Shown here one piece after another: positions 1 to 64,000 of a stretch of DNA of 64,000 bases (its first letter is position 1; every line of letters begins with the position of its first letter). The notes beneath the pieces were generated by a model. That model saw only the letters and a program-made list of their open reading frames with translations. It had not been told where the DNA came from and made no database searches. Source of the DNA: Bacteroidota bacterium (GTDB taxonomy: Bacteria > Bacteroidota > Bacteroidia > NS11-12g > UBA955); NCBI GenBank assembly GCA_027621365.1, contig JAQCBH010000001.1, positions 133,308 to 197,307 of the forward strand, read 5' to 3'. The translations under genes were made by a program, and so were the position numbers.

Positions 1-67
1 CTTCGGCTCCTTTGCGGCTTTGTTTATAGCCTTGACCAAAACCCAATTTGAAAGCAGAAAATGGTAA
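1..67 (+). CDS. 3' end of an upstream membrane-protein gene (partial); position fits the gliding-motility ABC permease GldF
   Basis: Frame 2 is open from the window edge (..FGSFAALFIALTKTQFESRKW) to TAA at 65-67. It overlaps the ATG of the next gene (ATGGTAA). The tail is hydrophobic. The call rests on gldF-gldG adjacency; the fragment is too short to identify by sequence. Confidence 0.35.
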   Translation, partial: FGSFAALFIALTKTQFESRKW

Positions 68-1836
68 AGAACAAACGAAACCAACGCAGCCAAAGCTTGA
101 TCAATCTCTTGGTCACGCTGCTCGTCATTGCCGTTGTCAACGCTTTGGGCTCGGTCTATTACCAGCGATTTGACCTCACTTCTGAAAAGCGATACACCTT
201 GAGCGAAACCAGCCTTAAGTTGGCTCAATCGCTCGAAGAGACCTTGTATTTCCGATTGTATTTGGAGGGCGATATGTCAGCCAAGTTCAAACAGCTCAAA
301 TCTGAATTGCGCGACATGGCTTACGAATTTCGAGAAGCCAGCGGCCGCAAAATCGAGATCGAAGTGGTAGACCCTTTTGAGGGCCAGGAGGTCAAGGACA
401 TCACGGGCATTTTGGAAGATTTTGCCGGCCGCGGCATTGAGCCCGTTCGCGACATCGACTCTGAGAATCCCGATGAAACCCGAATCAAGTATTTGTTGCC
501 CGGTGCCGAAATGAACTATGCAGGCAAAACTGCCGCGGTCAACTTTTTCGAATACGACGTAGCCAAAAGTCCAGAAGCCAACATTCAGGCCGCCATAGAC
601 AACATGGAATACGAATTTGCCAATGGGCTTCGTCAGTGCGTTCGAAACAAGAGACCCGTCATTGCCGTCAGCGATGGCCATGGCGAAATGATCGGTGCCG
701 AAGTGCAGAGCTTCGCCGCCGAGCTGAGCAAATTCTATTCGGTTTCGGCCTTGAATTTGAGCACCACTGATTTGGCGAATTTCAAACCAAGTCCCGAGCA
801 ATTGGCTGCAGCCGGGGGCAACATGGACAGCCTCTTTTGGCAGAACTTGGAACGCATTCAACGCCGATTGAGTTTGAGCGATCTATTGATGATCATCAAA
901 CCCGCCACCGACTTCTCTCCCTCTGATCTATACTTGATTGACCAATATGTCATGAATGGAGGGCGCGTACTCATGTTGCTGGATGCTTTGAATATTGAAA
1001 TCGATAGTTTCCAAAGCAACAGCTCCAACTTTGCTTTTGACCGCAACTTGGAAAACCTCTCTGAAAACCTGTTTCGCTACGGAGTCAAACTGGAGAACAC
1101 CCTGCTGATGGATCAAAACTGCAATCAAATTCCTGTACCGGTTTCAGGTCGCATGGAAATGATGGATTTCTTTTACTTCCCCTTGTTTGTTCAGCCCAGC
1201 ACACCTCACGTGATCAATAAAAACGTAGGGGCCATTTGGGCTCAGTTTCCCAGTTCCCTGGAAGCCAAACCTCGTGAAGGACTTCAGGTTACTCCCTTGT
1301 TGAGTAGCAGCCCATATTATAAAGTCATTCAAGCTCCTGCCGAAATCGACTTGGAAACTTCTCGCATGCAAGCCCAAGACCCTAAATACAGGTCCACCAT
1401 GCAGCAAAATGGAGTCAAGAGCGCGGGTTTGTTGTTGGAAGGACAATTCGAGTCTCCCTACAAATACCAAAAGCACTACGGCAATCTTCCCTTTAAAGAA
1501 AAGGGTCAAAGCGCCATGATCGTGCTCGCTGATGGGGACTTGATGCGCAATCCAGTCAGTGGTCGTGGTCGTGTGTATCCCACCGGATACGATCGATTCA
1601 GCCAAATCACCTTTGCCAATAAGAAATTCCTGCTCAATTGCATTGATTATTTGGTGGATGATCAGGGCTTGATAGAAATCAGAGCCAAGGAGCGTCGCAT
1701 GCGTTTGCTGGACCCACAAAAGGCGAGAGCGGAAAAGGAATATTGGAAATGGTTCAATTTATTGGCTCCCCTATTTACCATTTTGGTTTTGGGCGTATTG
1801 AATCATTTTTGGCGATTGAAACGTTATACCCGTTAA
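61..1836 (+). CDS. gldG: gliding-motility ABC transporter auxiliary component GldG
   Basis: 591-aa ORF. An N-terminal TM helix (LINLLVTLLVIAVVNALG) and a C-terminal TM helix (LLAPLFTILVLGVLNHF) flank a large exported domain. This size and architecture are typical of GldG, and the gene sits in a T9SS/gliding neighbourhood. Confidence 0.7.
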   Translation: MVKNKRNQRSQSLINLLVTLLVIAVVNALGSVYYQRFDLTSEKRYTLSETSLKLAQSLEETLYFRLYLEGDMSAKFKQLKSELRDMAYEFREASGRKIEIEVVDPFEGQEVKDITGILEDFAGRGIEPVRDIDSENPDETRIKYLLPGAEMNYAGKTAAVNFFEYDVAKSPEANIQAAIDNMEYEFANGLRQCVRNKRPVIAVSDGHGEMIGAEVQSFAAELSKFYSVSALNLSTTDLANFKPSPEQLAAAGGNMDSLFWQNLERIQRRLSLSDLLMIIKPATDFSPSDLYLIDQYVMNGGRVLMLLDALNIEIDSFQSNSSNFAFDRNLENLSENLFRYGVKLENTLLMDQNCNQIPVPVSGRMEMMDFFYFPLFVQPSTPHVINKNVGAIWAQFPSSLEAKPREGLQVTPLLSSSPYYKVIQAPAEIDLETSRMQAQDPKYRSTMQQNGVKSAGLLLEGQFESPYKYQKHYGNLPFKEKGQSAMIVLADGDLMRNPVSGRGRVYPTGYDRFSQITFANKKFLLNCIDYLVDDQGLIEIRAKERRMRLLDPQKARAEKEYWKWFNLLAPLFTILVLGVLNHFWRLKRYTR

Positions 1837-1837
1837 G

Positions 1838-2440
1838 ATGTACGAATTCATTGAAGGAAATCTGGAAGCCCTTAGCCCCACGCATGCCGTCATCGGCAAC
1901 CAAGGCATGGGTTATCACTTGAGCATCAGCCTCAGCACCTATGAGCGAATCAAAGGACAAAAGCAAGTGCGCTTGTTTGCCGAGTTGGCTTTTCGCATTG
2001 AGAATCAGAGCCCTACAGCCATGGTTTTGTACGGATTTGCCGACCCCAGTGAACGGGAAATGTTTCGCTTGTTGACCTCTGTTTCAGGAGTGGGCAACAA
2101 CACGGGGCTTCTCATGCTATCCAGCCTAGACGCAGAGTCCTTGAGCTCCGCCATTTTGAACGGCAACGTAGGCCTATTGAAGAGCATCAAGGGCATCGGT
2201 GAAAAAACCGCTCAGCGAATTGTCTTGGAACTTCGAGACAAATTGGGAGGTAAAAAATTCCAACTTCATGCAACAGGTTCGGCCCATACGGGGTCCAACA
2301 TGGATGAAGCCCTGACCGCTTTGAGTGTTTTGGGATACAACAAAGCGGCCTCCGAAAAGGCTTTGCTCAAGGTGAGCAAGGAACTAGGAGGGTCGGCCAC
2401 CATCGAAGAGCTCATCAAGAATTCCCTTAAAATATTGTAA
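1838..2440 (+). CDS. ruvA: Holliday junction branch migration protein RuvA
   Basis: 200 aa with an MYEFIEG start. Helix-hairpin-helix motifs are present (SVSGVGNNTGLLMLS; IKGIGEKTAQRIVLELRDK). A C-terminal domain III follows (ALTALSVLGYNKAASEKAL). Confidence 0.9.
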   Translation: MYEFIEGNLEALSPTHAVIGNQGMGYHLSISLSTYERIKGQKQVRLFAELAFRIENQSPTAMVLYGFADPSEREMFRLLTSVSGVGNNTGLLMLSSLDAESLSSAILNGNVGLLKSIKGIGEKTAQRIVLELRDKLGGKKFQLHATGSAHTGSNMDEALTALSVLGYNKAASEKALLKVSKELGGSATIEELIKNSLKIL

Positions 2441-2502
2441 ATTGCACGTTTAGCCTCAGACAAAGCCTATAGCTCCAAACCTACCCTACGTATTCCTTAC
2501 AC

Positions 2503-5500
2503 ATGCACAGCTATTTGCAACCCACACGCCGTACCCATTGGTCAGCTATGTTGGGGGTTCTATTTGCCATGCTCGGATTCCTAGGGCCTCAATCACTAGG
2601 AGCGCAATCTGACAGCAGCCGAACCCCAAAACCGACCCTATTTCCCGAACCGTCGTCGGGTACGAATGTGGATTTGTCGAATCCGCTGCAAAAAACCTGG
2701 AAGTACAACGCCGCCAAAAACCGCTACGAGGCCTACAGCGAAATTGGCGCACTTTCCTATCCCACCGGCGAGAGCCTGAGTGTAACTGAGTACTTTCAAA
2801 TGCTGTCGAAAGACAAGCAGGGAGATTATTTCCGCCAGAAGACCCAAAGCAATGCCTATGCCCTTGGTGGAAATGACCGAGGCTCCATTTCTGATTATGT
2901 CAGAGCCGAATTGAACAACCCGACCATTTCCAAGGTCTTTGGTGAAGGGGGTGTTGATTTCCAACTCAACGGTTCGGCCATGGTCAAACTGGGCGGCAAC
3001 ATCAACGAAAACCGCAACCCTAGCAACAGCAAGCGCCAGCAGAAATACTTTGTACCCATGTTCGATCAGCAGATTCAAATTTCTGCCAACGGGAACATTG
3101 GGGAATTTGTCAAGTTGGGCATCAACTATGACACAGAGGCTGCTTTTGAATTCGACAACCAACAAAACCTGGGCTGGAAAGGCAAGCCCGACGGCATTTT
3201 AAAGGACGTTCAGGTCGGTAATGTGAGCCTCAATTTGCCGACACAGTTGATCAAACCGGCTAACAACCTATTCGGGGTATCGACCACCATGCAGTTCGGG
3301 AAAACCAAGGTCACCACGGTATTTTCTCAGAACAAGGGTCAGAGCACCGAAACCGTATTGAAGGGCGGAGCTCAATTGAACGAGTTCAAAATCAGCGCCG
3401 ACAACTACGACCAAAACCGACACTTTTTCTTGGCGCAATTCTTCCGCGACAACTACGATCAGTGGTTGGAGAATTTGCCCATCGTCGCTTCAGGCGTGGT
3501 CATCAACCGCGTTGAAGTATGGGTGACCAACCGAAATGCCAACGTTGAGACTCCTCGCGACATCATGGCCTACATGGATTTGGGTGACCCCAAACCTTAC
3601 AGAAGTAGCTTGAACGGCACAGGAACAGGAGCCGCCGACAATGCGGCCAACGGTTTGTACGCCCAGATTCAAAACGACGATTTGGCTCGAAACTCTCCCA
3701 CCGCCATCGATCGCCTGTATTCCCTGTTCCCCAATTTTGAACAAACGGTCGACTTTGATCTGCTCAACTACGCCCGACAGCTGAACGAAAAAGAGTTCAG
3801 CCTCAATACTCAGTTGGGTTACATCTCATTGACCCAACCGCTGAACAACGACGAGATTCTGGCCGTTGCCTTTGAATACACCTACAACGGAAATACGTAC
3901 CAAGTAGGAGAATTCTCGCGCGACGTAGCCCCTGGAGACCAAAAGGTTCTGCACTTGAAAATGCTCAAAGGCAACACGATTCGCACCCGTTTGCCCATTT
4001 GGGATTTGATGATGAAGAACATCTATGCGCTCAACACCTATCAATTGAGCCTGGAAGACTTCAAACTCAATCTGATTTACGCCGATGACACCTCTGGAGC
4101 TGACTACAATTACCTCCCAGTCACGGTAGACCTTCCCGAGCTCAAAGGAGGAAACCCCTTGTTGCGAGTGGTGGGTTTGGATAAATTGAACCGGCAACAG
4201 GAGGCCAAACCTGACGGGGTATTCGACGCCATTGAAGGAATCACCATCAATACTCAATACGCCCGCATCATCTTCCCGGTGGTGGAACCTTTTGGACAGT
4301 CTTTGAGGGAAAAATTCGACGCCTACAATGATCTAGCGGATTATTACTGCTTCAACGCCCTGTACGACTCGACCAAGTGGTTGGCCCAACAGGATGTCAA
4401 GCACAATAAATTTTTCTTGACGGGTAGTTTCAAAAGCGCCAACGGCGCCGAGCTGTATTTGGGAACCACCAACCTTCAGAGGGGTTCGGTACGAGTAACG
4501 GCCAACGGCAGACCTTTGCAAGAAGGCTTGGACTATGAAGTCGACTATGCATTGGGACGCGTGCGCATCACCAACCAAGGCTTGCTGCAAGGTGGAGCCG
4601 AGATTCGCGCTTCTGCAGACGGTCAATCCTTCTTCAACATACAGCAGAAAACGCTGTTAGGCGGTCGCATAGAGCACCAAGTCAACAAGCATTTGTTGTT
4701 GGGAGCTACGGCCCTTCACATGTACGAGCGGCCCTTGCAAACCAAGACCAATTTCAACGAAGAGCCCTTGTTAAATAGCATATTGGGAGCTGATTTGGCT
4801 TACAGCAGCCAGTCGCGCTACATCACCAAGTTGGTAGACAAGCTGCCCTTTTTGGAAACCAAAGAGGTTTCGAATGTGACGGCCTACTTGGAATTGGCGA
4901 AAATCTTCCCCCACAATCATAAGTCTCAGGGTGGGCAGCGAGGCATTTCCAATTTGGAAGACTTCGAGAATGCCGAATTGGCCAACGACTTCAAAGGTGC
5001 AGGAAACTGGACGGTCGCCTCCATTCCTCAGAAGCAGCCCGAATTGTTCCCCGACGTTCAATTGAGCGACAAACGATTCTGGTTGCAGCACCATGCGGCG
5101 CTCAGTTTCTACACGACTGACCCCTTGTTTTACCGGGATTTCGACATGCCCGACAACTTCAAAAACCGGGTAGACGAGATTTTGAGCGACCCTTATCAGC
5201 GTCAGGTAGATCAGCGCGAGGTTTTCCCTCAACGCCAATTCCCACAGGGTACTCCAACCATTCTCCCCACCTTGGATTTGTACTACCAACCCGGTATTCG
5301 CGGTTTGTACAACTTCAACTCCGACCCCAACGAGGTGAATGCTCAAGGCGAATTGCTAAACAAGAAGTTGAGTTGGGCGGGAATCATGCGCCGTGTCGAT
5401 CAAAATGATTTTGAAGCGGCCAACATCGATTACATCGAAATCTGGATGATGGATCCTTTGATGGATAAGCCTACCCTCAGCGGTGACTTGTACCTTCATT

Positions 5501-8500
5501 TGGGAAGCATCAGTGAGGATATTTTACCCGATCGTCGAAAGGCCTTTGAGAATGGATTGTCGGCCCAGGGATCTTACAACGAAGTGGACAGTTCCCTATT
5601 TGGCTTGGTTCCCACCGGCCCCCAGATCAATTTTGCCTTTGACAACAACCCCGGGAGCATCAAGGCCCAAGACGTGGGTTTGGACGGTTTGAACGACGCG
5701 CAAGAACGAACCTACTTGGATTCCGTTTACTTGCAAACATTAGCCACCAATTTTGGCACAGGCTCTCCTATATACCAGCAGGCCATCGAAGACCCCAGCG
5801 GGGACAACTTCACCCACTATTTGGATGAAAGCTACACCACAGCCGATGCTGATATTTTGGGCCGGTATAGCCGTTACCAAGGCATGGAAGGCAACTCCAA
5901 TCCCGACAAATACAGCTCAGGCCGCTATGCCGATATGCCCAAGAGTTCCACTCCGATTCCCAATGGAGAAGACATCAACCGTGACTTCACCATGAATCAG
6001 AGCGAAGATTACTTCCAGTATCGCATCAAAATCAACACCAACGATTTGCGCATTGGCAGCAACTACGTGGCCGATATAGTTTCCAACACCGTCACCCTTC
6101 GCAACGGAAAAGACAGAGAAATTCGCTGGATCCAGTTCAAAATTCCCATTCGGGAGTTTGAAAAATCGGTGGGCAACATTTCGGACTTCAAGAGCATTCG
6201 ATTTATGCGCTTGGTGGCTACGGGTTTTGAAGATGATGTGGTGATGCGCATTGGCTATTTGAACATGGTTCGTGCCGACTGGCGCCGATACACCAACAGC
6301 TTAAAAACCCCTGGCGTTGTGGTTCCTACCGACCCCAATGACGGCACCAAATTTGTGGTCAGCACCGTCAACTTGGAGGAGAACGGCAAGCGAAGCCCTG
6401 TAGCCTATGTACTGCCTCCTGGAATTGTACGGGTTCAAAACATGGCCAGTTTGGGGATGGTTCAAGAGAACGAGCAATCCCTGTCGGTTCAAGTCTGCGA
6501 CCTGAAGCCTGGAGATGCCCGCGCCGCATTTAAAACCAGCGAATTCGACGTTCGTAACTACAAGAGACTTCAGCTGTATGTTCACGCGGAAGAAGCCATT
6601 CAAAACACCATCAACGACGGTGAGGTATCAGCCTTCATTCGATTTGGTACAGACTTGAGCAACAACTACTACGAGTATGAGATCCCCTTGAAGATGACTC
6701 GTGGTTTTGTGAACACCAACTTGGCCAATGCCGAGTCACTGGTTTGGCCCGAAGAGAACTTCATTGACATCGCCTTCCAAGAGTTTTACAACTTGAAAAT
6801 TGAGCGTCAAAACGCAGGTTGGCCCATGACAGCTCCTTATGTTCGACCCAGTACCCGAGGCAAGATTTCGGTGATTGGTTTGCCCGACGTTGGAAACGTA
6901 CGCGTGGTCATGGTGGGCGTGAAAAACAACGGCACCAAGTTGAACTGCTTTGAAGTTTGGTTCAACGAACTGAGGGTAAAGGATATCGCCAACCAAGGCG
7001 GATGGGCGGCTCTCGGCAGCATGCAGACGCAATTGGCAGATTTTGGACAACTAAGTGTAGGCGGCACTATCAGAACCATCGGTTTTGGTGACGTTGACAA
7101 GAAGCTGAACGATCGCAGCCTCAATCACACCTACAACTATGACATTGCCTCCAACTTGGAGCTCGGCAAATTCTTCCCTGCCAAATCGGGCGTGAGCATC
7201 CCCATGTTCATTGGATGGTCTGAGAATGTGGTTCGTCCTAAGTTTTATCCGCTGAATCCTGATCTGGAATTGCAGACCTTCTTGAATGGCATAGCCAATC
7301 AGGCGCAACGAGATCAAATCTTGAAGGCGGCCCAAGAATACAACAGTTTGTACAGCTTGAACTTCGCCAACGTACGCTTGGCTTCATCAATGGGCCAAAA
7401 AGCCAAGTTGTATTCGCCCTCCAATTTCAGTGTGGGATACAGCTTCCAGCGCAATTACCGGAGCAACCAACAAATTGAAGAGTACTTCTTAGAAACCAGT
7501 CAAGCGACCTTGGGTTACGCGTACTCGACGAACACTTCCTTCATTCGCCCCTTCAAAAAAATCAAAGGAAAGAGCCTGGGCTTCGTGAGGGATTTCAACT
7601 TCAACTTCAAGCCTTCTACCTTGTCCACCAATTGGCAAGTCAATCGATTGTACAGCGAACAACAGGCGAGAAACAACAACAATTTCCGTCAGATCAATCC
7701 CCGAATGTTCGACAAGAACTTTACCATGAATCGCATGTACAACGTTTCGATTCCTTTGGCAACTTCCTTGAACTTGAGCTACACGGCTACTGCCAATGCT
7801 CGAATTCAAGAACCTTACGGTCGATTGGATACCGAAATAAAACGCGATTCCGTGCTGCAAGAGTTTTTGTCTTTGGGTCGCATGTCGCGCTTCTACCAAA
7901 ACACCAACCTATCCTATACCCTGCCCTTTGCCAAATTCAAGCGTTTGAACTGGATCTCTGGCTCGGTCACCTACCAGGGTAGCTACGAATGGAACCAGGC
8001 TCCTCCAGCCTTCGCGAGCATGGGTGCGCGCATTCAAAACAGTCAAGACATCAACTTGAGCAGTCAGCTGAACTTCACTCAGTTGTACAGCAAATTCAAG
8101 TGGCTCCGGGAATACAACAAGCCCAAAACCGTCAAGACCCCTCCCAAAGAAGAAGGCGAAGATCCCGATGGCGCTAGCGCCATCAAAACAGGTGGAACCA
8201 GCACCGTTCCTCCCAATCCAGCCGTGGTCATGGTCGGAAACTTCATTACCATGTTCAAAAATGCCAGCATGAACTACCAGCGCCGCGAAGGTTCTGAATT
8301 GCCTGGCTTTGCTTACAAACCCGATTATTTCGGCCAAAACTTCAAGCACATACAACCCGGCCTTGGTTATGTATTCGGTTTGCAAGACCCCAATTTGCGC
8401 TACCGTATGGCAGGAGACGGCGCCTTGTTGAACGATACCCGCCAACCCAACTTCTACCGCAACAACCTCACCGAAAGCTTTACGGGTAGTGTAACCATCG

Positions 8501-9588
8501 AACCCATCAAAGATTTCCGCATTCGTTTGGACGTCGTGAGAAACCAAACCAACGGCATTCAGAGCTTGTTCAAGTGGGATGGTTTTGATTGGGTTGACCA
8601 AGGCTTGACCCAAAACGGAACCTACAACGTGAGTGGCTGGTTCTTCCCCACCCATTTTGCCAAGAATTTGAATGCGGGCCCAGGAAACTACCCCAACCCC
8701 ATCTTCAAACAGTTCGAAGACAACCGCTACACCGTCGCTCAGCGATTGAGTTTGCAAGATCCCCGTGTTGGAGCCATTGCCACTGACACGATCACCAAGT
8801 TCCCCTTGGGATACAGCCGCAGCAGCCAAGATGTCATCATCGGTTCCTTCTATGCGAGCTATAGCGGTTTGGACCCCAGCTTGGCCGATATCTCTGGCTT
8901 CCCCAAAATTCCATTGCCCAACTGGAACATCAACTACACGGGACTAACCAAAATCAAGGCGATCGGCGAGAAGTTTTCCAACATCACCCTCAAACACGCT
9001 TACAACGGCAAATACACCATTGGTCAATTCAACCAAAACCTGCGTTACAGCACGGGTGAAGCGGCGGCTATGGGTGTGGATTTTACCCCCCAGTACCAGA
9101 TTGCCGACGTCACCATTTCAGAAGGCTTCTTCCCCTTGGCGGGAGTGAACATCACCACCAAAAAAGGATGGACACTGGGCATGGAATACAAGCGTAGCCG
9201 CGTTTTGAAATTATTCGCTGCCCAATTCAACTTGACCGAGATGCGCAGCAACGAATTCCAGTTGACTGGAGGTTACCGCGTAACAGGCCTGACATTGCCT
9301 TTCAGACGCAACGGTCGCAAGATTTACCTGCCCAACGATTTCCGCTTTGACCTGAGTGTTGCCGTTCAGGATAACTCGACCATGATTCGCAAAATTGACA
9401 TGGACATCAACAAGTACTCAGCGGGTATGAAGAACATTCGCATCGCTCCTTCTGTCACCTACCAGGTCAACGACAAAGTCAATTTCGCTTTGAGGTACAA
9501 CCGCGTGGTGATGGACCCCAAAATGGCTACCCAGTTCTATACGGCCCTTACCGAGTTCGGCATTGAGCTTCGCTACCAATTCAATTGA
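2503..9588 (+). CDS. sprA: T9SS translocon / cell-surface protein SprA (Sov family)
   Basis: 2361-aa ORF with a signal peptide (MLGVLFAMLGFLGPQSLGAQS). Composition is beta-barrel-like throughout and the C-terminus is aromatic (..LRYQFN). The size class is essentially unique to SprA/Sov in Bacteroidota. It lies next to gldG and a PorZ-like gene. Confidence 0.82.
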   Translation: MHSYLQPTRRTHWSAMLGVLFAMLGFLGPQSLGAQSDSSRTPKPTLFPEPSSGTNVDLSNPLQKTWKYNAAKNRYEAYSEIGALSYPTGESLSVTEYFQMLSKDKQGDYFRQKTQSNAYALGGNDRGSISDYVRAELNNPTISKVFGEGGVDFQLNGSAMVKLGGNINENRNPSNSKRQQKYFVPMFDQQIQISANGNIGEFVKLGINYDTEAAFEFDNQQNLGWKGKPDGILKDVQVGNVSLNLPTQLIKPANNLFGVSTTMQFGKTKVTTVFSQNKGQSTETVLKGGAQLNEFKISADNYDQNRHFFLAQFFRDNYDQWLENLPIVASGVVINRVEVWVTNRNANVETPRDIMAYMDLGDPKPYRSSLNGTGTGAADNAANGLYAQIQNDDLARNSPTAIDRLYSLFPNFEQTVDFDLLNYARQLNEKEFSLNTQLGYISLTQPLNNDEILAVAFEYTYNGNTYQVGEFSRDVAPGDQKVLHLKMLKGNTIRTRLPIWDLMMKNIYALNTYQLSLEDFKLNLIYADDTSGADYNYLPVTVDLPELKGGNPLLRVVGLDKLNRQQEAKPDGVFDAIEGITINTQYARIIFPVVEPFGQSLREKFDAYNDLADYYCFNALYDSTKWLAQQDVKHNKFFLTGSFKSANGAELYLGTTNLQRGSVRVTANGRPLQEGLDYEVDYALGRVRITNQGLLQGGAEIRASADGQSFFNIQQKTLLGGRIEHQVNKHLLLGATALHMYERPLQTKTNFNEEPLLNSILGADLAYSSQSRYITKLVDKLPFLETKEVSNVTAYLELAKIFPHNHKSQGGQRGISNLEDFENAELANDFKGAGNWTVASIPQKQPELFPDVQLSDKRFWLQHHAALSFYTTDPLFYRDFDMPDNFKNRVDEILSDPYQRQVDQREVFPQRQFPQGTPTILPTLDLYYQPGIRGLYNFNSDPNEVNAQGELLNKKLSWAGIMRRVDQNDFEAANIDYIEIWMMDPLMDKPTLSGDLYLHLGSISEDILPDRRKAFENGLSAQGSYNEVDSSLFGLVPTGPQINFAFDNNPGSIKAQDVGLDGLNDAQERTYLDSVYLQTLATNFGTGSPIYQQAIEDPSGDNFTHYLDESYTTADADILGRYSRYQGMEGNSNPDKYSSGRYADMPKSSTPIPNGEDINRDFTMNQSEDYFQYRIKINTNDLRIGSNYVADIVSNTVTLRNGKDREIRWIQFKIPIREFEKSVGNISDFKSIRFMRLVATGFEDDVVMRIGYLNMVRADWRRYTNSLKTPGVVVPTDPNDGTKFVVSTVNLEENGKRSPVAYVLPPGIVRVQNMASLGMVQENEQSLSVQVCDLKPGDARAAFKTSEFDVRNYKRLQLYVHAEEAIQNTINDGEVSAFIRFGTDLSNNYYEYEIPLKMTRGFVNTNLANAESLVWPEENFIDIAFQEFYNLKIERQNAGWPMTAPYVRPSTRGKISVIGLPDVGNVRVVMVGVKNNGTKLNCFEVWFNELRVKDIANQGGWAALGSMQTQLADFGQLSVGGTIRTIGFGDVDKKLNDRSLNHTYNYDIASNLELGKFFPAKSGVSIPMFIGWSENVVRPKFYPLNPDLELQTFLNGIANQAQRDQILKAAQEYNSLYSLNFANVRLASSMGQKAKLYSPSNFSVGYSFQRNYRSNQQIEEYFLETSQATLGYAYSTNTSFIRPFKKIKGKSLGFVRDFNFNFKPSTLSTNWQVNRLYSEQQARNNNNFRQINPRMFDKNFTMNRMYNVSIPLATSLNLSYTATANARIQEPYGRLDTEIKRDSVLQEFLSLGRMSRFYQNTNLSYTLPFAKFKRLNWISGSVTYQGSYEWNQAPPAFASMGARIQNSQDINLSSQLNFTQLYSKFKWLREYNKPKTVKTPPKEEGEDPDGASAIKTGGTSTVPPNPAVVMVGNFITMFKNASMNYQRREGSELPGFAYKPDYFGQNFKHIQPGLGYVFGLQDPNLRYRMAGDGALLNDTRQPNFYRNNLTESFTGSVTIEPIKDFRIRLDVVRNQTNGIQSLFKWDGFDWVDQGLTQNGTYNVSGWFFPTHFAKNLNAGPGNYPNPIFKQFEDNRYTVAQRLSLQDPRVGAIATDTITKFPLGYSRSSQDVIIGSFYASYSGLDPSLADISGFPKIPLPNWNINYTGLTKIKAIGEKFSNITLKHAYNGKYTIGQFNQNLRYSTGEAAAMGVDFTPQYQIADVTISEGFFPLAGVNITTKKGWTLGMEYKRSRVLKLFAAQFNLTEMRSNEFQLTGGYRVTGLTLPFRRNGRKIYLPNDFRFDLSVAVQDNSTMIRKIDMDINKYSAGMKNIRIAPSVTYQVNDKVNFALRYNRVVMDPKMATQFYTALTEFGIELRYQFN

Positions 9589-11834
9589 TGAACAGATTTT
9601 GGCCCATAGCATTGATTTTGTGCTTGGCCTCAGCCGGTCAATTGAAGGCACAATTGCAAGCCACCGGTTTGTGGCGTACTCACATGTCGTACCGCGACGC
9701 CAAAATTTGCCAGGCTTCAGACGAGTTTGTCTATGCGGCTAGTTTCAGCGGATTCTTTCGCGTCAAACAAGCCAGCGGTGAAATGCAAAAACTGGGTACC
9801 CAAGACGGCTTTGCCGGTTTGGAAGTCACCTGTTTGAACTACTACCCCAGTGCCCGCTGTCTGTTCATTGGCTATGCCGATGGCAACATAGACCTGCTGT
9901 TTGACAACCGCAGCATCTCCAATGTACCAGGATTCGCCCAGAAAGCCTTGATTGGGGACAAGCGCATCTTGGATGTCTCTTTTTACGAAGATTACGCTTT
10001 GGTTTCGACCTACTTCGGTTTGCTCGTGGTCGATTTGAAACGCCACGAAATCAAAGACAGCTATACCTCCATTGGTCCTTTGGGCAGTTCCCTTCCGGTT
10101 TTATCATCGGTGATATTTCGCGACAGCCTGTTCATCGCCAGCCCAGAAGGATTGCGTTCTGCTCCTTGGACAGGCAACTACAACTTGAACGATTACCAAA
10201 ACTGGTCCACCCTAGGGCAAATGACTAAGCCTTGCCAGCAGCTAGCAGCCAACGCCGAAGGTCTTTATTTCAGCAGTGATTCCATGGTCTACCGCTACAA
10301 CAATGGGCATCTGTCCGTTTTGGACAATCGCAGGCTCGCCGTTGCGCGCATTCAAGCAGGGAAAAACGGCATGGTGGTTTACCGCCCGGGCAGCATCACG
10401 GAATATTCAGGGGGATCCTCAAAAGCAGAACCCGTAAACCTCATTGTACACGGTACCCAGGATCCTCAAGGCCTGTATTGGTTCTGTACGGGCATTGGAC
10501 CTGGTGTCATCAAAAAAGCCCCAAGCGGCGAAGTGGCCTTCATGCCCGATGGCCCGAACAACAGTACGGTATTTCGCATGAGCCAAGAAGGGCCCTACCT
10601 GTTCACAGGAGGTGGTGGTGTTAGTTCGACTTTTGGCAATGCGTTCAACGATGCCGGATTTTACATCTACACACCAACGGGATGGGTAAACAACATTGCT
10701 TCCCCATTGAACCAAAATCTATACGACTTTACCTATCCCTTTTACTCAAACCGACGCAATCGGGTGTATTTGGGAAGCCATTCGTATGGCATGTTGGTGT
10801 TCAATGGTTTGGAAGTCGAGCAGCGAATCGATCAAAACAACTCGCCCTTGAGCCCCATATCAGCCGGCTTTCTGCGCGTTTCGGGCATCACCGAAGACCG
10901 AAACGACTACCTGTGGTTTGCCAATTTTGGAGCTGACAAGGCCCTACATTGCCTGGACCTGAGTAACAAGTGGCATTCCTTTGAACTCTCGGCCTCCGGC
11001 CAAGTCATTAGCGATGTCAAAGAAGTGGTGGCCGATCGATTTGGCCACATTTGGATGATACGCCAAAGCGGGGGTTTGGTGGTCTATGACCCAGGAAAAG
11101 ATTTGAATTCCCTTTCAGACGATCGCTGCATACTCATTGATTCACGGCATGGTCTGCTAAGCAATGAGGTATTGAGCCTGAAGGCTGACAACCTGGGCTA
11201 TGTCTGGATTGGCACCAATCAAGGATTGAACATATTTACAGGATCCCAATCCATCTTTGAATTGAGCAAATTGGACCGCTTTGTCATCGACCAAGACGGA
11301 ACCCTGGGCTACCTCATGGGCGAAGAGAGCATTTACGACATCTGCATCGATGGCGGAGGGCGCAAGTGGTTCGGAACGGCCAACGGATTGTTCCTGGTCG
11401 ATCCATACGGCCAAAAAGTACTGCGTCATTTCACCCAAGAAAACTCCCCCTTGTTGTCCAACCGAATTGTTTGCTTGGGGCAAACCGATGAAACGGGAGA
11501 ATTGTTCGTGGGAACCGACAAAGGCATTATATCGTACCGCAACGATGCCAATCAGGGATCCAGCCAATTCCAAGCGCTGAAAATCTATCCCAACCCTGTT
11601 CCTCCGAAATACAGTGGGCTGGTCACCATTGAAGGGCTCAGCAGCAATGCGGAAGTTAAAATCACCGACGCCAATGGCCGCTTGGTGTATCAAACCCGAG
11701 CCAATGGAGGAAAAGCCACTTGGGACGGACTTCGATTGGATGGCACTCGACCCAATAGCGGAGTGTACTTGGTATTTGCCCTCAACAGCGATGGGACCGA
11801 AACGGCCATGGGGAAGTTCATCTTCATGCACTAA
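9588..11834 (+). CDS. PorZ-like T9SS protein: two-component-regulator-type propeller repeats plus T9SS C-terminal domain
   Basis: The ATG at 9588 overlaps the sprA stop (TGATG). A signal peptide is present (ALILCLASAGQLKAQ). Repeated Reg_prop-like blades are seen (GYVWIGTNQGLNIF, RKWFGTANGLFLVD, ELFVGTDKGIISY). The C-terminus is a type A CTD (LKIYPNPVPPKYSGLVTIEGL...GVYLVFALNSD..GKFIFMH). At about 750 aa it matches PorZ in size. Confidence 0.6.
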   Translation: MNRFWPIALILCLASAGQLKAQLQATGLWRTHMSYRDAKICQASDEFVYAASFSGFFRVKQASGEMQKLGTQDGFAGLEVTCLNYYPSARCLFIGYADGNIDLLFDNRSISNVPGFAQKALIGDKRILDVSFYEDYALVSTYFGLLVVDLKRHEIKDSYTSIGPLGSSLPVLSSVIFRDSLFIASPEGLRSAPWTGNYNLNDYQNWSTLGQMTKPCQQLAANAEGLYFSSDSMVYRYNNGHLSVLDNRRLAVARIQAGKNGMVVYRPGSITEYSGGSSKAEPVNLIVHGTQDPQGLYWFCTGIGPGVIKKAPSGEVAFMPDGPNNSTVFRMSQEGPYLFTGGGGVSSTFGNAFNDAGFYIYTPTGWVNNIASPLNQNLYDFTYPFYSNRRNRVYLGSHSYGMLVFNGLEVEQRIDQNNSPLSPISAGFLRVSGITEDRNDYLWFANFGADKALHCLDLSNKWHSFELSASGQVISDVKEVVADRFGHIWMIRQSGGLVVYDPGKDLNSLSDDRCILIDSRHGLLSNEVLSLKADNLGYVWIGTNQGLNIFTGSQSIFELSKLDRFVIDQDGTLGYLMGEESIYDICIDGGGRKWFGTANGLFLVDPYGQKVLRHFTQENSPLLSNRIVCLGQTDETGELFVGTDKGIISYRNDANQGSSQFQALKIYPNPVPPKYSGLVTIEGLSSNAEVKITDANGRLVYQTRANGGKATWDGLRLDGTRPNSGVYLVFALNSDGTETAMGKFIFMH

Positions 11835-11861
11835 TCTCCATTAGCGCATTTTTACTGAAGG

Positions 11862-12635
11862 TCAATCAGGCCAAGTCAATTCCAGACCATCGTAGGCCAA
11901 GTCAATTCCCTCTGGCAATTCCGCACAAACCTCCTCATGCAGGCCAATCTGATGGCTCATGTGCGTGAAATAGGTTTGCTTGGCTCCCACCTTCTGGGCA
12001 ATGGCCACAGCCTCCTCCAAGGTAAAATGAGAGATATGAGGCTCTCTTCGAAGAGCATTGAGCACCAAAACCTCTACCCCTTCTAGCTTAGCCAATTCGA
12101 CTTCATCGATGCGATTGGCATCGGTCACATAAGCAAAGGGGCCAAAGCGAAAGCCGAAAACCGGCAGCTTGTAATGCAGCACCTGAATGGGGGTAACTTC
12201 CAGTCCCAATAGATCGAAATCCAAATTCTCGATCAATCGAAAATCCACATCGGGTATTCCTGGATAGGGATTTTCAGCGAACAAATAAGCAAATTGTCCC
12301 TTCAATGATTCCAATACGCGTGAATGCAAATAAACAGGGATCGGCTCCTGTTGACGGTAATTAAAGGGACGTATGTCGTCCAATCCTGCGGTATGATCCC
12401 GGTGTTCATGCGTGAACAGAATGGCATCCAGCCGTTGTACCCCTGCTCGGATCATTTGGTACCGAAAATCAGGACCGGCATCGACGACGATGGAGCGACC
12501 CTCCCATTCCAACCAAATGCTCGAACGAAGGCGTTTGTCTCGTGGATCCAAACTCAAACAGACAGGAGATGTACACCCAATAGGGGGAACACCTTGGGAA
12601 GTGCCTGTACCGAGAAAGGTCACACGCATGATCAA
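11862..12635 (-). CDS. MBL-fold metallo-hydrolase (PhnP-like)
   Basis: 257 aa. The N-terminus reads VTFLGTGTSQGVP and the HxHxDH motif is present (THEHRDHTAG). Confidence 0.8.
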   Translation of the reverse strand: MIMRVTFLGTGTSQGVPPIGCTSPVCLSLDPRDKRLRSSIWLEWEGRSIVVDAGPDFRYQMIRAGVQRLDAILFTHEHRDHTAGLDDIRPFNYRQQEPIPVYLHSRVLESLKGQFAYLFAENPYPGIPDVDFRLIENLDFDLLGLEVTPIQVLHYKLPVFGFRFGPFAYVTDANRIDEVELAKLEGVEVLVLNALRREPHISHFTLEEAVAIAQKVGAKQTYFTHMSHQIGLHEEVCAELPEGIDLAYDGLELTWPD

Positions 12636-13615
12636 TTCATATTGCTCAGGTAGCCCTTAAGCTTCATGATGATGACGACCTGCATGTTGTCAGCACCCTT
12701 ATCATCAGATGCCCAAATGCTCAACCAATCGGTCGCGTGAATGACCTCAAATTGAGAAGCCATGCTCGCATCGCTTACAGGGTATTCGTACACCTTGTTA
12801 CCCAAATCGTTCAATACCCCTTTCAAAAAACCAAAACGAGCGGAAACTCGGGGATTCTCATGGCTATTCAAAAAGATGAAGTTGGTATCGTGTTTTTCGT
12901 AATAGCTTTCGATCATGTTGTGGTTGGCTTCTGGCAATACCGAAACAAATCCTTCGCCTTTTCCATTCTCTTGAATCTGCTGGCAGAAGCGAATGGCAAC
13001 CGCTTCGTAAGGAGCATCACAAATGACGACGAACTTCTGGGCAATGGTCTCCTGGAAAAAGGAATGCATGTGTCGCGCCTGAGCAACCATAGCTTCAGGC
13101 TGACGGAATTGATCGCGAAGGGCTTCGATGGCCTGACGCTGATCTTGCCCCATCAGTTCACCCATCATCATGGTCAAATTGGCCACCGCAAAACCCAAGG
13201 TCATACGGGGCTGATACCCGGTGTCAATTCGGAAGAAAGGATACCCGTGATCGTGGGCCAATGATTCGATTTTGCCGCCAGCGGCCATCACCATAATGTC
13301 ACAACCGCGAGATTGAGCATCGTCAAACATGCTCAAGGTTTCTTCGGTCATTCCAGAATACGAGCACAATATGGCCAAGGTCTTAGGACCTGCATAACCG
13401 GGCATGCTGTAATCGGAATACACTTCAACGGGCACGGGAGAGCTATTCCAGAAATTCAAACGGACGATGCGACCACCAATTCCGCTTCCACCCAAACCAC
13501 CTATGACTACGTTGTCGTAATTCTGAATGGACTTGCCGTGGTTCTGGTAATGTTCCAACACATAATCAAACTGCTGATAAAAGTTCTCTAATGACTGCTC
13601 GTGGGTAATTGACAT
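12632..13615 (-). CDS. SIS-domain bifunctional phosphoglucose/phosphomannose isomerase family protein
   Basis: The sequence shows SIS-domain features (VVIGGLGGSGIGG; ILCSYSGMTEET). The start was chosen at the MSITHEQ Met at 13615 rather than the longer ORF start at 13648. Confidence 0.65.
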   Translation of the reverse strand: MSITHEQSLENFYQQFDYVLEHYQNHGKSIQNYDNVVIGGLGGSGIGGRIVRLNFWNSSPVPVEVYSDYSMPGYAGPKTLAILCSYSGMTEETLSMFDDAQSRGCDIMVMAAGGKIESLAHDHGYPFFRIDTGYQPRMTLGFAVANLTMMMGELMGQDQRQAIEALRDQFRQPEAMVAQARHMHSFFQETIAQKFVVICDAPYEAVAIRFCQQIQENGKGEGFVSVLPEANHNMIESYYEKHDTNFIFLNSHENPRVSARFGFLKGVLNDLGNKVYEYPVSDASMASQFEVIHATDWLSIWASDDKGADNMQVVIIMKLKGYLSNMN

Positions 13616-13653
13616 GCCACAAAAATAAGCAGTTGCGGGCAGGTCCAAAACGA

Positions 13654-13681
13654 AAAAAGCCCCGAAATCGGGGCTTTTTTC
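13654..13681 (-). terminator. intrinsic terminator downstream of the PpiD-like gene
   Basis: The hairpin is gccccg-aaat-cggggc, flanked by A and T runs (aaaaaagccccgaaatcggggctttttt). Confidence 0.7.
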
Positions 13682-13698
13682 AACGATTGATTCTCTGA

Positions 13699-15843
13699 TT
13701 AGTTCCAGTCGAATTTGTAACGGAAGTCTTGTACTTCTGCTTCGCGAACCAAAACTCTCTTCACGGAGCTCAAAATCATCTGAGGCTGCGACATGAAGTC
13801 ATCATTGCGATTCATACTGGCCACCTCTTTTTTAGCATTCATTTCATCACGTTTGATGGGGAATATTACAGCCGTATAATTGTTTCCTTCAATCACCGAA
13901 CTCAAGGCATTCAAATTGGCACCAAAACAAGCACCCGTAATGGCTGACTCCGAACCGTATTGAGGAATGAATCCTTGACCCATATGAAGGTTGCTGACCA
14001 ATTCTACTTTGCCTCCAACAGCCTTAGCCAATTCTTCGGGAGTCTTGGCCGTAGCCTTGGCGGCTTCCAATTTGGCAGCCAACACCAGGTGCTTCTTGTG
14101 ATTGCGAACCAAGGGCTCTAAGGTTTCACGCAATTCTTCTACGGTAGCATATCCGCGGTGACGAACTTGTTCTACTTTGATTACCACATGCTGACCTTCA
14201 AAGGCAAATACATCTGAAATTTCATTGGCTTCACGGTCTTTGTCAAACAACCAGAACAGCAAAGATTTAGCATCTGCTCCCTGCAATCCACAGACTTCGC
14301 GAGACTCAGTAGAAATGTTATCCTGAATGCGAGGAATCAACTTCATGGACTCCTGGGCTTTCTCAAATGAAGCAGGATCTTCGGTAATCTTATTGCGGAA
14401 GCTGCGGCTTTCCTCGTCAACGATGCCCACTGTTTGAGTACCTGCGCTGATCTCGAATACACTTTGAGTAAACTTTATGCGCATGTAATCAGGAGCTTCC
14501 ATCATTTTGATGACGTGATATCCGAATTGGGTTTTTACCATTCCAACCTGTCCCTGTTGAGCAGTGCTACAGAATTTGGCAAATTCAGGAACATAGGCAC
14601 TGGCCAATGACCATCCCAAATCTCCACCCTTGCTGGCCGAACCATCAACCGAATATTGCTTGGCCAGCTCGGCAAAATCTGCCCCTGCCATTACTTTGCG
14701 GTATAATCCTTCAGCGAAGGCCATGGCTTGAATGGAATCAGCAATGATGGTTGAATCGTCGCCCAACTTACCGCTTGAAGGAATCAAGATGTGACTGGCG
14801 CGAACACGGGGAACGGTATCCCTATTTTCAGCCACCTTTTGGTATACAAAATACTTTCCATCATCGGCTTTATAAATTGGGCCTATAACGACACCTACCT
14901 GGGAGGGGAATACCATCTCCGCTATTTCTACAGGTGCCTCTTCGGGCAAATCGCTCTTGGTCAAGAAACCAATAGCACCCAAGGTATCGGGCTTGCTTTG
15001 GCGCTTCAAACCAGCCGCTGTTTTATTGGCTTGCTCCAAAGCATAAGCGGAATCTTCAGAGCTAGGCACGATGTTCCAACGCACATACTTCACAGATCGG
15101 AGCTCTTTTTCGTTCCGGTAAAACTCTTTGTGATCGTCCAAATATTCCTGGAAATCAGCGTCGCTGACTTCAATATCCTTATCGGCTACATCGGCAAATT
15201 TCAGCGCCACCACTTTTGCTTCAACCGAGCCAGTCGATACAAAATCATTGAATTTGGCTTCGGCTTTTGTATTGTACAAGGTCTTGGCAATGTATTTGGC
15301 GTAACGCATTTCGCGCTCTGATTTGCGAATATTCTCCAAATAACTCAAAAACAAACCTTTTGTTTGGCTGTTGCTCTTGGCTTGACGATAAATCATTTTG
15401 ACCTTCATGGGGTCAAACTTCCCATCAGTTTGAAAGCTTGGATCACCCTTTACAGACTCCATGGGGTTCAAACCCATGAGAAGATCTTTTAAATCTTCGT
15501 CGGTTACATCGATTCCGCTCTTATCAATTTCAGAGCGAACCAATTTTTCGTTCATCAAATCTTCCCAAGCCTGAGAGAACAGTTGCTTGCGCTTTTCCTC
15601 ATCCAACTGAAAGTTGGGATCTTGGTTCAATTGGTTGCGGTATAGGCGCTCAGCAACCGGACCAATGTCGTCCAAGGTCCAAGCACCGTCTTTGGTTTGA
15701 GCAATGACATTAGCATCGTTGTCCTGCCCACCAAAACCCAAACTGTTTTTGCCAGACAAGATGTCACCCAATACAAACAAAACCAGGGCGGCAATAATTA
15801 CCGTCACTACCATCCCGGAATTTCTTAACTTCTGTATGATCAT
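13699..15843 (-). CDS. periplasmic chaperone / peptidyl-prolyl isomerase, PpiD/SurA-like
   Basis: The start at MIIQKLRNSGMVVTVIIAALVLFVLGDIL (15843) gives an N-terminal TM anchor. A parvulin-type PPIase segment is present (VRASHILIP...FAELAKQYSVDGSASKGGDLGW...GYHVIKM). At about 714 aa it is typical of Bacteroidota PpiD. Confidence 0.75.
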   Translation of the reverse strand: MIIQKLRNSGMVVTVIIAALVLFVLGDILSGKNSLGFGGQDNDANVIAQTKDGAWTLDDIGPVAERLYRNQLNQDPNFQLDEEKRKQLFSQAWEDLMNEKLVRSEIDKSGIDVTDEDLKDLLMGLNPMESVKGDPSFQTDGKFDPMKVKMIYRQAKSNSQTKGLFLSYLENIRKSEREMRYAKYIAKTLYNTKAEAKFNDFVSTGSVEAKVVALKFADVADKDIEVSDADFQEYLDDHKEFYRNEKELRSVKYVRWNIVPSSEDSAYALEQANKTAAGLKRQSKPDTLGAIGFLTKSDLPEEAPVEIAEMVFPSQVGVVIGPIYKADDGKYFVYQKVAENRDTVPRVRASHILIPSSGKLGDDSTIIADSIQAMAFAEGLYRKVMAGADFAELAKQYSVDGSASKGGDLGWSLASAYVPEFAKFCSTAQQGQVGMVKTQFGYHVIKMMEAPDYMRIKFTQSVFEISAGTQTVGIVDEESRSFRNKITEDPASFEKAQESMKLIPRIQDNISTESREVCGLQGADAKSLLFWLFDKDREANEISDVFAFEGQHVVIKVEQVRHRGYATVEELRETLEPLVRNHKKHLVLAAKLEAAKATAKTPEELAKAVGGKVELVSNLHMGQGFIPQYGSESAITGACFGANLNALSSVIEGNNYTAVIFPIKRDEMNAKKEVASMNRNDDFMSQPQMILSSVKRVLVREAEVQDFRYKFDWN

Positions 15844-15896
15844 AATTTCAAAAGGAGAGCAAAAATAAGGGTTTGCTCTGAAAAAAACCGAGGGTT

Positions 15897-17444
15897 TCAG
15901 CGACGAATCTGCAGGTTTTCTGTGATATAGTTCCCACCACTTCCCAAACGCAGCAATGCAGGGCCTGAATCCATCGAACTGCAAGGCCAACGTATATCCA
16001 AACCTCCTGGTGGTAGTTCTTCGACAACTTGCTGCCACTTTCTGCCTCCCTGTTCCAATTCAAGAGTGCAACTGCTTCGACCAGGCCAGTTCACGTAAGC
16101 ATACAAATACTCCGACCCCGGTTCTTGATGAACCCGCAAAATGGGATACTGCAGGGACGCTGCTCCCTTTTTCAATTCTTTGGCTGTCCAAGACATAGTG
16201 GCAATGCAGGGACGGGATTTGGGCATGTAAAAATGGGTATAGGCAGCCAAAAATTGACTTCCGTCAAATTGCCAGGAGGCATAATCGCCCATGAAGTAGG
16301 AGTCGCCAGGCAGCAAGGTGGGTTCTGGGCTCAATATTTTGGCTTTTGAAAAGGATCTGGGCCCCATTTTTAAGGTCCACATGTGGTAAAATCGATGCGT
16401 GTAAAATCCCTTTGTGCTGTGCACCAATACCTGCGGATACCGAATCTCTGCCGGCCAAACGATTTGAGGGGCAAATGTTTCACCGTCCACCTCCCATTCG
16501 AATTGTTCATACCCGTATCCGCCGTCACGGCTCCACAATCCGACCAAACGGCGCTCTTCGACCCCGCCTTGAGTATATACCACGGCGATTTGACCTTTAG
16601 GACCTATGGCAAAAAAAGGCATGCCGTTGGCCCTCATGCAACCTTCCAATCCATCGTGATTCCATCCCCCCAATTGTTGAGCAATGGCAGTATCTCTGCC
16701 CCAGGACTTACCGAAATCCAAGCTACGATCTTGCCATATTTGGCCTTCTCTGGCCCAAATGCACAGAAGTTCTCCGCTCGGCAGAACCCCTACTGTCGCT
16801 CCTTCGGCTGTCCCATCGTCATCCATGGCATTGCCGCAGCGATCACTCACGACCACCAGCTCGTCGAAAACTTTGGAGCCCGGCGCCAGTCGAGCAAAGC
16901 AAATGCGAGAGGAATCTCCTGGTGCATCGCTTCCGTAATCGTCAAATTCTGTCCAGGTCAAGTACAAGGCGCCCCGTTCGGGTGATTCATCCAACTCGTT
17001 GAGGGTAATCCAAGGCTTATCCTGCATTTTGGAACCGTGAACAGGTGTGGCGACCGAGAATTCATGCTGTCCTTGAACATTGAATTTCTCCACTACCATT
17101 CGATTGAAAAAATTGGGCCAGTCGGCATCGGGATTTCGAGCCAAATGGGCAAGATACATCCCACCATCTAAGGCTGGCAACAACACGGGATCTCCATAGA
17201 ACCCATAAGGCGTTTGGAAAACCAGAGGTTGAAAGGCCGAATCTCCGTGTCTTTTGATAAAAAGAGAAGATGTGTTGAAGGCCAGGTATTCGTGCGAGAA
17301 TTCTGATTTACTGCGCGCATAGGCAGGCTCATTCCCACCGATAGGGGGTGAACCAAAAATGGCCCAATTGGACTGCGCCGACAAGGTGCCAGCCCCAGAA
17401 ATAAGCAGTATGATCAGGCGCTTGAACACCTTACAAGTATACAA
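15897..17444 (-). CDS. secreted BNR/Asp-box repeat protein (sialidase-like fold)
   Basis: A signal peptide is present (LIILLISGAGTLSAQS). One Asp-box is clear (SLDFGKSW) and a second is degenerate (WSRDGGYGY). Substrate is not inferable. Confidence 0.5.
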   Translation of the reverse strand: MYTCKVFKRLIILLISGAGTLSAQSNWAIFGSPPIGGNEPAYARSKSEFSHEYLAFNTSSLFIKRHGDSAFQPLVFQTPYGFYGDPVLLPALDGGMYLAHLARNPDADWPNFFNRMVVEKFNVQGQHEFSVATPVHGSKMQDKPWITLNELDESPERGALYLTWTEFDDYGSDAPGDSSRICFARLAPGSKVFDELVVVSDRCGNAMDDDGTAEGATVGVLPSGELLCIWAREGQIWQDRSLDFGKSWGRDTAIAQQLGGWNHDGLEGCMRANGMPFFAIGPKGQIAVVYTQGGVEERRLVGLWSRDGGYGYEQFEWEVDGETFAPQIVWPAEIRYPQVLVHSTKGFYTHRFYHMWTLKMGPRSFSKAKILSPEPTLLPGDSYFMGDYASWQFDGSQFLAAYTHFYMPKSRPCIATMSWTAKELKKGAASLQYPILRVHQEPGSEYLYAYVNWPGRSSCTLELEQGGRKWQQVVEELPPGGLDIRWPCSSMDSGPALLRLGSGGNYITENLQIRR

Positions 17445-17452
17445 AGGCTTTG

Positions 17453-18403
17453 TTACTGTGCGGCGTGGCGGGCACCCAACCAGCGCTCAGCATCCAAGGC
17501 AGCCATGCATCCAGACCCAGCCGCCGTTACCGCTTGGCGATAGGTTTTATCCTGAGCATCTCCTGCACAGAAAACACCCTCCACATTGGTGTAGGAAGTG
17601 CCGGGTTTGGTGATGATATAACCTTGCTCATCCATGTCGATATAGGGCTTAAAAATATCGGTATTGGGCTGATGACCAATGGCGACAAAGAAGCCCTTGA
17701 TGGCCAATTCTTGAGTACTGCCGTCTTGATTGTTCTTCACGCGAACGGCTTCTACAGCCATATCTCCCAACAATTCGTCGGTTTCCGTATTGAACAATAC
17801 TTCGATATTCGGCGTATTCAGCACACGATGCTGCATAGCCTTTGAAGCGCGGAACTCATCCTTGCGAACCAACATGTAAACCTTGTTGCAGATTTTAGCC
17901 AAGTAGGTGGCCTCTTCACAGGCGGTATCACCCGCTCCCACGATGGCTACATCTTGGCCTCTGTAAAAGAATCCGTCGCACACGGCACAGGCGCTAACCC
18001 CGCTTCCATTCAATCGCTGTTCGCTGGGCAAGCCCAACCATTTGGCCGAAGCACCGGTTGAAATGATGACGGTCTCAGCTTCAATTTGGTGTTCGTAATC
18101 GACGACCACCTTCTGGGGGCCTCCATTGACAAATTCAACCGAGGTAACCATTCCAAAACGGACATCGGCTCCCAAACGCACCGCCTGTGCCTTGAAGTTA
18201 TTCATCATTTCAGGACCCATGATTCCATCGGGATAGCCAGGGTAATTTTCAACATCGGTCGTAATGGTCAATTGACCACCCGGTTGCAAGCCTTCGTAAA
18301 CAACAGGCTCCATATCGGCGCGTGCCGCGTAAATGGCTGCGGTGTAGCCTGCAGGACCACTACCGATAATCAAACATTCGATTTTCTCTACTGATGTGCT
18401 CAT
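17453..18403 (-). CDS. trxB: thioredoxin-disulfide reductase
   Basis: 316 aa. The FAD motif IIGSGPAGYTAAIYAAR, the redox-active CAVCDG, and the NADPH motif VAIVGAGDTACEEA are all present. Confidence 0.92.
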   Translation of the reverse strand: MSTSVEKIECLIIGSGPAGYTAAIYAARADMEPVVYEGLQPGGQLTITTDVENYPGYPDGIMGPEMMNNFKAQAVRLGADVRFGMVTSVEFVNGGPQKVVVDYEHQIEAETVIISTGASAKWLGLPSEQRLNGSGVSACAVCDGFFYRGQDVAIVGAGDTACEEATYLAKICNKVYMLVRKDEFRASKAMQHRVLNTPNIEVLFNTETDELLGDMAVEAVRVKNNQDGSTQELAIKGFFVAIGHQPNTDIFKPYIDMDEQGYIITKPGTSYTNVEGVFCAGDAQDKTYRQAVTAAGSGCMAALDAERWLGARHAAQ

Positions 18404-18468
18404 AACTCTTTAATGAGACAAAGGTAAAATGAGGCTCTGAGCAGTTATGTGACTTTTGTTCACAACAC

Positions 18469-18499
18469 AAAAAAATGGGGAGCCTGAGCTCCCCATTTC
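18469..18499 (-). terminator. intrinsic terminator downstream of glutamine synthetase
   Basis: A 9-bp stem (aaatgggga/tccccattt) is followed, on the minus strand, by a run of seven T. Confidence 0.7.
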
Positions 18500-18500
18500 A

Positions 18501-20663
18501 TCAATCCAGGTTGATCAATTCTCGGTATTTCGGCAATGTCCACATGTCATCGGGAATCAATTGTTCCATGTTGTCGCAATGAGTTCTCAACTCTTCAAAC
18601 AAGGGCTTCACTTCGCTGTTGTATCCCAAAGCACGCTTGTGCGCATCTTCTTCTTTGTTCCACTTGGCTCTGGCCTCGGTCATTCGATTGTTCAAGGAGT
18701 AAGCAGCATGGATCTCCGTGCTCAAGCGTTCCACCAACTCAATGTGGGTGGTCAGCGATTCTTTGCTTTGGCCAATAGACAGCAAGGTTTGAACCGTATC
18801 GGCCAATTGCTTTTGGTATTCCAAAGCGCTGGGAATGACGAAGTTTTGAACCAACTCATTCAACACACGGCCTTCGATCTGCAAACGAAGATTGAAGGTT
18901 TCGTAGCGAATTTCCGTTCTAGCTTCCAACTCCCGCTCGGAGAAAATGCCATTCTCTACAAACAATTCTACAGAACTGGGGTGCATGTAGGCCGCCAAGG
19001 CTTCAGCCGAATGGCGAATGTTGTTCAATCCGCGGCGAGCCGCTTCCTCAACCCATTCCTGGCTATATCCATTACCGCCGAACAAAATGCGGCGAGAAGA
19101 GATCAAATCTTCGCGCAAAATGGCTTTGATGGCCTCTTCTTTCGCTGCACCCTGACTGATCAAGGCGTCAACCCGTTTTTTGAACTGATTCAGCTGGTTG
19201 CCAACAATGGTGTTCAATACTACCATGGGGCTAGCGCAGTTATCGGAACTACCTACAGCACGGAATTCAAACTTGTTGCCCGTGAAGGCGAACGGAGAAG
19301 TACGGTTGCGGTCGGTGTTGTCGAGCAAAATTTCGGGGATGCTGGGCACCTGAATGGATCCCGAAACCGAACCCGTCTTGGACGCCTTGGCCGATTCGAA
19401 ATCATTCAACACTTCTTCCAACGCTTGACCAACAAAGACAGACATGATGGCCGGAGGCGCTTCATTGGCTCCCAAACGATGATCGTTGCCAGCCGTAGCA
19501 ATAGAGGCACGCATCAAATCAGCATGATCGTGAACCGCTTTGATCGTATTGATGAAGAAGGTTAAAAACTGAAGATTCCCAGAAGGACTAGAGCCAGGTG
19601 ACAACAGGTTCACTCCCGTATTGGTGATCAAAGACCAGTTGTTGTGCTTGCCAGAGCCATTGATACCCGCGTAGGGCTTTTCGTGCAACAACACGCGGAA
19701 TCCGTGCTTGTGAGCCGTACTTTCCATGACATCCATCAACAAGGCATTGTGATCGACCGCCAAATTGAGGTCTTCGTATTGAGGGGCACATTCGAACTGC
19801 GCAGGCGCTACCTCGTTGTGGCGAGTGCGCAAGGGGATGCCCAGTTTGTGTGCGCGGTATTCAAAGTCGTGCATGAAAGCCTGCACCTTTTCGGGAATGG
19901 AACCGAAATAGTGATCTTCCAATTGCTGGCCTTTGGCCGCCAAATGGCCCACCAACGTTCTACCCGCCAATTGCAAGTCTGGACGAAGCTTGTACAGCTC
20001 CTCTTTGACCAAGAAATACTCCTGTTCAACCCCAAGGCTGACACTGACATCGTTGACATTCTCGTCAAAGTATCGGCAAACGTCAGTAGCCGCAGATCGC
20101 ACAAAAGACAAAGTCTTCAACAAAGGAGCCTTGTAGTCAAGCGCTTCACCCGTGTAGGAAACAAAAATGGTGGGAATGCACAAAGTCTTGGTGCCGCCCT
20201 TCAACAGAACAAAAGCTGGCGATGAGGGATCCCAAGCCGTGTAACCACGCGCTTCAAAAGTGTTGCGAATACCGCCGTTGGGGAAACTAGATGCGTCTGG
20301 TTCTTGTTGCACCAGTGCTTTGCCAGAAAACTCTTCTACTCCTTGATCGACACCACTGGGCTCGAAAAAGCTATCGTGTTTTTCAGCGGTCGTTCCGCGC
20401 AAGGGTTGAAACCAGTGAGTGTAATGCGTAGCGCCTAGATCCAGGGACCAGTTTTTCATGCCTTCGGCAATTTCACCGGCCATGTCGCGGCTAACCGCTT
20501 CACCATGACTGGCTGCTTTTGCAATGGCGGCTTGCGCCTTTTCGCTCAAATACTGGGATTGTGCATCGGGTCCAAATACCCATTCTCCGTAATAGGAAGA
20601 GATGCCGTGTTCGTGGCCGCTTTTCTTTTTAGCAGCAGATTTTGATGATGTTTTGGAGTTCAT
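18501..20663 (-). CDS. glnN: type III glutamine synthetase
   Basis: At 720 aa it falls in the GSIII size class. The GS catalytic-domain motif is present (NGSGKHNNWSL). The conserved N-terminal text (YGEWVFG...HYTHWFQPL) is typical of Bacteroidota GlnN. Confidence 0.85.
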   Translation of the reverse strand: MNSKTSSKSAAKKKSGHEHGISSYYGEWVFGPDAQSQYLSEKAQAAIAKAASHGEAVSRDMAGEIAEGMKNWSLDLGATHYTHWFQPLRGTTAEKHDSFFEPSGVDQGVEEFSGKALVQQEPDASSFPNGGIRNTFEARGYTAWDPSSPAFVLLKGGTKTLCIPTIFVSYTGEALDYKAPLLKTLSFVRSAATDVCRYFDENVNDVSVSLGVEQEYFLVKEELYKLRPDLQLAGRTLVGHLAAKGQQLEDHYFGSIPEKVQAFMHDFEYRAHKLGIPLRTRHNEVAPAQFECAPQYEDLNLAVDHNALLMDVMESTAHKHGFRVLLHEKPYAGINGSGKHNNWSLITNTGVNLLSPGSSPSGNLQFLTFFINTIKAVHDHADLMRASIATAGNDHRLGANEAPPAIMSVFVGQALEEVLNDFESAKASKTGSVSGSIQVPSIPEILLDNTDRNRTSPFAFTGNKFEFRAVGSSDNCASPMVVLNTIVGNQLNQFKKRVDALISQGAAKEEAIKAILREDLISSRRILFGGNGYSQEWVEEAARRGLNNIRHSAEALAAYMHPSSVELFVENGIFSERELEARTEIRYETFNLRLQIEGRVLNELVQNFVIPSALEYQKQLADTVQTLLSIGQSKESLTTHIELVERLSTEIHAAYSLNNRMTEARAKWNKEEDAHKRALGYNSEVKPLFEELRTHCDNMEQLIPDDMWTLPKYRELINLD

Positions 20664-20839
20664 GATTGATTAATTGATTGATTTAGAACAACGCTACAAA
20701 GATGGGGGCAAGCCAGGGCAAAATCCATGAAAAATGGAACGAAATATCCCCAATGAGATTCACATCAATGGCAATTATTCACAGCCTGTACACATGAGGC
20801 GCAAGGGGTAAAAAAAACCTAACTTCGCCAGTCATAACA

Positions 20840-22774
20840 ATGGGACATCATCGTATTGACAAATTGAGCGGGGCTGGCCTGCTGATCACTTTGGGCATCA
20901 TTTACGGAGACATTGGCACATCGCCACTTTATGTAATGACCGCCATCATTGGGCAATCGCAAATCAGCGAGCTCTTGGTTCTGGGCGGGTTATCAGCCGT
21001 CTTCTGGACGCTGACCTTACAAACCACTGTCAAATACATCATCCTTACGCTTCGCGCTGACAACAAAGGAGAAGGGGGAATCTTTGCTCTATTTAGTCTG
21101 TTGCGACGAAGATTCCCCTATTTGGTAGTGGGCACCATGATTGGTGGAGCGATGCTTCTCGCTGATGGCATTATCACCCCACCTTTATCGGTTTCTTCTG
21201 CCATCGAGGGTCTGAGAATCTTGAACCCTGACATTCCCACTGTGCCTATTGTCATGGGCATTTTGACAGCTCTTTTCATGATGCAAAGAGCTGGAACTTC
21301 GGCCGTTGGCAAGTTCTTTGGCCCCATCATGACCGTTTGGTTCGGGACATTGGCCGTATTAGGGTTTGCCGCCTTAATTGAGAACCCTGGCGTTTTGAGG
21401 GCCATTAACCCCATGTATGCCTATCAATTGGTCAGCAGCAGCAAAGATGCATTCTTGGTATTGGGTGCCGTATTCCTGTGTACCACAGGAGCCGAAGCAT
21501 TGTACAGCGATTTGGGCCATTGTGGCAAAAAGAACATTCGCATATCTTGGATCTTTGTCAAGACCGCATTGCTATTGAATTACTTTGGTCAAGGCGCTTG
21601 GCTTTTGGCTCGTGAAGGCCAAACCCTGGGCGAACAACGTCCTTTTTTCGAACTCATGCCTGAGTGGTTTTTGCCTGTTGGAATTGCCATTGCTGCGGCC
21701 GCTGCCATCATTGCTTCGCAAGCCTTGATATCGGGTTCATTCACCCTCGTTTCGGAAGCCATTCGCTTGCACATGATGCCTCGTTTCACCGTCAAGTTCC
21801 CTTCTGACGTAAAAGGGCAGATTTACATTCCCATCATCAATACCGTAATGCTGGTAGGTTGTTTGGCTGTGGTTTTGATTTTCCAAGAGAGCTCGGCCAT
21901 GGAGGCAGCTTATGGGTTGGCCATCACCATCGACATGATGATGACCAGTATATTGTTGTTCTATTTCTTGCGCATTCGCGAGTGGAACTTCTTCCTTCTG
22001 GTCCCCATGATGTTGGTGTTCTTGTCGATTGAAACAGCCTTCTTGATTGCCAACTTGAGCAAATTCTCGCAAGGCGGTTACTTCACCTTTATCATTGGTA
22101 CGTTCTACATAGGCATCATGTACATCACCTTAAGAGGTGGCAAGATCAAAGGCGCAACGGTAAAAACGGAGAACCTTCGGGATTTGAGGCCCAAGCTCAA
22201 AGGTTTGAGCCGTGACACCACTCTACCCAAGTTTGCCACGCATTTGGTTTACCTGTCAAAAGTCAAGGGCGATGAGGAAGTGGAATCGACCCTGTTGTAT
22301 TCCATTTTGCACAAAAGACCCAAGAGAGCCGATTTCTATTGGTTCGTGCATGTCGAAGTTTCAGACGAGCCCTACACCAAAGAATACCGTGTGAACATCA
22401 TCGAAAAGAACGACATCATCAAAGTCCAATTCCGCTTGGGATTCCGCATCCAGCAAAAGATCAACTTGTACCTCAAACAAGTGATTGAAGAACTGGTGAG
22501 TTCCGGTGAAGTGGATTTGGACCCGCACTACCACGCTTTCCATGAAAAGGGCTACATCGGGGACTTCCGATTTGTTCTGATCGAAGAAGAGATGAGCCAA
22601 GAGAACGAAATGCCTCTGCTCGACAGTTTGGTCATGCGTTTGTACAGCATAACCAAAATGTTTGCGGGTCGGCCCGAAAAATGGTTTGGACTGGACGGAT
22701 CATCGGTCACCCACGAATTGGTACCGGTCGTGATCAAACCCATTCAAGATATTAAACTGCAACGCAAAGCATGA
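20840..22774 (+). CDS. kup: KUP/HAK/KT potassium uptake transporter
   Basis: 644 aa. The N-terminal motif GIIYGDIGTSPLYV is present. There are about 12 TM segments followed by a cytosolic C-terminal domain. Confidence 0.9.
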   Translation: MGHHRIDKLSGAGLLITLGIIYGDIGTSPLYVMTAIIGQSQISELLVLGGLSAVFWTLTLQTTVKYIILTLRADNKGEGGIFALFSLLRRRFPYLVVGTMIGGAMLLADGIITPPLSVSSAIEGLRILNPDIPTVPIVMGILTALFMMQRAGTSAVGKFFGPIMTVWFGTLAVLGFAALIENPGVLRAINPMYAYQLVSSSKDAFLVLGAVFLCTTGAEALYSDLGHCGKKNIRISWIFVKTALLLNYFGQGAWLLAREGQTLGEQRPFFELMPEWFLPVGIAIAAAAAIIASQALISGSFTLVSEAIRLHMMPRFTVKFPSDVKGQIYIPIINTVMLVGCLAVVLIFQESSAMEAAYGLAITIDMMMTSILLFYFLRIREWNFFLLVPMMLVFLSIETAFLIANLSKFSQGGYFTFIIGTFYIGIMYITLRGGKIKGATVKTENLRDLRPKLKGLSRDTTLPKFATHLVYLSKVKGDEEVESTLLYSILHKRPKRADFYWFVHVEVSDEPYTKEYRVNIIEKNDIIKVQFRLGFRIQQKINLYLKQVIEELVSSGEVDLDPHYHAFHEKGYIGDFRFVLIEEEMSQENEMPLLDSLVMRLYSITKMFAGRPEKWFGLDGSSVTHELVPVVIKPIQDIKLQRKA

Positions 22775-25053
22775 GAAAATCCATCCTATTGGCGCTGAGC
22801 AGCTCGCTCTTATTAGGATCAGCTTGGTCGCAATCGGCCAGCGATATTTTTTCTGCGGCATTTAGACCTGAGATGCCCCGCATTCAGCGCTTTAGTCCTG
22901 ACGGAACATCCTTCATCAACACGCACAAAAGCGATGATCAATGGAGCCTTTCGCTTTCAGACATTCGAAGCGGGGACAGCACAGGTTTGATTTTCGAGAG
23001 TTCCGAATTCGCCAGCCAAGCGACCCAATGGAATGGGAAACTCCCCATGGGTTCTTTTGATTTGACCGCAGACGGTCGATTCTTGGTGGTGAGATATGCT
23101 TCAGAGGCCATTTACCGACACAGCCGTTCGGTCATGTGTTACGTCATTGACCTTCAGAAAAAAACCCTCACCCCTATACCCTCGCGCTTGCGATACCCCA
23201 CACTCAACCCACAGGGCACGCAGTTGGCTTATGTCAAAGACAACAACCTGTGCATTTTTGATTTGGAGTCAAAAAGCGAAACTCTTGTCACCCAAGACGG
23301 GGAATCAAACTTCATCATCAATGGAGCCGTTGATTGGGTGTACGAAGAAGAATTTTCCATGAGCCAAGGGTTTGCTTGGAGTCCTAGCGGCCAGTTCATT
23401 GCTTTTTACCGCTTTGACGAGTCAGAAGTCCAGCAGTTTGGCATGGATGAATACAACAAAGAGGTCTATCCCGACCGCGAAGTGTGGAAATATCCCAAGG
23501 CCGGAGAAGACAATGCCGAGGTGAAAGTGGGAATCTACAATGTCCAAAATGGAGAAATTGCATTCCCTGAATTGGGGCATCAAAATGACCAATATCTGCC
23601 CCGCATTCAATGGAGTCTTTCAGACGATTTGTTGACCGTGCAGCGCTTGAACCGCTGGCAAAACCATTGGGAATTATTGGGCATCAACCCCAAGCAAACA
23701 AATAATGTCACGTTGCTTTTGGAAGAACAAGACGAAGTTTATGTTGACATTCAAGACAACTTATTCTTCCTTCCCCATTTGAACGGAGAGCCCAGCCATC
23801 AATTGATTTACGCCTCAGAAAAGAGCGGATACAACCAGTTGTATTTGATGAATTACCTGAACGGCAAAGAATCAGCCTTGACATTCGGCATGTCAGAGGT
23901 TCTAGCTGTAAAGGAATGGAATGAAGAACAACGTGAGCTTTTTTATACGGTAGCTGACAATGCATTGGAAGACGACCTGATGGCAGTCAACCTAGGCGTC
24001 AAGAAAGGCCAGTACCTACCCGGAAAAACTCGCCTGGTGACCTGTTTCAATTACGCAAACATGCCCGACAACGAGACCTTGCGGGCTCAACAAGAAGGCA
24101 ACAGCTTCGCTGGTACGGGCTCACATTATTGCATGGTCGGCCCCAAAGGTCATTATTACTACGATGGATTCAGCAATCTGAGCGAGAACCCCATTTATGC
24201 CTGGAGCCTCAATAGCACAGATGGAAGCTTTCACCGCGACTTGGAAGGGAATGCAAAATGGACGGCCGCCGTTCAGGATTGGGGTTTGGGTTCGGTAAAA
24301 TTCGACCAAGTACCGGGAGCCGATGGCACCCCGTTGAACCGGTACACGATTTATCCGCCGGAGTTTGACAGCACCCAAAAATACCCAGTATTGATGTTTT
24401 GCTACGGCGGGCCCGGAGCCAATACCGTGAAGAACGCCTACGGTAGCCGCAACTTCTTGTGGCACCAATATTTGGCCAAGCAAGGATACATCGTGAGCAG
24501 CACGGACAACCGTGGCACCGGTCGCAGAGGTTCCGCCTTTAAGAAATCGACCTACTTGAAATTGGGTGAATTGGAATGCAAGGACCAAACCGCCGTGGCC
24601 GAATGGTGGAGAGCTCAATCGTATGTCAACCCCGAGCGCATTGGCATCTGGGGATGGTCATTCGGTGGCTATCTATCCAGCCTTTGCCTGAGCAAGAGCC
24701 CTGAGACCTTTTCTATGGCGATAGCGGTGGCACCCGTCACCCATTGGAAGTACTACGACAACATCTATACCGAGCGCTATTTGCGCCGGCCTGCAGACAA
24801 CCCTGAAGGATACGAGCAAAACTCTCCCTTGAATTTTGCCCACCAAATCACTGGAAAGTATTTGATCGTCCATGGAACCGCTGACGATAACGTGCATTTT
24901 CAGAACAGTGCAGAAATGGTCAATGCCTTGATTACTGGAGGAATCGACTTCGACAGCGAATACTACCCCAACCGCAACCACGGCATTTCAGACCCAGCTG
25001 CGCAAAAACATTTGTTCAACCGCCTGACGGCATTTGTATTGGAAAACCTATAA
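22771..25053 (+). CDS. dipeptidyl-peptidase IV family serine peptidase (S9B)
   Basis: A signal peptide precedes a DPP-IV N-terminal propeller region (NGAVDWVYEEEF). The catalytic Ser motif is GIWGWSFGGY, followed by ...VHGTADDNVH. The start overlaps the kup stop (ATGA). Confidence 0.85.
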   Translation: MRKSILLALSSSLLLGSAWSQSASDIFSAAFRPEMPRIQRFSPDGTSFINTHKSDDQWSLSLSDIRSGDSTGLIFESSEFASQATQWNGKLPMGSFDLTADGRFLVVRYASEAIYRHSRSVMCYVIDLQKKTLTPIPSRLRYPTLNPQGTQLAYVKDNNLCIFDLESKSETLVTQDGESNFIINGAVDWVYEEEFSMSQGFAWSPSGQFIAFYRFDESEVQQFGMDEYNKEVYPDREVWKYPKAGEDNAEVKVGIYNVQNGEIAFPELGHQNDQYLPRIQWSLSDDLLTVQRLNRWQNHWELLGINPKQTNNVTLLLEEQDEVYVDIQDNLFFLPHLNGEPSHQLIYASEKSGYNQLYLMNYLNGKESALTFGMSEVLAVKEWNEEQRELFYTVADNALEDDLMAVNLGVKKGQYLPGKTRLVTCFNYANMPDNETLRAQQEGNSFAGTGSHYCMVGPKGHYYYDGFSNLSENPIYAWSLNSTDGSFHRDLEGNAKWTAAVQDWGLGSVKFDQVPGADGTPLNRYTIYPPEFDSTQKYPVLMFCYGGPGANTVKNAYGSRNFLWHQYLAKQGYIVSSTDNRGTGRRGSAFKKSTYLKLGELECKDQTAVAEWWRAQSYVNPERIGIWGWSFGGYLSSLCLSKSPETFSMAIAVAPVTHWKYYDNIYTERYLRRPADNPEGYEQNSPLNFAHQITGKYLIVHGTADDNVHFQNSAEMVNALITGGIDFDSEYYPNRNHGISDPAAQKHLFNRLTAFVLENL

Positions 25054-25055
25054 TC

Positions 25056-25508
25056 ATGAGCATTCAAATTGGCCAGGCCGCCCCTGACTTTTCGGCCAAC
25101 AATCAAAACGGGAAGGCCCTCACATTGGGCGACTTCAAAGGCAAAAAATTGGTTTTGTACTTCTACCCCAAAGACGACACTCCAGGCTGCACCGCCGAAG
25201 CTTGCAGCTTGCGCGATCACTACCAAACATTCTTGGGTCAAGGCTACGCCATTTTGGGCGTCAGCCCTGACAACGAGGCCAAGCACCAGAAGTTCATCGC
25301 CAAGTACGAGCTTCCTTTCGATTTGCTGGCCGATACTGATCATGCCGTAGCAGAAGCCTATGGAGTTTGGGTCGAAAAGAGCATGTACGGACGCCAGTAC
25401 ATGGGAATCGCCCGAACGACCTTCGTCATTGACGAGAACGGAATCATGGCCGATATCATTCAAAAAGTCAATACCAAAGAGCACGGCCCTCAACTATTGG
25501 GTTCTTGA
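25056..25508 (+). CDS. bcp: peroxiredoxin Bcp (thioredoxin-dependent thiol peroxidase)
   Basis: 150 aa with the motif YFYPKDDTPGCTAEAC. Confidence 0.9.
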   Translation: MSIQIGQAAPDFSANNQNGKALTLGDFKGKKLVLYFYPKDDTPGCTAEACSLRDHYQTFLGQGYAILGVSPDNEAKHQKFIAKYELPFDLLADTDHAVAEAYGVWVEKSMYGRQYMGIARTTFVIDENGIMADIIQKVNTKEHGPQLLGS

Positions 25509-25511
25509 AGC

Positions 25512-26513
25512 ATGCAGGCATTTGAAGGGAATATTGGTGTCATAGGAAATGGCAGTTGGGCAACAGCCATCGTCAAGATGCTGACCGAAACGTCGACTCA
25601 GCCCATTCGTTGGTTCATGAGAGACGAATCGGCCGTTGAACACATTCTTGAATTTCACCACAACCCCAAGTACCTCTCAGATGTGGAAATACATCCTAAC
25701 CGGGTGCAGCCCTCCAGCGATTTGGCGGCTGTCGTCGATGCCTGCCAAACACTGATTCTCGCCATCCCATCGGCGTTTTTGCACGATACCTTGAAGGGAC
25801 TAAGCTTACCGAAAGAGAAGTACTACGTCTCTGCCATAAAAGGTATCGAGCCGCATTCCCGCTTGGTGCTCGCCGACTACCTACAACAAAAACACGGGGT
25901 TCCCGAATCCCATATTGGATTGATCAGCGGGCCCTGTCACGCCGAAGAAGTGGCCTTAGAGAAATTGAGTTACTTAACCGTAAGTAGCTTGAATTCAGAA
26001 TTCTGCGCCTGGTTCTCCAATCAGCTGCGCTGCCGCTACATCAACGTCAAGGAATCGCAAGACCTCTTGGGAGCAGAATACGCCGCGGTTTTGAAAAACA
26101 TCTATGCCATAGGGGCCGGCATTGCGCACGGCTTGGGCTATGGCGACAACTTTCAAGCCGTATTTGTCAGTGCCGCCATTCGGGAGATGAAAACTTTCCT
26201 GAACCAAGTACACCTGGAAGACAGAGACATCAAAGAGCCCGCCTACTTGGGCGATCTCTTGGTGACCGCCTATTCGGAATACAGCCGCAATAGACGATTT
26301 GGAAATTTGCTCGGCAAAGGATTGAACGTTCGGCAAGCCCAATCAGAAATGAGCATGGTCGCAGAAGGCTATTACGCCACCGAGCTCGTTCACCTCTTGG
26401 CCGAATCCATGCAATTCCACATGCCCCTGGTTGAGGCCGTATATGAAATCACCTACAAGGGCGCTTCTCCCCGACGAATTTTCAAAGTTCTGGCTGCTGA
26501 ACACATTGCATAA
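25512..26513 (+). CDS. gpsA: NAD(P)H-dependent glycerol-3-phosphate dehydrogenase
   Basis: The Rossmann motif is IGVIGNGSWATA. Other family text is SGPCHAEEVA and AGIAHGLGYGDN. Confidence 0.85.
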   Translation: MQAFEGNIGVIGNGSWATAIVKMLTETSTQPIRWFMRDESAVEHILEFHHNPKYLSDVEIHPNRVQPSSDLAAVVDACQTLILAIPSAFLHDTLKGLSLPKEKYYVSAIKGIEPHSRLVLADYLQQKHGVPESHIGLISGPCHAEEVALEKLSYLTVSSLNSEFCAWFSNQLRCRYINVKESQDLLGAEYAAVLKNIYAIGAGIAHGLGYGDNFQAVFVSAAIREMKTFLNQVHLEDRDIKEPAYLGDLLVTAYSEYSRNRRFGNLLGKGLNVRQAQSEMSMVAEGYYATELVHLLAESMQFHMPLVEAVYEITYKGASPRRIFKVLAAEHIA

Positions 26514-26562
26514 AAACGCTATACAGCCAAACCATTTCCATTTTCAATTGTAAGGCTATCAC

Positions 26563-27117
26563 ATGAGTTTCAAGATATATACACGAGCTGGCGACGACGG
26601 CAGCACGAGTTTGCTAGGAGGAGGCCGAGTGCCCAAACACCACTTGAGAGTGGAGGGCTATGGCACCATTGACGAATTGAACAGCCATTTGGGTGTCATT
26701 CGTTCCTTCATACAAGGCAGGGAAGAGGAGAAACTCCTAGCCCAAGTTCAGAACAACCTGTTCACCCTGGGCAGCACCTTGGCTTGTGAGCCTGGTGCCA
26801 ATACATTTTTGCCTCCCTTTCACGTGGAAGACATTAAGGCATTGGAGCACGAAATCGACCGATTGACCAGCCCACTGCCTGAGCTAAAAAACTTTGTTTT
26901 GCCCGGCGGCTCCCAAGCGGGAGCCTTTGCTCATGTCGCTCGCACTGTTTGTCGACGGGCCGAGCGCTTGGTGGTGCATTTGTCGCAGGTTGACACGGTT
27001 GAACCCTTCGTCGTCCAATACCTGAACCGATTGAGCGACTACCTCTTCACCTTAGCCCGTCACTTGGACAACCAAAACGGAGCACAGGAAATCATTTGGA
27101 ATCCCCGAGCCAAATAA
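26563..27117 (+). CDS. PduO-type ATP:cob(I)alamin adenosyltransferase
   Basis: 184 aa. Motifs IYTRAGDDGSTSL and FVLPGGS..GAFAHVARTVCRRAER are present. Confidence 0.85.
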   Translation: MSFKIYTRAGDDGSTSLLGGGRVPKHHLRVEGYGTIDELNSHLGVIRSFIQGREEEKLLAQVQNNLFTLGSTLACEPGANTFLPPFHVEDIKALEHEIDRLTSPLPELKNFVLPGGSQAGAFAHVARTVCRRAERLVVHLSQVDTVEPFVVQYLNRLSDYLFTLARHLDNQNGAQEIIWNPRAK

Positions 27118-27175
27118 TCTTATCATAGGTCAATACTCGCACGTTTTTACCTCCCTTAATTTTGAAAAAATTCCT

Positions 27176-27850
27176 ATGAAACATTCATTGTATTTATTTG
27201 CGGCCGCTGCCATCAGCTTGGCCTCCTGCGGATCAGACGCTCAGTCTGGCGAAGCCACCGACATTTCTAGCGATTCTGGAAATGCCTATTCCATTTCTGT
27301 TGACCAATCAGTTGTAGGTTAGACCGGAACCAAAGTTGTGGGCATGGGTTCACACTCTGGAACTTTCGGAATTGCCGAAGGCAGTTTGACAGTTAACGAA
27401 GGTGCCTTGGTTGGTGGATCTATCGCATTAGATTTGAACAACATCGTTTGCACCGACACCGCTTCTTGGATGACCGAAGAATTGAAAGGCAAATTGGTGG
27501 GTCACTTGAAAGACACCTCTTTCTTGTTCGTAGCCGAACACCCAACTGCTGTATTCGAAATTGCTTCCGTTGAAGCCTTGGAAACCGCTGACGAAGCTGG
27601 AAACAGCCACACCTTGACGGGTAACTTGACTTTGCGCGGCGAAACCCGCAGCATCAGCTTCCCTGCCCATGTCGAGGTTTCTGATTCTGGAATTCAAGCT
27701 TCTGGCGTTGCGACCATCAACCGTTTAGATTGGGGCATCAACTACGACAAAGAGAAAATGAGCTTGAGCGAAAAGCTCAAAGCCAGCGTACAGAAAGGTA
27801 TCGTTGGCAAGAATGTAGAGATTTCATTCTCATTGACCGCTGCTAGATAA
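27176..27850 (+). pseudogene. YceI-like lipoprotein gene interrupted by an in-frame TAG at 27320-27322
   Basis: The ATG at 27176 gives a lipoprotein signal (MKHSLYLFAAAAISLASCGS). The same frame continues as ..SVDQSVVG*TGTKVVGMGSHSGTF.. into the tracked ORF 27338-27850. The stop lies at the conserved Trp of the YceI motif V-x-W-x-G-x-K. The C-terminal text is INRLDWGINYD. Confidence 0.75.
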
Positions 27851-27871
27851 GCAGCCCAAACCTATCTAAGT

Positions 27872-27904
27872 AAAAAAGCCCGGGCAAATGCCCGGGCTTT
27901 TTTT
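27872..27904. terminator. bidirectional intrinsic terminator between the convergent YceI-like and PaaN-like genes
   Basis: The sequence aaaaagcccgggcaaatgcccgggcttttt has a 7-bp GC stem flanked by A and T runs. Confidence 0.75.
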
Positions 27905-27905
27905 G

Positions 27906-29537
27906 TTAGGCGTATCGATTGCCCACCCACACAAATCGTCGGTTGACGTAATTCGCGTCGGCAAAGGTGGCATTTCCACTGGGGTTGCCGCCGGTGACGT
28001 GAAAATCAGAGAAAGCCGCATGTTGATTGACAAAGGCTGCTCCTGTAAAATTGAAACTAACAGGGGCAAACGCAGCATTCATGGCATCAGCGACCTGCTC
28101 GCAGAAAGATTCATCGGTCGAATAGCACTGACTCGTAATGGCGCCCAACTCTGCTGCTGATTGTGCCGCAAGAGCCAAAGCCTCTTCCCTGTCCTTGCAG
28201 CGAATCACAAACAAGGCAGGTCCAAAACACTCCTGTTTCCAGGTAGCAGTATCGGCAGCATCTACAGCCACAACAGCAGGACTTAAGGTACGGGCATCAG
28301 CAAATTCGGGATTCTCGACAGACGAGGCGGCCAAAACAGCTCCAGACAAGCTTTGAACGCGCTTGGCCGTGGCTTCGTTTTGGATGGCCCCCAAGGTAAA
28401 GGGTCCCATTTTGGGATTGTTGGCCAAGCCTGAGATGGCTTCGGCTATGCCTGAAACCACCTGATCAAAGGTCAATGAACCTTCAGCCGTTTGAATGCCA
28501 GCCGCAGGTACAAAAATGTTTTGAGGAGCGGTACACATTTGACCGCTGTACAAGCTGGCGGCAAAGGAAATATTGCCAAATACCGCAGCAGGCTGATTCA
28601 CAGACTCAAGGATCACCCCATTCACGCCAGCTTTTTCCGTAAAGACGGATTTACCGGGCAATGACTCGATGTACTCGCCAAAATGAGAGCCACCCGTATA
28701 ATCGATCAATTTGATCGAAGGGTGTTCGGCCAATTCTTTGGTTACCGGTTGCTCCAGGGTATCAACCGCCAGTTGAACCGTGTACGGATCAAAACCAGCA
28801 GCCTCAAAAGCCTTCTGCATTTCGCCAACAACCTGGGCAATGGGCAAAATGCTTTTGGGGTGGGGTTTTATGATGCTGGCATTGCCACACATCAAATTGG
28901 CAAACAAGCCAGGAACCGTATTCCATGTTGGAAAGGTGCTGCACCCAATGACCAAGCCCAAACCACGGGGAATGGGCTTAAAAGTCTTGCGCAGGGTCAA
29001 ATCGAATTTGCCCATGGGCTTCACGAATTGCACTTCTGATTCAAATCGAGTCAATTCTTGATAAGCCATGCTCATGGCTTCCATGGCTCGATCGTTCGCA
29101 TGAGGACCGCTGGCCTGGAAACTCATCATGTATCCTTGACCCGTGGTGTGCATGGTCGATACGGCCAAATCAAAGAAACGCTTCTGTATGCGATACAGGC
29201 AGTCAGTCAATACTTCAGCACGCTGATCAGGGCTGCTTGAGCGCCAGCCCATTTGGGCAGTCTCAGCGCGAGAGATGAGCGTTTCGGTCGAAAATTGGGG
29301 GTAGCGAATGCCGAGCCCCGTCATCAAATAGGGGGACACTTCGGTGCCTACCCAAGCTTGAGCGCCCTCTGATTTAAACTCAGAAAAATCTTGGTTCAAA
29401 AGACGAGCAAATGAATCTTGCGATTCTTCCGTGCTACCCTCGGTATAGGCCTTCGGCGATTCAGGGAAGGCGGTATAATACGTGCGTTGCTTCAGGGCCG
29501 CTTGCCCTTCTTGCATCAATTCTTTGGCTGATTTCAT
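27906..29537 (-). CDS. aldehyde dehydrogenase family protein, PaaN-like
   Basis: 543 aa. An ALDH catalytic Cys context is present (SGQMCTAPQN). The length and N-terminal text fit the PaaN subgroup; that assignment is by recollection only. Confidence 0.65.
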   Translation of the reverse strand: MKSAKELMQEGQAALKQRTYYTAFPESPKAYTEGSTEESQDSFARLLNQDFSEFKSEGAQAWVGTEVSPYLMTGLGIRYPQFSTETLISRAETAQMGWRSSSPDQRAEVLTDCLYRIQKRFFDLAVSTMHTTGQGYMMSFQASGPHANDRAMEAMSMAYQELTRFESEVQFVKPMGKFDLTLRKTFKPIPRGLGLVIGCSTFPTWNTVPGLFANLMCGNASIIKPHPKSILPIAQVVGEMQKAFEAAGFDPYTVQLAVDTLEQPVTKELAEHPSIKLIDYTGGSHFGEYIESLPGKSVFTEKAGVNGVILESVNQPAAVFGNISFAASLYSGQMCTAPQNIFVPAAGIQTAEGSLTFDQVVSGIAEAISGLANNPKMGPFTLGAIQNEATAKRVQSLSGAVLAASSVENPEFADARTLSPAVVAVDAADTATWKQECFGPALFVIRCKDREEALALAAQSAAELGAITSQCYSTDESFCEQVADAMNAAFAPVSFNFTGAAFVNQHAAFSDFHVTGGNPSGNATFADANYVNRRFVWVGNRYA

Positions 29538-29540
29538 GAT

Positions 29541-29870
29541 TTATGCTTGTCCAGTTTGACCTCCAAACGAAAATGGCACCGTGTTGGGCATAGGAGCCAT
29601 TTCGTCGATGTTGATGTCACCGAAATGTTCTTCGTATTTGTGCACGTTTTCTCCCAAAGCCATGAGCAAGCGTTTGGCATGTTGAGGCGCCAACACAATG
29701 CGGCTCTTCACCTTGCCCTTGGGTACACCCGGCATCATGCGAATGAAATCCAATACGAATTCACTTTGGCTATGCGTGATGATGGCAAAATTGGAATAGG
29801 TGCCCTCGGCAATCTCTTCGTTTAGCTCGATATCCAATGATGGACCTTGGGGTTTATCGTTTGCGTTCAT
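29541..29870 (-). CDS. DUF3467-family small protein
   Basis: 109 aa. The text LDIELNEEIAEGTYSNFAIITHSQSEFVLDFIRMMPGVPKGKVKSRIVLAPQHAKRLL matches my memory of the DUF3467 consensus. Confidence 0.65.
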   Translation of the reverse strand: MNANDKPQGPSLDIELNEEIAEGTYSNFAIITHSQSEFVLDFIRMMPGVPKGKVKSRIVLAPQHAKRLLMALGENVHKYEEHFGDINIDEMAPMPNTVPFSFGGQTGQA

Positions 29871-29888
29871 ATCTGATTCAAAGGTACT

Positions 29889-30275
29889 TTATTTCGCTGC
29901 GATGATGGAAATCTCCACCAGAGCATCTTTGGGCAAACGGGCCACTTCGACAGTTTCTCTCGCCGGATAATCGCTACCCTCGGGAAAGGCATTCGCGTAC
30001 ACGGCATTGACCTTGGGAAAGTCATTCATGTCCTTGAGGAATATGCTCGTTTTGACCACATCATTCCAACCAAGCCCACAGTGATCCAATAACAGACCTA
30101 TGTTCTTCATGACTTGTTCGGTCTGAAGCTCCACACTGTCGGGCCCAATCATCTGCCCCGATTCGGCATCTAAGGCAATTTGTCCTGAAAAATACCAGGT
30201 GTTTCCCATGCGACGCCCCTGGCTGTAAGGCCCAATGGGTGCAGGCGCTTTAGCGCTAAAAATGACTTCGTTCAT
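29889..30275 (-). CDS. ridA: RidA/YjgF family reactive-intermediate deaminase
   Basis: Starting at MNEVIFSAKAPAPIGPYSQG (30275) gives a canonical protein of about 128 aa ending ..LPKDALVEISIIAAK. The tracked ORF extends a further 42 codons upstream; see the finding on this extension. Confidence 0.8.
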   Translation of the reverse strand: MNEVIFSAKAPAPIGPYSQGRRMGNTWYFSGQIALDAESGQMIGPDSVELQTEQVMKNIGLLLDHCGLGWNDVVKTSIFLKDMNDFPKVNAVYANAFPEGSDYPARETVEVARLPKDALVEISIIAAK

Positions 30276-30322
30276 GCTATTTGCTGTAAATTTGGTAGAT
30301 TTTTGATCTTTTCCCCACCCCC

Positions 30323-30985
30323 ATGAAAATCGGAATAACAGGCTCAGAGAAAGCAGTAAGAGAATGGCAGTCAGGACAAGACGCCCCATCTTCATTTGCA
30401 TGTTTGCAAGATACGAAGGAGCATCGCGATTGCCACGTTCTGATCGATTTGGATTTTGACCAGCACCCGGAGCGTCTTCAGGAATACGCTAGCAATTCCA
30501 ATACCCTGTTTTTGTTGAACGCCGTATCCTGCACATTGGAACAAGCCTTTGCCACTTGCAAGCTGGCCTATTCGGGTCAGCGAATGATAGGAATCAATGC
30601 TTGGCCCATTTGCCTAGAAAGGCCCGAATTGGAAGCGAGCAATCCCTTTTCTATCCAAGTGAAATCTGAGGAACTGCAAGCCTGCGGGTTCTCATCGGCT
30701 CGTTACTGCGATTCCCGCGTCGGATTGATCACACCTCGAATCATCTGTATGATCATCAACGAGGCCTATTATACGGTTCAAGAAGGCACGGCTGAACCCG
30801 ACGCCATTGATACCGCGATGAAATTGGGCACCAATTACCCCAAGGGCCCATTCGAATGGCTTTCTGTATGGGGACTTCACCGGGTGTACAAACTGCTCAA
30901 CGCCTTGTACGAAGACAGCCGTGAAGAGCGTTACAAGGTTGCCGCCAAGCTCAAACAAGATTGGCTCAGAAAGCAAATTCAATAG
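30323..30985 (+). CDS. 3-hydroxyacyl-CoA dehydrogenase family protein with a shortened, degenerate N-terminal NAD domain
   Basis: The C-terminal 3HCDH domain is clear (GLITPRIICMIINEAYYTVQEGTAEPDAIDTAMKLGTNYPKGPFEWLSVWGL). The N-terminus MKIGITGSEK lacks an intact GxGxxG motif. Confidence 0.6.
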   Translation: MKIGITGSEKAVREWQSGQDAPSSFACLQDTKEHRDCHVLIDLDFDQHPERLQEYASNSNTLFLLNAVSCTLEQAFATCKLAYSGQRMIGINAWPICLERPELEASNPFSIQVKSEELQACGFSSARYCDSRVGLITPRIICMIINEAYYTVQEGTAEPDAIDTAMKLGTNYPKGPFEWLSVWGLHRVYKLLNALYEDSREERYKVAAKLKQDWLRKQIQ

Positions 30986-31038
30986 GTGCAAACCTATTTT
31001 TGGTTCCAGCTACACGCACAACCATTTACCCAATTCAC

Positions 31039-31070
31039 AAAAAAAGCCCGGGCAAATGCCCGGGCTTTTT
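31039..31070. terminator. bidirectional intrinsic terminator between the 3HCDH-like gene and paralog 1
   Basis: It has the same 30-nt sequence as the terminator at 27873-27902 (aaaaagcccgggcaaatgcccgggcttttt). Confidence 0.75.
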
Positions 31071-31090
31071 CATGATTCTTATGATGAAAA

Positions 31091-34000
31091 CTAGTTCTGA
31101 ATGGTGATTTTCTGAGTAGCTGACTGAGTCTCGGAAGAAACGCGAATCAAGTAAACACCAGGAGTCAAACCGCTCACTTGTACGTCTACCAAACCGTTAT
31201 TAACGGCAGTAGAATTCCAAACGCGTTGTCCGCTCAAAGTAGTCAACTCCAAATTCACGTCCGTTCCGAAAGTGGGAGTCAAGGCCACTTGGAATTGTCC
31301 ATTGGAAGGATTCGGGAATACACCCATTCCTACTTTGGCCAATCCTTCAACCGCAGAGCGATTCATGACAAACTCCTTGCTCTTGGTACACTCACAACCC
31401 GTCTGGCGAACTTTGGCACGCATGGTAATGGTGTAAGTTCCGTCATCGACAAAGTTGTGCTGAACAGCCGCATTTTTATCAGCGCTGTAGAGCTTTCCAC
31501 CGCCTTCAAAGATCCAAGTGTAATCGACGTTGTCTTGACCGCCAGCGTTGCCGCTGCCATCGATGGGCTCAACGTTGACACCGAAGAATCCGAACGTATA
31601 ATCAGTTGAAGCCGTGAAGTCACAAGTGCGAGGAGCTTCGTTGATGGTTACACGCTGAGTCAAAGAATCGGCACAACCACCCTTGATGTAGGCATACAAG
31701 GTTACGTTGTAAGAAGTGGTTTGGATCACATTGTAGGTCTTAGAAGGATCACTGGCCGAAGCAGTGGTGTTGTCACCAAAATCCCAGTTGTAGCTGATCT
31801 CACCCTGAGGCCAAGTGGTATTGTTCACAAATACGACTGCCTCACCGGCACAAACATCACCAGCGGTAAAGTTGGCCTTGGGCTGAGTCAACACGCTCAT
31901 ATCTTTGGTCATGGTCTGAGAACATCCATTGTCCAAGGTAACGGTCAAGGTCACCGTTTTGGGGCCCAAAGAAGACCAGTTCTTGTTGAGAGATTTAGCG
32001 GTAGAGGTAGTACCGTCACCGAAGTCCCAAGCATAGTTCGCTACTGTACCTGCGATATCGGCAGTGGTATTGGTGAATTCTGTGGGAGTCAAAGAACAAG
32101 CGGCTGTGTTGGTGAAACTCACCTTGGGTGATTCACGCACCTCGATTTCTTTGACCATGGAATCTTTGCAACCAAATTCGCTGGTAGCAACCAACTTCAC
32201 CATCTTCTTACCAGCTGTTGAGAATTGGTGTTCAGCATCAACTTCAGTTGAAACAGAACCGTTGTCATCAAAATCCCAATAGCTACCGACCAAGCCGCTG
32301 TTGATGCTAGACTTGTTAGCAAAAGCAAAGGCTTCGTTGTCACAAATACCGTCAATCAAAGACCAATCGGCTTTGGGACGATCGAACTGATACACGCGCT
32401 GTGTCAAACTAGCCACACAACCGTTCAAATCGGCCGTTAAGGTTACATTGTAAGTACCTGCCTTAGCGTACTTGTGGGTAGGATTGTTGGCCGTACTAGT
32501 AGCACCATCACCAAAGGCCCATTTCCAAGTAGCCGTAGTAGGCGTAGTCTTGTTGGTAAATTCCAGATTCTCGCCTTCACAAGCATTCTTTTTATCAAAG
32601 GCAACCGTAGGTATAGCATTCACTTCAACCGACTGCGTATCGTGGAACACAAAGCCATAGGGCAAAGTTTTGGCCGTCAAGATGACATCGTAGGTTCCAG
32701 AAGCGGGGAACTGGAATACAGGCTCAGGAGCGTTTGAAGTGTCAGCTGCTGTGCCGGTGCCGAAGTTCCAGAAGAATTCCATTCCACCGCTCTTTACCGA
32801 GCTCATGTTTTCGAACAATACAGCCTCACCGTCACAAATCTTGGCGGGGAATACAAAATCAGGAGTGATAGAAGGATAAATCAACACATCGCGCTTGATT
32901 ACAGTATCACAACCGTTGTTTAAATCAGAGATTTTCACAAACCATGTGATGGTTGACTCTTCCAGACTAGCATCTGAAGTCATGAAAGACATCTGCAAAT
33001 CTGCAGTTCCACTTGGGGCTGTGAGGCTAGTCGTACCCGCCAAATCGTTACCATTGGCATCTTGGGCATAACTAGAGGCGGTCCAATCGGTTCCATAGGT
33101 CGCATTGCTCATGCCGCGAGGGGCCGTAAAATCAAACATAACGGGATTGTTGACGATAGTCACATCAAAGGGGCGACCCTTTTGGTACTTGGCTTGAGTT
33201 CCCGCAGATACACTGGCAATTTCACTACCACCAGGAGCCGGTTTAACGAATACAGACTTGCTGAAGGAATCATTCGAAGAATTATCGTCACCCAACAAGT
33301 GAACAATCACCTCGTTGTTGCCCCACTCATTAAACTTGAGCTTCGCACTTAACACAACTGATGCCGTATCGTTTGCCGGAATGTAAACATTAGCCACAGC
33401 TTGGTTTTCAATGCCGTTAACATTGAATACAACGGGAATGTCATAGGCCGTATCGCTGAAATTGTTTTTCAAGCGAACGCTTACCTCAAATTCAGAGCCT
33501 GAACAAACCGTATCGGTCAAAGCAGGACTAAAGGAAATATCATCCATGGCGATGTCCATGTACCCTTCAACCGCACCGTTATCAGACTTAATTGGGTTGC
33601 GCTTGTCGCCGTTTACATCGGTGGTCACCCAGGTAACAGAAGGAACTCCGTTTTGGTTCTTGAACTGACCAGAAGAGAAGTCACCGGCAGCAGGATCGGC
33701 AAACTTCGGGTCAACAAACTTGGCATTTTGCTCGTGGCCAGAAGCTTCGTAGGTAGCCCAAGAGGTATAAGTACCTTGGGTATTTCTCCAACCGTAAGAA
33801 GTGGTATTGGCATCAGGCTTGTACCAATAGCTGTTGTTGCTGTATTCTTTGATCTGACCATTGTTGTTCGAGTGAACGTGGAATTCGATTTGATCCCCAC
33901 CTTCAGCATACAACAGATTCCCTACCCAATACTGATTGTTGCTGTAGGAGTACGTATTGTATATGGGCCAGTTGGCATATCCGCCGGAGGAATAGTTATC

Positions 34001-35803
34001 CATTTTATTGTAGATGGTATTCTGGCGAATGTCCCAACGTTCATTGGTGCTGTAACTTGAATACAGATACATACCGTACACATCGTAGCGGTAAGAAGTT
34101 ACGTTGTGTACCAAGTTCGACTGGTTCTCCAATCCATAAGCATAGTACGAGAAGATACCGGCAGCATCAGAGTTACCACCTCGAATATAGCTCACGCGAT
34201 TGCGGCGAATCTTGTGGTTGCCATAGAAAATGTACATACCTACGGCAAAACTGTTGGTGGCCTCATTAGAGTCAATGAGGTTGTCATCGACTTCGATGGT
34301 GTTACCACTGGATGGATACGAATAGGCATTAATGCCTCTCAAAGCAGAACTACACTTGTTACCGCTGATTCTGTTGCCACTTACTGATACAGTGTTGTAT
34401 CCGAAATAGTGCAAAATACCGTAAAACGAATTTCCAGTAGATTCATTGTAGCAGATAATATTATTATCAGAAACGTAGTTGTCGTGATAATAATAGCGGG
34501 CTATGCCATAGAATATTCCACTCGATTTATTGTTATTGATTTCATTTGAGCTCGTACTGGTGCGTCTGGCATAATAGTACATGTAAATGCCATAGAAAGA
34601 GCTGCTCGACGTATTGCCGTTCCAAGTATTCTTATCAACCTTGGAGTCATTTGCATAGTAATAGGCATACAACCCATAGAAGGTTCCGCTTACCTTGTTG
34701 TTGTCCCAATGGTTGTTGTTGATGTTGGCACGCTCCAAATAGTAGTAGTTGTAGAGGCCATAGAAGGATCTAGAGACAGAATTGTTCGAAAAACTGTTTC
34801 CCGTCATGTGCAAATAACGAGGGTAATAGTAGGCGTATACCCCGTAATAAGTGCCCGATGCCGTGATGTTGTCAAACTTATTGTTGTGAATGCCCCAGTA
34901 ATAACAGTAGTAATACGGATATACACCGTTAAAAGTTGAAGCAGAAGAATTGCTGAAATCATTGCCTTCAACAGAAACGTAATAAGAGTAATAGCCATCA
35001 ACACCTGTGCGAGAGCCGCTGGTACTTTGACCACTAAAATCATTGTTCAAGATGGAGTCGCCCGCCGCATAGTAAATGCGAACACCGTAGCGATACCACT
35101 TTTCGATTTTATTGTTTTTGATGACGTTTTGACCATTGGTAGTGCTGGAGTAGTAACTGCGGTTGTTTGTAATAGCAATGGCATATCCAGGGCCATACGA
35201 ACCCGAAGATTTCATGGTATTCTTTTCGATGCGGTTGAAACGACCCGTCCAAGAATAGGTCGAACTGGTGTAACCGGTAGTCGAAGGAGCAAATGCAACG
35301 TAAGAACCAATTGTAGATGCACTGGAACGACGGGTGTACTCCAACACGCAATTGATGATGCGGTTGTATTCACTTACGTTGGTGAATCGCACAATGTTCG
35401 TACCCGTAGAGGTAGAAGTGTGCAAGATCTTAACCCCGTTGAAGGTAACATAATCGGCACCGTTGAACAGAATGGCATCGGTAGATCCCGAATAGGAATA
35501 CGAATAACCATTTCCGTCGATGGTGATGGTGTTGGTCGAACTTGCTCCACTAATGGAATTAAAGGTCGTCGTGGAAGACGAACTAACGTCGCTGATCAAC
35601 TTGGCTGTGACAGCGCCATTCACGCCACCTGAAGACAAGGCCGAAGCAAAGGCTGCCAGGGTGGAGTAATTGCCTCCTGATCCAATGGTATAACTGCCGC
35701 TCATGGCTGCCTTCAGCGAGGCTGAAGAACCCATGAAGAACAATCCCCCAAGGACCAGAGCGAGGTACTTGTTTTTGATAATTTGATTGTAGTGTTTCAT
35801 CAT
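31091..35803 (-). CDS. giant T9SS-secreted surface protein, paralog 1: signal peptide, Tyr-rich repeat array, about 6 PKD-like domains, T9SS CTD
   Basis: 1570 aa. It starts with MMKHY and a signal peptide (..SSASLKAAMS). Tandem 27-29-residue repeats follow (..SFYGLYNYYYLERANINNNHWDNNKVSGTFYGLYAYYY..). PKD-type motifs are present (WNFGTG, WAFGDGATS, WDFGDGTTS, WDFGDNTT). The C-terminus is a type A CTD (GVFPNPSNGQFQVAL...GVYLIRVSSETQSATQKITIQN). Confidence 0.85.
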   Translation of the reverse strand: MMKHYNQIIKNKYLALVLGGLFFMGSSASLKAAMSGSYTIGSGGNYSTLAAFASALSSGGVNGAVTAKLISDVSSSSTTTFNSISGASSTNTITIDGNGYSYSYSGSTDAILFNGADYVTFNGVKILHTSTSTGTNIVRFTNVSEYNRIINCVLEYTRRSSASTIGSYVAFAPSTTGYTSSTYSWTGRFNRIEKNTMKSSGSYGPGYAIAITNNRSYYSSTTNGQNVIKNNKIEKWYRYGVRIYYAAGDSILNNDFSGQSTSGSRTGVDGYYSYYVSVEGNDFSNSSASTFNGVYPYYYCYYWGIHNNKFDNITASGTYYGVYAYYYPRYLHMTGNSFSNNSVSRSFYGLYNYYYLERANINNNHWDNNKVSGTFYGLYAYYYANDSKVDKNTWNGNTSSSSFYGIYMYYYARRTSTSSNEINNNKSSGIFYGIARYYYHDNYVSDNNIICYNESTGNSFYGILHYFGYNTVSVSGNRISGNKCSSALRGINAYSYPSSGNTIEVDDNLIDSNEATNSFAVGMYIFYGNHKIRRNRVSYIRGGNSDAAGIFSYYAYGLENQSNLVHNVTSYRYDVYGMYLYSSYSTNERWDIRQNTIYNKMDNYSSGGYANWPIYNTYSYSNNQYWVGNLLYAEGGDQIEFHVHSNNNGQIKEYSNNSYWYKPDANTTSYGWRNTQGTYTSWATYEASGHEQNAKFVDPKFADPAAGDFSSGQFKNQNGVPSVTWVTTDVNGDKRNPIKSDNGAVEGYMDIAMDDISFSPALTDTVCSGSEFEVSVRLKNNFSDTAYDIPVVFNVNGIENQAVANVYIPANDTASVVLSAKLKFNEWGNNEVIVHLLGDDNSSNDSFSKSVFVKPAPGGSEIASVSAGTQAKYQKGRPFDVTIVNNPVMFDFTAPRGMSNATYGTDWTASSYAQDANGNDLAGTTSLTAPSGTADLQMSFMTSDASLEESTITWFVKISDLNNGCDTVIKRDVLIYPSITPDFVFPAKICDGEAVLFENMSSVKSGGMEFFWNFGTGTAADTSNAPEPVFQFPASGTYDVILTAKTLPYGFVFHDTQSVEVNAIPTVAFDKKNACEGENLEFTNKTTPTTATWKWAFGDGATSTANNPTHKYAKAGTYNVTLTADLNGCVASLTQRVYQFDRPKADWSLIDGICDNEAFAFANKSSINSGLVGSYWDFDDNGSVSTEVDAEHQFSTAGKKMVKLVATSEFGCKDSMVKEIEVRESPKVSFTNTAACSLTPTEFTNTTADIAGTVANYAWDFGDGTTSTAKSLNKNWSSLGPKTVTLTVTLDNGCSQTMTKDMSVLTQPKANFTAGDVCAGEAVVFVNNTTWPQGEISYNWDFGDNTTASASDPSKTYNVIQTTSYNVTLYAYIKGGCADSLTQRVTINEAPRTCDFTASTDYTFGFFGVNVEPIDGSGNAGGQDNVDYTWIFEGGGKLYSADKNAAVQHNFVDDGTYTITMRAKVRQTGCECTKSKEFVMNRSAVEGLAKVGMGVFPNPSNGQFQVALTPTFGTDVNLELTTLSGQRVWNSTAVNNGLVDVQVSGLTPGVYLIRVSSETQSATQKITIQN

Positions 35804-35885
35804 AGACTATATGGTTTGTGCCCAAATTATGATTTTCTATTTCTATATGCAAGTTTTTCATAATTTTTGACATTGGGCTAAAAAA

Positions 35886-35910
35886 AACCCCGGCCTTGCG
35901 GGCCGGGGTT
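35886..35910 (-). terminator. intrinsic terminator downstream of paralog 2
   Basis: A 10-bp stem (aaccccggcc/ggccggggtt) is followed by a T run on the minus strand. Confidence 0.75.
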
Positions 35911-35936
35911 CTGAAAACCTATAATCTAACGATGAA

Positions 35937-38900
35937 TTAGTCTACCAAAGTCACCTTCTGTGAGGCGCTGTGGCTTTCGCTCTGAACGCTCAAGTAGTAG
36001 ACTCCAGCAGGCATGTCGCTTAAGTCGATATTCAACAAACCATTGTTGCTGTATGACTGAGTCAAAACAACCTGACCATTGGTATTGCGAACCATCAACT
36101 GAACCTCAGAACCGAAGTCCTTGCTCAGGGCAACATTCAACTGACCTTCGGTGGGGTTCGGGAACACTCCCATACCCACGCTAGCCAAACCTTCTGCTGC
36201 TGCACGGTTCATGACAATTTCTTTGCTCACCGTACACTCGCAACCGGTCTGACGAACCTTGGCACGCATGGTAATGGTGTAAGCCCCGTCATCTTGGAAG
36301 TTGTGCTGAACAGCGGCATTCTTATCGGCACTGGTCAATTTTCCACCGCCTTCGAATACCCAAGTGTAATCTACGTTATCCTGACCACCAGCGTTTCCGC
36401 TTCCGTCTACAGGCTCAACAGATACACCATAGAAACCAAAAGCGTAGTCAGTTGTGGCTACGAAGTCGCAGGTACGGGGAGCTTCGTTTACAGTTACACG
36501 CTGCGTGATTGAATCAGCGCATCCGCCCTTGATGTAGGCGTACAAAGTAACGTTGTAAGAGGTGGTTTGAATCACGTTGTAGCTCTTGCTAGGATCAGAA
36601 CTGCTAGAAGTGGTATTATCACCGAAATCCCAGCTGTAGCTGATTTCACCCTGAGGCCAAGTCGTGTTGTTCACGAAGATAACAGCGTCACCCGCACAAA
36701 CATCAGAAGCCGAGAAGCTAGCCTTAGGCTGAGTCAACACGTCTACATCTTTCTGAATGGTCTGGCTGCATCCGTTGTCCAAGGTCACGGTCAAGGTGAT
36801 CACCTTGGGACCCAAGTTGCTCCAGTTCTTAGAAGGTGACTTCGCGGTAGAAGTTGTACCGTCACCGAAGTTCCAAGAGTAGTTGGCAACTGTACCTGCA
36901 ATATCAGGAGTGGTATTCGTGAACTCAGTTGGAGTCAACGAACAAGCGGCCGTAGCGGTGTAAGACACTTTGGGTGACTCTTTCACTACAATGGCTTTGG
37001 TCATGGAATCTTTGCAACCGAATTCGCTGATGCTGACCAATTTCACATTCTTAGAACCGGCAGAAGCAAACATGTAGATGGGATTGTCATCGGTAGAAAC
37101 CGCTCCGTTATCATCGAAGTTCCAATAGCTACCGGCCAAACCGCTGCTGATGCTAGACTTGTTGGCGAATTCAAACTCATCATTGTCACAGGTACCGCTA
37201 ACCAAATTCCAATCAGCCTTGGGCTTATCAAACTGGTAAACGCGCTGGGTCAATGTAGCCACACAACCATTCAAATCAGCCGTCAAGGTTACGCTGTAGG
37301 TTCCTGCTTTGGCATACAAGTGGGTAGGATTGGCCGCTGTTGAAGTGGCGCCATCACCGAAGGCCCATTTGCTGGTAGCCGTGGCGGGAGTTGTCTTGTT
37401 GGTAAATGACAAGGCTTCGCCTTCGCAAGCATTCTTCTTGTCGAATGCTACGGTAGGAATGGCATTCACCTCTACTTCTTGGGTGTCGTAGAATTCAAAA
37501 CCATAAGGCAAGGTCTTCGCGGTCAATACCACATTGAACTTACCAGAAGCAGGGAACTGGAAAACGGGCTCAGGAGCGTTTGATGTATCAGCCGCGTTAC
37601 CGGTACCGAAGTTCCAGAAAAATTCCATGCCACCGCTCTTCACAGTAGAAGTGTTTTCGAACAACACAGCGTCACCGTTGCAAATTTTAGCAGGGAACTT
37701 GAATCCAGGAGTAATGCTGGGGTAAATGAATACATTGCGGCTGATGAGGGTATCACAACCGTTCTGCAAGTCAGAAATCTTCACATAAACCGTCAGGGTG
37801 CTGTCTTCGTAGGCTCCGTTCGAAGTCACAAATTGTACTTCAGCATCAGATGAACCACTGGGAGCCGTCAAAGAGGCACCTGTTACGGCTACACCACCTT
37901 CAGACACTGCAAAAGCAGACGCGGTCCAAGTAGAACCATAGCCGCTGTTGCTCATGCCACGAGGAGCATTGATATCATAAATAACGGGGTTGTTCAAGAT
38001 GGTCAAATCACGAGGTGTACCGCGGAAATAACGAGCCTGCGTAGGCTTTGTTGAAGCGGTGAACTCCGACCCTCCAGGAGCAGGCTTTACGAATACAGAG
38101 GTAATGCTCGAGTCGTTGGCAGGATTGTCATCACCAGCCAAGTGAACCACTACGCTATTGGTTCCCCACTCGTTCAATTTCAATTTGGTTTGCAAAGTGT
38201 AGGAAGCAGAATCGCCAGGAGCAATGCTCACGGCAGCCTCAGCCATGGTTATTTTTCCGTTCACGTTGAAGGCAACTGGAATATCAGCGGCGGTATCAAT
38301 GAACAAGTTGCCAATTTTTACACTCACGGTGTACTCAGAACCCGAGCAAACGGTATCGCTCAAAGCAGGACTGAACGACATGCCCAACATTTGAAGATCC
38401 AAGTACCCTTCGATGGCACCACGGTCAGACTTGGGAGTGGCGCGATCTACGCTGTACAAGTCTTTTTTAGAGGCATTAGCAGATGAAACGGTATTCTGGT
38501 TTTTGAACTGTCCAGAAGCGAACTTATCCTTGTTGACATCTTCAAAACGAGGGTCTAAGAACAATTCGCGCTGGGCAAATCCTGAACCGTTGTAAGCGGC
38601 AAAGCTGCTGTAGGAACCAGAAGGAGTCTGCCAGGAGTAAGCGGAGGTGTTGGCGTCAGGCTTGGTGAACCAAGTGTTATCGCTGAAATTCGTTACGGTT
38701 CCGTTGTTGTTGGCCATGTACAAGGGAGTTACTTGATCACCGCCTTCGCAGTATACCAAGTTGCCCGCCCAATTCTGGTTGCTGCTCAAGCAGTAACCGT
38801 TGTTGAAACCGTAGTTGATGTATCCGCCGGCAGAATAATTCTCCATTTTGTTGTAAATGGTATTCTGGCGAATGTTCCAACCATTGCCACCGGTGTAAGC

Positions 38901-40814
38901 GCTGTTGTACAGATAGAAAGCATAAACATCATACGACTTTGAAGTCACTTTGGCCACCAAATTCGACTCACAATTCAAGCCCATCGCGTAGTAAGAGAAA
39001 ATACCGGCAGCATCAGATCCGTTACCGCGATTGCTGGTCACATGGTTGCGGCGAATGTTGTGATCTCCGTAGTAGATGTACATACCTACGGTGTAGGAAT
39101 TGGACGCCGTATTGGAATCAATAGAATTGTCTTCCACATTGATGACATAACCCGTGGTCGGGTAAGCATAACCCGCAATACCAATTAAAGCTGAACTTGA
39201 ATTATTGCTGCGAATAATGTTGCGGTTGATTTCAACGTTGTAATAACCGTAGATGTTGTAGATACCGTACAGAGAAGAAGCCTGTGAGGTATTGTTTCTG
39301 ATGTAGTTATCGTTGGTCTTGTAGTAATCGTGGTAATAACCGCGGTAGATGCAATACATGGTTGAGTACGAGGTATTGTCGCACACCTTGTTCTTGCTCA
39401 CGCTGGTGCGGTACGCATAATAATAGATGTAGGTACCATAAAACGTGCTACCCGTAGTGGTGTTTCCTGAAATGGAGTTTTCCTCAATTTTTTCGTCCAT
39501 TCCGTAGTAGTAGGCATACAAACCGTAGAACGTGCTGGCCGCTTTGTTGCCATCAATGGTGTTCTTGATGAATTTACCATTCGACAAGTAATAGTAGTTG
39601 TACAAGCCGTAAAAGGTGCTAGACGTGCTGTTGTTGTCGATGTGGTTGTTCGAGATGGTGCAATACTGCGGATAGTAATACGCATACATTCCATAGAAAG
39701 TACTGCTCGCCGTGTTGCCACTGATGCTGTTGTTGTCCCAGGTGCTGTACATGGGATAGTAGTAGGCATAGAAACCATAGAATGTGCTACCGCTGTTTTT
39801 ATCAATGGTATTGTTGCTGATGGTGCTATAATAGTTGTAGTAGTAGTTATAAATACCAATGAAGGTACTGCTGGTCTTGTTGTTGTCGATTTTGTTGCCA
39901 TCTACAGTCCAGTAGTAGCAGTAGTAGTAGGGAGCAATGCCATAAAACGTTGACGTAGCGGTGTGACCCGAAATGTCATTGCCCTTGATGTATGCATAGT
40001 AGTTGTAATAACCGTAAATACCGTAGTAGGCCCCATGCGACTGATTCTTCATGGTATTGCTAACGGCTGAGTCGCCATTGGAATAGTACATTCGAATACC
40101 ATAGTAGTAGGCCTGTTGGATATCGTTGTTTTCAAACATGTTGCCACCCTGAACAGATGAACTGCTGTAGTAGCTGGTATTGCCGTTGATAACAATACCG
40201 TAGTACGGGCCATAAGAACCAGAGGCCGATGATTTCATCGTCACTCCACTTACTCGGTTGTAACGACCGTTCCAAGAGGAAGAAGCAGAACTTAAAGCCG
40301 TGTATGACGAAGCCAATGCCACGTAAGCACCATACGACGAGGTAGAAGTACGAGCCGTGAACTCAATGCTTCCCCCTTTGATGCGGTTGTAGGTCGCATC
40401 GTTGGTCAAACGATAACCAATGCCATACACACTGGAAGAAGTGTTGATGACGTTCAAATTGTCGAAAGTCATGTAGTCGGTTCCGTTCAAAATGAACACT
40501 TCATAGCTGCTGCTGGAAGTGATTTTGTAACCGTTACCGTTGATGGTAATGGTGTTGGTCGAGCTGGCTCCCGTAATCGCATTGAAAGTGACGGCCGAAG
40601 AACCGGCAGACAAATCACTGGTCACGTTTACGGTCAAAGCACCGTTCACACCGTTGTTGTTCAACGCTGAAGCTAGGGCTGCCCAGGTGGTGTAGGTACC
40701 GCCTGATCCCAGGGTTACCGTGCCACTCAACTGAGCCATAGCCGATCCACTCAAGAGACCTAGGGTCACCAAAATGGCAGCGCGAAGCTTGGAAGTAAAG
40801 TAATGTTTCATCAT
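35937..40814 (-). CDS. giant T9SS-secreted surface protein, paralog 2
   Basis: 1625 aa with the same architecture as paralog 1. It starts with MMKHY and a signal peptide (..SGSAMAQ). There are at least 12 Tyr-rich repeats (..NSISGNTASSTFYGMYAYYYPQYCTISNNHIDNNSTSSTFYGLYNYYY..). PKD-like domains follow, and the CTD reads GVFPNPTEGQLNVAL...GVYYLSVQSESHSASQKVTLVD. Confidence 0.85.
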   Translation of the reverse strand: MMKHYFTSKLRAAILVTLGLLSGSAMAQLSGTVTLGSGGTYTTWAALASALNNNGVNGALTVNVTSDLSAGSSAVTFNAITGASSTNTITINGNGYKITSSSSYEVFILNGTDYMTFDNLNVINTSSSVYGIGYRLTNDATYNRIKGGSIEFTARTSTSSYGAYVALASSYTALSSASSSWNGRYNRVSGVTMKSSASGSYGPYYGIVINGNTSYYSSSSVQGGNMFENNDIQQAYYYGIRMYYSNGDSAVSNTMKNQSHGAYYGIYGYYNYYAYIKGNDISGHTATSTFYGIAPYYYCYYWTVDGNKIDNNKTSSTFIGIYNYYYNYYSTISNNTIDKNSGSTFYGFYAYYYPMYSTWDNNSISGNTASSTFYGMYAYYYPQYCTISNNHIDNNSTSSTFYGLYNYYYLSNGKFIKNTIDGNKAASTFYGLYAYYYGMDEKIEENSISGNTTTGSTFYGTYIYYYAYRTSVSKNKVCDNTSYSTMYCIYRGYYHDYYKTNDNYIRNNTSQASSLYGIYNIYGYYNVEINRNIIRSNNSSSALIGIAGYAYPTTGYVINVEDNSIDSNTASNSYTVGMYIYYGDHNIRRNHVTSNRGNGSDAAGIFSYYAMGLNCESNLVAKVTSKSYDVYAFYLYNSAYTGGNGWNIRQNTIYNKMENYSAGGYINYGFNNGYCLSSNQNWAGNLVYCEGGDQVTPLYMANNNGTVTNFSDNTWFTKPDANTSAYSWQTPSGSYSSFAAYNGSGFAQRELFLDPRFEDVNKDKFASGQFKNQNTVSSANASKKDLYSVDRATPKSDRGAIEGYLDLQMLGMSFSPALSDTVCSGSEYTVSVKIGNLFIDTAADIPVAFNVNGKITMAEAAVSIAPGDSASYTLQTKLKLNEWGTNSVVVHLAGDDNPANDSSITSVFVKPAPGGSEFTASTKPTQARYFRGTPRDLTILNNPVIYDINAPRGMSNSGYGSTWTASAFAVSEGGVAVTGASLTAPSGSSDAEVQFVTSNGAYEDSTLTVYVKISDLQNGCDTLISRNVFIYPSITPGFKFPAKICNGDAVLFENTSTVKSGGMEFFWNFGTGNAADTSNAPEPVFQFPASGKFNVVLTAKTLPYGFEFYDTQEVEVNAIPTVAFDKKNACEGEALSFTNKTTPATATSKWAFGDGATSTAANPTHLYAKAGTYSVTLTADLNGCVATLTQRVYQFDKPKADWNLVSGTCDNDEFEFANKSSISSGLAGSYWNFDDNGAVSTDDNPIYMFASAGSKNVKLVSISEFGCKDSMTKAIVVKESPKVSYTATAACSLTPTEFTNTTPDIAGTVANYSWNFGDGTTSTAKSPSKNWSNLGPKVITLTVTLDNGCSQTIQKDVDVLTQPKASFSASDVCAGDAVIFVNNTTWPQGEISYSWDFGDNTTSSSSDPSKSYNVIQTTSYNVTLYAYIKGGCADSITQRVTVNEAPRTCDFVATTDYAFGFYGVSVEPVDGSGNAGGQDNVDYTWVFEGGGKLTSADKNAAVQHNFQDDGAYTITMRAKVRQTGCECTVSKEIVMNRAAAEGLASVGMGVFPNPTEGQLNVALSKDFGSEVQLMVRNTNGQVVLTQSYSNNGLLNIDLSDMPAGVYYLSVQSESHSASQKVTLVD

Positions 40815-41010
40815 AGTTTAGTTTTACAGATACTAACGAAAGTATCTACTTACTTTACCTAAAAAAACAATGACTCCTGCTCCATAAACAATATGACAGA
40901 TTTTTTGACAGAGACTATAAACGACTGCAAGTCAATTACTTTTTATTAGTACCACTCCTATTTTTTGTCATTCATTGGAGTTTCCATCGGGCAGATATCC
41001 AGATAAAAAA

Positions 41011-41040
41011 AAGGAGGCCCAGCATGCGCTGGGCCTCCTT
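41011..41040 (-). terminator. intrinsic terminator downstream of paralog 3
   Basis: A 13-bp stem (aaggaggcccagc/gctgggcctcctt) is followed by a T run on the minus strand. Confidence 0.8.
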
Positions 41041-41069
41041 TTAGACAGTTTTGATAACTGATTTTTTCT

Positions 41070-44000
41070 TTAGTTCGTCTTCGTGATTTTTTGAGTCACG
41101 CGGGCGTTTTCTGACGTTACCGTCAACATGTACACGCCGCTGGCCAAGTCGCTGATGTTGACGCTAGTCAAGCCCATATTGGCTTCCTGTGCGCTGTACA
41201 CCACCTGACCGCTCATAGTGGTCACGATCAAGTTCACCTGGCTGCCGATGGTCTCGGTCATGGCCACGTTGAACATGCCTTCGCTGGGGTTGGGGTATAC
41301 CCCTACTCCACTCTTAGCCAAGCCTTCTGCCGCCGCACGATCCATGACGATCGTCTTGGTCTGTGTGCACTCGCATCCGGTCTGACGAACCTTTGCACGC
41401 ATGGTCACCTTGAATGTTCCATCGTTCTGGAACTCGTGGTTCACCGCTGCATTCTTGTCTTGAGTCTGCTTGCTTCCGCCACCTTCAAAGATCCAGGTGT
41501 AGTCTACGTTGTCTTGGCCACCCGTTACACCGCTACCGTCTACGGGCTCTGCTACGATGCCGTAGAAGCCGAAGCTGTAGTCAGGAGTTACCGTGAAGTC
41601 ACAAGTACGGGGAGCTTCGTTGACTGTTACACGCTGAGTGATAGAGTCGGCGCAGCCGCCTTTGATGTAAGCGTACAAGGTTACGTTGTACGAAGTCGTC
41701 TGGATCACGTTGTAAGCCTTGCTAGGATCTGAGTTCGTAGACGAGGTGTTGTCTCCGAAATCCCAGTTGTAGCTGATCTCACCCTGAGGCCACGTTGTGT
41801 TGTTCACGAAGATCACGGGATCACCCGCACATACGTCGCCTGCCTCAAAGCTTGCCTTGGGCTGGGTCAATACGTTCATGTCTTTGGTGATGGTCTGTGA
41901 GCAACCGTTGTCCAAGGTTACGGTCATGGTCACGGTCTTGGGGCCCAAAGCCGTCCAGTTCTTAGAAGGTGACTTCGCCGTTGAAGTAGTGCCGTCACCG
42001 AAGTTCCAGGCGTAGTTGGCTACAGTGCCTGCTACATCAGGAGTGGTGTTGGTAAAGGCTGTGGGGGTCAACGAACATGCCGCAGTGCTTACGAAGGAAG
42101 CTTTGGGTGATTCGCGTACCTCAATTTGCTGGATCAATGAATCCTTGCAACCGAATTCGCTGGTCATCACCAACTTCACTTGCTTCTTACCGGCCGCTGA
42201 GAACTGGTGCTCGGCGTCCATCTCTGTGCTTACAGCACCGTTGTCGTCGAAATCCCAGTAGCTACCCGCCAAACCGCTGCTAATGCTAGACGTGTTGTCA
42301 AATACAAAACCGTCGTTGTCGCAAGTTCCGCTCACCAAGTTCCACTTCGCAGTGGGCTTGTCGAACTGGTATACGCGCTGAGTCAAGCTCGCTACACAAC
42401 CGTTCAAGTCAGCGGTCAAAGTCACGCTGTAGGCTCCAGCCTTGGCATACTTGTGAGTGGGGTTGGCTGAGGTGGAAGTAGCACCGTCACCGAAGGCCCA
42501 CTTGCTGGTAGCCGTAGCAGGAGTTGTCTTGTTCGTAAAGGTCAAGTTCTCACCCTCACAAGCGTTCTTCTTGTCGAAGGCCACCGTGGGAATGGCGTTT
42601 ACTTCTACCGCTTGGGTATCGTAGAACACAAAGCCGTAAGGCAAGGTCCTAGCCGTCAATACCACGTTGTAAGTACCCGCACCAGCGAACTGGAACACAG
42701 GCTCAGGAGCGTTGGAGGTATCGGCTGCGTTGCCAGTACCAAAGTTCCAAAGAAACTCCATACCTCCTGACTTCACATTTGATTTGTTCTCAAACAATAC
42801 TGCGTCACCGTCACAAATCTTAGCGGGGTATTTGAAATCAGCATCGATTGAGGGGTAAATCAAAACGTTGCGCTTGATCAAGGTATCGCAACCATTGGTC
42901 AAGTCAGTAATCTTGGTTACTACGGTAATGGTCTCGTCTTCCAAAGAAGCATCAGAGGTTACAAAAGTTACCTCCAAATCAGCTGAACCAGTGGGAGCTA
43001 AAACAGAGGCGCCGCTTACGCTGCTACCATCGGCTTTCTCTGCATAGGCAGAAGCCGTCCATTCTGTACCGTACGTAGAATTGCTGTAAACACGAGGAGC
43101 GTTTACATCGTAAATCACAGGCTGGTTGATGACAGTTACGTCAAAGGGACGACCTTTTTGGTAGATTGTAGCCGTGGGTGATGAAGAAGGAGTGTACATT
43201 CCACCGCCAGGAGCAGGCTTTACCACTGTGGTAAATGAGAAGGTATCATTAGAGGTCTTGTCGTCTGGAACATTGACAAAAACTTTTACTGTCGTCAATC
43301 CTGGATCATTCAAGAACACATCTTTTCCAAACGTAATGGTTGCAGAATCACCAGTGGCAATGCTCGCATTGACGAATTCATTCACAGGGGATCCATCATT
43401 GACAGAGAAGGAAACATTAAAGCCTTTTACGGTATCGACGAAATTGTTCTTGATTTTGATGTCAGCGCTAAAAGTATAGCCAGAACAAACTGAGTCGGGC
43501 AAATTAACAGACGTAGACAATCCCTCAATATCCAATACGCTTTCCAAAGCACCGCGATCAGAGGCGGTTGCATTGCGAGCGACCATAGCCAAATCATCAG
43601 CTACAGCAATAGAAGCAGGCACGTTGTTCTGGGCAGCAAAGGCGTTTGACTTGTAATCACCCTTTGCAATGTCATTGAATTTGGGATCGTGGTATTTTTC
43701 TCCGGAACCTGGCAAGCCGGTATTCATCCATCCTGTAAAGTCAGTACCATTACCATTGGGATTGTACCAATATTGTCCAGAGAAATTGTTGATGTAATAA
43801 GAGTTGTGATCAATGCCTTTTACGTTAGTAGAATTACCATAACAGTAAACAGGGTAGGTATAGTAACCATTTTTAAAGTTGACAATGTTACCATAAATAC
43901 GAGTATCGCCATAAGCACCACCGTAAATACCATACGTGTAATTGTAGGTGTATTGGGCATTAGAATTATCTACATAAAATGTATTTTGTACAATGTCCTT

Positions 44001-45527
44001 GCTATATGAAGTTGAACGTGAGTAAAAATACAAACACATGTTTGTGCTATTACACTGATTGTTAGCCACCAAGTTTGAAGCAACCAATGCCTTCACATCA
44101 TAATACACATACATTGCATAGATGCTTGAGTAGGTATAACCAAACGCTTTGTTGTCAACCAATTTGTTGCGTTCAACTTTCCAGTTCGAGGTACTGTTGT
44201 AGTTGTACAGATATAACAAATACATGGTATATCCAGAAGAGCCACTATTGTTGTTTCTCGCCACAGTGTTATCACTTGCTGAGTTGTTGGAACCCGAGCA
44301 GTAATAAGGATAGATACCGTAGAAGTAGTAACCCTTGCTTTCGTTATCAGTTACTGCATTTTCATCAACAGTTACACCTGAAACGTAGTAAGGATACAAA
44401 GCATAGAAGTAGTATCCATTGTTGTAGTTATTGGCGATTGTATTGCCATCAATGTTGAAATCGTTTCCGCGGAAAGCATAAACGCCATAGAAATAATAGG
44501 CAGAAATGCAATTTTTTACTGTATTGTTTTCAACCTTATTCGGACGGGCAGCAGCTCCGTAGTTGTAGTAGCAATAAACTCCATACAAATAACTCGCACC
44601 TACAGAAGTCGAAGCATTCTCATAAGGCAAATCGTGAATATTGTTGTTAGAAATGATGTTCGAACGATCAGTGGCGTATGAATAATTGTTGTACACACCG
44701 TACAAGTAAGAAGTGAAGCCTCTGTTGGTACCCGCATTCTTACGAGAAATGTCGTTGCCATCAGCTTGGTCACCATTGGTGTATTGCATCCAAATACCAT
44801 AGTAATAGAAATTCTCAATGGTATTGCCCTTGAAGGTATTGTTCGAACCTTGAGAACTGTAGTAGCTAGTGGTTCCACGGTCTGCAATCGCATGTGAAGG
44901 ACCAGGGCTGTTGCTATTCAAGGTGCGCATCAAGTTGTTGCTAATGGTGTTGTTCTGACCGTTCCACGCAGTTCCTGAAGAAGGGCTGGTGTAGCTGCTG
45001 GAAAACCATACGTAACCTCCACCATTGGTAGTTCCTGCGGTGCGGTTGGTGTACTGCAACGTACACTTGTTGATGGTGTTGTAAACTGAGCCATTGGTGA
45101 AACGAATCATCATGGCGTAGGAGTTTGTAGACGTGTTTTGTACCGTCAAATTTTCAAGCGTTACATAATCAGCACCGTTAAACAACATAACCTGGTAACC
45201 TACGGAAGCGCTTAGCGTCTTGCCATTTCCATCAATGGTGATGGTGTTGGTAGAGCTTGCCCCGCTGATAGCCGACAAGGTCAAAGAAGAAGTCAAGGTC
45301 TCATCGTTCATGACCTTAACGGAAACTGCGCCACTGACGCCAGATCCATTCAAGGCTGAAACGAAAGCCGACCATGATTGATAGTTGCTACCGCTGGTTG
45401 ACTTGGTGTTGTCAATCGTGTAGCTGCCGCTCAATTGCGCATTCAGCGCAGAAGAGGACCACCCAAGAAAAATGACCAAAATAAAGGCCATCAGTTTGGA
45501 TACTAATGATTTGTAGTGTTTCATCAT
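41070..45527 (-). CDS. giant T9SS-secreted surface protein, paralog 3
   Basis: The start was chosen at the MMKHYKSL Met pair (45527), matching paralogs 1 and 2; the tracked ORF begins 9 codons earlier. The N-terminal repeat region is more divergent (..YYFYGVYAF.., ..YYFYALYPYY.., ..YYFYGIYPYY..). The PKD region is highly similar to the other two. The CTD reads GVYPNPSEGMFNVAM...GVYMLTVTSENARVTQKITKTN. Confidence 0.85.
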   Translation of the reverse strand: MMKHYKSLVSKLMAFILVIFLGWSSSALNAQLSGSYTIDNTKSTSGSNYQSWSAFVSALNGSGVSGAVSVKVMNDETLTSSLTLSAISGASSTNTITIDGNGKTLSASVGYQVMLFNGADYVTLENLTVQNTSTNSYAMMIRFTNGSVYNTINKCTLQYTNRTAGTTNGGGYVWFSSSYTSPSSGTAWNGQNNTISNNLMRTLNSNSPGPSHAIADRGTTSYYSSQGSNNTFKGNTIENFYYYGIWMQYTNGDQADGNDISRKNAGTNRGFTSYLYGVYNNYSYATDRSNIISNNNIHDLPYENASTSVGASYLYGVYCYYNYGAAARPNKVENNTVKNCISAYYFYGVYAFRGNDFNIDGNTIANNYNNGYYFYALYPYYVSGVTVDENAVTDNESKGYYFYGIYPYYCSGSNNSASDNTVARNNNSGSSGYTMYLLYLYNYNSTSNWKVERNKLVDNKAFGYTYSSIYAMYVYYDVKALVASNLVANNQCNSTNMCLYFYSRSTSYSKDIVQNTFYVDNSNAQYTYNYTYGIYGGAYGDTRIYGNIVNFKNGYYTYPVYCYGNSTNVKGIDHNSYYINNFSGQYWYNPNGNGTDFTGWMNTGLPGSGEKYHDPKFNDIAKGDYKSNAFAAQNNVPASIAVADDLAMVARNATASDRGALESVLDIEGLSTSVNLPDSVCSGYTFSADIKIKNNFVDTVKGFNVSFSVNDGSPVNEFVNASIATGDSATITFGKDVFLNDPGLTTVKVFVNVPDDKTSNDTFSFTTVVKPAPGGGMYTPSSSPTATIYQKGRPFDVTVINQPVIYDVNAPRVYSNSTYGTEWTASAYAEKADGSSVSGASVLAPTGSADLEVTFVTSDASLEDETITVVTKITDLTNGCDTLIKRNVLIYPSIDADFKYPAKICDGDAVLFENKSNVKSGGMEFLWNFGTGNAADTSNAPEPVFQFAGAGTYNVVLTARTLPYGFVFYDTQAVEVNAIPTVAFDKKNACEGENLTFTNKTTPATATSKWAFGDGATSTSANPTHKYAKAGAYSVTLTADLNGCVASLTQRVYQFDKPTAKWNLVSGTCDNDGFVFDNTSSISSGLAGSYWDFDDNGAVSTEMDAEHQFSAAGKKQVKLVMTSEFGCKDSLIQQIEVRESPKASFVSTAACSLTPTAFTNTTPDVAGTVANYAWNFGDGTTSTAKSPSKNWTALGPKTVTMTVTLDNGCSQTITKDMNVLTQPKASFEAGDVCAGDPVIFVNNTTWPQGEISYNWDFGDNTSSTNSDPSKAYNVIQTTSYNVTLYAYIKGGCADSITQRVTVNEAPRTCDFTVTPDYSFGFYGIVAEPVDGSGVTGGQDNVDYTWIFEGGGSKQTQDKNAAVNHEFQNDGTFKVTMRAKVRQTGCECTQTKTIVMDRAAAEGLAKSGVGVYPNPSEGMFNVAMTETIGSQVNLIVTTMSGQVVYSAQEANMGLTSVNISDLASGVYMLTVTSENARVTQKITKTN
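41092..41267. repeat. copy A of a 176-nt near-identical repeat (3' end of paralog 3)
   Basis: Aligned by eye to 45766-45941, I see only 2 mismatches (gttgacgct vs gttcacgct; catagtgg vs cattgtgg). Confidence 0.9.
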
Positions 45528-45546
45528 AAGAATTGTTTTCAGAATC
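45515..45546. repeat. left arm of an imperfect inverted repeat covering the paralog 3 start codon and 5' leader
   Basis: The plus strand agtgtttcatcataagaattgttttcagaatc pairs with 45691-45727 (gattcgtgaaaacaacaatccttaatgatgaaacact). The perfect 13-bp core is ATGATGAAACACT, and the flank is gapped but clearly related. Confidence 0.8.
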
Positions 45547-45663
45547 GTTCGCAATATATCAATATTTCATCATCAGTGGCTTTGTTTTTTCATGATTATG
45601 AAAAAAAACTATTTCAATTTCTTAACAACTGAAAAACATGATTCATGTATGACATAAATGCAC

Positions 45664-45687
45664 AAAGGCCCGCCGAAGCGGGCCTTT
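45664..45687 (-). terminator. hairpin terminator downstream of the orphan CTD fragment and upstream of paralog 3
   Basis: The stem-loop is aaaggcccgc-cgaa-gcgggccttt. The T run on the minus strand is weak (tttgtgcattt). Confidence 0.55.
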
Positions 45688-45690
45688 GCT

Positions 45691-45727
45691 GATTCGTGAA
45701 AACAACAATCCTTAATGATGAAACACT
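45691..45727. repeat. right arm of the inverted repeat: an inverted copy of the paralog 5' leader plus ATGATGAAACACT
   Basis: See the left arm at 45515-45546. On the plus strand it opens only a 17-codon ORF (MMKHWIVGFSGYCLVIF*). Confidence 0.8.
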
Positions 45728-45746
45728 GGATCGTCGGTTTCTCGGG

Positions 45747-45941
45747 TTACTGTTTGGTGATCTTCTGAGTCACGCGGGCGTTTTCTGACGTTACCGTCAA
45801 CATGTACACGCCGCTGGCCAAGTCGCTGATGTTCACGCTAGTCAAGCCCATATTGGCTTCCTGTGCGCTGTACACCACCTGACCGCTCATTGTGGTCACG
45901 ATCAAGTTCACCTGGCTGCCGATGGTCTCGGTCATGGCCAC
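45747..45941 (-). pseudogene. orphan 3' fragment of a fourth paralog (T9SS CTD only)
   Basis: The 64-aa ORF MAMTETIGSQVNLIVTTMSGQVVYSAQEANMGLTSVNISDLASGVYMLTVTSENARVTQKITKQ is essentially identical to the CTD of paralog 3. Homology stops abruptly at 45941/45942 and is replaced by AT-rich sequence. Confidence 0.85.
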
Positions 45942-46104
45942 ACACGGATTAAAAATACCTATAATTGAGCCAACAATGACTCTAGTAATTAACCCTAATT
46001 GATCAAATAATCACAATAAATCAATAAGAATGAATAGTTTCAATATCGAAGAAACTAAAAACTATAACCCTAAACAGGAATGAAACTCTGGGCGAGAAAT
46101 TTTC

Positions 46105-47646
46105 TCAAGTCAATGATGAGCAAACAGCACCCGCGACACGAATACCGTCTAATGCGGCGCTCATGATGCCACCGGCGTAACCGGCTCCTTCCCCACAAGG
46201 GTACAAGTTTTCTATGCCTGGGTGGCTCAGTTTTTCAGCGTCGCGCGGAATGCGAACCGGCGAAGAGGTGCGGCTTTCGACCGCTACCAAAATGGCTTGG
46301 TTGGTTCGGAATGCCGGCATTTTCTGACCCAATTGAACCAAAGCCGCGCGAATGCGCTCGTGAATGGCCGCTGGCAATACTTGGTTCAAATCATGCGATT
46401 GCAGACCGGGTATGTAGGAGTTAGACGGCAAATCGGCGCTGCGCTTTTGCTGAATGAAATCTTCGATGCGCTGTGCCGGGGCTTGAATCGAACCCGTCAG
46501 TTGAAAGCAAGCTTGTTCCACTTGGGTTTGGTAGACCAAACCACTCAATGGCCCTTGAGACGCATAGGGAGCGAAATCCTTCTGGTCAACCGAAACCACG
46601 AATCCAGAGTTCGCGTAGGGGTTGTTGCGCTTGCTGGGGCTCCAACCGTTGACCACGATTTCTCCGGGCGCCGTAGCAGCCGGTGCGATGATGCCTCCTG
46701 GGCACATGCAAAAGGAGAAAACACCGCGGCCGTTGACCTGCTCCACCAAACTGTAAGAACTCGGCGGTAAGTAGGGCCCTCGCCCATCGCATTTGTATTG
46801 GATCTGATCGATGGTCTCTTGGCTATGCTCGAGACGCACTCCCAAGGCAAAGGGTTTGGCTTCAATGGCTATCTGTTTGCGATGCAGGAGCTCGAAGATG
46901 TCCCGGGCCGAGTGGCCGGTGGCTAGGATGACCTTCTCAACCACAACGCTGAATTCGCTGGAAAGGGAAAGGGACACGATTTTGCCGAACTCTAGCTTCA
47001 TGTCTACCACCTGGGAATCGAAGAGCACTTCTCCCCCCGCGGCGATGATGCTCTCGCGCAGGCTTTCGACCAGCTGGGGTAATTTATTGGTACCAATGTG
47101 CGGATGCGCCAACCACTGAATCGACTCAGGCGCGCCGTGCTCGATGAGACTGCGAAGCACCTTGGAAACCGGGCCTCGCTTGGTGCTGCGCGTGTACAAC
47201 TTGCCGTCGCTGTAGGTGCCGGCACCGCCTTCGCCAAAGCAGTAATTGCTATTGGAGTCGACCTGGCCCGTTCGGTTGAGCTGAGCCAAATCGCGACGGC
47301 GACGCTTGACATCTTTTCCGCGCTCCAGAATCACCGGCTTGAAACCCTGCTCGATCAGCGCCAATGCTGCGTAAAGTCCCGCAGGGCCAGCCCCGATGAT
47401 ATGCACCTCAGGTGCGGCACTCACATTCTGCAAGCGAAAGCCCTCTTCGTGCTGCACCTTTTCATGCGAAGCATAAACATCAGCACTGATGATCACCTTC
47501 GGGTGACGACTGCGCGAATCGATCGATTCTTTGACGCGAAGCACCTCTCCCATGGGCAAACCCACTGTGTGCAAGAACTGCATGCGAACCAAATCTTCAT
47601 CGGCTGCTTGCTTGGGATTGAACACGAGTTGGAGGCGCTGTGGCAT
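46105..47646 (-). CDS. FAD-dependent oxidoreductase (NAD(FAD)-utilising dehydrogenase, COG2509-like)
   Basis: The start was chosen at MPQRLQL (47646). The dinucleotide motif is IIGAGPAGLYAAL. The text FGEGGAGTYSDGKLYTR is typical of this family. Confidence 0.7.
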   Translation of the reverse strand: MPQRLQLVFNPKQAADEDLVRMQFLHTVGLPMGEVLRVKESIDSRSRHPKVIISADVYASHEKVQHEEGFRLQNVSAAPEVHIIGAGPAGLYAALALIEQGFKPVILERGKDVKRRRRDLAQLNRTGQVDSNSNYCFGEGGAGTYSDGKLYTRSTKRGPVSKVLRSLIEHGAPESIQWLAHPHIGTNKLPQLVESLRESIIAAGGEVLFDSQVVDMKLEFGKIVSLSLSSEFSVVVEKVILATGHSARDIFELLHRKQIAIEAKPFALGVRLEHSQETIDQIQYKCDGRGPYLPPSSYSLVEQVNGRGVFSFCMCPGGIIAPAATAPGEIVVNGWSPSKRNNPYANSGFVVSVDQKDFAPYASQGPLSGLVYQTQVEQACFQLTGSIQAPAQRIEDFIQQKRSADLPSNSYIPGLQSHDLNQVLPAAIHERIRAALVQLGQKMPAFRTNQAILVAVESRTSSPVRIPRDAEKLSHPGIENLYPCGEGAGYAGGIMSAALDGIRVAGAVCSSLT

Positions 47647-47746
47647 GGGGCAAAGGTAGCCCCGAGCACAGCATAGCTTGGCGGCTAGAGCCCGTAGAGT
47701 TTTCATCAGCCCAAAGACCCGTCCAATTTGCCTATTTTTGTGCTTC

Positions 47747-48739
47747 ATGAAAGAAACGGTGGTCAGCGGCATTCGCCCAACAGGGAAATTGCACTTGGGA
47801 AATTACTTCGGAGCATACAAGAACTTTTTGCGCTTGCAAGAAGAAACCAATGCCTATTTCTTCATTGCCGACTACCATTCCTTGACCACCCACCCCACTC
47901 CGGGTGACTTGAAATCAAGCGTGCGCCGCGTATTGGCCGAGTACATTGCCCTGGGATTGGATCCCGAAAAATGCACCGTCTACATTCAAAGCGACGTGCC
48001 CGAAACAGCCGAGCTGTATTTGTTCTTGAATATGAACGCCTATTTAGGCGAATTGGAGCGCGTGACCTCTTTCAAAGAAAAGGCCCGTACCCAACCCAAC
48101 AACATCAACGCCGGCTTGTTGACCTACCCCGTATTGATGGCAGCTGACATTTTGTTGCACCGCGGTGTAAAAGTGCCTGTAGGCAAAGACCAGGAACAGC
48201 ACTTGGAGATGTCGCGAACCTTTGCCAACCGCTTCAATCGCTTGTACAACGTGGAGTATTTCCCCGAGCCTACAGCCTTCAACTTTGGCACCGAATTGGT
48301 CAAAGTACCCGGACTGACCGGCGGCGGCAAAATGAGCAAAAGCGCCGGAGAAGCCGACAGCATTTACCTGGACGAAGAGGCCTCCGTATTGAAGAAGAAA
48401 ATCATGCGTGCGGTTAGCGACAGTGGCAACGAGCCCGGTGCGCCCAAGTCCCAACCCGTACAAAACTTGTTCGACCTCATGAATTTGGTCTGCGCCCCCG
48501 AGGTCATCGCCTCTTTTGAGACCGACCATAAGGCCGGTAGCATTCGCTATGGCGACTTGAAAAAGCAGCTGGCCGAAGACATGGAAACCTTCATTGCTCC
48601 CTTGCGCGATCGCATCCAAGCCACCTTGGGCGACAGCAAGCGATTGGACGAAATTGCCGCCTATGGCGCTGAAAAAGCCCGATTGAGCGCCCAAAAAACC
48701 TTGCGCGAAGTGCGTGAAATCATCGGGTTTTCCCGTTAA
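47747..48739 (+). CDS. trpS: tryptophan--tRNA ligase
   Basis: The start is at MKETVVSGIRPTGKLHLGNYFG, which contains the HIGH-type motif. The KMSKS motif is present (GGGKMSKSAG). Length is about 330 aa. Confidence 0.92.
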   Translation: MKETVVSGIRPTGKLHLGNYFGAYKNFLRLQEETNAYFFIADYHSLTTHPTPGDLKSSVRRVLAEYIALGLDPEKCTVYIQSDVPETAELYLFLNMNAYLGELERVTSFKEKARTQPNNINAGLLTYPVLMAADILLHRGVKVPVGKDQEQHLEMSRTFANRFNRLYNVEYFPEPTAFNFGTELVKVPGLTGGGKMSKSAGEADSIYLDEEASVLKKKIMRAVSDSGNEPGAPKSQPVQNLFDLMNLVCAPEVIASFETDHKAGSIRYGDLKKQLAEDMETFIAPLRDRIQATLGDSKRLDEIAAYGAEKARLSAQKTLREVREIIGFSR

Positions 48740-48748
48740 CATTGTACC

Positions 48749-49705
48749 ATGACCGACATTTCGATCGTCATACCCCTTTTCAACGAAGACGAATCTTTGC
48801 CCGAGTTGCACGCTTGGATTCAGCGCGTTTGTGCCGAACACAAGCTCTCCTATGAGGTACTCTTGCTCGATGATGGTTCTACCGACAATTCTTGGTCGGT
48901 CATTGAATCCCTAGCCCAGCAAGATTCTAGCGTTCGCGGCATTCGCATGCGCAAGAACTACGGCAAAAGCGCGGCCTTGAACGTCGGTTTCAAAGAAGCC
49001 GTCGGTGAGGTTGTCATCACCATGGATGCCGACTTGCAGGACAGCCCCGACGAAATTCCCGAGCTGCGCCGCATGATTCAGGAAGAAGGATTCGACGTGG
49101 TTTCCGGCTGGAAAAAGAAACGATACGACCCCCTGTCTAAGACCATACCCACCAAATTGTTCAATTGGGCTACCCGTAAAATGAGCGATTTGGAACTGCA
49201 CGATTTCAACTGCGGCCTCAAAGCCTACCGCAACGAGGTGGTGAAGAACATCGAAGTCTACGGGGAAATGCACCGCTACATACCCGTCATCGCCAAGTGG
49301 AATGGCTTTCCCAAGATTGGCGAGAAAGCCGTCGAGCACCGCGCCCGCAAATTCGGCAGTACCAAGTTTGGCATGGACCGCTTCATCAACGGCTTTTTGG
49401 ACTTGATGAGCTTGTACTTCATGTCCAAGTTCGGCAAACGCCCCATGCACTTTTTTGGCCTTTACGGGGTCTTGAGCTTTGTCATCGGCTTCGCAATGGC
49501 CGCTTGGATTTTGATCGACAAATTGGTGCACGTTTGGCAAAACACTTCGGCTCGTTTGGTCACCGACAATCCCCTGTTCTACATCGGATTGATCGCCATG
49601 GTCATCGGCACCCAGCTGTTCCTCGCTGGATTCTTGGGTGAATTGGTCAGCCGCAGCAATCCCGAACGGGACCAGTACAACATTCGCCAACGCACCGACT
49701 CATGA
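48749..49705 (+). CDS. family 2 glycosyltransferase (polyprenol-phosphate glycosyltransferase-like)
   Basis: Motifs IVIPLFNEDESL, LLDDGSTDNS and MDADLQDSP are present, followed by two C-terminal TM helices. Confidence 0.85.
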   Translation: MTDISIVIPLFNEDESLPELHAWIQRVCAEHKLSYEVLLLDDGSTDNSWSVIESLAQQDSSVRGIRMRKNYGKSAALNVGFKEAVGEVVITMDADLQDSPDEIPELRRMIQEEGFDVVSGWKKKRYDPLSKTIPTKLFNWATRKMSDLELHDFNCGLKAYRNEVVKNIEVYGEMHRYIPVIAKWNGFPKIGEKAVEHRARKFGSTKFGMDRFINGFLDLMSLYFMSKFGKRPMHFFGLYGVLSFVIGFAMAAWILIDKLVHVWQNTSARLVTDNPLFYIGLIAMVIGTQLFLAGFLGELVSRSNPERDQYNIRQRTDS

Positions 49706-50856
49706 GCGCTTCGGCCGGCAACAAGCCAATGGCCGTCATCGTAGGTCCGGCTCACCCTCTTCGCGGCGGATTGGCCACCTACAACGAACGCCTGGCCCGC
49801 GAACTGGCCCAACAGTACCAGGTGCGCATCTTGACCTTTTCGCTGCAATACCCCGGGTTTTTGTTTCCCGGTCAAACCCAATTCTCCAACGACCCCAAAC
49901 CTAGCGACTTGGACCTCGACGTGAGCTTGAACTCAGTCAACCCCTTGAATTGGATTCGCACTGGTTTGCGCTACCGACGCCTAGCGCCAGATTTGATCAT
50001 TTTTCGCTGGTGGATGCCCTTTTTCGGACCCTGTTTTGGCACCTTTGCCCGCATTGTACGCGGCAACAAGCACAGCCACTTGGTCGCCATTACCGACAAC
50101 ATCATTCCCCACGAAAAGCGCTTTTTCGACAAGCCCTTTAGCCGCTGGTTTTTGCCTGCTTTGCACGGCGCTGTAGCCATGAGCAAAAGTGTATTGCTCG
50201 ACCTCCAAGAATACCCCTTGTCGCGCAAGGTAGCCAAGGCTGAATACCACCCCCATCCCTTGTACGACAACTTCGGTGCGGGCGAAAGCCGCGAAGAGGC
50301 TTGTACCGCCTTGGGGCTAGACCCAGAATACCGATACCTGCTGTTTTTTGGCTTCATTCGCCGCTACAAGGGCTTGGATCTGCTCTTGGAAGCCATGTCC
50401 TTGCTAAAGGACCATCCCCACTGGAAATTGATCGTCGCCGGCGAATTCTACGAAGAAGCCGAACCCTATTTGGACTTCATCAAGCAAGAAGGCTTGCAGA
50501 AGCGCATACTGCAGCACACGCACTTCATTGAAAACGACGATGTGCGCCACTATTTCTGCGCCAGCGATTGCGTGGTTCAGCCCTACCGCAGCGCCACCCA
50601 AAGCGGAGTGAGCCAGATTGCCTACCACTTCCAAACCCCCATGATCATCACCGATGTGGGAGGATTGTCGGAATTGGTTCCCCACCAAAAGGCAGGCTGG
50701 GTTTGCCAACCCCATGCAGCGGCCATTGCCAATAGCATCGAAGCCATCATGAAACCCTCGGTCCTGGCTGACATTCGCCAACATCTGGGCGAATTGAAAA
50801 AAGGCTTTTCCTGGGCATCGATGGTTAAGGCCTTGCAGCGGGTTGCTCAAGGTTGA
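49702..50856 (+). CDS. GT-B fold glycosyltransferase (GT4-like)
   Basis: 384 aa. The C-terminal half has the GT1/GT4 signature region (LLFFGFIRRYKGLDLLLEA...VQPYRSATQSGVSQIAYHFQTPMIITDVGGLSELV). The start overlaps the upstream stop (ATGA). Confidence 0.8.
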   Translation: MSASAGNKPMAVIVGPAHPLRGGLATYNERLARELAQQYQVRILTFSLQYPGFLFPGQTQFSNDPKPSDLDLDVSLNSVNPLNWIRTGLRYRRLAPDLIIFRWWMPFFGPCFGTFARIVRGNKHSHLVAITDNIIPHEKRFFDKPFSRWFLPALHGAVAMSKSVLLDLQEYPLSRKVAKAEYHPHPLYDNFGAGESREEACTALGLDPEYRYLLFFGFIRRYKGLDLLLEAMSLLKDHPHWKLIVAGEFYEEAEPYLDFIKQEGLQKRILQHTHFIENDDVRHYFCASDCVVQPYRSATQSGVSQIAYHFQTPMIITDVGGLSELVPHQKAGWVCQPHAAAIANSIEAIMKPSVLADIRQHLGELKKGFSWASMVKALQRVAQG

Positions 50857-51195
50857 AGCTGCCTCTGTGGGCTCTTGATTTTGGCATTTCTTTTGCATTT
50901 TCTGCAAAAAATCACCGCATAAAAATCGCATTTTTCGCAAAATCTTCTCGGGCCTTTTGGCTTTCGCCTTCTTGCTTCCCGATTCGGTATTGGCCATACC
51001 CCAAAGCGGCTCTTCTGCTTCGCATTGGGAACAATCAGAAACAGGACCTAGAGCGCGGAAATTGCGCCGAGAAAAACGCCAACGCGTTCGCCGCATCAAA
51101 CGCCGGCATGAACTGCGAAAGCTGCGCCGTAGCCATCGCCAAAAAGTTCGCCTCGGCGAGATCATATTTAGACCCTGAAGGGCGATCTTTGGCCC

Positions 51196-51624
51196 ATGGC
51201 TACCGCCCCCTATCCTTGCTTTTAGCTGAAAGACAATGCCCGAGAAGCAGCCGATTATTACTGCTCCATTTTCCCCGATTCGCGCATCATAAACGCCAAC
51301 CCTATGGCAGTTGTTTTTGACTTGAATGGCTCCCGCCACATGGCCCTAAACGGGGCTGGCGACCACGGCTTCAACGAAGGCATTTCCTTGGTCATCACCT
51401 GCGACAACCAGGAAGAAATCGATCACTACTGGGACCGTCTCAGCGAGAACGGACAGCCCGGTCGCTGCGGATGACTAAAAGACAAATTCGGCGTTTCCTG
51501 GCAAGTGGTACCCCGCATTTTGGGTGAGTTGATGAGCAACCCAGAAACAGCCCCCAAAACCATGTACGCTTTCATGCAAATGAGCAAGTTTGACATCGCA
51601 AAACTCCTCGAAGCTCAAGCGTAA
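51196..51624 (+). pseudogene. PhnB-like / 3-demethylubiquinone-9 3-methyltransferase-domain (VOC superfamily) gene with two in-frame stops
   Basis: Read through, frame 1 gives MATAPYPCF*LKDNAREAADYYCSIFPDSRIINANPMAVVFDLNGSRHMALNGAGDHGFNEGISLVITCDNQEEIDHYWDRLSENGQPGRCG*LKDKFGVSWQVVPRILGELMSNPETAPKTMYAFMQMSKFDIAKLLEAQA*. The TAG at 51223-51225 and the TGA at 51472-51474 fall at the Trp of the family motifs P-x-L-W-F and C-G-W-L-K-D. Confidence 0.8.
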
Positions 51625-51660
51625 ATTCTCAATACAAAACCCTAAATTTGCACCCCGCAC

Positions 51661-51748
51661 AGAGAGGTGTCCGAGTGGTTGAAGGAGCACGCCTGGAAAG
51701 TGTGTATACGCCAAAAGCGTATCGAGGGTTCGAATCCCTTCCTCTCTG
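51661..51748 (+). tRNA. tRNA-Ser (anticodon GGA)
   Basis: I folded the cloverleaf by hand. The acceptor stem is AGAGAGG/CCTCTCT with discriminator G. The anticodon stem is CACGC/GTGTG with loop CTGGAAA. A long variable arm makes it class II. The T arm is GAGGG-TTCGAAT-CCCTT. CCA is not encoded. Confidence 0.88.
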
Positions 51749-51757
51749 CAACCCCGC

Positions 51758-51787
51758 AAAAGCCCGATGCAACGCATCGGGCTTTTT
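51758..51787 (+). terminator. intrinsic terminator after tRNA-Ser
   Basis: A 10-bp stem (agcccgatgc/gcatcgggct) is followed by ttttt. Confidence 0.7.
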
Positions 51788-52402
51788 CATGCCCCAAAAC
51801 CGAGTCAAGCTTGCTTGAATGAAGGTGGCGGGGCATGAAAACCCACGCCGCAGGCGTGGGGCTTTTGCGGGGTTGACACTCCCCTCTTGGGATCAGCGAG
51901 CGAAGCGAGCTAGTTCCCGGCGCAAAACTCAGAATTTGTGTTGGATAGCCCTAGTTTTATCTCAATTGGTACGCACTAAAAAAATTCCGCTTTGTAATCT
52001 TGAATTGAATTTTCGAATAATACAGCAATTCGTTCAATACAGTTTTATTAAACACCAATCATTACTCAAGCAGACTTTAGGTTCTTCAACTGGGGAGTAT
52101 TACACTTTATCAACCAAGCTTTTGGTCCATTAACACTAGAGTTTTGCAATTTGATGATTTTGTATCAATATTTAGTAAATGTAATAGTTGAAATTTGCTT
52201 GTATGATCTAAACATAAATTAAGTTATGGCAAGGGTTAAAAAACATAACAAGAACATTTTTCGTTTCGAGATTGGAAGAAAGGATTTTCATGCTGGGAAT
52301 ACCGATAGAGGTCTTTCAGATAGAAATTCTAATCAAAGACCAATCCCCTACCGGATTATATTATTTAATTATCAGCTGTTACATAGTTTTGCCTTTGGCA
52401 AA

Positions 52403-52891
52403 ATGTGTCGAAAAGTAGTAGTAATGTTATTTTTGGCAACCTTAAATAAATCGTATTCTCAGGCCTGTCTATGGGAAATTTCCTGGGAACTTGATTGTAT
52501 TAGGAGTCTAAATATCGGGTTTAAATGTGGGCCTAGTGGTTTAAAAACATGCCAAAATAATTATGGGACAGTATCATTTTTCGCTTGCTGGTCGGCTCCG
52601 TCAAAATCTTACACATCGGCGTCACCTCCTTATTGTTATACCAATACGGGTTGGGTAGGCTCTCCTCCGAACTGTCTAACAAGAACAAGTTTATTGTTAT
52701 GTATAAATGGTGTTCCTTATGAGCATGGAGATATAATCTGTTGCAATGACCCACCTGGTGGTATATATCCGTATTATCCTTACTGTATTAGTTGCGGCTG
52801 TGCAATAGTTCAAATTGATGAAGCCGCTGAGAAAATAGACGTTACTGATCCTAGGCCGTTTGGGAACTTTTGCCCGCCGTCAGGAATTTAA
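52403..52891 (+). CDS. small secreted cysteine-rich protein of unknown function
   Basis: The start was chosen at MCRKVVVMLFLATLNKSYSQ, a signal peptide; the tracked ORF starts earlier at 52226. The mature part of about 140 aa has 14 Cys, including CC and CxxCxC clusters (DIICCNDPP, YCISCGCAI). The gene lies in an AT-rich segment. I recognise no family. Confidence 0.55.
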   Translation: MCRKVVVMLFLATLNKSYSQACLWEISWELDCIRSLNIGFKCGPSGLKTCQNNYGTVSFFACWSAPSKSYTSASPPYCYTNTGWVGSPPNCLTRTSLLLCINGVPYEHGDIICCNDPPGGIYPYYPYCISCGCAIVQIDEAAEKIDVTDPRPFGNFCPPSGI

Positions 52892-54580
52892 ATGCAATTA
52901 TTTAGTATGAAAAAATTTATCTTCGTTATTTTTCTTTTGGTATATATGGGCAAAACCATAGGCCAACCTAAGCCATCCTGGCATACAGGGTATTACTCAT
53001 CTGGAACCGCCTTGAAGTTTACAGAATCGCACAGCAATTTGCTGCCCACAATTGATTCTCAAGGCAACGTTTTTATGGCGTTTCATTTCACGGATACATT
53101 GATTCTGGATGGTGAAATTTACCTAGCAAACGGACGGAATTCCTTTGTGATTAGAAAAGTTGACAAATACGGGAAAACCGTTTTCAATCTATTTGGAAGC
53201 ACACGCAGTAGTGGAAGAAAGGTTGTTTTGTCCGATTTGTTTGCACTTCGTGATGGGGGGTTCGTTATTGCGATTTCTACTGATGACACATTGAAATTGG
53301 GAAGCGAAGTTTTGAGTGTTCAGAATAGAAACATTGATGAGAGATACCTACTGAGATTCAACGCCGATGGAACATTGCGATATAAATTTCATTTCTATGG
53401 CGCTATACCCAGTATTCGTCCAGGGTATAAAAATGATTTGGTCGTCTATGCAGACTTTAAATCTCCAGATTTTGTAACAATTAATGGAAAATCTTATGAC
53501 CCAATTTACAACCGTGATCTCATACTTCAAATTGCAGCAGATGGAACGATAAATAAAACTTACAATCGATTCAGTTCTTTGGTAGATTGGACGGAAGATG
53601 TCAGTGGGAATATTTATTTATTTTGTATGTTGTACAGTTCTGATACTGCAAGGGGTCAACCTTTTGTCGACACAACCTTGTTTCCGAGCGCAAAATCTGG
53701 CGACTACAGGGATCATGTAATATTAGGTTTAAAACCAAATGGAAATGTCAAATGGGTGTTTCGATTGGATTCTGCTCATGGAAGTAACTCTGGTTTTTAT
53801 AAGTTCGGGACTGACTTGGCAGGGCGAATTTATTTTTGTGACAATATTGGACGAGTGTTTAAATATCAAGATTCAATTTTGATGTCATCGAGCAACCAAA
53901 AGAATCGGGCATTGTTTGGTGTTCTCGATAGCAATGGGAATCTGCTGCGGTATTTTTTTGATACAACGACAGGCAACAAAGAGGAACAAAGCATTGCTAT
54001 TTTACCAACAGCTTGGGTTGAAGATGAAGTTGAAGTGAAATTATGGGCGGGGCAAGATTTTACATGGCCGAAAAAAGCATTCGTCTCGGGTCAAATATTT
54101 CAAAGTTGTTATTACAATTTCACAAAAGATACCTTTTGGGGGGTTTTAGATGCTGAGGCAGCTTTGGCCGAAAGGCGTAATTATTACAACAGGAATCAGA
54201 AATGGGGAACGTCAATTGGTTTTGGAGGCAAAGGCGGTGGGATTATAGTATCAGGTGATTTATATACCAACCATGGCGGGAATGATTACATGGGATTTTT
54301 TTTCGACCCTACAATTCCGTCTGTCCATACAGAAAACTTCCTCGCACCACAGATTAAAATATATCCGAATCCGTTAGCAGCTGGAATTCTGCGAGTAGAA
54401 TCGCCTTGTTTACTGCAGTCATTGGCATTGCTTTCGGCAAGCGGACAAGTGATTATGAGTTATCCTACTTCAGGATCAGCACTTGAATTAGAATTGCCAA
54501 CAGTGAGACCCGGCCTATACTTTGTTCAAGGATTATGTGATAGTCAGCCATTTACAACGGCTTTTGTCGTCGATAAATAA
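52892..54580 (+). CDS. propeller-like secreted protein with T9SS C-terminal domain, unknown function
   Basis: The ATG abuts the upstream TAA (TAAATG). A signal peptide is present (MKKFIFVIFLLVYMGKTIGQ). Repeated D-x-x-G-N/T blade-like motifs occur (DSQGNVFMAF, NADGTLRYKF, AADGTINKTY, DVSGNIYLFC, KPNGNVKWVF, DSNGNLLRYF). The type A CTD reads IKIYPNPLAAGILRVES...GLYFVQGLCDSQPFTTAFVVDK. Confidence 0.7.
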   Translation: MQLFSMKKFIFVIFLLVYMGKTIGQPKPSWHTGYYSSGTALKFTESHSNLLPTIDSQGNVFMAFHFTDTLILDGEIYLANGRNSFVIRKVDKYGKTVFNLFGSTRSSGRKVVLSDLFALRDGGFVIAISTDDTLKLGSEVLSVQNRNIDERYLLRFNADGTLRYKFHFYGAIPSIRPGYKNDLVVYADFKSPDFVTINGKSYDPIYNRDLILQIAADGTINKTYNRFSSLVDWTEDVSGNIYLFCMLYSSDTARGQPFVDTTLFPSAKSGDYRDHVILGLKPNGNVKWVFRLDSAHGSNSGFYKFGTDLAGRIYFCDNIGRVFKYQDSILMSSSNQKNRALFGVLDSNGNLLRYFFDTTTGNKEEQSIAILPTAWVEDEVEVKLWAGQDFTWPKKAFVSGQIFQSCYYNFTKDTFWGVLDAEAALAERRNYYNRNQKWGTSIGFGGKGGGIIVSGDLYTNHGGNDYMGFFFDPTIPSVHTENFLAPQIKIYPNPLAAGILRVESPCLLQSLALLSASGQVIMSYPTSGSALELELPTVRPGLYFVQGLCDSQPFTTAFVVDK

Positions 54581-54684
54581 TCATACCAGAATTTAGACTG
54601 TAATACTACACTCGGTTTTGCATACCGCGTGGTACGGAAAGAAAAAATAGTTGACGGGCACCAGCCCGGCAGGGCCTCTATCCC

Positions 54685-55824
54685 CTACTCTCCACTTTGC
54701 AATACAGCCATGCGAAAGCCCACCCGGGAATCGCGGCGGTTTGCCGGCAGAGCCGTGCGGCTCAAGGCCCACACACAAGGGGCTGGATCCATATAGCAGC
54801 CGCCTTTTACCAAGCACAACCCGCTTTCGGCATCAAAGCTTCGTGTCCACTCGGCCACATTGCCGTGAAGGTTGTACAAACCGTGCTGATTCGGCCAATA
54901 CGAATACACCGGAGTGGTGATCATCGCCCCGTCGCTGCCGAGGCTGTTGTTCGGCTCCTTCTGATCCAGAAAGGCATTGTAATTGAGCAAAAAAGCCCCC
55001 TTGCTGTTTCGGGTAAACGGCAAATAAGGCACATACCCTTCTAGTTTCTTTTTCCCATCAGGCATGAACATGGAGGCGGCCACAAACTGTTCTTCAGAGG
55101 GCAAACCGATGTACCAGCCATCGGTACCGGTTTTTCGGGCAAACTTTTCCAATTCGCTGCGGCATTGTTCGGTTTTCCAGCGGCAAAAGGCGTTTGCCTG
55201 CTCCTGGCTAATGCCCACTACCGGGTAATTCGCATAGGCCGGGTGGGCGAAGTAATAGTCCTCAAACGGAGCCATAAAACCCAAGGGAAAGTCTTTCTCC
55301 CAGGTTCCGTAACCTGGCAATATGGATTCCCCGTATTACTCAAATAGCATGTAGCCTTTGTTGGCTATCCAAACCGAAGTCCAGGACTCAAACGAATCGG
55401 GATTGGACAAGTCCAGCAATCGGGCCAAATCAGCAATGGAGCCATCGGTCTTATCGGGGCGGTAATCAAATTTGCGCGGTGCGTGGCCCGTAGCGGCATC
55501 AATGCCAGCCTGCACGAACTCCCACCACTCTCGGTTGCTCACCTCGGTTTCGCCCATCGCAAAAGGCTTGGGGGCTATCCATTTGGCCATGTCGATTCGG
55601 CTCCAAGACGAGTCCCAAGTAAAGGGCATTGCCTCGGCCTCCCACTGCCCCTTGGGCACTTGAACGGTCCTACCTGAATCCCATCGGTAATCAACAGAGC
55701 GCTCGGGCACGGCAAAATGTCCCTGGCCATCAACGGTTTGAAAGCCCTTCAATTTGGGCACTTGAGCCACAGCTGCAGTGGCACAAAAGCTGAGCGCGGC
55801 GGTTAGTAGACGCATGGAAATCAC
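54685..55824 (-). pseudogene. formylglycine-generating-enzyme (SUMF1/EgtB/PvdO) family gene split by an in-frame TAA at 55336-55338
   Basis: The two tracked ORFs (55336-55824 and 54685-55320) are in the same frame. The junction reads ..ANKGYMLFE*YGESILPGYGTWEKD... The upstream part carries the signal peptide and the domain start (FAMGETEVSNREWWEFV). The downstream part carries the rest (HPAYANYPVVGISQEQANAFCRW...LHGNVAEWT...VKGGCY). Confidence 0.7.
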
Positions 55825-55857
55825 GAGTCTATAACGCTATGGATGCAAAAAAAATTG

Positions 55858-57186
55858 CTAGGGATGCACGACCATCAATCGTTTGATGGCCAGAGGCTGA
55901 CCCTGCAAGCCCACAGCTTGCAGCAGGTAAACCCCATTGGGAAGTTGAGCGCTAGAGATCTCATCCTTATATCCGCCGGCGATGAAGCGACCCTGAACGT
56001 CCAAAAGGGACCAAGCAGAGATGCCCACCGGGCTATTCAAACGAACCGTTTGATCGGCCGGATTGGGCGCCAAGGTCCATTCAATAGCGGGCAAGGAAAG
56101 CAAACCGTTGCTGCTGGTGTCCTTGACCTCGGGAATGTAGGGCTCGTGAATGCGCACCAACGACTCGTAACAATCGGGGTAAGGCTTGAGCGAATCACCC
56201 GACTGGCCGGGTATCATCACCGCGTCCATGCCTACCCACTTTAAGGAAGCCATAGGGGCTCCAAAACCCGTGTACAGGGCACGGCCCAGAGGCAAACCCT
56301 TGCGGCCTAAGAGCACATGCTGCATGCTCTCGGCATTGTCTACATCAAAGCCCAATTTGGCCAAAGCAGAGGCGTGCTGAAAGCTCCAAGTTGCCCCGGC
56401 ATAACTCACCATAGCCACGTAATCACCGGGGCTAATGGCATCAATTAGACTGTCAAAGTATGAAGTCTCACTGAAATTGAAACTGTAGAACAATTGGGAG
56501 TCTTTGGCGTACCCGAAGGTGCTCCACAAGCGCCCGGCATCGCAGCGCGGGAACATCGTACCCGCCAAGGCAGGTTGCAAGGTTTGTTCGTTGAACACCA
56601 TCAAATAACCGTTGCCCCAGGTGCTGGCTTCTAAGCAACCTCCCTCGTGCAAGGAAGGCAAATAATGGCTGCCGTATTTGATGCCGGCCTTGTCAAAATA
56701 CGAGCTCAAAAACAGCTGCTTGAAGCTGCAGGAACTGCCCGCGGGTATGATTTGATGCACCTGCCCCCTGGTAATGGAATCCCTGAAATACAAAGTCACG
56801 TTGGCGGGCATGACCGTATCCCGGTCGTTCACATCGTAATTGACGCTGATCAACACGGGCAAACTGTCACCGGGGTAAATCGTATCGCTGATCGAAAGCC
56901 CGTGCGAGCTCTTGTACTTCCAAGACCAGTTGCGGCCAGAGGTGCTTTGCTTTAACGTCTGTAAAAAATAACCGGGCTCGTATTTGTAGGGCCAAATGAC
57001 CAGGCTCTGCTTTTGGTGAAACCAATTCAAGGTCAAGCTGCTGGGCTTGATCCATTTGCCCGTATGGTTGTGAATGTACCAAACCGTCGAATCGCTGTAT
57101 TGCACCGATTGAAGCGAATAGTCTTGGGCTTGGGCAGCGGCTACCCAGGAAAAGGCAGCCAGAAGGGTGACACGAAACAGGTTCAT
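55858..57186 (-). CDS. secreted protein of unknown function with T9SS C-terminal domain
   Basis: The start was chosen at MNLFRVTLLAAFSWVAAAQAQ (57186). The CTD reads LAPNPADQTVRLNSP...LPNGVYLLQAVGLQGQPLAIKRLMVVHP. Confidence 0.65.
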   Translation of the reverse strand: MNLFRVTLLAAFSWVAAAQAQDYSLQSVQYSDSTVWYIHNHTGKWIKPSSLTLNWFHQKQSLVIWPYKYEPGYFLQTLKQSTSGRNWSWKYKSSHGLSISDTIYPGDSLPVLISVNYDVNDRDTVMPANVTLYFRDSITRGQVHQIIPAGSSCSFKQLFLSSYFDKAGIKYGSHYLPSLHEGGCLEASTWGNGYLMVFNEQTLQPALAGTMFPRCDAGRLWSTFGYAKDSQLFYSFNFSETSYFDSLIDAISPGDYVAMVSYAGATWSFQHASALAKLGFDVDNAESMQHVLLGRKGLPLGRALYTGFGAPMASLKWVGMDAVMIPGQSGDSLKPYPDCYESLVRIHEPYIPEVKDTSSNGLLSLPAIEWTLAPNPADQTVRLNSPVGISAWSLLDVQGRFIAGGYKDEISSAQLPNGVYLLQAVGLQGQPLAIKRLMVVHP

Positions 57187-57234
57187 TTTCGCTCTGCAAG
57201 TTACAACAGCCTTGAGATTTGTTATCTTGCCGCT

Positions 57235-58962
57235 ATGCCCCGATTTTGGCTTTGGCTCGGCTTGGCCGCAGCACACACTTTAAGCGCCCAATCCAGCACC
57301 TTGCGCGAGCTCGACGCTTCGGTACAAGAAATGCGAAAGGCCGAAGGCCAGAACCTGGAGCTGGCCAAGGCCGTTTCTCTTGACGAAGGCCTAGCCCAGC
57401 CGCAATCCCAAAAGCCCCGCCCCATTAAGGGTTTGATCCCCCAAGCCATGGCTTCCACTCCGTGCCAATGGGTTCAATACCAAGGTCAGCGGTTTTTGGT
57501 GGAAGGCGCCCCGGCAGAGGCCTTTTACCTCAAGGAATATGCCGAGAAGAAAACCTACTTGGGTTTTGACTTCTCGTCCTGCCCCTTGCAACTCGACCTC
57601 CAAGCCAAAAAAGGACCGGCCGCTTTGATTTTCGAGCCCTTGAAGGAGGGTTCCCTTTGGTGGGGAGAACCCGAGGCCTACCTGATTCACTTTCTCCCCA
57701 AGGGCATTCGCATTCAGTACAGCAGCCCCAGCTCGGCCCTGTATGCCTTTGGCACCTTGTTGCAAACCTTGCAGGCTTCTCCCGAAGGCTTGACGCTTTC
57801 CACCGTCGTCGACAAACCCCAATTTGATTACCGCGGCATGCACCTGGATGTCTGCCGGCACTACTTCGACCTAGACTTTCTCAAGCGCTACATCGACCTG
57901 ATGGCCCTGTACAAAATGAACACCTTTCATTGGCACTTGACCGAAGACCAGGCCTGGCGATTGGAGATCAAGGCTTACCCCCGTTTGACTGAAGTTGGCG
58001 CCTTTCGCGACAGCACCCAGTACGGCCCCTACCGGGATCAGACCTTTGAACAGGCTCGTTACGGCGGATACTACACGCAGGATCAGGCCCGCGAATTGGT
58101 CGCCTACGCCGCCCAACGCGGGATCACCGTCATTCCTGAAATTGAGCTACCCGGACATTCGTCGGCTGCCTTAGCCGCCTATCCCGAATTGGGCTGCACA
58201 CAAGGGCCTTACCAGGTGCAATCGGGTTGGGGCGTTTTTGACGATGTGTTCTGTGCCGGCCGAGAAAGCACCTTTGAATTCTTGGAAACGGTCTTGGACG
58301 AGGTCATGGACATTTTTCCCTCGGCATTGATTCACATCGGGGGCGACGAATGCCCCAAAACCCGTTGGGCCTCTTGCGAGCATTGCCAGCAGCGCATGCT
58401 CAATGAAGGACTAGCCGACGAACACGAATTGCAGAGCTATTTCATCAAGCGCATTGAGCGCTATGTGAACAACAAGCACGGCCGAGCCATCATTGGTTGG
58501 GACGAAATTTTGGAAGGCGGTCTGGCCCCCAATGCCCGAGTGATGAGTTGGCGCGGCGAGGCCGGAGGCCTCGCCTCCGCCCAGCAAGGTCACTATGTGG
58601 TCATGACCCCAGGCAAGCCCTGTTACTTCGACCACTACCAAAGCCGCTCTGAAAACGAGCCTTTGGCCATTGGCGGCTTCAATCCTGTCGACTCCGTTTA
58701 CCTCTACAGCCCCATACCAACCGGTTTGTCAGAAGAGCACAGCCCCTTTATTTTGGGGGCTCAAGGCAATGTTTGGACCGAATACATGACCAGCTCCAGC
58801 CAAGTCGAATATATGGTACTTCCCCGGCTCCCAGCCCTGGCAGAAGCCTTGTGGACGAACCCCGAAATGAAAGATTTGGAGGCCTTTCACCGGGCCGCCA
58901 ACACCCATACCTCCCTCTGGAAATCCCGACAGTTTCACTACGCCAATCACCTATTTGAATGA
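57235..58962 (+). CDS. beta-N-acetylhexosaminidase (GH20)
   Basis: The start is at MPRFWLWLGLAAAHTLSAQ, a signal peptide. GH20 catalytic-domain motifs are present (RGMHLDVCRHY, NTFHWHLTEDQAWR, IPEIELPGHS, IHIGGDECP). Confidence 0.88.
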   Translation: MPRFWLWLGLAAAHTLSAQSSTLRELDASVQEMRKAEGQNLELAKAVSLDEGLAQPQSQKPRPIKGLIPQAMASTPCQWVQYQGQRFLVEGAPAEAFYLKEYAEKKTYLGFDFSSCPLQLDLQAKKGPAALIFEPLKEGSLWWGEPEAYLIHFLPKGIRIQYSSPSSALYAFGTLLQTLQASPEGLTLSTVVDKPQFDYRGMHLDVCRHYFDLDFLKRYIDLMALYKMNTFHWHLTEDQAWRLEIKAYPRLTEVGAFRDSTQYGPYRDQTFEQARYGGYYTQDQARELVAYAAQRGITVIPEIELPGHSSAALAAYPELGCTQGPYQVQSGWGVFDDVFCAGRESTFEFLETVLDEVMDIFPSALIHIGGDECPKTRWASCEHCQQRMLNEGLADEHELQSYFIKRIERYVNNKHGRAIIGWDEILEGGLAPNARVMSWRGEAGGLASAQQGHYVVMTPGKPCYFDHYQSRSENEPLAIGGFNPVDSVYLYSPIPTGLSEEHSPFILGAQGNVWTEYMTSSSQVEYMVLPRLPALAEALWTNPEMKDLEAFHRAANTHTSLWKSRQFHYANHLFE

Positions 58963-59930
58963 TACGCCGATCCTTTTTAAAAACCTTAGGCGCTTTGGGC
59001 CTCGCCCCTGTAGCCTCCCATGCCAAAGCTCATAAAGCGCCGTACTCCGGCCAAGGCCTGTTTTTGACTACCTGGCGATTCGGTTTGGAATCCAACCAAG
59101 TGGCTTGGACCCGACTACAAGAAGGCGGCAGTACCTTAGACGCCATTGAGGCCGGCATTCGCCGCTGCGAACTGGACCCCGCTGAGCGCAGCGTGGGCCT
59201 TGGCGGTCGCCCTGATCGCGATGGAGTGGTGACCCTTGACGCTTGCATCATGGACCACTTGGGCAACATCGGTTCGGTCTGCGCCATGGAAGGCATCGCC
59301 ACACCCCTTTCGGTGGCCCGTGCCGTTATGGAAAAGACCCCGCACGTGATGCTGGTCGGCGACGGCGCCCAGCAATTCGCCTTGGAGCAGGGCTTCCCCT
59401 TGGAGAACCTCATGGTCGCTGACAGCGAGCGCGAGTGGAAACAGTGGCTGGAAAAGAGCGAGTACCAGCCTGTCATCAACATCGAGAACCACGATACCAT
59501 CGGCATGATCGGCATGGATGCTTCGGGCATTCTCGCCGGCGGATGCTCGACCTCTGGCATGGCCTATAAAATGCACGGCCGCGTGGGCGACAGCCCCATC
59601 ATTGGTGCCGGACTTTACGTGGATGGTGCCGTTGGGGCTTGCACGGCAACTGGGCACGGGGAAGAGGTCATTCGAACCGTAGGGTCTTTCCGTGTGGTCC
59701 AAGGCATGGCCCAAGGCTTGTCTCCCCACCAGGCTTGCAAAGCTGCCATCCAGGCCATCGCCGAGTTTTTCACCCGCCGAGGCAAAGATTGGAGCCATAC
59801 CCAAATCGGGTTCATAGCCCTCAACAAGTCTGGAGAGATTGGGGCCTATTCGCTTCGACCCGGCTTCAATTACGCCGTCCAATCAGCCGATCGCGCTGAG
59901 CTCTTGGATGCGGAATATTTGTTGAATTAA
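58959..59930 (+). CDS. N4-(beta-N-acetylglucosaminyl)-L-asparaginase / isoaspartyl peptidase family Ntn-hydrolase
   Basis: A Tat-like signal is present (MIRRSFLKTLGALGLAPVASHA). The autoprocessing site is NHDTIGMIGMD, and GAGLYVD follows. The start overlaps the GH20 stop (ATGA). Confidence 0.85.
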   Translation: MIRRSFLKTLGALGLAPVASHAKAHKAPYSGQGLFLTTWRFGLESNQVAWTRLQEGGSTLDAIEAGIRRCELDPAERSVGLGGRPDRDGVVTLDACIMDHLGNIGSVCAMEGIATPLSVARAVMEKTPHVMLVGDGAQQFALEQGFPLENLMVADSEREWKQWLEKSEYQPVINIENHDTIGMIGMDASGILAGGCSTSGMAYKMHGRVGDSPIIGAGLYVDGAVGACTATGHGEEVIRTVGSFRVVQGMAQGLSPHQACKAAIQAIAEFFTRRGKDWSHTQIGFIALNKSGEIGAYSLRPGFNYAVQSADRAELLDAEYLLN

Positions 59931-60001
59931 GGGCCCGATTTAGATCAGGGGTCCATTCTGAAAAGAAAGATTTGACTAGGGTCGTTGGCTAAGCCGCCCA
60001 C

Positions 60002-62686
60002 TCACAGCAAAGATCCAAACACCACTCGCCCGTTCATGGGTAGCGGCTGACCCGGCAGCAACCAACCAAATTGCGGCGCCTCGCCCTTTGGAAAATATCC
60101 GTAGGCCACGGGCACAGAACTTTTGTAGCCTTTTCGGCTGCGCTTCACCTGCCCCTTTTCAAAGCTCTTGTCGGCATTCTTCCATACATAGGTATCCAAA
60201 ATTTCATCGGTCTGCTCATCGATCAACTGGGCCGACAATGCCAACAGGTCGTCGGGCAAATCCATGACATTGCGCAAACGGTAAGCCATGACTATCTCTG
60301 GTGCCCCGCCTAATGCACCCAAGGGCAACACCCAAGACGACAACTCCTTCCCTTCAGGCCCGTATGCCTTCACCTCGCAACGGTACTGCAAGTGGCCATT
60401 CTCTGGTCGCTGGGGAGTCAAGGCCAGGCGCAATTCGGGGTCTTGAGCGGTATTTTCAATGCTGAGTAGCAAGGGCTGAAAAGCCCGAGACACCGCAGCA
60501 GCGGCTAGTTTAGGTGTATTTCCCAAGTCGTACAAGCTCCAAGAAATAGCCTGGTCAAGATCATTCAACTGCCAAGCCAAAACCCCGTGGCAAACCGGCA
60601 AAAAGGCCCCGCTTGAATGGATGTCTCGGCCCATAAAGAAATGCTCTTCTCTGGGCAGGTGGTCCCCGTTGAACATCTGGGTTCTGTGGTGGCGTATGGC
60701 CCGATCCATGTACAGGGCTTGCAATAGCTGGGTTTGGTCGGCAAACTGCTGCATCTCCCAATCCAGCTGAGCCGAATCAAAGGCCAGAAATTCCCATCGG
60801 TTACTCACCTGACCCAGCTCCCAATGGGCATAGCGCTCGAGCAAATCCAAGCCTTTGTAGCTGTAAACAAAAGCGTGCGGGTTGGCCTTCATAGCTGGAC
60901 TTAGTGAATTGGGCAAGCTGGGAAAACCAAATTCGCTCACAAAGGGCATGTTGGAAGAATCCAAAGCCGAAAAGAGTCGCTCCCCGTGCCAGACACCCCA
61001 ATCATGATTATCTCCTCTTTTCATTTGACGGCTGTTGCCCCAATTGCCGATGGGGCTGCTGCGCAAATAGGTAGCCGCGCTGATCTCAGCGGGCAAGAGC
61101 GTATCGAAGAGGTGCAGGTATTCGCGCCATAGGTAAAGAGAGTCTTCAGGGGTCCAGCCGTATTGGGAATGCCATCCCCAGTTGAAAAAAGCCACCTCTA
61201 CTTCGTTGTTCCCGCAGACCAAGGCCGTAGAGGGGTGACCGGCAAGGCGACGATTCAATTGTTGGGCTTCGCGCCGGCAGGCGCGCTCAAAATTGGGCGA
61301 TAAGGGATACAGCGTATTGGCAAAGGCCAAATCATGCCAGAGCAGAATGCCCAACGAATCACAGGCCTGAATGAAAGCTTCAGAGGCATACTCTCCTCCC
61401 CCCCACAATCGAAGGGTATTGTAGCCTTGGTCCGACAATTCAGAGAGCTTGGCCTTCCACCATTCATCGCCGGCTTGGCGGTTCCACCCCACAAGGAACA
61501 GGTCCCCGTAATGGGTAAGGTAGCCACTTCGGCTAGTCCCCAAAACCACATTGGCCCCTTTGGCCACAAAGGGCTGACCATTCAAGGACCAGGCAAATCG
61601 GCCATTGTTGGTATCCAAGGCAAAATGACGAACGGAAAAATGGCCTTCGTGCTTTAGCCCCTGGCTTTCCATGGCAAAGGCATGCCGATAGGGATGACCT
61701 CGATCAGGGCTATTCCAAACCTCAGGCCTAGGGATCTTGAAGGAGATTTCGCTGTGCAGCAACCTCCAACCCAACAGACTGGAATCGACCATGATGTCGC
61801 TGCCTCTTTCCAATTCTTCAAGGACCGTACGTACGCTTGTCCATTCAAAGCCTGAATACTGGGATTGGTAATCGGGAATAGAGGCCTCGGGAGGCAGCAA
61901 ATCGAAGGCGTGCAAGCGGCCGTAATAGTCCTCACCCGCTTCCTCCTGCCAAGGCTGGAGATGGTCCAGCCAAGCGTTTTCAAAGGGGACTTCGTCGGTG
62001 AAAGAGTAAAGCGATAATCCGCCGGGAGAAAACCCGATCAGTTCAGGAACTTTCATCAGCCCTACCCAAGGCAGTGGGCGGCAGAAATCCCAACCCTGGG
62101 AGTATGCCGGCTGACGCAATTGCAAACTTTGCACCTTCTCGCTGGGGTAGTGCAAGTGAACCCGGTAATGGGCCCGTTGGGCCTCCCAATACGAGGAATG
62201 CAAGCGAATGACCAAGGTATCCAGACCGTCGCCGCGCAAGTAGGGATCGAGCAGGTACTGGCGACGATCAAAGGCCGAAGCCAAGGGCAAGGAATCGCCC
62301 GCATTGATCTTCTTTTGGCCCAGATACACTTCCATGTCCCCGCTGTACCAATTTTCGAGGGTCAGCAACCAATGAGCACGACTAGCATATTCGGCTTTCG
62401 ATTCGAACAAGGGCATTCGGTATTCCCATGAACAGTATTGAACGAGAGAACAACTTATATCACAAGAAGGCTGATGGTCACAAAAGGCGTTGTTGATGGG
62501 CCGGGTCAGTGGCCACTCTTCGTTGTGATATCCCGAAAATGCATCGCAAGGATCTACATCGTCGATGACATCGCGCTGATGCATGCATCGCAGTTCAGCC
62601 ATAGGCCCCAGCTCACGCTGAATCGGTGCTTGGGCCTGGACTAGCATGCACAACATCAGCAACAACAGGCTCAGCAGGGATTTCAA
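60002..62686 (-). CDS. beta-mannosidase (GH2)
   Basis: The proposed TTG start at 62686 gives a canonical signal peptide ((M)KSLLSLLLLMLCMLVQAQA). GH2 mannosidase text is present (NTLRLWGGGEYASEAFIQACDSLGILLWHDLAFAN; SEFGFPSLP). It is in frame with cutC with no intervening stop, so the exact start is uncertain. Confidence 0.75.
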   Translation of the reverse strand: MKSLLSLLLLMLCMLVQAQAPIQRELGPMAELRCMHQRDVIDDVDPCDAFSGYHNEEWPLTRPINNAFCDHQPSCDISCSLVQYCSWEYRMPLFESKAEYASRAHWLLTLENWYSGDMEVYLGQKKINAGDSLPLASAFDRRQYLLDPYLRGDGLDTLVIRLHSSYWEAQRAHYRVHLHYPSEKVQSLQLRQPAYSQGWDFCRPLPWVGLMKVPELIGFSPGGLSLYSFTDEVPFENAWLDHLQPWQEEAGEDYYGRLHAFDLLPPEASIPDYQSQYSGFEWTSVRTVLEELERGSDIMVDSSLLGWRLLHSEISFKIPRPEVWNSPDRGHPYRHAFAMESQGLKHEGHFSVRHFALDTNNGRFAWSLNGQPFVAKGANVVLGTSRSGYLTHYGDLFLVGWNRQAGDEWWKAKLSELSDQGYNTLRLWGGGEYASEAFIQACDSLGILLWHDLAFANTLYPLSPNFERACRREAQQLNRRLAGHPSTALVCGNNEVEVAFFNWGWHSQYGWTPEDSLYLWREYLHLFDTLLPAEISAATYLRSSPIGNWGNSRQMKRGDNHDWGVWHGERLFSALDSSNMPFVSEFGFPSLPNSLSPAMKANPHAFVYSYKGLDLLERYAHWELGQVSNRWEFLAFDSAQLDWEMQQFADQTQLLQALYMDRAIRHHRTQMFNGDHLPREEHFFMGRDIHSSGAFLPVCHGVLAWQLNDLDQAISWSLYDLGNTPKLAAAAVSRAFQPLLLSIENTAQDPELRLALTPQRPENGHLQYRCEVKAYGPEGKELSSWVLPLGALGGAPEIVMAYRLRNVMDLPDDLLALSAQLIDEQTDEILDTYVWKNADKSFEKGQVKRSRKGYKSSVPVAYGYFPKGEAPQFGWLLPGQPLPMNGRVVFGSLL

Positions 62687-63325
62687 CTTCGATACTTCCA
62701 AGGCCGAGAATAGACCATGAATGCGGGCGCTGCTGTGCCAATCTCCAGTATGGTAGGCCTTAGCATTGCTGCTGCGCAGCCCACCACCGTTGACAATGCG
62801 AACACCCTCGCAGAGGCGTTGAATTTCTTGACGTTTAGACTCTGCTTCAGGCTCGGTATGCCACAACCAGCGATCAAAACCGCAGCGATGGGCCCGCATG
62901 GCCGCATCAGCTGGCACTAGAGAATCAGCGGCTCGGTGCAAGACCGCTTTCAGGCCGTAACTGTGGGCCTTTTCAATTGCTTGGAAACAGAACACCTCAT
63001 CCATTTGGCCATCAGGCGTTATCGCCCCAAACACAACGGCTTCTACTCCTTTCAGCGCACCCAAGTCTTCGATTTCCTGAAGCATATCAAACTGCTCGTG
63101 CTTGGAATAAACAAAATCACCGCCTCGAGGTCGAACCATCACCGCTAAGGAACAGGAAGCGGGCAAACCGAGCAGGAGTTCTTTCACATCGTCTAGGCTG
63201 GGCGAAACCCCACCCAAAGCATAATCCTGGCAGAATTCGATTCGATCAGCGCCTGCTTCAGCGGCTTGCAGGGCCTCTGAGACCGAAAACGCACATATTT
63301 CCAGCTGTCTACCTATTTCACCCAT
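62687..63325 (-). CDS. cutC: CutC-family protein; the reading frame has no stop of its own and continues into the beta-mannosidase ORF
   Basis: The N-terminus LEICAFSVSEALQAAEAGADRIEFCQDYALGGVSPS, then ..MVRPRGGDF and ..LHRA.. fit CutC. The C-terminal third is divergent. The 3' boundary given is the nominal junction with the mannosidase signal peptide. Confidence 0.6.
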
Positions 63326-63482
63326 ACAGATTGGCGGAATCGGCCTTCATTGGCTTCCATTAACAGGGCATTGTTTTGGGCATTCGCGAGGCTTATCAAT
63401 CCTGCACAGCACCCTATTAAGGCCATCCATTTCGTTTTCATCGCAACTCAATGTTACGAATTTTCAGCGATGATAGGTTGCT

Positions 63483-63980
63483 TCAAGGTTTTTGTCGGCG
63501 AAATGCCATTTGCGGTTCAGGCTCTACCTGTGGAACAATCGTATCGCCCATCAGCATGATTTTTCCTTTCAGCAATGAGCGAGGCCCGCAATCTTCTACT
63601 TGTCTTGCAGATTCGGGTTCTTGTTCAGGAATGCCCATGATAATGGGATCAGGGTCCAACTGAACATCTACATCGCCCATGATTTCAATGATGGCGCCAC
63701 CCATGTTATGGGGCTCCATATTCACCGGTTCTTCAGGGTGCTTGGTGGGCGGCGTTACCGGCAATACCTCAGGTAGCTCAGGTTCATCCGGTTCATCTGG
63801 GTGCTTGGTGGGCGGCGTTACCGGCAATACTTCAGGCACAGCCGCTTCCCCACTCAACGTACCTTCAGGGATGGCCACCTGCACAGTATCTTCTTCAACA
63901 AAGACCACATCACCTACGGTTTGATCGGTTGAGTGACACGCACTGGCTCCGCCCAATAAGACAACTGCGACCAAAGCCAT
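63483..63980 (-). CDS. lipoprotein with a proline/acidic tandem repeat linker, unknown function
   Basis: A lipobox is present (MALVAVVLLGGASAC). A 21-aa unit is duplicated (PEVLPVTPPTKHPDEPDEPEL / PEVLPVTPPTKHPEEP). Confidence 0.6.
   Translation of the reverse strand: MALVAVVLLGGASACHSTDQTVGDVVFVEEDTVQVAIPEGTLSGEAAVPEVLPVTPPTKHPDEPDEPELPEVLPVTPPTKHPEEPVNMEPHNMGGAIIEIMGDVDVQLDPDPIIMGIPEQEPESARQVEDCGPRSLLKGKIMLMGDTIVPQVEPEPQMAFRRQKP
63721..63840. repeat. 63-nt tandem duplication (about 1.9 copies) inside the lipoprotein gene
   Basis: The sequence gggtgcttggtgggcggcgttaccggcaatac occurs at 63736-63767 and again at 63799-63830. The flanking sequences are also related. Confidence 0.85.
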
Positions 63981-64000
63981 GGCAAAACGTTGCAGGCTCA

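Follow-up and report, generated by a model that had tools for sequence, protein, structure and literature searches.

A tandem array of giant type A T9SS surface proteins in an uncultured Bacteroidota bacterium: probable old paralogues with a constrained stalk

We analysed a 64,000-nt stretch of DNA (the window) from an uncultured Bacteroidota bacterium known from metagenomes only, and found that its three giant genes, A, B and C, are probably old type A T9SS paralogues that combine a constrained stalk with old, episodic exchange of C-terminal halves, in an array that evolves by birth and death. The genes belong to an ordinary surface-protein family with gains and losses of copies, and do not form an active antigen-switching system.

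Array layout and protein architecture

A, B and C are head-to-tail ORFs, all on the minus strand (Table 1), and match in length the three giant genes of the initial annotation; the mechanical ORF of gene C extends to a TTG at 45554. As that annotation had also described, each gene is followed by its own terminator, a strong hairpin with a T-run (-22.7 to -29.4 kcal/mol, z -4.6 to -6.6), and the DNA directly upstream of each is AT-rich (64-71% A+T). Given these terminators and leaders, separate transcription of the three genes is the best explanation.

Table 1. Coordinates in the window of the genes, their parts, the terminators and the relic copy
Feature	Position	Strand	Remarks
Terminator hairpin 3' of gene A	31041..31070	-	-27.4 kcal/mol; bidirectional, common to convergent 3HCDH gene
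Gene A	31091..35803	-	1570 aa; ORF, Pfam, TIGR04183, AF2 models
Type A T9SS CTD of A	31094..31321	-	aa 1495-1570; PF18962 and TIGR04183 above curated cut-offs
Conserved stalk block in A	31304..32902	-	aa 968-1500; repeat families D1-D5, D7
CARDB-like beta-sandwich of A	33242..33553	-	aa ~751-854; AF2 and Foldseek
Beta-helix head of A	33644..35704	-	aa ~34-720; ~23 coils of ~28 aa; AF2 secondary structure, Pfam
84-nt (28-aa) tandem coil repeats in A beta-helix	34488..34873	-	repeat family D6
Terminator hairpin 3' of gene B	35880..35910	-	-22.7 kcal/mol
Gene B	35937..40814	-	1625 aa; ORF, Pfam, TIGR04183; A-type architecture
Conserved stalk block in B	36150..37748	-	aa 1023-1555
84-nt (28-aa) tandem coil repeats in B beta-helix	39505..39887	-	repeat family D6; motif spacing 27-29 aa
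Terminator hairpin 3' of gene C	41009..41042	-	-29.4 kcal/mol
Gene C	41070..45527	-	1485 aa from ATG of MMKHY; A-type architecture
Gene C 3' end, sequence-type switch	41070..41102	-	four-way alignment with L004 g0, g1
Conserved stalk block in C	41283..42881	-	aa 883-1415
Terminator hairpin of relic copy	45662..45689	-	-25.4 kcal/mol, z -5.8
Relic of lost upstream copy D	45747..45941	-	last 63 codons, 195 nt; truncated type A CTD

We found the same succession of parts in all three proteins: a signal peptide, a beta-helix of ~690 aa, a CARDB-like domain, an Ig-like domain, about six PKD domains and a type A T9SS C-terminal domain (CTD). Pfam returned Beta_helix/NosD, multiple PKD_4/PKD and Por_Secre_tail matches for each, and NCBIfam assigned the C-terminal tails to the type A sorting domain, TIGR04183 (the counterparts of the CTD of A are aa 1550-1621 in B and aa 1410-1483 in C). 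These matches, together with SprA (T9SS translocon) and a PorZ-like protein encoded in the window, support the initial assignment to T9SS surface proteins, here as type A cargo; a GldG-like protein is encoded in the window as well. The AF2 models of gene A had pLDDT values of 88.5 and 88.4, and its CARDB-like domain matched the CARDB domain 3idu/2kl6 in Foldseek (target TM 0.63-0.69). The central head (aa 251-650 in all three proteins) contains 15-19% Tyr and 12-15% Asn. Gene B encodes the most regular beta-helix, with 11 FYGxYxYYY coils spaced 27-29 aa apart, and the head of gene C is more divergent and less regular. Neither the 84-nt coil repeats of A and B nor the 195-nt relic of a fourth copy appeared in the initial annotation.

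The proteins would be exported by Sec and then pass through the SprA translocon; after cleavage of the CTD, they are most likely anchored on the cell surface. Each would form a rod, in which some eight beta-sandwich beads (the Ig-like domain, about six PKD domains and the CTD) make up a membrane-proximal stalk that holds out the CARDB-like domain and the ~690-aa beta-helix head of 28-residue Tyr/Asn-rich coils, with the head as the part that differs between paralogues. As deduced from fold alone, the heads may bind different polysaccharide or particle ligands, or possibly cleave them; the analysis revealed no catalytic or binding site in them. In agreement with the initial failure to recognise a characterised family, homologues were unnamed or generically named metagenome/MAG proteins only, a PDB chain sequence search gave no match and a literature search found no published description. 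Hence, no characterised member of this family was found. Its kind (a T9SS surface-protein family) is already known.

Identity mosaic among the copies

We found that divergence is non-uniform along the genes. In a stalk block of ~530 aa, A, B and C are 80-82% identical in protein and 74-76% in DNA (73-81% DNA identity between copies by repeat and BLAST tools), and identity is 39-54% in the N-terminal 854 aa and 40-49% in the last 70 aa. The mosaic reported initially, with a far more divergent N-terminal part and final CTD residues, is therefore real, but it had been overstated. Of the ~700 aa from KPAPGG onward that were said to be four-fifths identical, the ~530-aa block reaches that level; from KPAPGG to the end identity is 73-74%, and it is no more than 56-59% over the ~113 aa that directly follow KPAPGG. 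The long identical DNA runs were not borne out, as exact matches extend to at most 25 nt (A-B), 35 nt (A-C) and 25 nt (B-C).

Synonymous sites in the stalk are near saturation (pS 0.64-0.70, dS 1.4-2.0) with pN 0.13 and dN/dS ~0.05-0.2, and the heads have pN 0.32-0.44 with saturated pS. A GENECONV-like permutation test on A, B and C gave only runs of 6-11 polymorphic sites, with p 0.0045-0.21 uncorrected for multiple tests. For comparison we used related metagenome contigs (L001, L004, L005, L006, L090, L091 and L092), in which orthologues cluster by copy, not by genome. In L001 and L004, gene A has same-locus orthologues of 89-90% identity; gene B has a 94% identical orthologue (L004 g2) and gene C has orthologues in P0005/L091 (91%) and L092 (89%). 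Synteny places the A and B orthologues of L001 and L004 at the same site. The A orthologue has pN 0.074, the level of the flanking housekeeping genes (0.06-0.11). Since each copy pairs with its own same-locus orthologue in relatives, recent gene conversion among A, B and C is contradicted. Hence, given the high pS at low pN, the short runs and the copy-wise pairing, the protein identity of the stalk reflects mostly purifying selection. Judged by sequence, A, B and C are old, diverged paralogues.

The wider family retains traces of exchange. The window-clade paralogues were monophyletic in 200/200 bootstraps of the PKD tree; in the N-terminal tree, their monophyly fell to 9/200 and C grouped with L5_g1-type genes in 181/200, a grouping that could carry long-branch effects because both are NJ trees and the head alignments are saturated and repeat-rich. 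In L005 g2/g3, pS switches from 0.53-0.94 to 0.11-0.48 near codon 800, and identical stretches reach 134 nt (permutation p=0.0005). The paralogues of this relative switch sharply to 84-97% DNA identity, and the CTDs of L005 paralogues are 99-100% identical. Paralogue D (P0004), a fourth type, differs from C with pN 0.37 in the head and with pN 0.026 and pS 0.39 in the stalk, a stalk distance as small as that between C orthologues. In both the D/C and the L005 g2/g3 pairs, saturated heads are joined to stalks with pS 0.26-0.44. On the evidence of the discordant trees and these two pairs, we infer that the family exchanges C-terminal halves episodically. Hence, the gene conversion across the stalk proposed initially holds in part, as an episodic process at the family level, and is not supported as a current or recent process in this genome.

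Among A, B and C, the same codon is used at 52-57% of conserved stalk residues versus 42% expected (z 4.0-6.4), and same-codon use in the C head versus the A and B heads is at expectation. Their stalk pS does not reach the between-clade saturation level (0.76-0.87). This lower pS could partly reflect a slower synonymous rate in the block, since orthologue pairs also show stalk pS below head pS. The main cause of the mosaic would be purifying selection that is much stronger on the stalk than on the head, and the second would be that neighbouring copies have episodically exchanged their C-terminal halves in a non-reciprocal manner. Such exchange among A, B and C is probably old, falling before the split from the L001/L004 species and after the split from the L005 lineage.

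Copy number and the relic of copy D

Relatives differ in copy number, a check that the initial annotation had proposed: the locus holds one copy in L006, at least four in L005, at least four in L004 and three in the window, and L005 and L006 have the same flanking genes as the window locus. Upstream of gene C we found a relic, a 62-aa ATG ORF (MTETIG...KITKQ*), which has 97.3% nucleotide identity to the gene C 3' end over 188 nt (repeat family D8) and matches TIGR04183 (E 6.6e-11). At the same position in L092, the reading frame stays open further upstream, and a 92% identical intergenic region follows. Loss of copy D from the window, with this relic left behind, is the best explanation.

Gene C is C-type up to a 23-nt stretch (41080-41102) common with B2, a copy present in a relative, and then B2-type (GACGAACTAA), as are the terminator and spacer downstream of it; the spacer between C and B has 76% identity to the one between g1 and g2 in L004. 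This suggests that B2 was also lost, less securely than D, and a crossover in the 23-nt shared stretch may have left the B2-type end. The C orthologue in L092 also ends in KITKTN, so this ending predates the window/L092 split, and the B2-type end could thus be a short conversion tract rather than a B2-deletion scar. The array appears to evolve by birth and death via unequal recombination. An ancestral order D-C-B2-B-A would fit the evidence, assembled from incomplete contigs that come from different species (L004, L090 and L092), no single one of which has all five.

Alternative readings and known systems

The initial annotation saw a variable adhesin or antigen family, in which ongoing conversion of the stalk is combined with diversifying selection on the head. 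The identity mosaic of A, B and C and the conversion-like mosaics in relatives speak for this reading, as do the relic CTD, whose identity is higher to gene C (95.9-97.3%) than to the orthologue at its own position in L092 (90.3%), and the central beta-helix coils, where orthologues diverge most (pN 0.10-0.17 versus 0.01-0.03 in the stalk). However, the stalk DNA is too diverged in identity, pS and run length, the permutation runs are short and the orthologues follow copy rather than genome. In addition, dN/dS is below 1 wherever measurable (~0.2 or less), three other assemblies carry the locus at 99.99-100% identity, and a screen confined to the array itself (30900-46200) found no silent cassettes and no invertible-promoter repeats. 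Hence, ongoing conversion is largely refuted for A, B and C, and we regard the variable-antigen reading as very improbable. Differential constraint alone, with one old duplication, a slow stalk and no exchange ever, accords with the low stalk dN/dS, with the lack of significant long tracts among A, B and C and with the lower stalk pS of orthologue pairs, which suggests an intrinsically slower block. We nevertheless consider it improbable, as the head and stalk trees conflict, the D/C and L005 g2/g3 pairs switch sharply from saturated heads to close stalks, the same-codon excess is confined to the stalk and the L005 CTDs are nearly identical. Constraint joined with old, episodic exchange is the reading we prefer.

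Compatible with that evolutionary account, and concerning function only, is the proposal that the heads are beta-helix polysaccharide lyases or hydrolases instead of adhesins, with the copies as isozymes that serve nutrition on different substrates. In Bacteroidota, many of the type A cargoes of the T9SS degrade glycans, which counts for this proposal, as do the Beta_helix/NosD (CASH-type) matches and the GH20 gene and two glycosyltransferase genes in the window. The best Foldseek fold matches to the head are PL6 alginate/chondroitin lyases (PDB 7dmk, 8bwk; E 8e-8, identity 9-11%), which share the right-handed parallel beta-helix predicted for A, B and C. However, TM is only 0.23-0.26, coil length and the Tyr-rich repeat differ from those of the lyases, and the heads have no CAZy-type family match (Pfam, NCBIfam), no PDB chain sequence match and no identified catalytic residues. 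Their regular Tyr/Asn coils resemble a structural or binding surface, not an active-site cleft, and we hold enzymatic heads to be possible but rather unlikely.

SprB/RemA-type gliding adhesins of Flavobacterium are also very large, repetitive T9SS-exported surface proteins with several paralogues per genome. They have type B CTDs (TIGR04131 / PF13585), whereas A, B and C have type A CTDs, are much smaller and lack homology to SprB repeats. The grappling-hook protein GhpA of Aureispira is a Bacteroidota extracellular appendage protein. It is likewise a long string of Ig/PKD-like beta-sandwiches (PDB 9flp, 9fly and others; bioRxiv 10.1101/2024.01.29.577165) and was the best structural match to the stalk in Foldseek (E 1.6e-24, 16-22% identity), a generic bead-string likeness because TM is low (0.23-0.47). 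Unlike A, B and C, GhpA exceeds 5000 aa and assembles into hooks, and nothing in A, B and C points to oligomeric hooks, to predation or to a beta-helix head shared with it.

A, B and C resemble generic type A T9SS cargo (P. gingivalis RgpA, Kgp and HagA) in their Sec signal peptide, modular beta-rich passenger and type A CTD, and in the presence of T9SS genes alongside. They differ in having no protease or haemagglutinin domain, with a beta-helix on a PKD stalk as passenger, in their uncultured environmental host, which is not a pathogen, and in lying in one tandem array with low DNA identity between copies; gingipain adhesin modules are near-identical in DNA. P. gingivalis surface virulence factors likewise have domains in common and swap them through rearrangement and allelic exchange, resulting in mosaics (PMC5266723). 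Tandem birth-and-death arrays with part-gene homogenisation are described for Plasmodium msp-7 and SERA and for clustered spider silk genes (PMC3458108, PMC3058004, PMC9779670), unrelated proteins of unrelated organisms that A, B and C resemble in evolutionary mode only.

Three complete paralogues and their predicted secretion

We found that the giant genes A, B and C lie head-to-tail as complete ORFs of one shared architecture, as the initial annotation had described. In all three products, Pfam matches to Beta_helix/NosD lie in the N-terminal half (the head), PKD_4 is matched in six stretches per protein (the stalk; PF18911/PF00801, E-values 1.7e-58, 4.4e-53 and 5.5e-57), and a Por_Secre_tail lies at the end. 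The beta-helix families (PF13229, PF05048) score above the 25.9-bit cut-off in A (41.1) and B (33.1) and below it in C (17.4).

Features of the window, with their coordinates
Feature	Position	Strand	Description
GldG-like	61-1836	+	ABC auxiliary protein
SprA/Sov	2503-9588	+	2361 aa, SprA_N E 5e-173
PorZ-like	9585-11834	+	own CTD; immediately downstream of SprA
Gene A	31091-35803	-	ORF, 1570 aa
Coils of A	33900-35100	-	peak of pN and pS between orthologues
Start of A	35789-35803	-	MMKHY
Gene B	35937-40814	-	ORF, 1625 aa
Coils of B	38900-40100	-	peak of pN and pS between orthologues
Start of B	40800-40814	-	MMKHY
Gene C	41070-45527	-	ORF, 1485 aa from ATG of the common MMKHY start
Start of C	45513-45527	-	MMKHY
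Relic	45747-45941	-	final 63 codons of a further copy; lies between gene C and the FAD gene
ORF in relic	45747-45935	-	62 aa from ATG
tRNA-Ser(GGA)	51661-51749		
Low-GC stretch	within 51661-54600		follows the tRNA; 37% GC vs ~50% elsewhere
ORF in low-GC stretch	52226-52891		
ORF in low-GC stretch	52892-54580		
ORF with CutC domain	60002-63325	-	1107 aa

With family alignments as input, AlphaFold modelled residues 1-870 of A (pLDDT 88.5, pTM 0.83) as a continuous three-stranded beta-helix at ~34-720 with a coil period of 28 aa and, directly after it, a beta-sandwich at 751-854; residues 855-1570 (pLDDT 88.4) form eight beta-sandwich beads, of which the CTD is the last. A FYGxYxYYY-type motif recurs in the central coils at a spacing of 27-29 aa (strict-motif counts of 11 in B, 5 in A and 4 in C), Tyr makes up 15-19% and Asn 12-15% of residues 251-650, and 84-nt DNA repeats are the coils at the nucleotide level.

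The three CTDs belong to type A, with 45.2, 47.6 and 50.2 bits for PF18962 (cut-off 27) and 45.9, 42.6 and 45.4 bits for TIGR04183, the NCBIfam type A T9SS sorting domain (cut-off 23), and the AF2 model ends in a beta-sandwich. Gliding adhesins of the SprB/RemA kind, with type B CTDs, were rejected since the type A model alone matches A, B and C; TIGR04131/PF13585 found no match in the three proteins, though PF13585 occurs in more distant homologues. Sec signal peptides are predicted from the sequence (MMKHY..., a hydrophobic core and an A-x-A-like site, AMA/Q, LNA/Q or LKA/A), and in the AF2 model of A, residues 3-19 form an N-terminal helix of low confidence. The signal peptides are divergent, yet the start codons for MMKHY (ATGATGAAACA[CT]TAC) are common to all copies, including D, a fourth paralogue type (P0004, locus L090) whose 5' leader is similar to that of C. 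SprA, PorZ-like and GldG-like proteins are encoded in the window; hence, a secretion route is available. These core T9SS/gliding genes lie ~20 kb from the array.

Each gene was proposed to have its own terminator and AT-rich upstream region, and we found both: a strong hairpin with a T-run 3' of each gene (-22.7 to -29.4 kcal/mol, z -4.6 to -6.6) and spacers of 64-71% A+T 5' of each. The Bacteroidetes -7 motif TAnnTTTG has no exact match upstream of A, B or C, only relaxed ones, so the promoters are putative and the genes are likely, rather than certainly, transcribed separately.

Age and exchange of the conserved stalks

In pairwise comparison, the three proteins share 39-54% of residues in the first 854 aa, 56-59% in A855-967, 80-82% in A968-1500 and 40-49% in the final 70 aa. 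The mosaic with conserved C-terminal halves seen in the initial annotation therefore stands, with a conserved block of ~530 aa instead of the ~700 residues it was given. The long identical DNA runs that were also claimed were not found, as the longest exact runs among the copies are 25-35 nt and DNA identity over the stalk block is just 74-76% (73-81% by repeat/BLAST-type comparisons). By the Nei-Gojobori method, the stalk block has pN 0.13 and pS 0.64-0.70 (dS 1.4-2.0), and the heads have pN 0.32-0.44 with saturated pS. Protein identity that exceeds DNA identity, at a dN/dS of ~0.05-0.2, marks purifying selection on old duplicates. For annotation, the lesson is that high protein identity of a stalk is not the same as recent gene conversion, and that synonymous sites need checking.

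In a GENECONV-like permutation test of A, B and C, we found runs of only 6-11 agreeing polymorphic sites (3-9 codons; uncorrected p 0.0045-0.21), and the same test on a positive control pair in a relative gave a 31-site run with p=0.0005. The copies pair one-to-one with those at loci L004 and L001 of related species (A' 89-90%, B' 94-97% and a C-like C-terminal part 96% identical), and A differs from its orthologue at pN 0.074, in line with the flanking housekeeping genes (pN 0.06-0.11, pS 0.57-0.78). Hence, A, B and C are ordinary conserved orthologues at the same locus in related species. Nothing has homogenised the three copies after the split from the L004/L001 species, and conversion among them has been absent since the sampled species diverged. 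The proposed gene conversion over the PKD stalk thus fails for A, B and C since that split, on the tiny runs, the old dS and the pairing of orthologues, and holds episodically in the family.

The evidence for exchange in the family comes from several comparisons. In a bootstrapped NJ tree of the stalks, the window-clade paralogues A, B, C, D and B2 (an extra copy at L004, 81% identical to B) are monophyletic in 200 of 200 replicates, whereas the corresponding head tree places C with L5_g1-type genes from a different lineage in 181/200 and recovers the window clade as monophyletic in 9/200. Conserved stalk residues use the same codon in 52-57% of cases where codon usage predicts 42% (z 4.0-6.4), while the C head vs the A and B heads is at expectation, and stalk pS (0.64-0.70) is below the between-clade saturation level of 0.76-0.87. 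At L005, pS between genes g2 and g3 switches at about codon 800 from 0.53-0.94 to 0.11-0.48, DNA identity beyond the switch is 84-97% with identical runs of up to 134 nt, and the CTDs of three copies are 99-100% identical. Similarly, the head of D is 27-67% identical to that of C with saturated pS, and their stalks (pN 0.026, pS 0.39) are as near as those of C orthologues to one another. Taken together, the tree conflict, the codon-use excess, the L005 pair and the D/C pair indicate that C-terminal halves have been exchanged in the family. A slower synonymous rate may account for part of the stalk signal, since between orthologues, too, pS of the stalk falls somewhat below that of the head. 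The surface factors of P. gingivalis are a known analogue for domain exchange between T9SS cargoes (PMC5266723).

The L005 locus (317-14494 of a 337-kb contig, JGI 3300071516) carries at least four tandem family members at the syntenic site. With its clear and recent homogenisation of C-terminal halves, it is far better suited than the window to studies of conversion.

The array had also been read as a variable adhesin or antigen family, and we found nothing that points to programmed variation, as near-identical tracts shared by A, B and C, donor cassettes and inverted repeats are all absent from the array. Antigenic or phase variation by gene conversion was rejected on the longest shared run of 35 nt and the 74-76% DNA identity of the stalks; the only near-identical DNA in the array is a 188-nt stretch in the relic. 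Donor cassettes were rejected because each of A, B and C is an intact ORF that has a leader and a terminator to itself, and invertible promoters because no flanking inverted repeats lie inside the array. The immediate neighbours with a Pfam match are metabolic genes. No population variation of the locus was found among three other assemblies (L087, L088 and L089), which are 99.993-100% identical across 9.3-24.8 kb including the array. Overall, the initial annotation is borne out in part, both in what it observed and in how it interpreted it, and nothing in the A/B/C locus points to a new mechanism.

Copy number and traces of lost copies

The flanks are kept in more distant contigs, with a FAD-dependent protein, TrpRS and glycosyltransferases on one side and 3HCDH, L-PSP, DUF3467, aldehyde dehydrogenase and others on the other. 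Between them lie one giant gene in L006 (GCA_002737705.1) and at least four in each of L005 and L004. Copy number thus differs among relatives, and the genes are conserved orthologues at the same locus, not at unrelated ones. Co-members of the 90% clusters of the window proteins are labelled as Bacteroidota or Bacteroidia MAG proteins. A profile scan of genome contigs with the family alignment gave only distant PKD proteins at ≤36% identity, driven by generic PKD motifs, and a metagenome scan with the C head gave just two short contigs, one of them L092.

Over 188 nt, the DNA of the relic matches the 3' end of gene C at 97.3% identity; TIGR04183 still recognises the relic, and a hairpin of its own lies downstream. 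At its position in L092, the reading frame does not close before the contig ends upstream, and downstream of it come first a spacer of 92% identity, then the C orthologue; hence, the relic is the remnant of an upstream copy, D. With gene C the relic shares 95.9% identity (195 aligned columns), more than the 90.3% that it shares with its positional orthologue in L092, which hints at a D/C conversion before D was deleted, though over a short tract. The ORF within the relic holds a truncated type A CTD and nothing else; at L087, from a different assembly, it is annotated as a gene (4877-5065, with a Por_Secre_tail match), and it is probably non-functional. The relic retains its terminator and adjoins the putative promoter region of gene C.

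Towards its 3' end, gene C keeps C-type sequence as far as a 23-nt stretch common to C- and B2-type genes; its last codons (KTN*) are B2-type, as are the terminator and the spacer after it, the latter with 76% identity to the spacer between g1 and g2 of L004. This switch fits what a crossover deleting B2 would leave; alternatively, the B2-type end could be a short conversion tract. The C orthologue in L092 has the same ending, so the event predates the split of the window from L092. The partial contigs of different species from which the order is pieced together are consistent with D-C-B2-B-A as the simplest ancestral array, which would have changed by birth and death, through duplication and deletion by unequal recombination.

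The locus is a tandem family of T9SS surface proteins that evolves by birth and death; its heads are old and divergent, and its stalk is under strong constraint with occasional homogenisation. It is a clean syntenic example of family evolution, from one to at least four copies between the same housekeeping neighbours, in which duplication and deletion by unequal recombination would combine with occasional homogenisation of stalk halves and long-lived divergent heads. Large T9SS surface proteins are a major, mostly unannotated share of environmental Bacteroidota genomes.

The heads and other features of the window

The central coils are the most divergent part between orthologues (pN 0.10-0.17 vs 0.01-0.03 in the stalk), and pS is raised there too. 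For gene A of the window and L004 g3, codons 151-450 have pN 0.14-0.17 and pS 0.77-0.79, and pS elsewhere is 0.22-0.58, which suggests segment replacement or repeat reshuffling restricted to the coils. The coil peaks would fit relaxed constraint, repeat reshuffling or allele replacement; positive selection is not demonstrated, because dN/dS is ~0.2 or below wherever measurable. It is improbable, in our estimate, that balancing or niche-partitioning selection maintains a few ancient head types (A/B-like, C/L5_g1-like and D-like) in different species, with stalks repeatedly homogenised in each lineage. If so, this would be a bacterial variable-head/constant-stalk receptor family in which copy number (one to at least five) sets the particles, algae or glycans that can be attached.

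Foldseek against the PDB related the head to PL6 alginate lyases with an E-value of 8e-8, but the match is loose (TM 0.23-0.26, identity 9-11%) and no PL6 sequence match was found in PDB or Pfam. The beta-sandwich at A 751-854 matches CARDB (target TM 0.63-0.69), and the top stalk match is the tandem Ig-like stalk of GhpA, the Aureispira grappling-hook protein (E 1.6e-24, low TM). Among 1.84 billion representative proteins, the B head has 598 matches at E≤1e-3, 279 at E≤1e-10 and 26 at E≤1e-30, and the majority are limited to its first 240-400 residues, which often recur as modules within proteins of 2000-4700 aa. A PDB sequence search with the head gave no match, no characterised relative was found in protein, PDB or literature searches, and the literature held nothing specific on the A/B/C architecture or on T9SS gene conversion. 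Judged from the fold, the heads may serve adhesion/ligand binding or polysaccharide cleavage, and, being well delimited and modelled with confidence, they lend themselves to ligand or enzyme assays.

Elsewhere in the window, ~900 aa of the 1107-aa ORF are without a Pfam match, and its sole match is an N-terminal CutC domain at residues 7-190. The two ORFs of the low-GC stretch that follows tRNA-Ser(GGA) have no Pfam or PADLOC match, and this stretch probably represents a small islet that entered at the tRNA.
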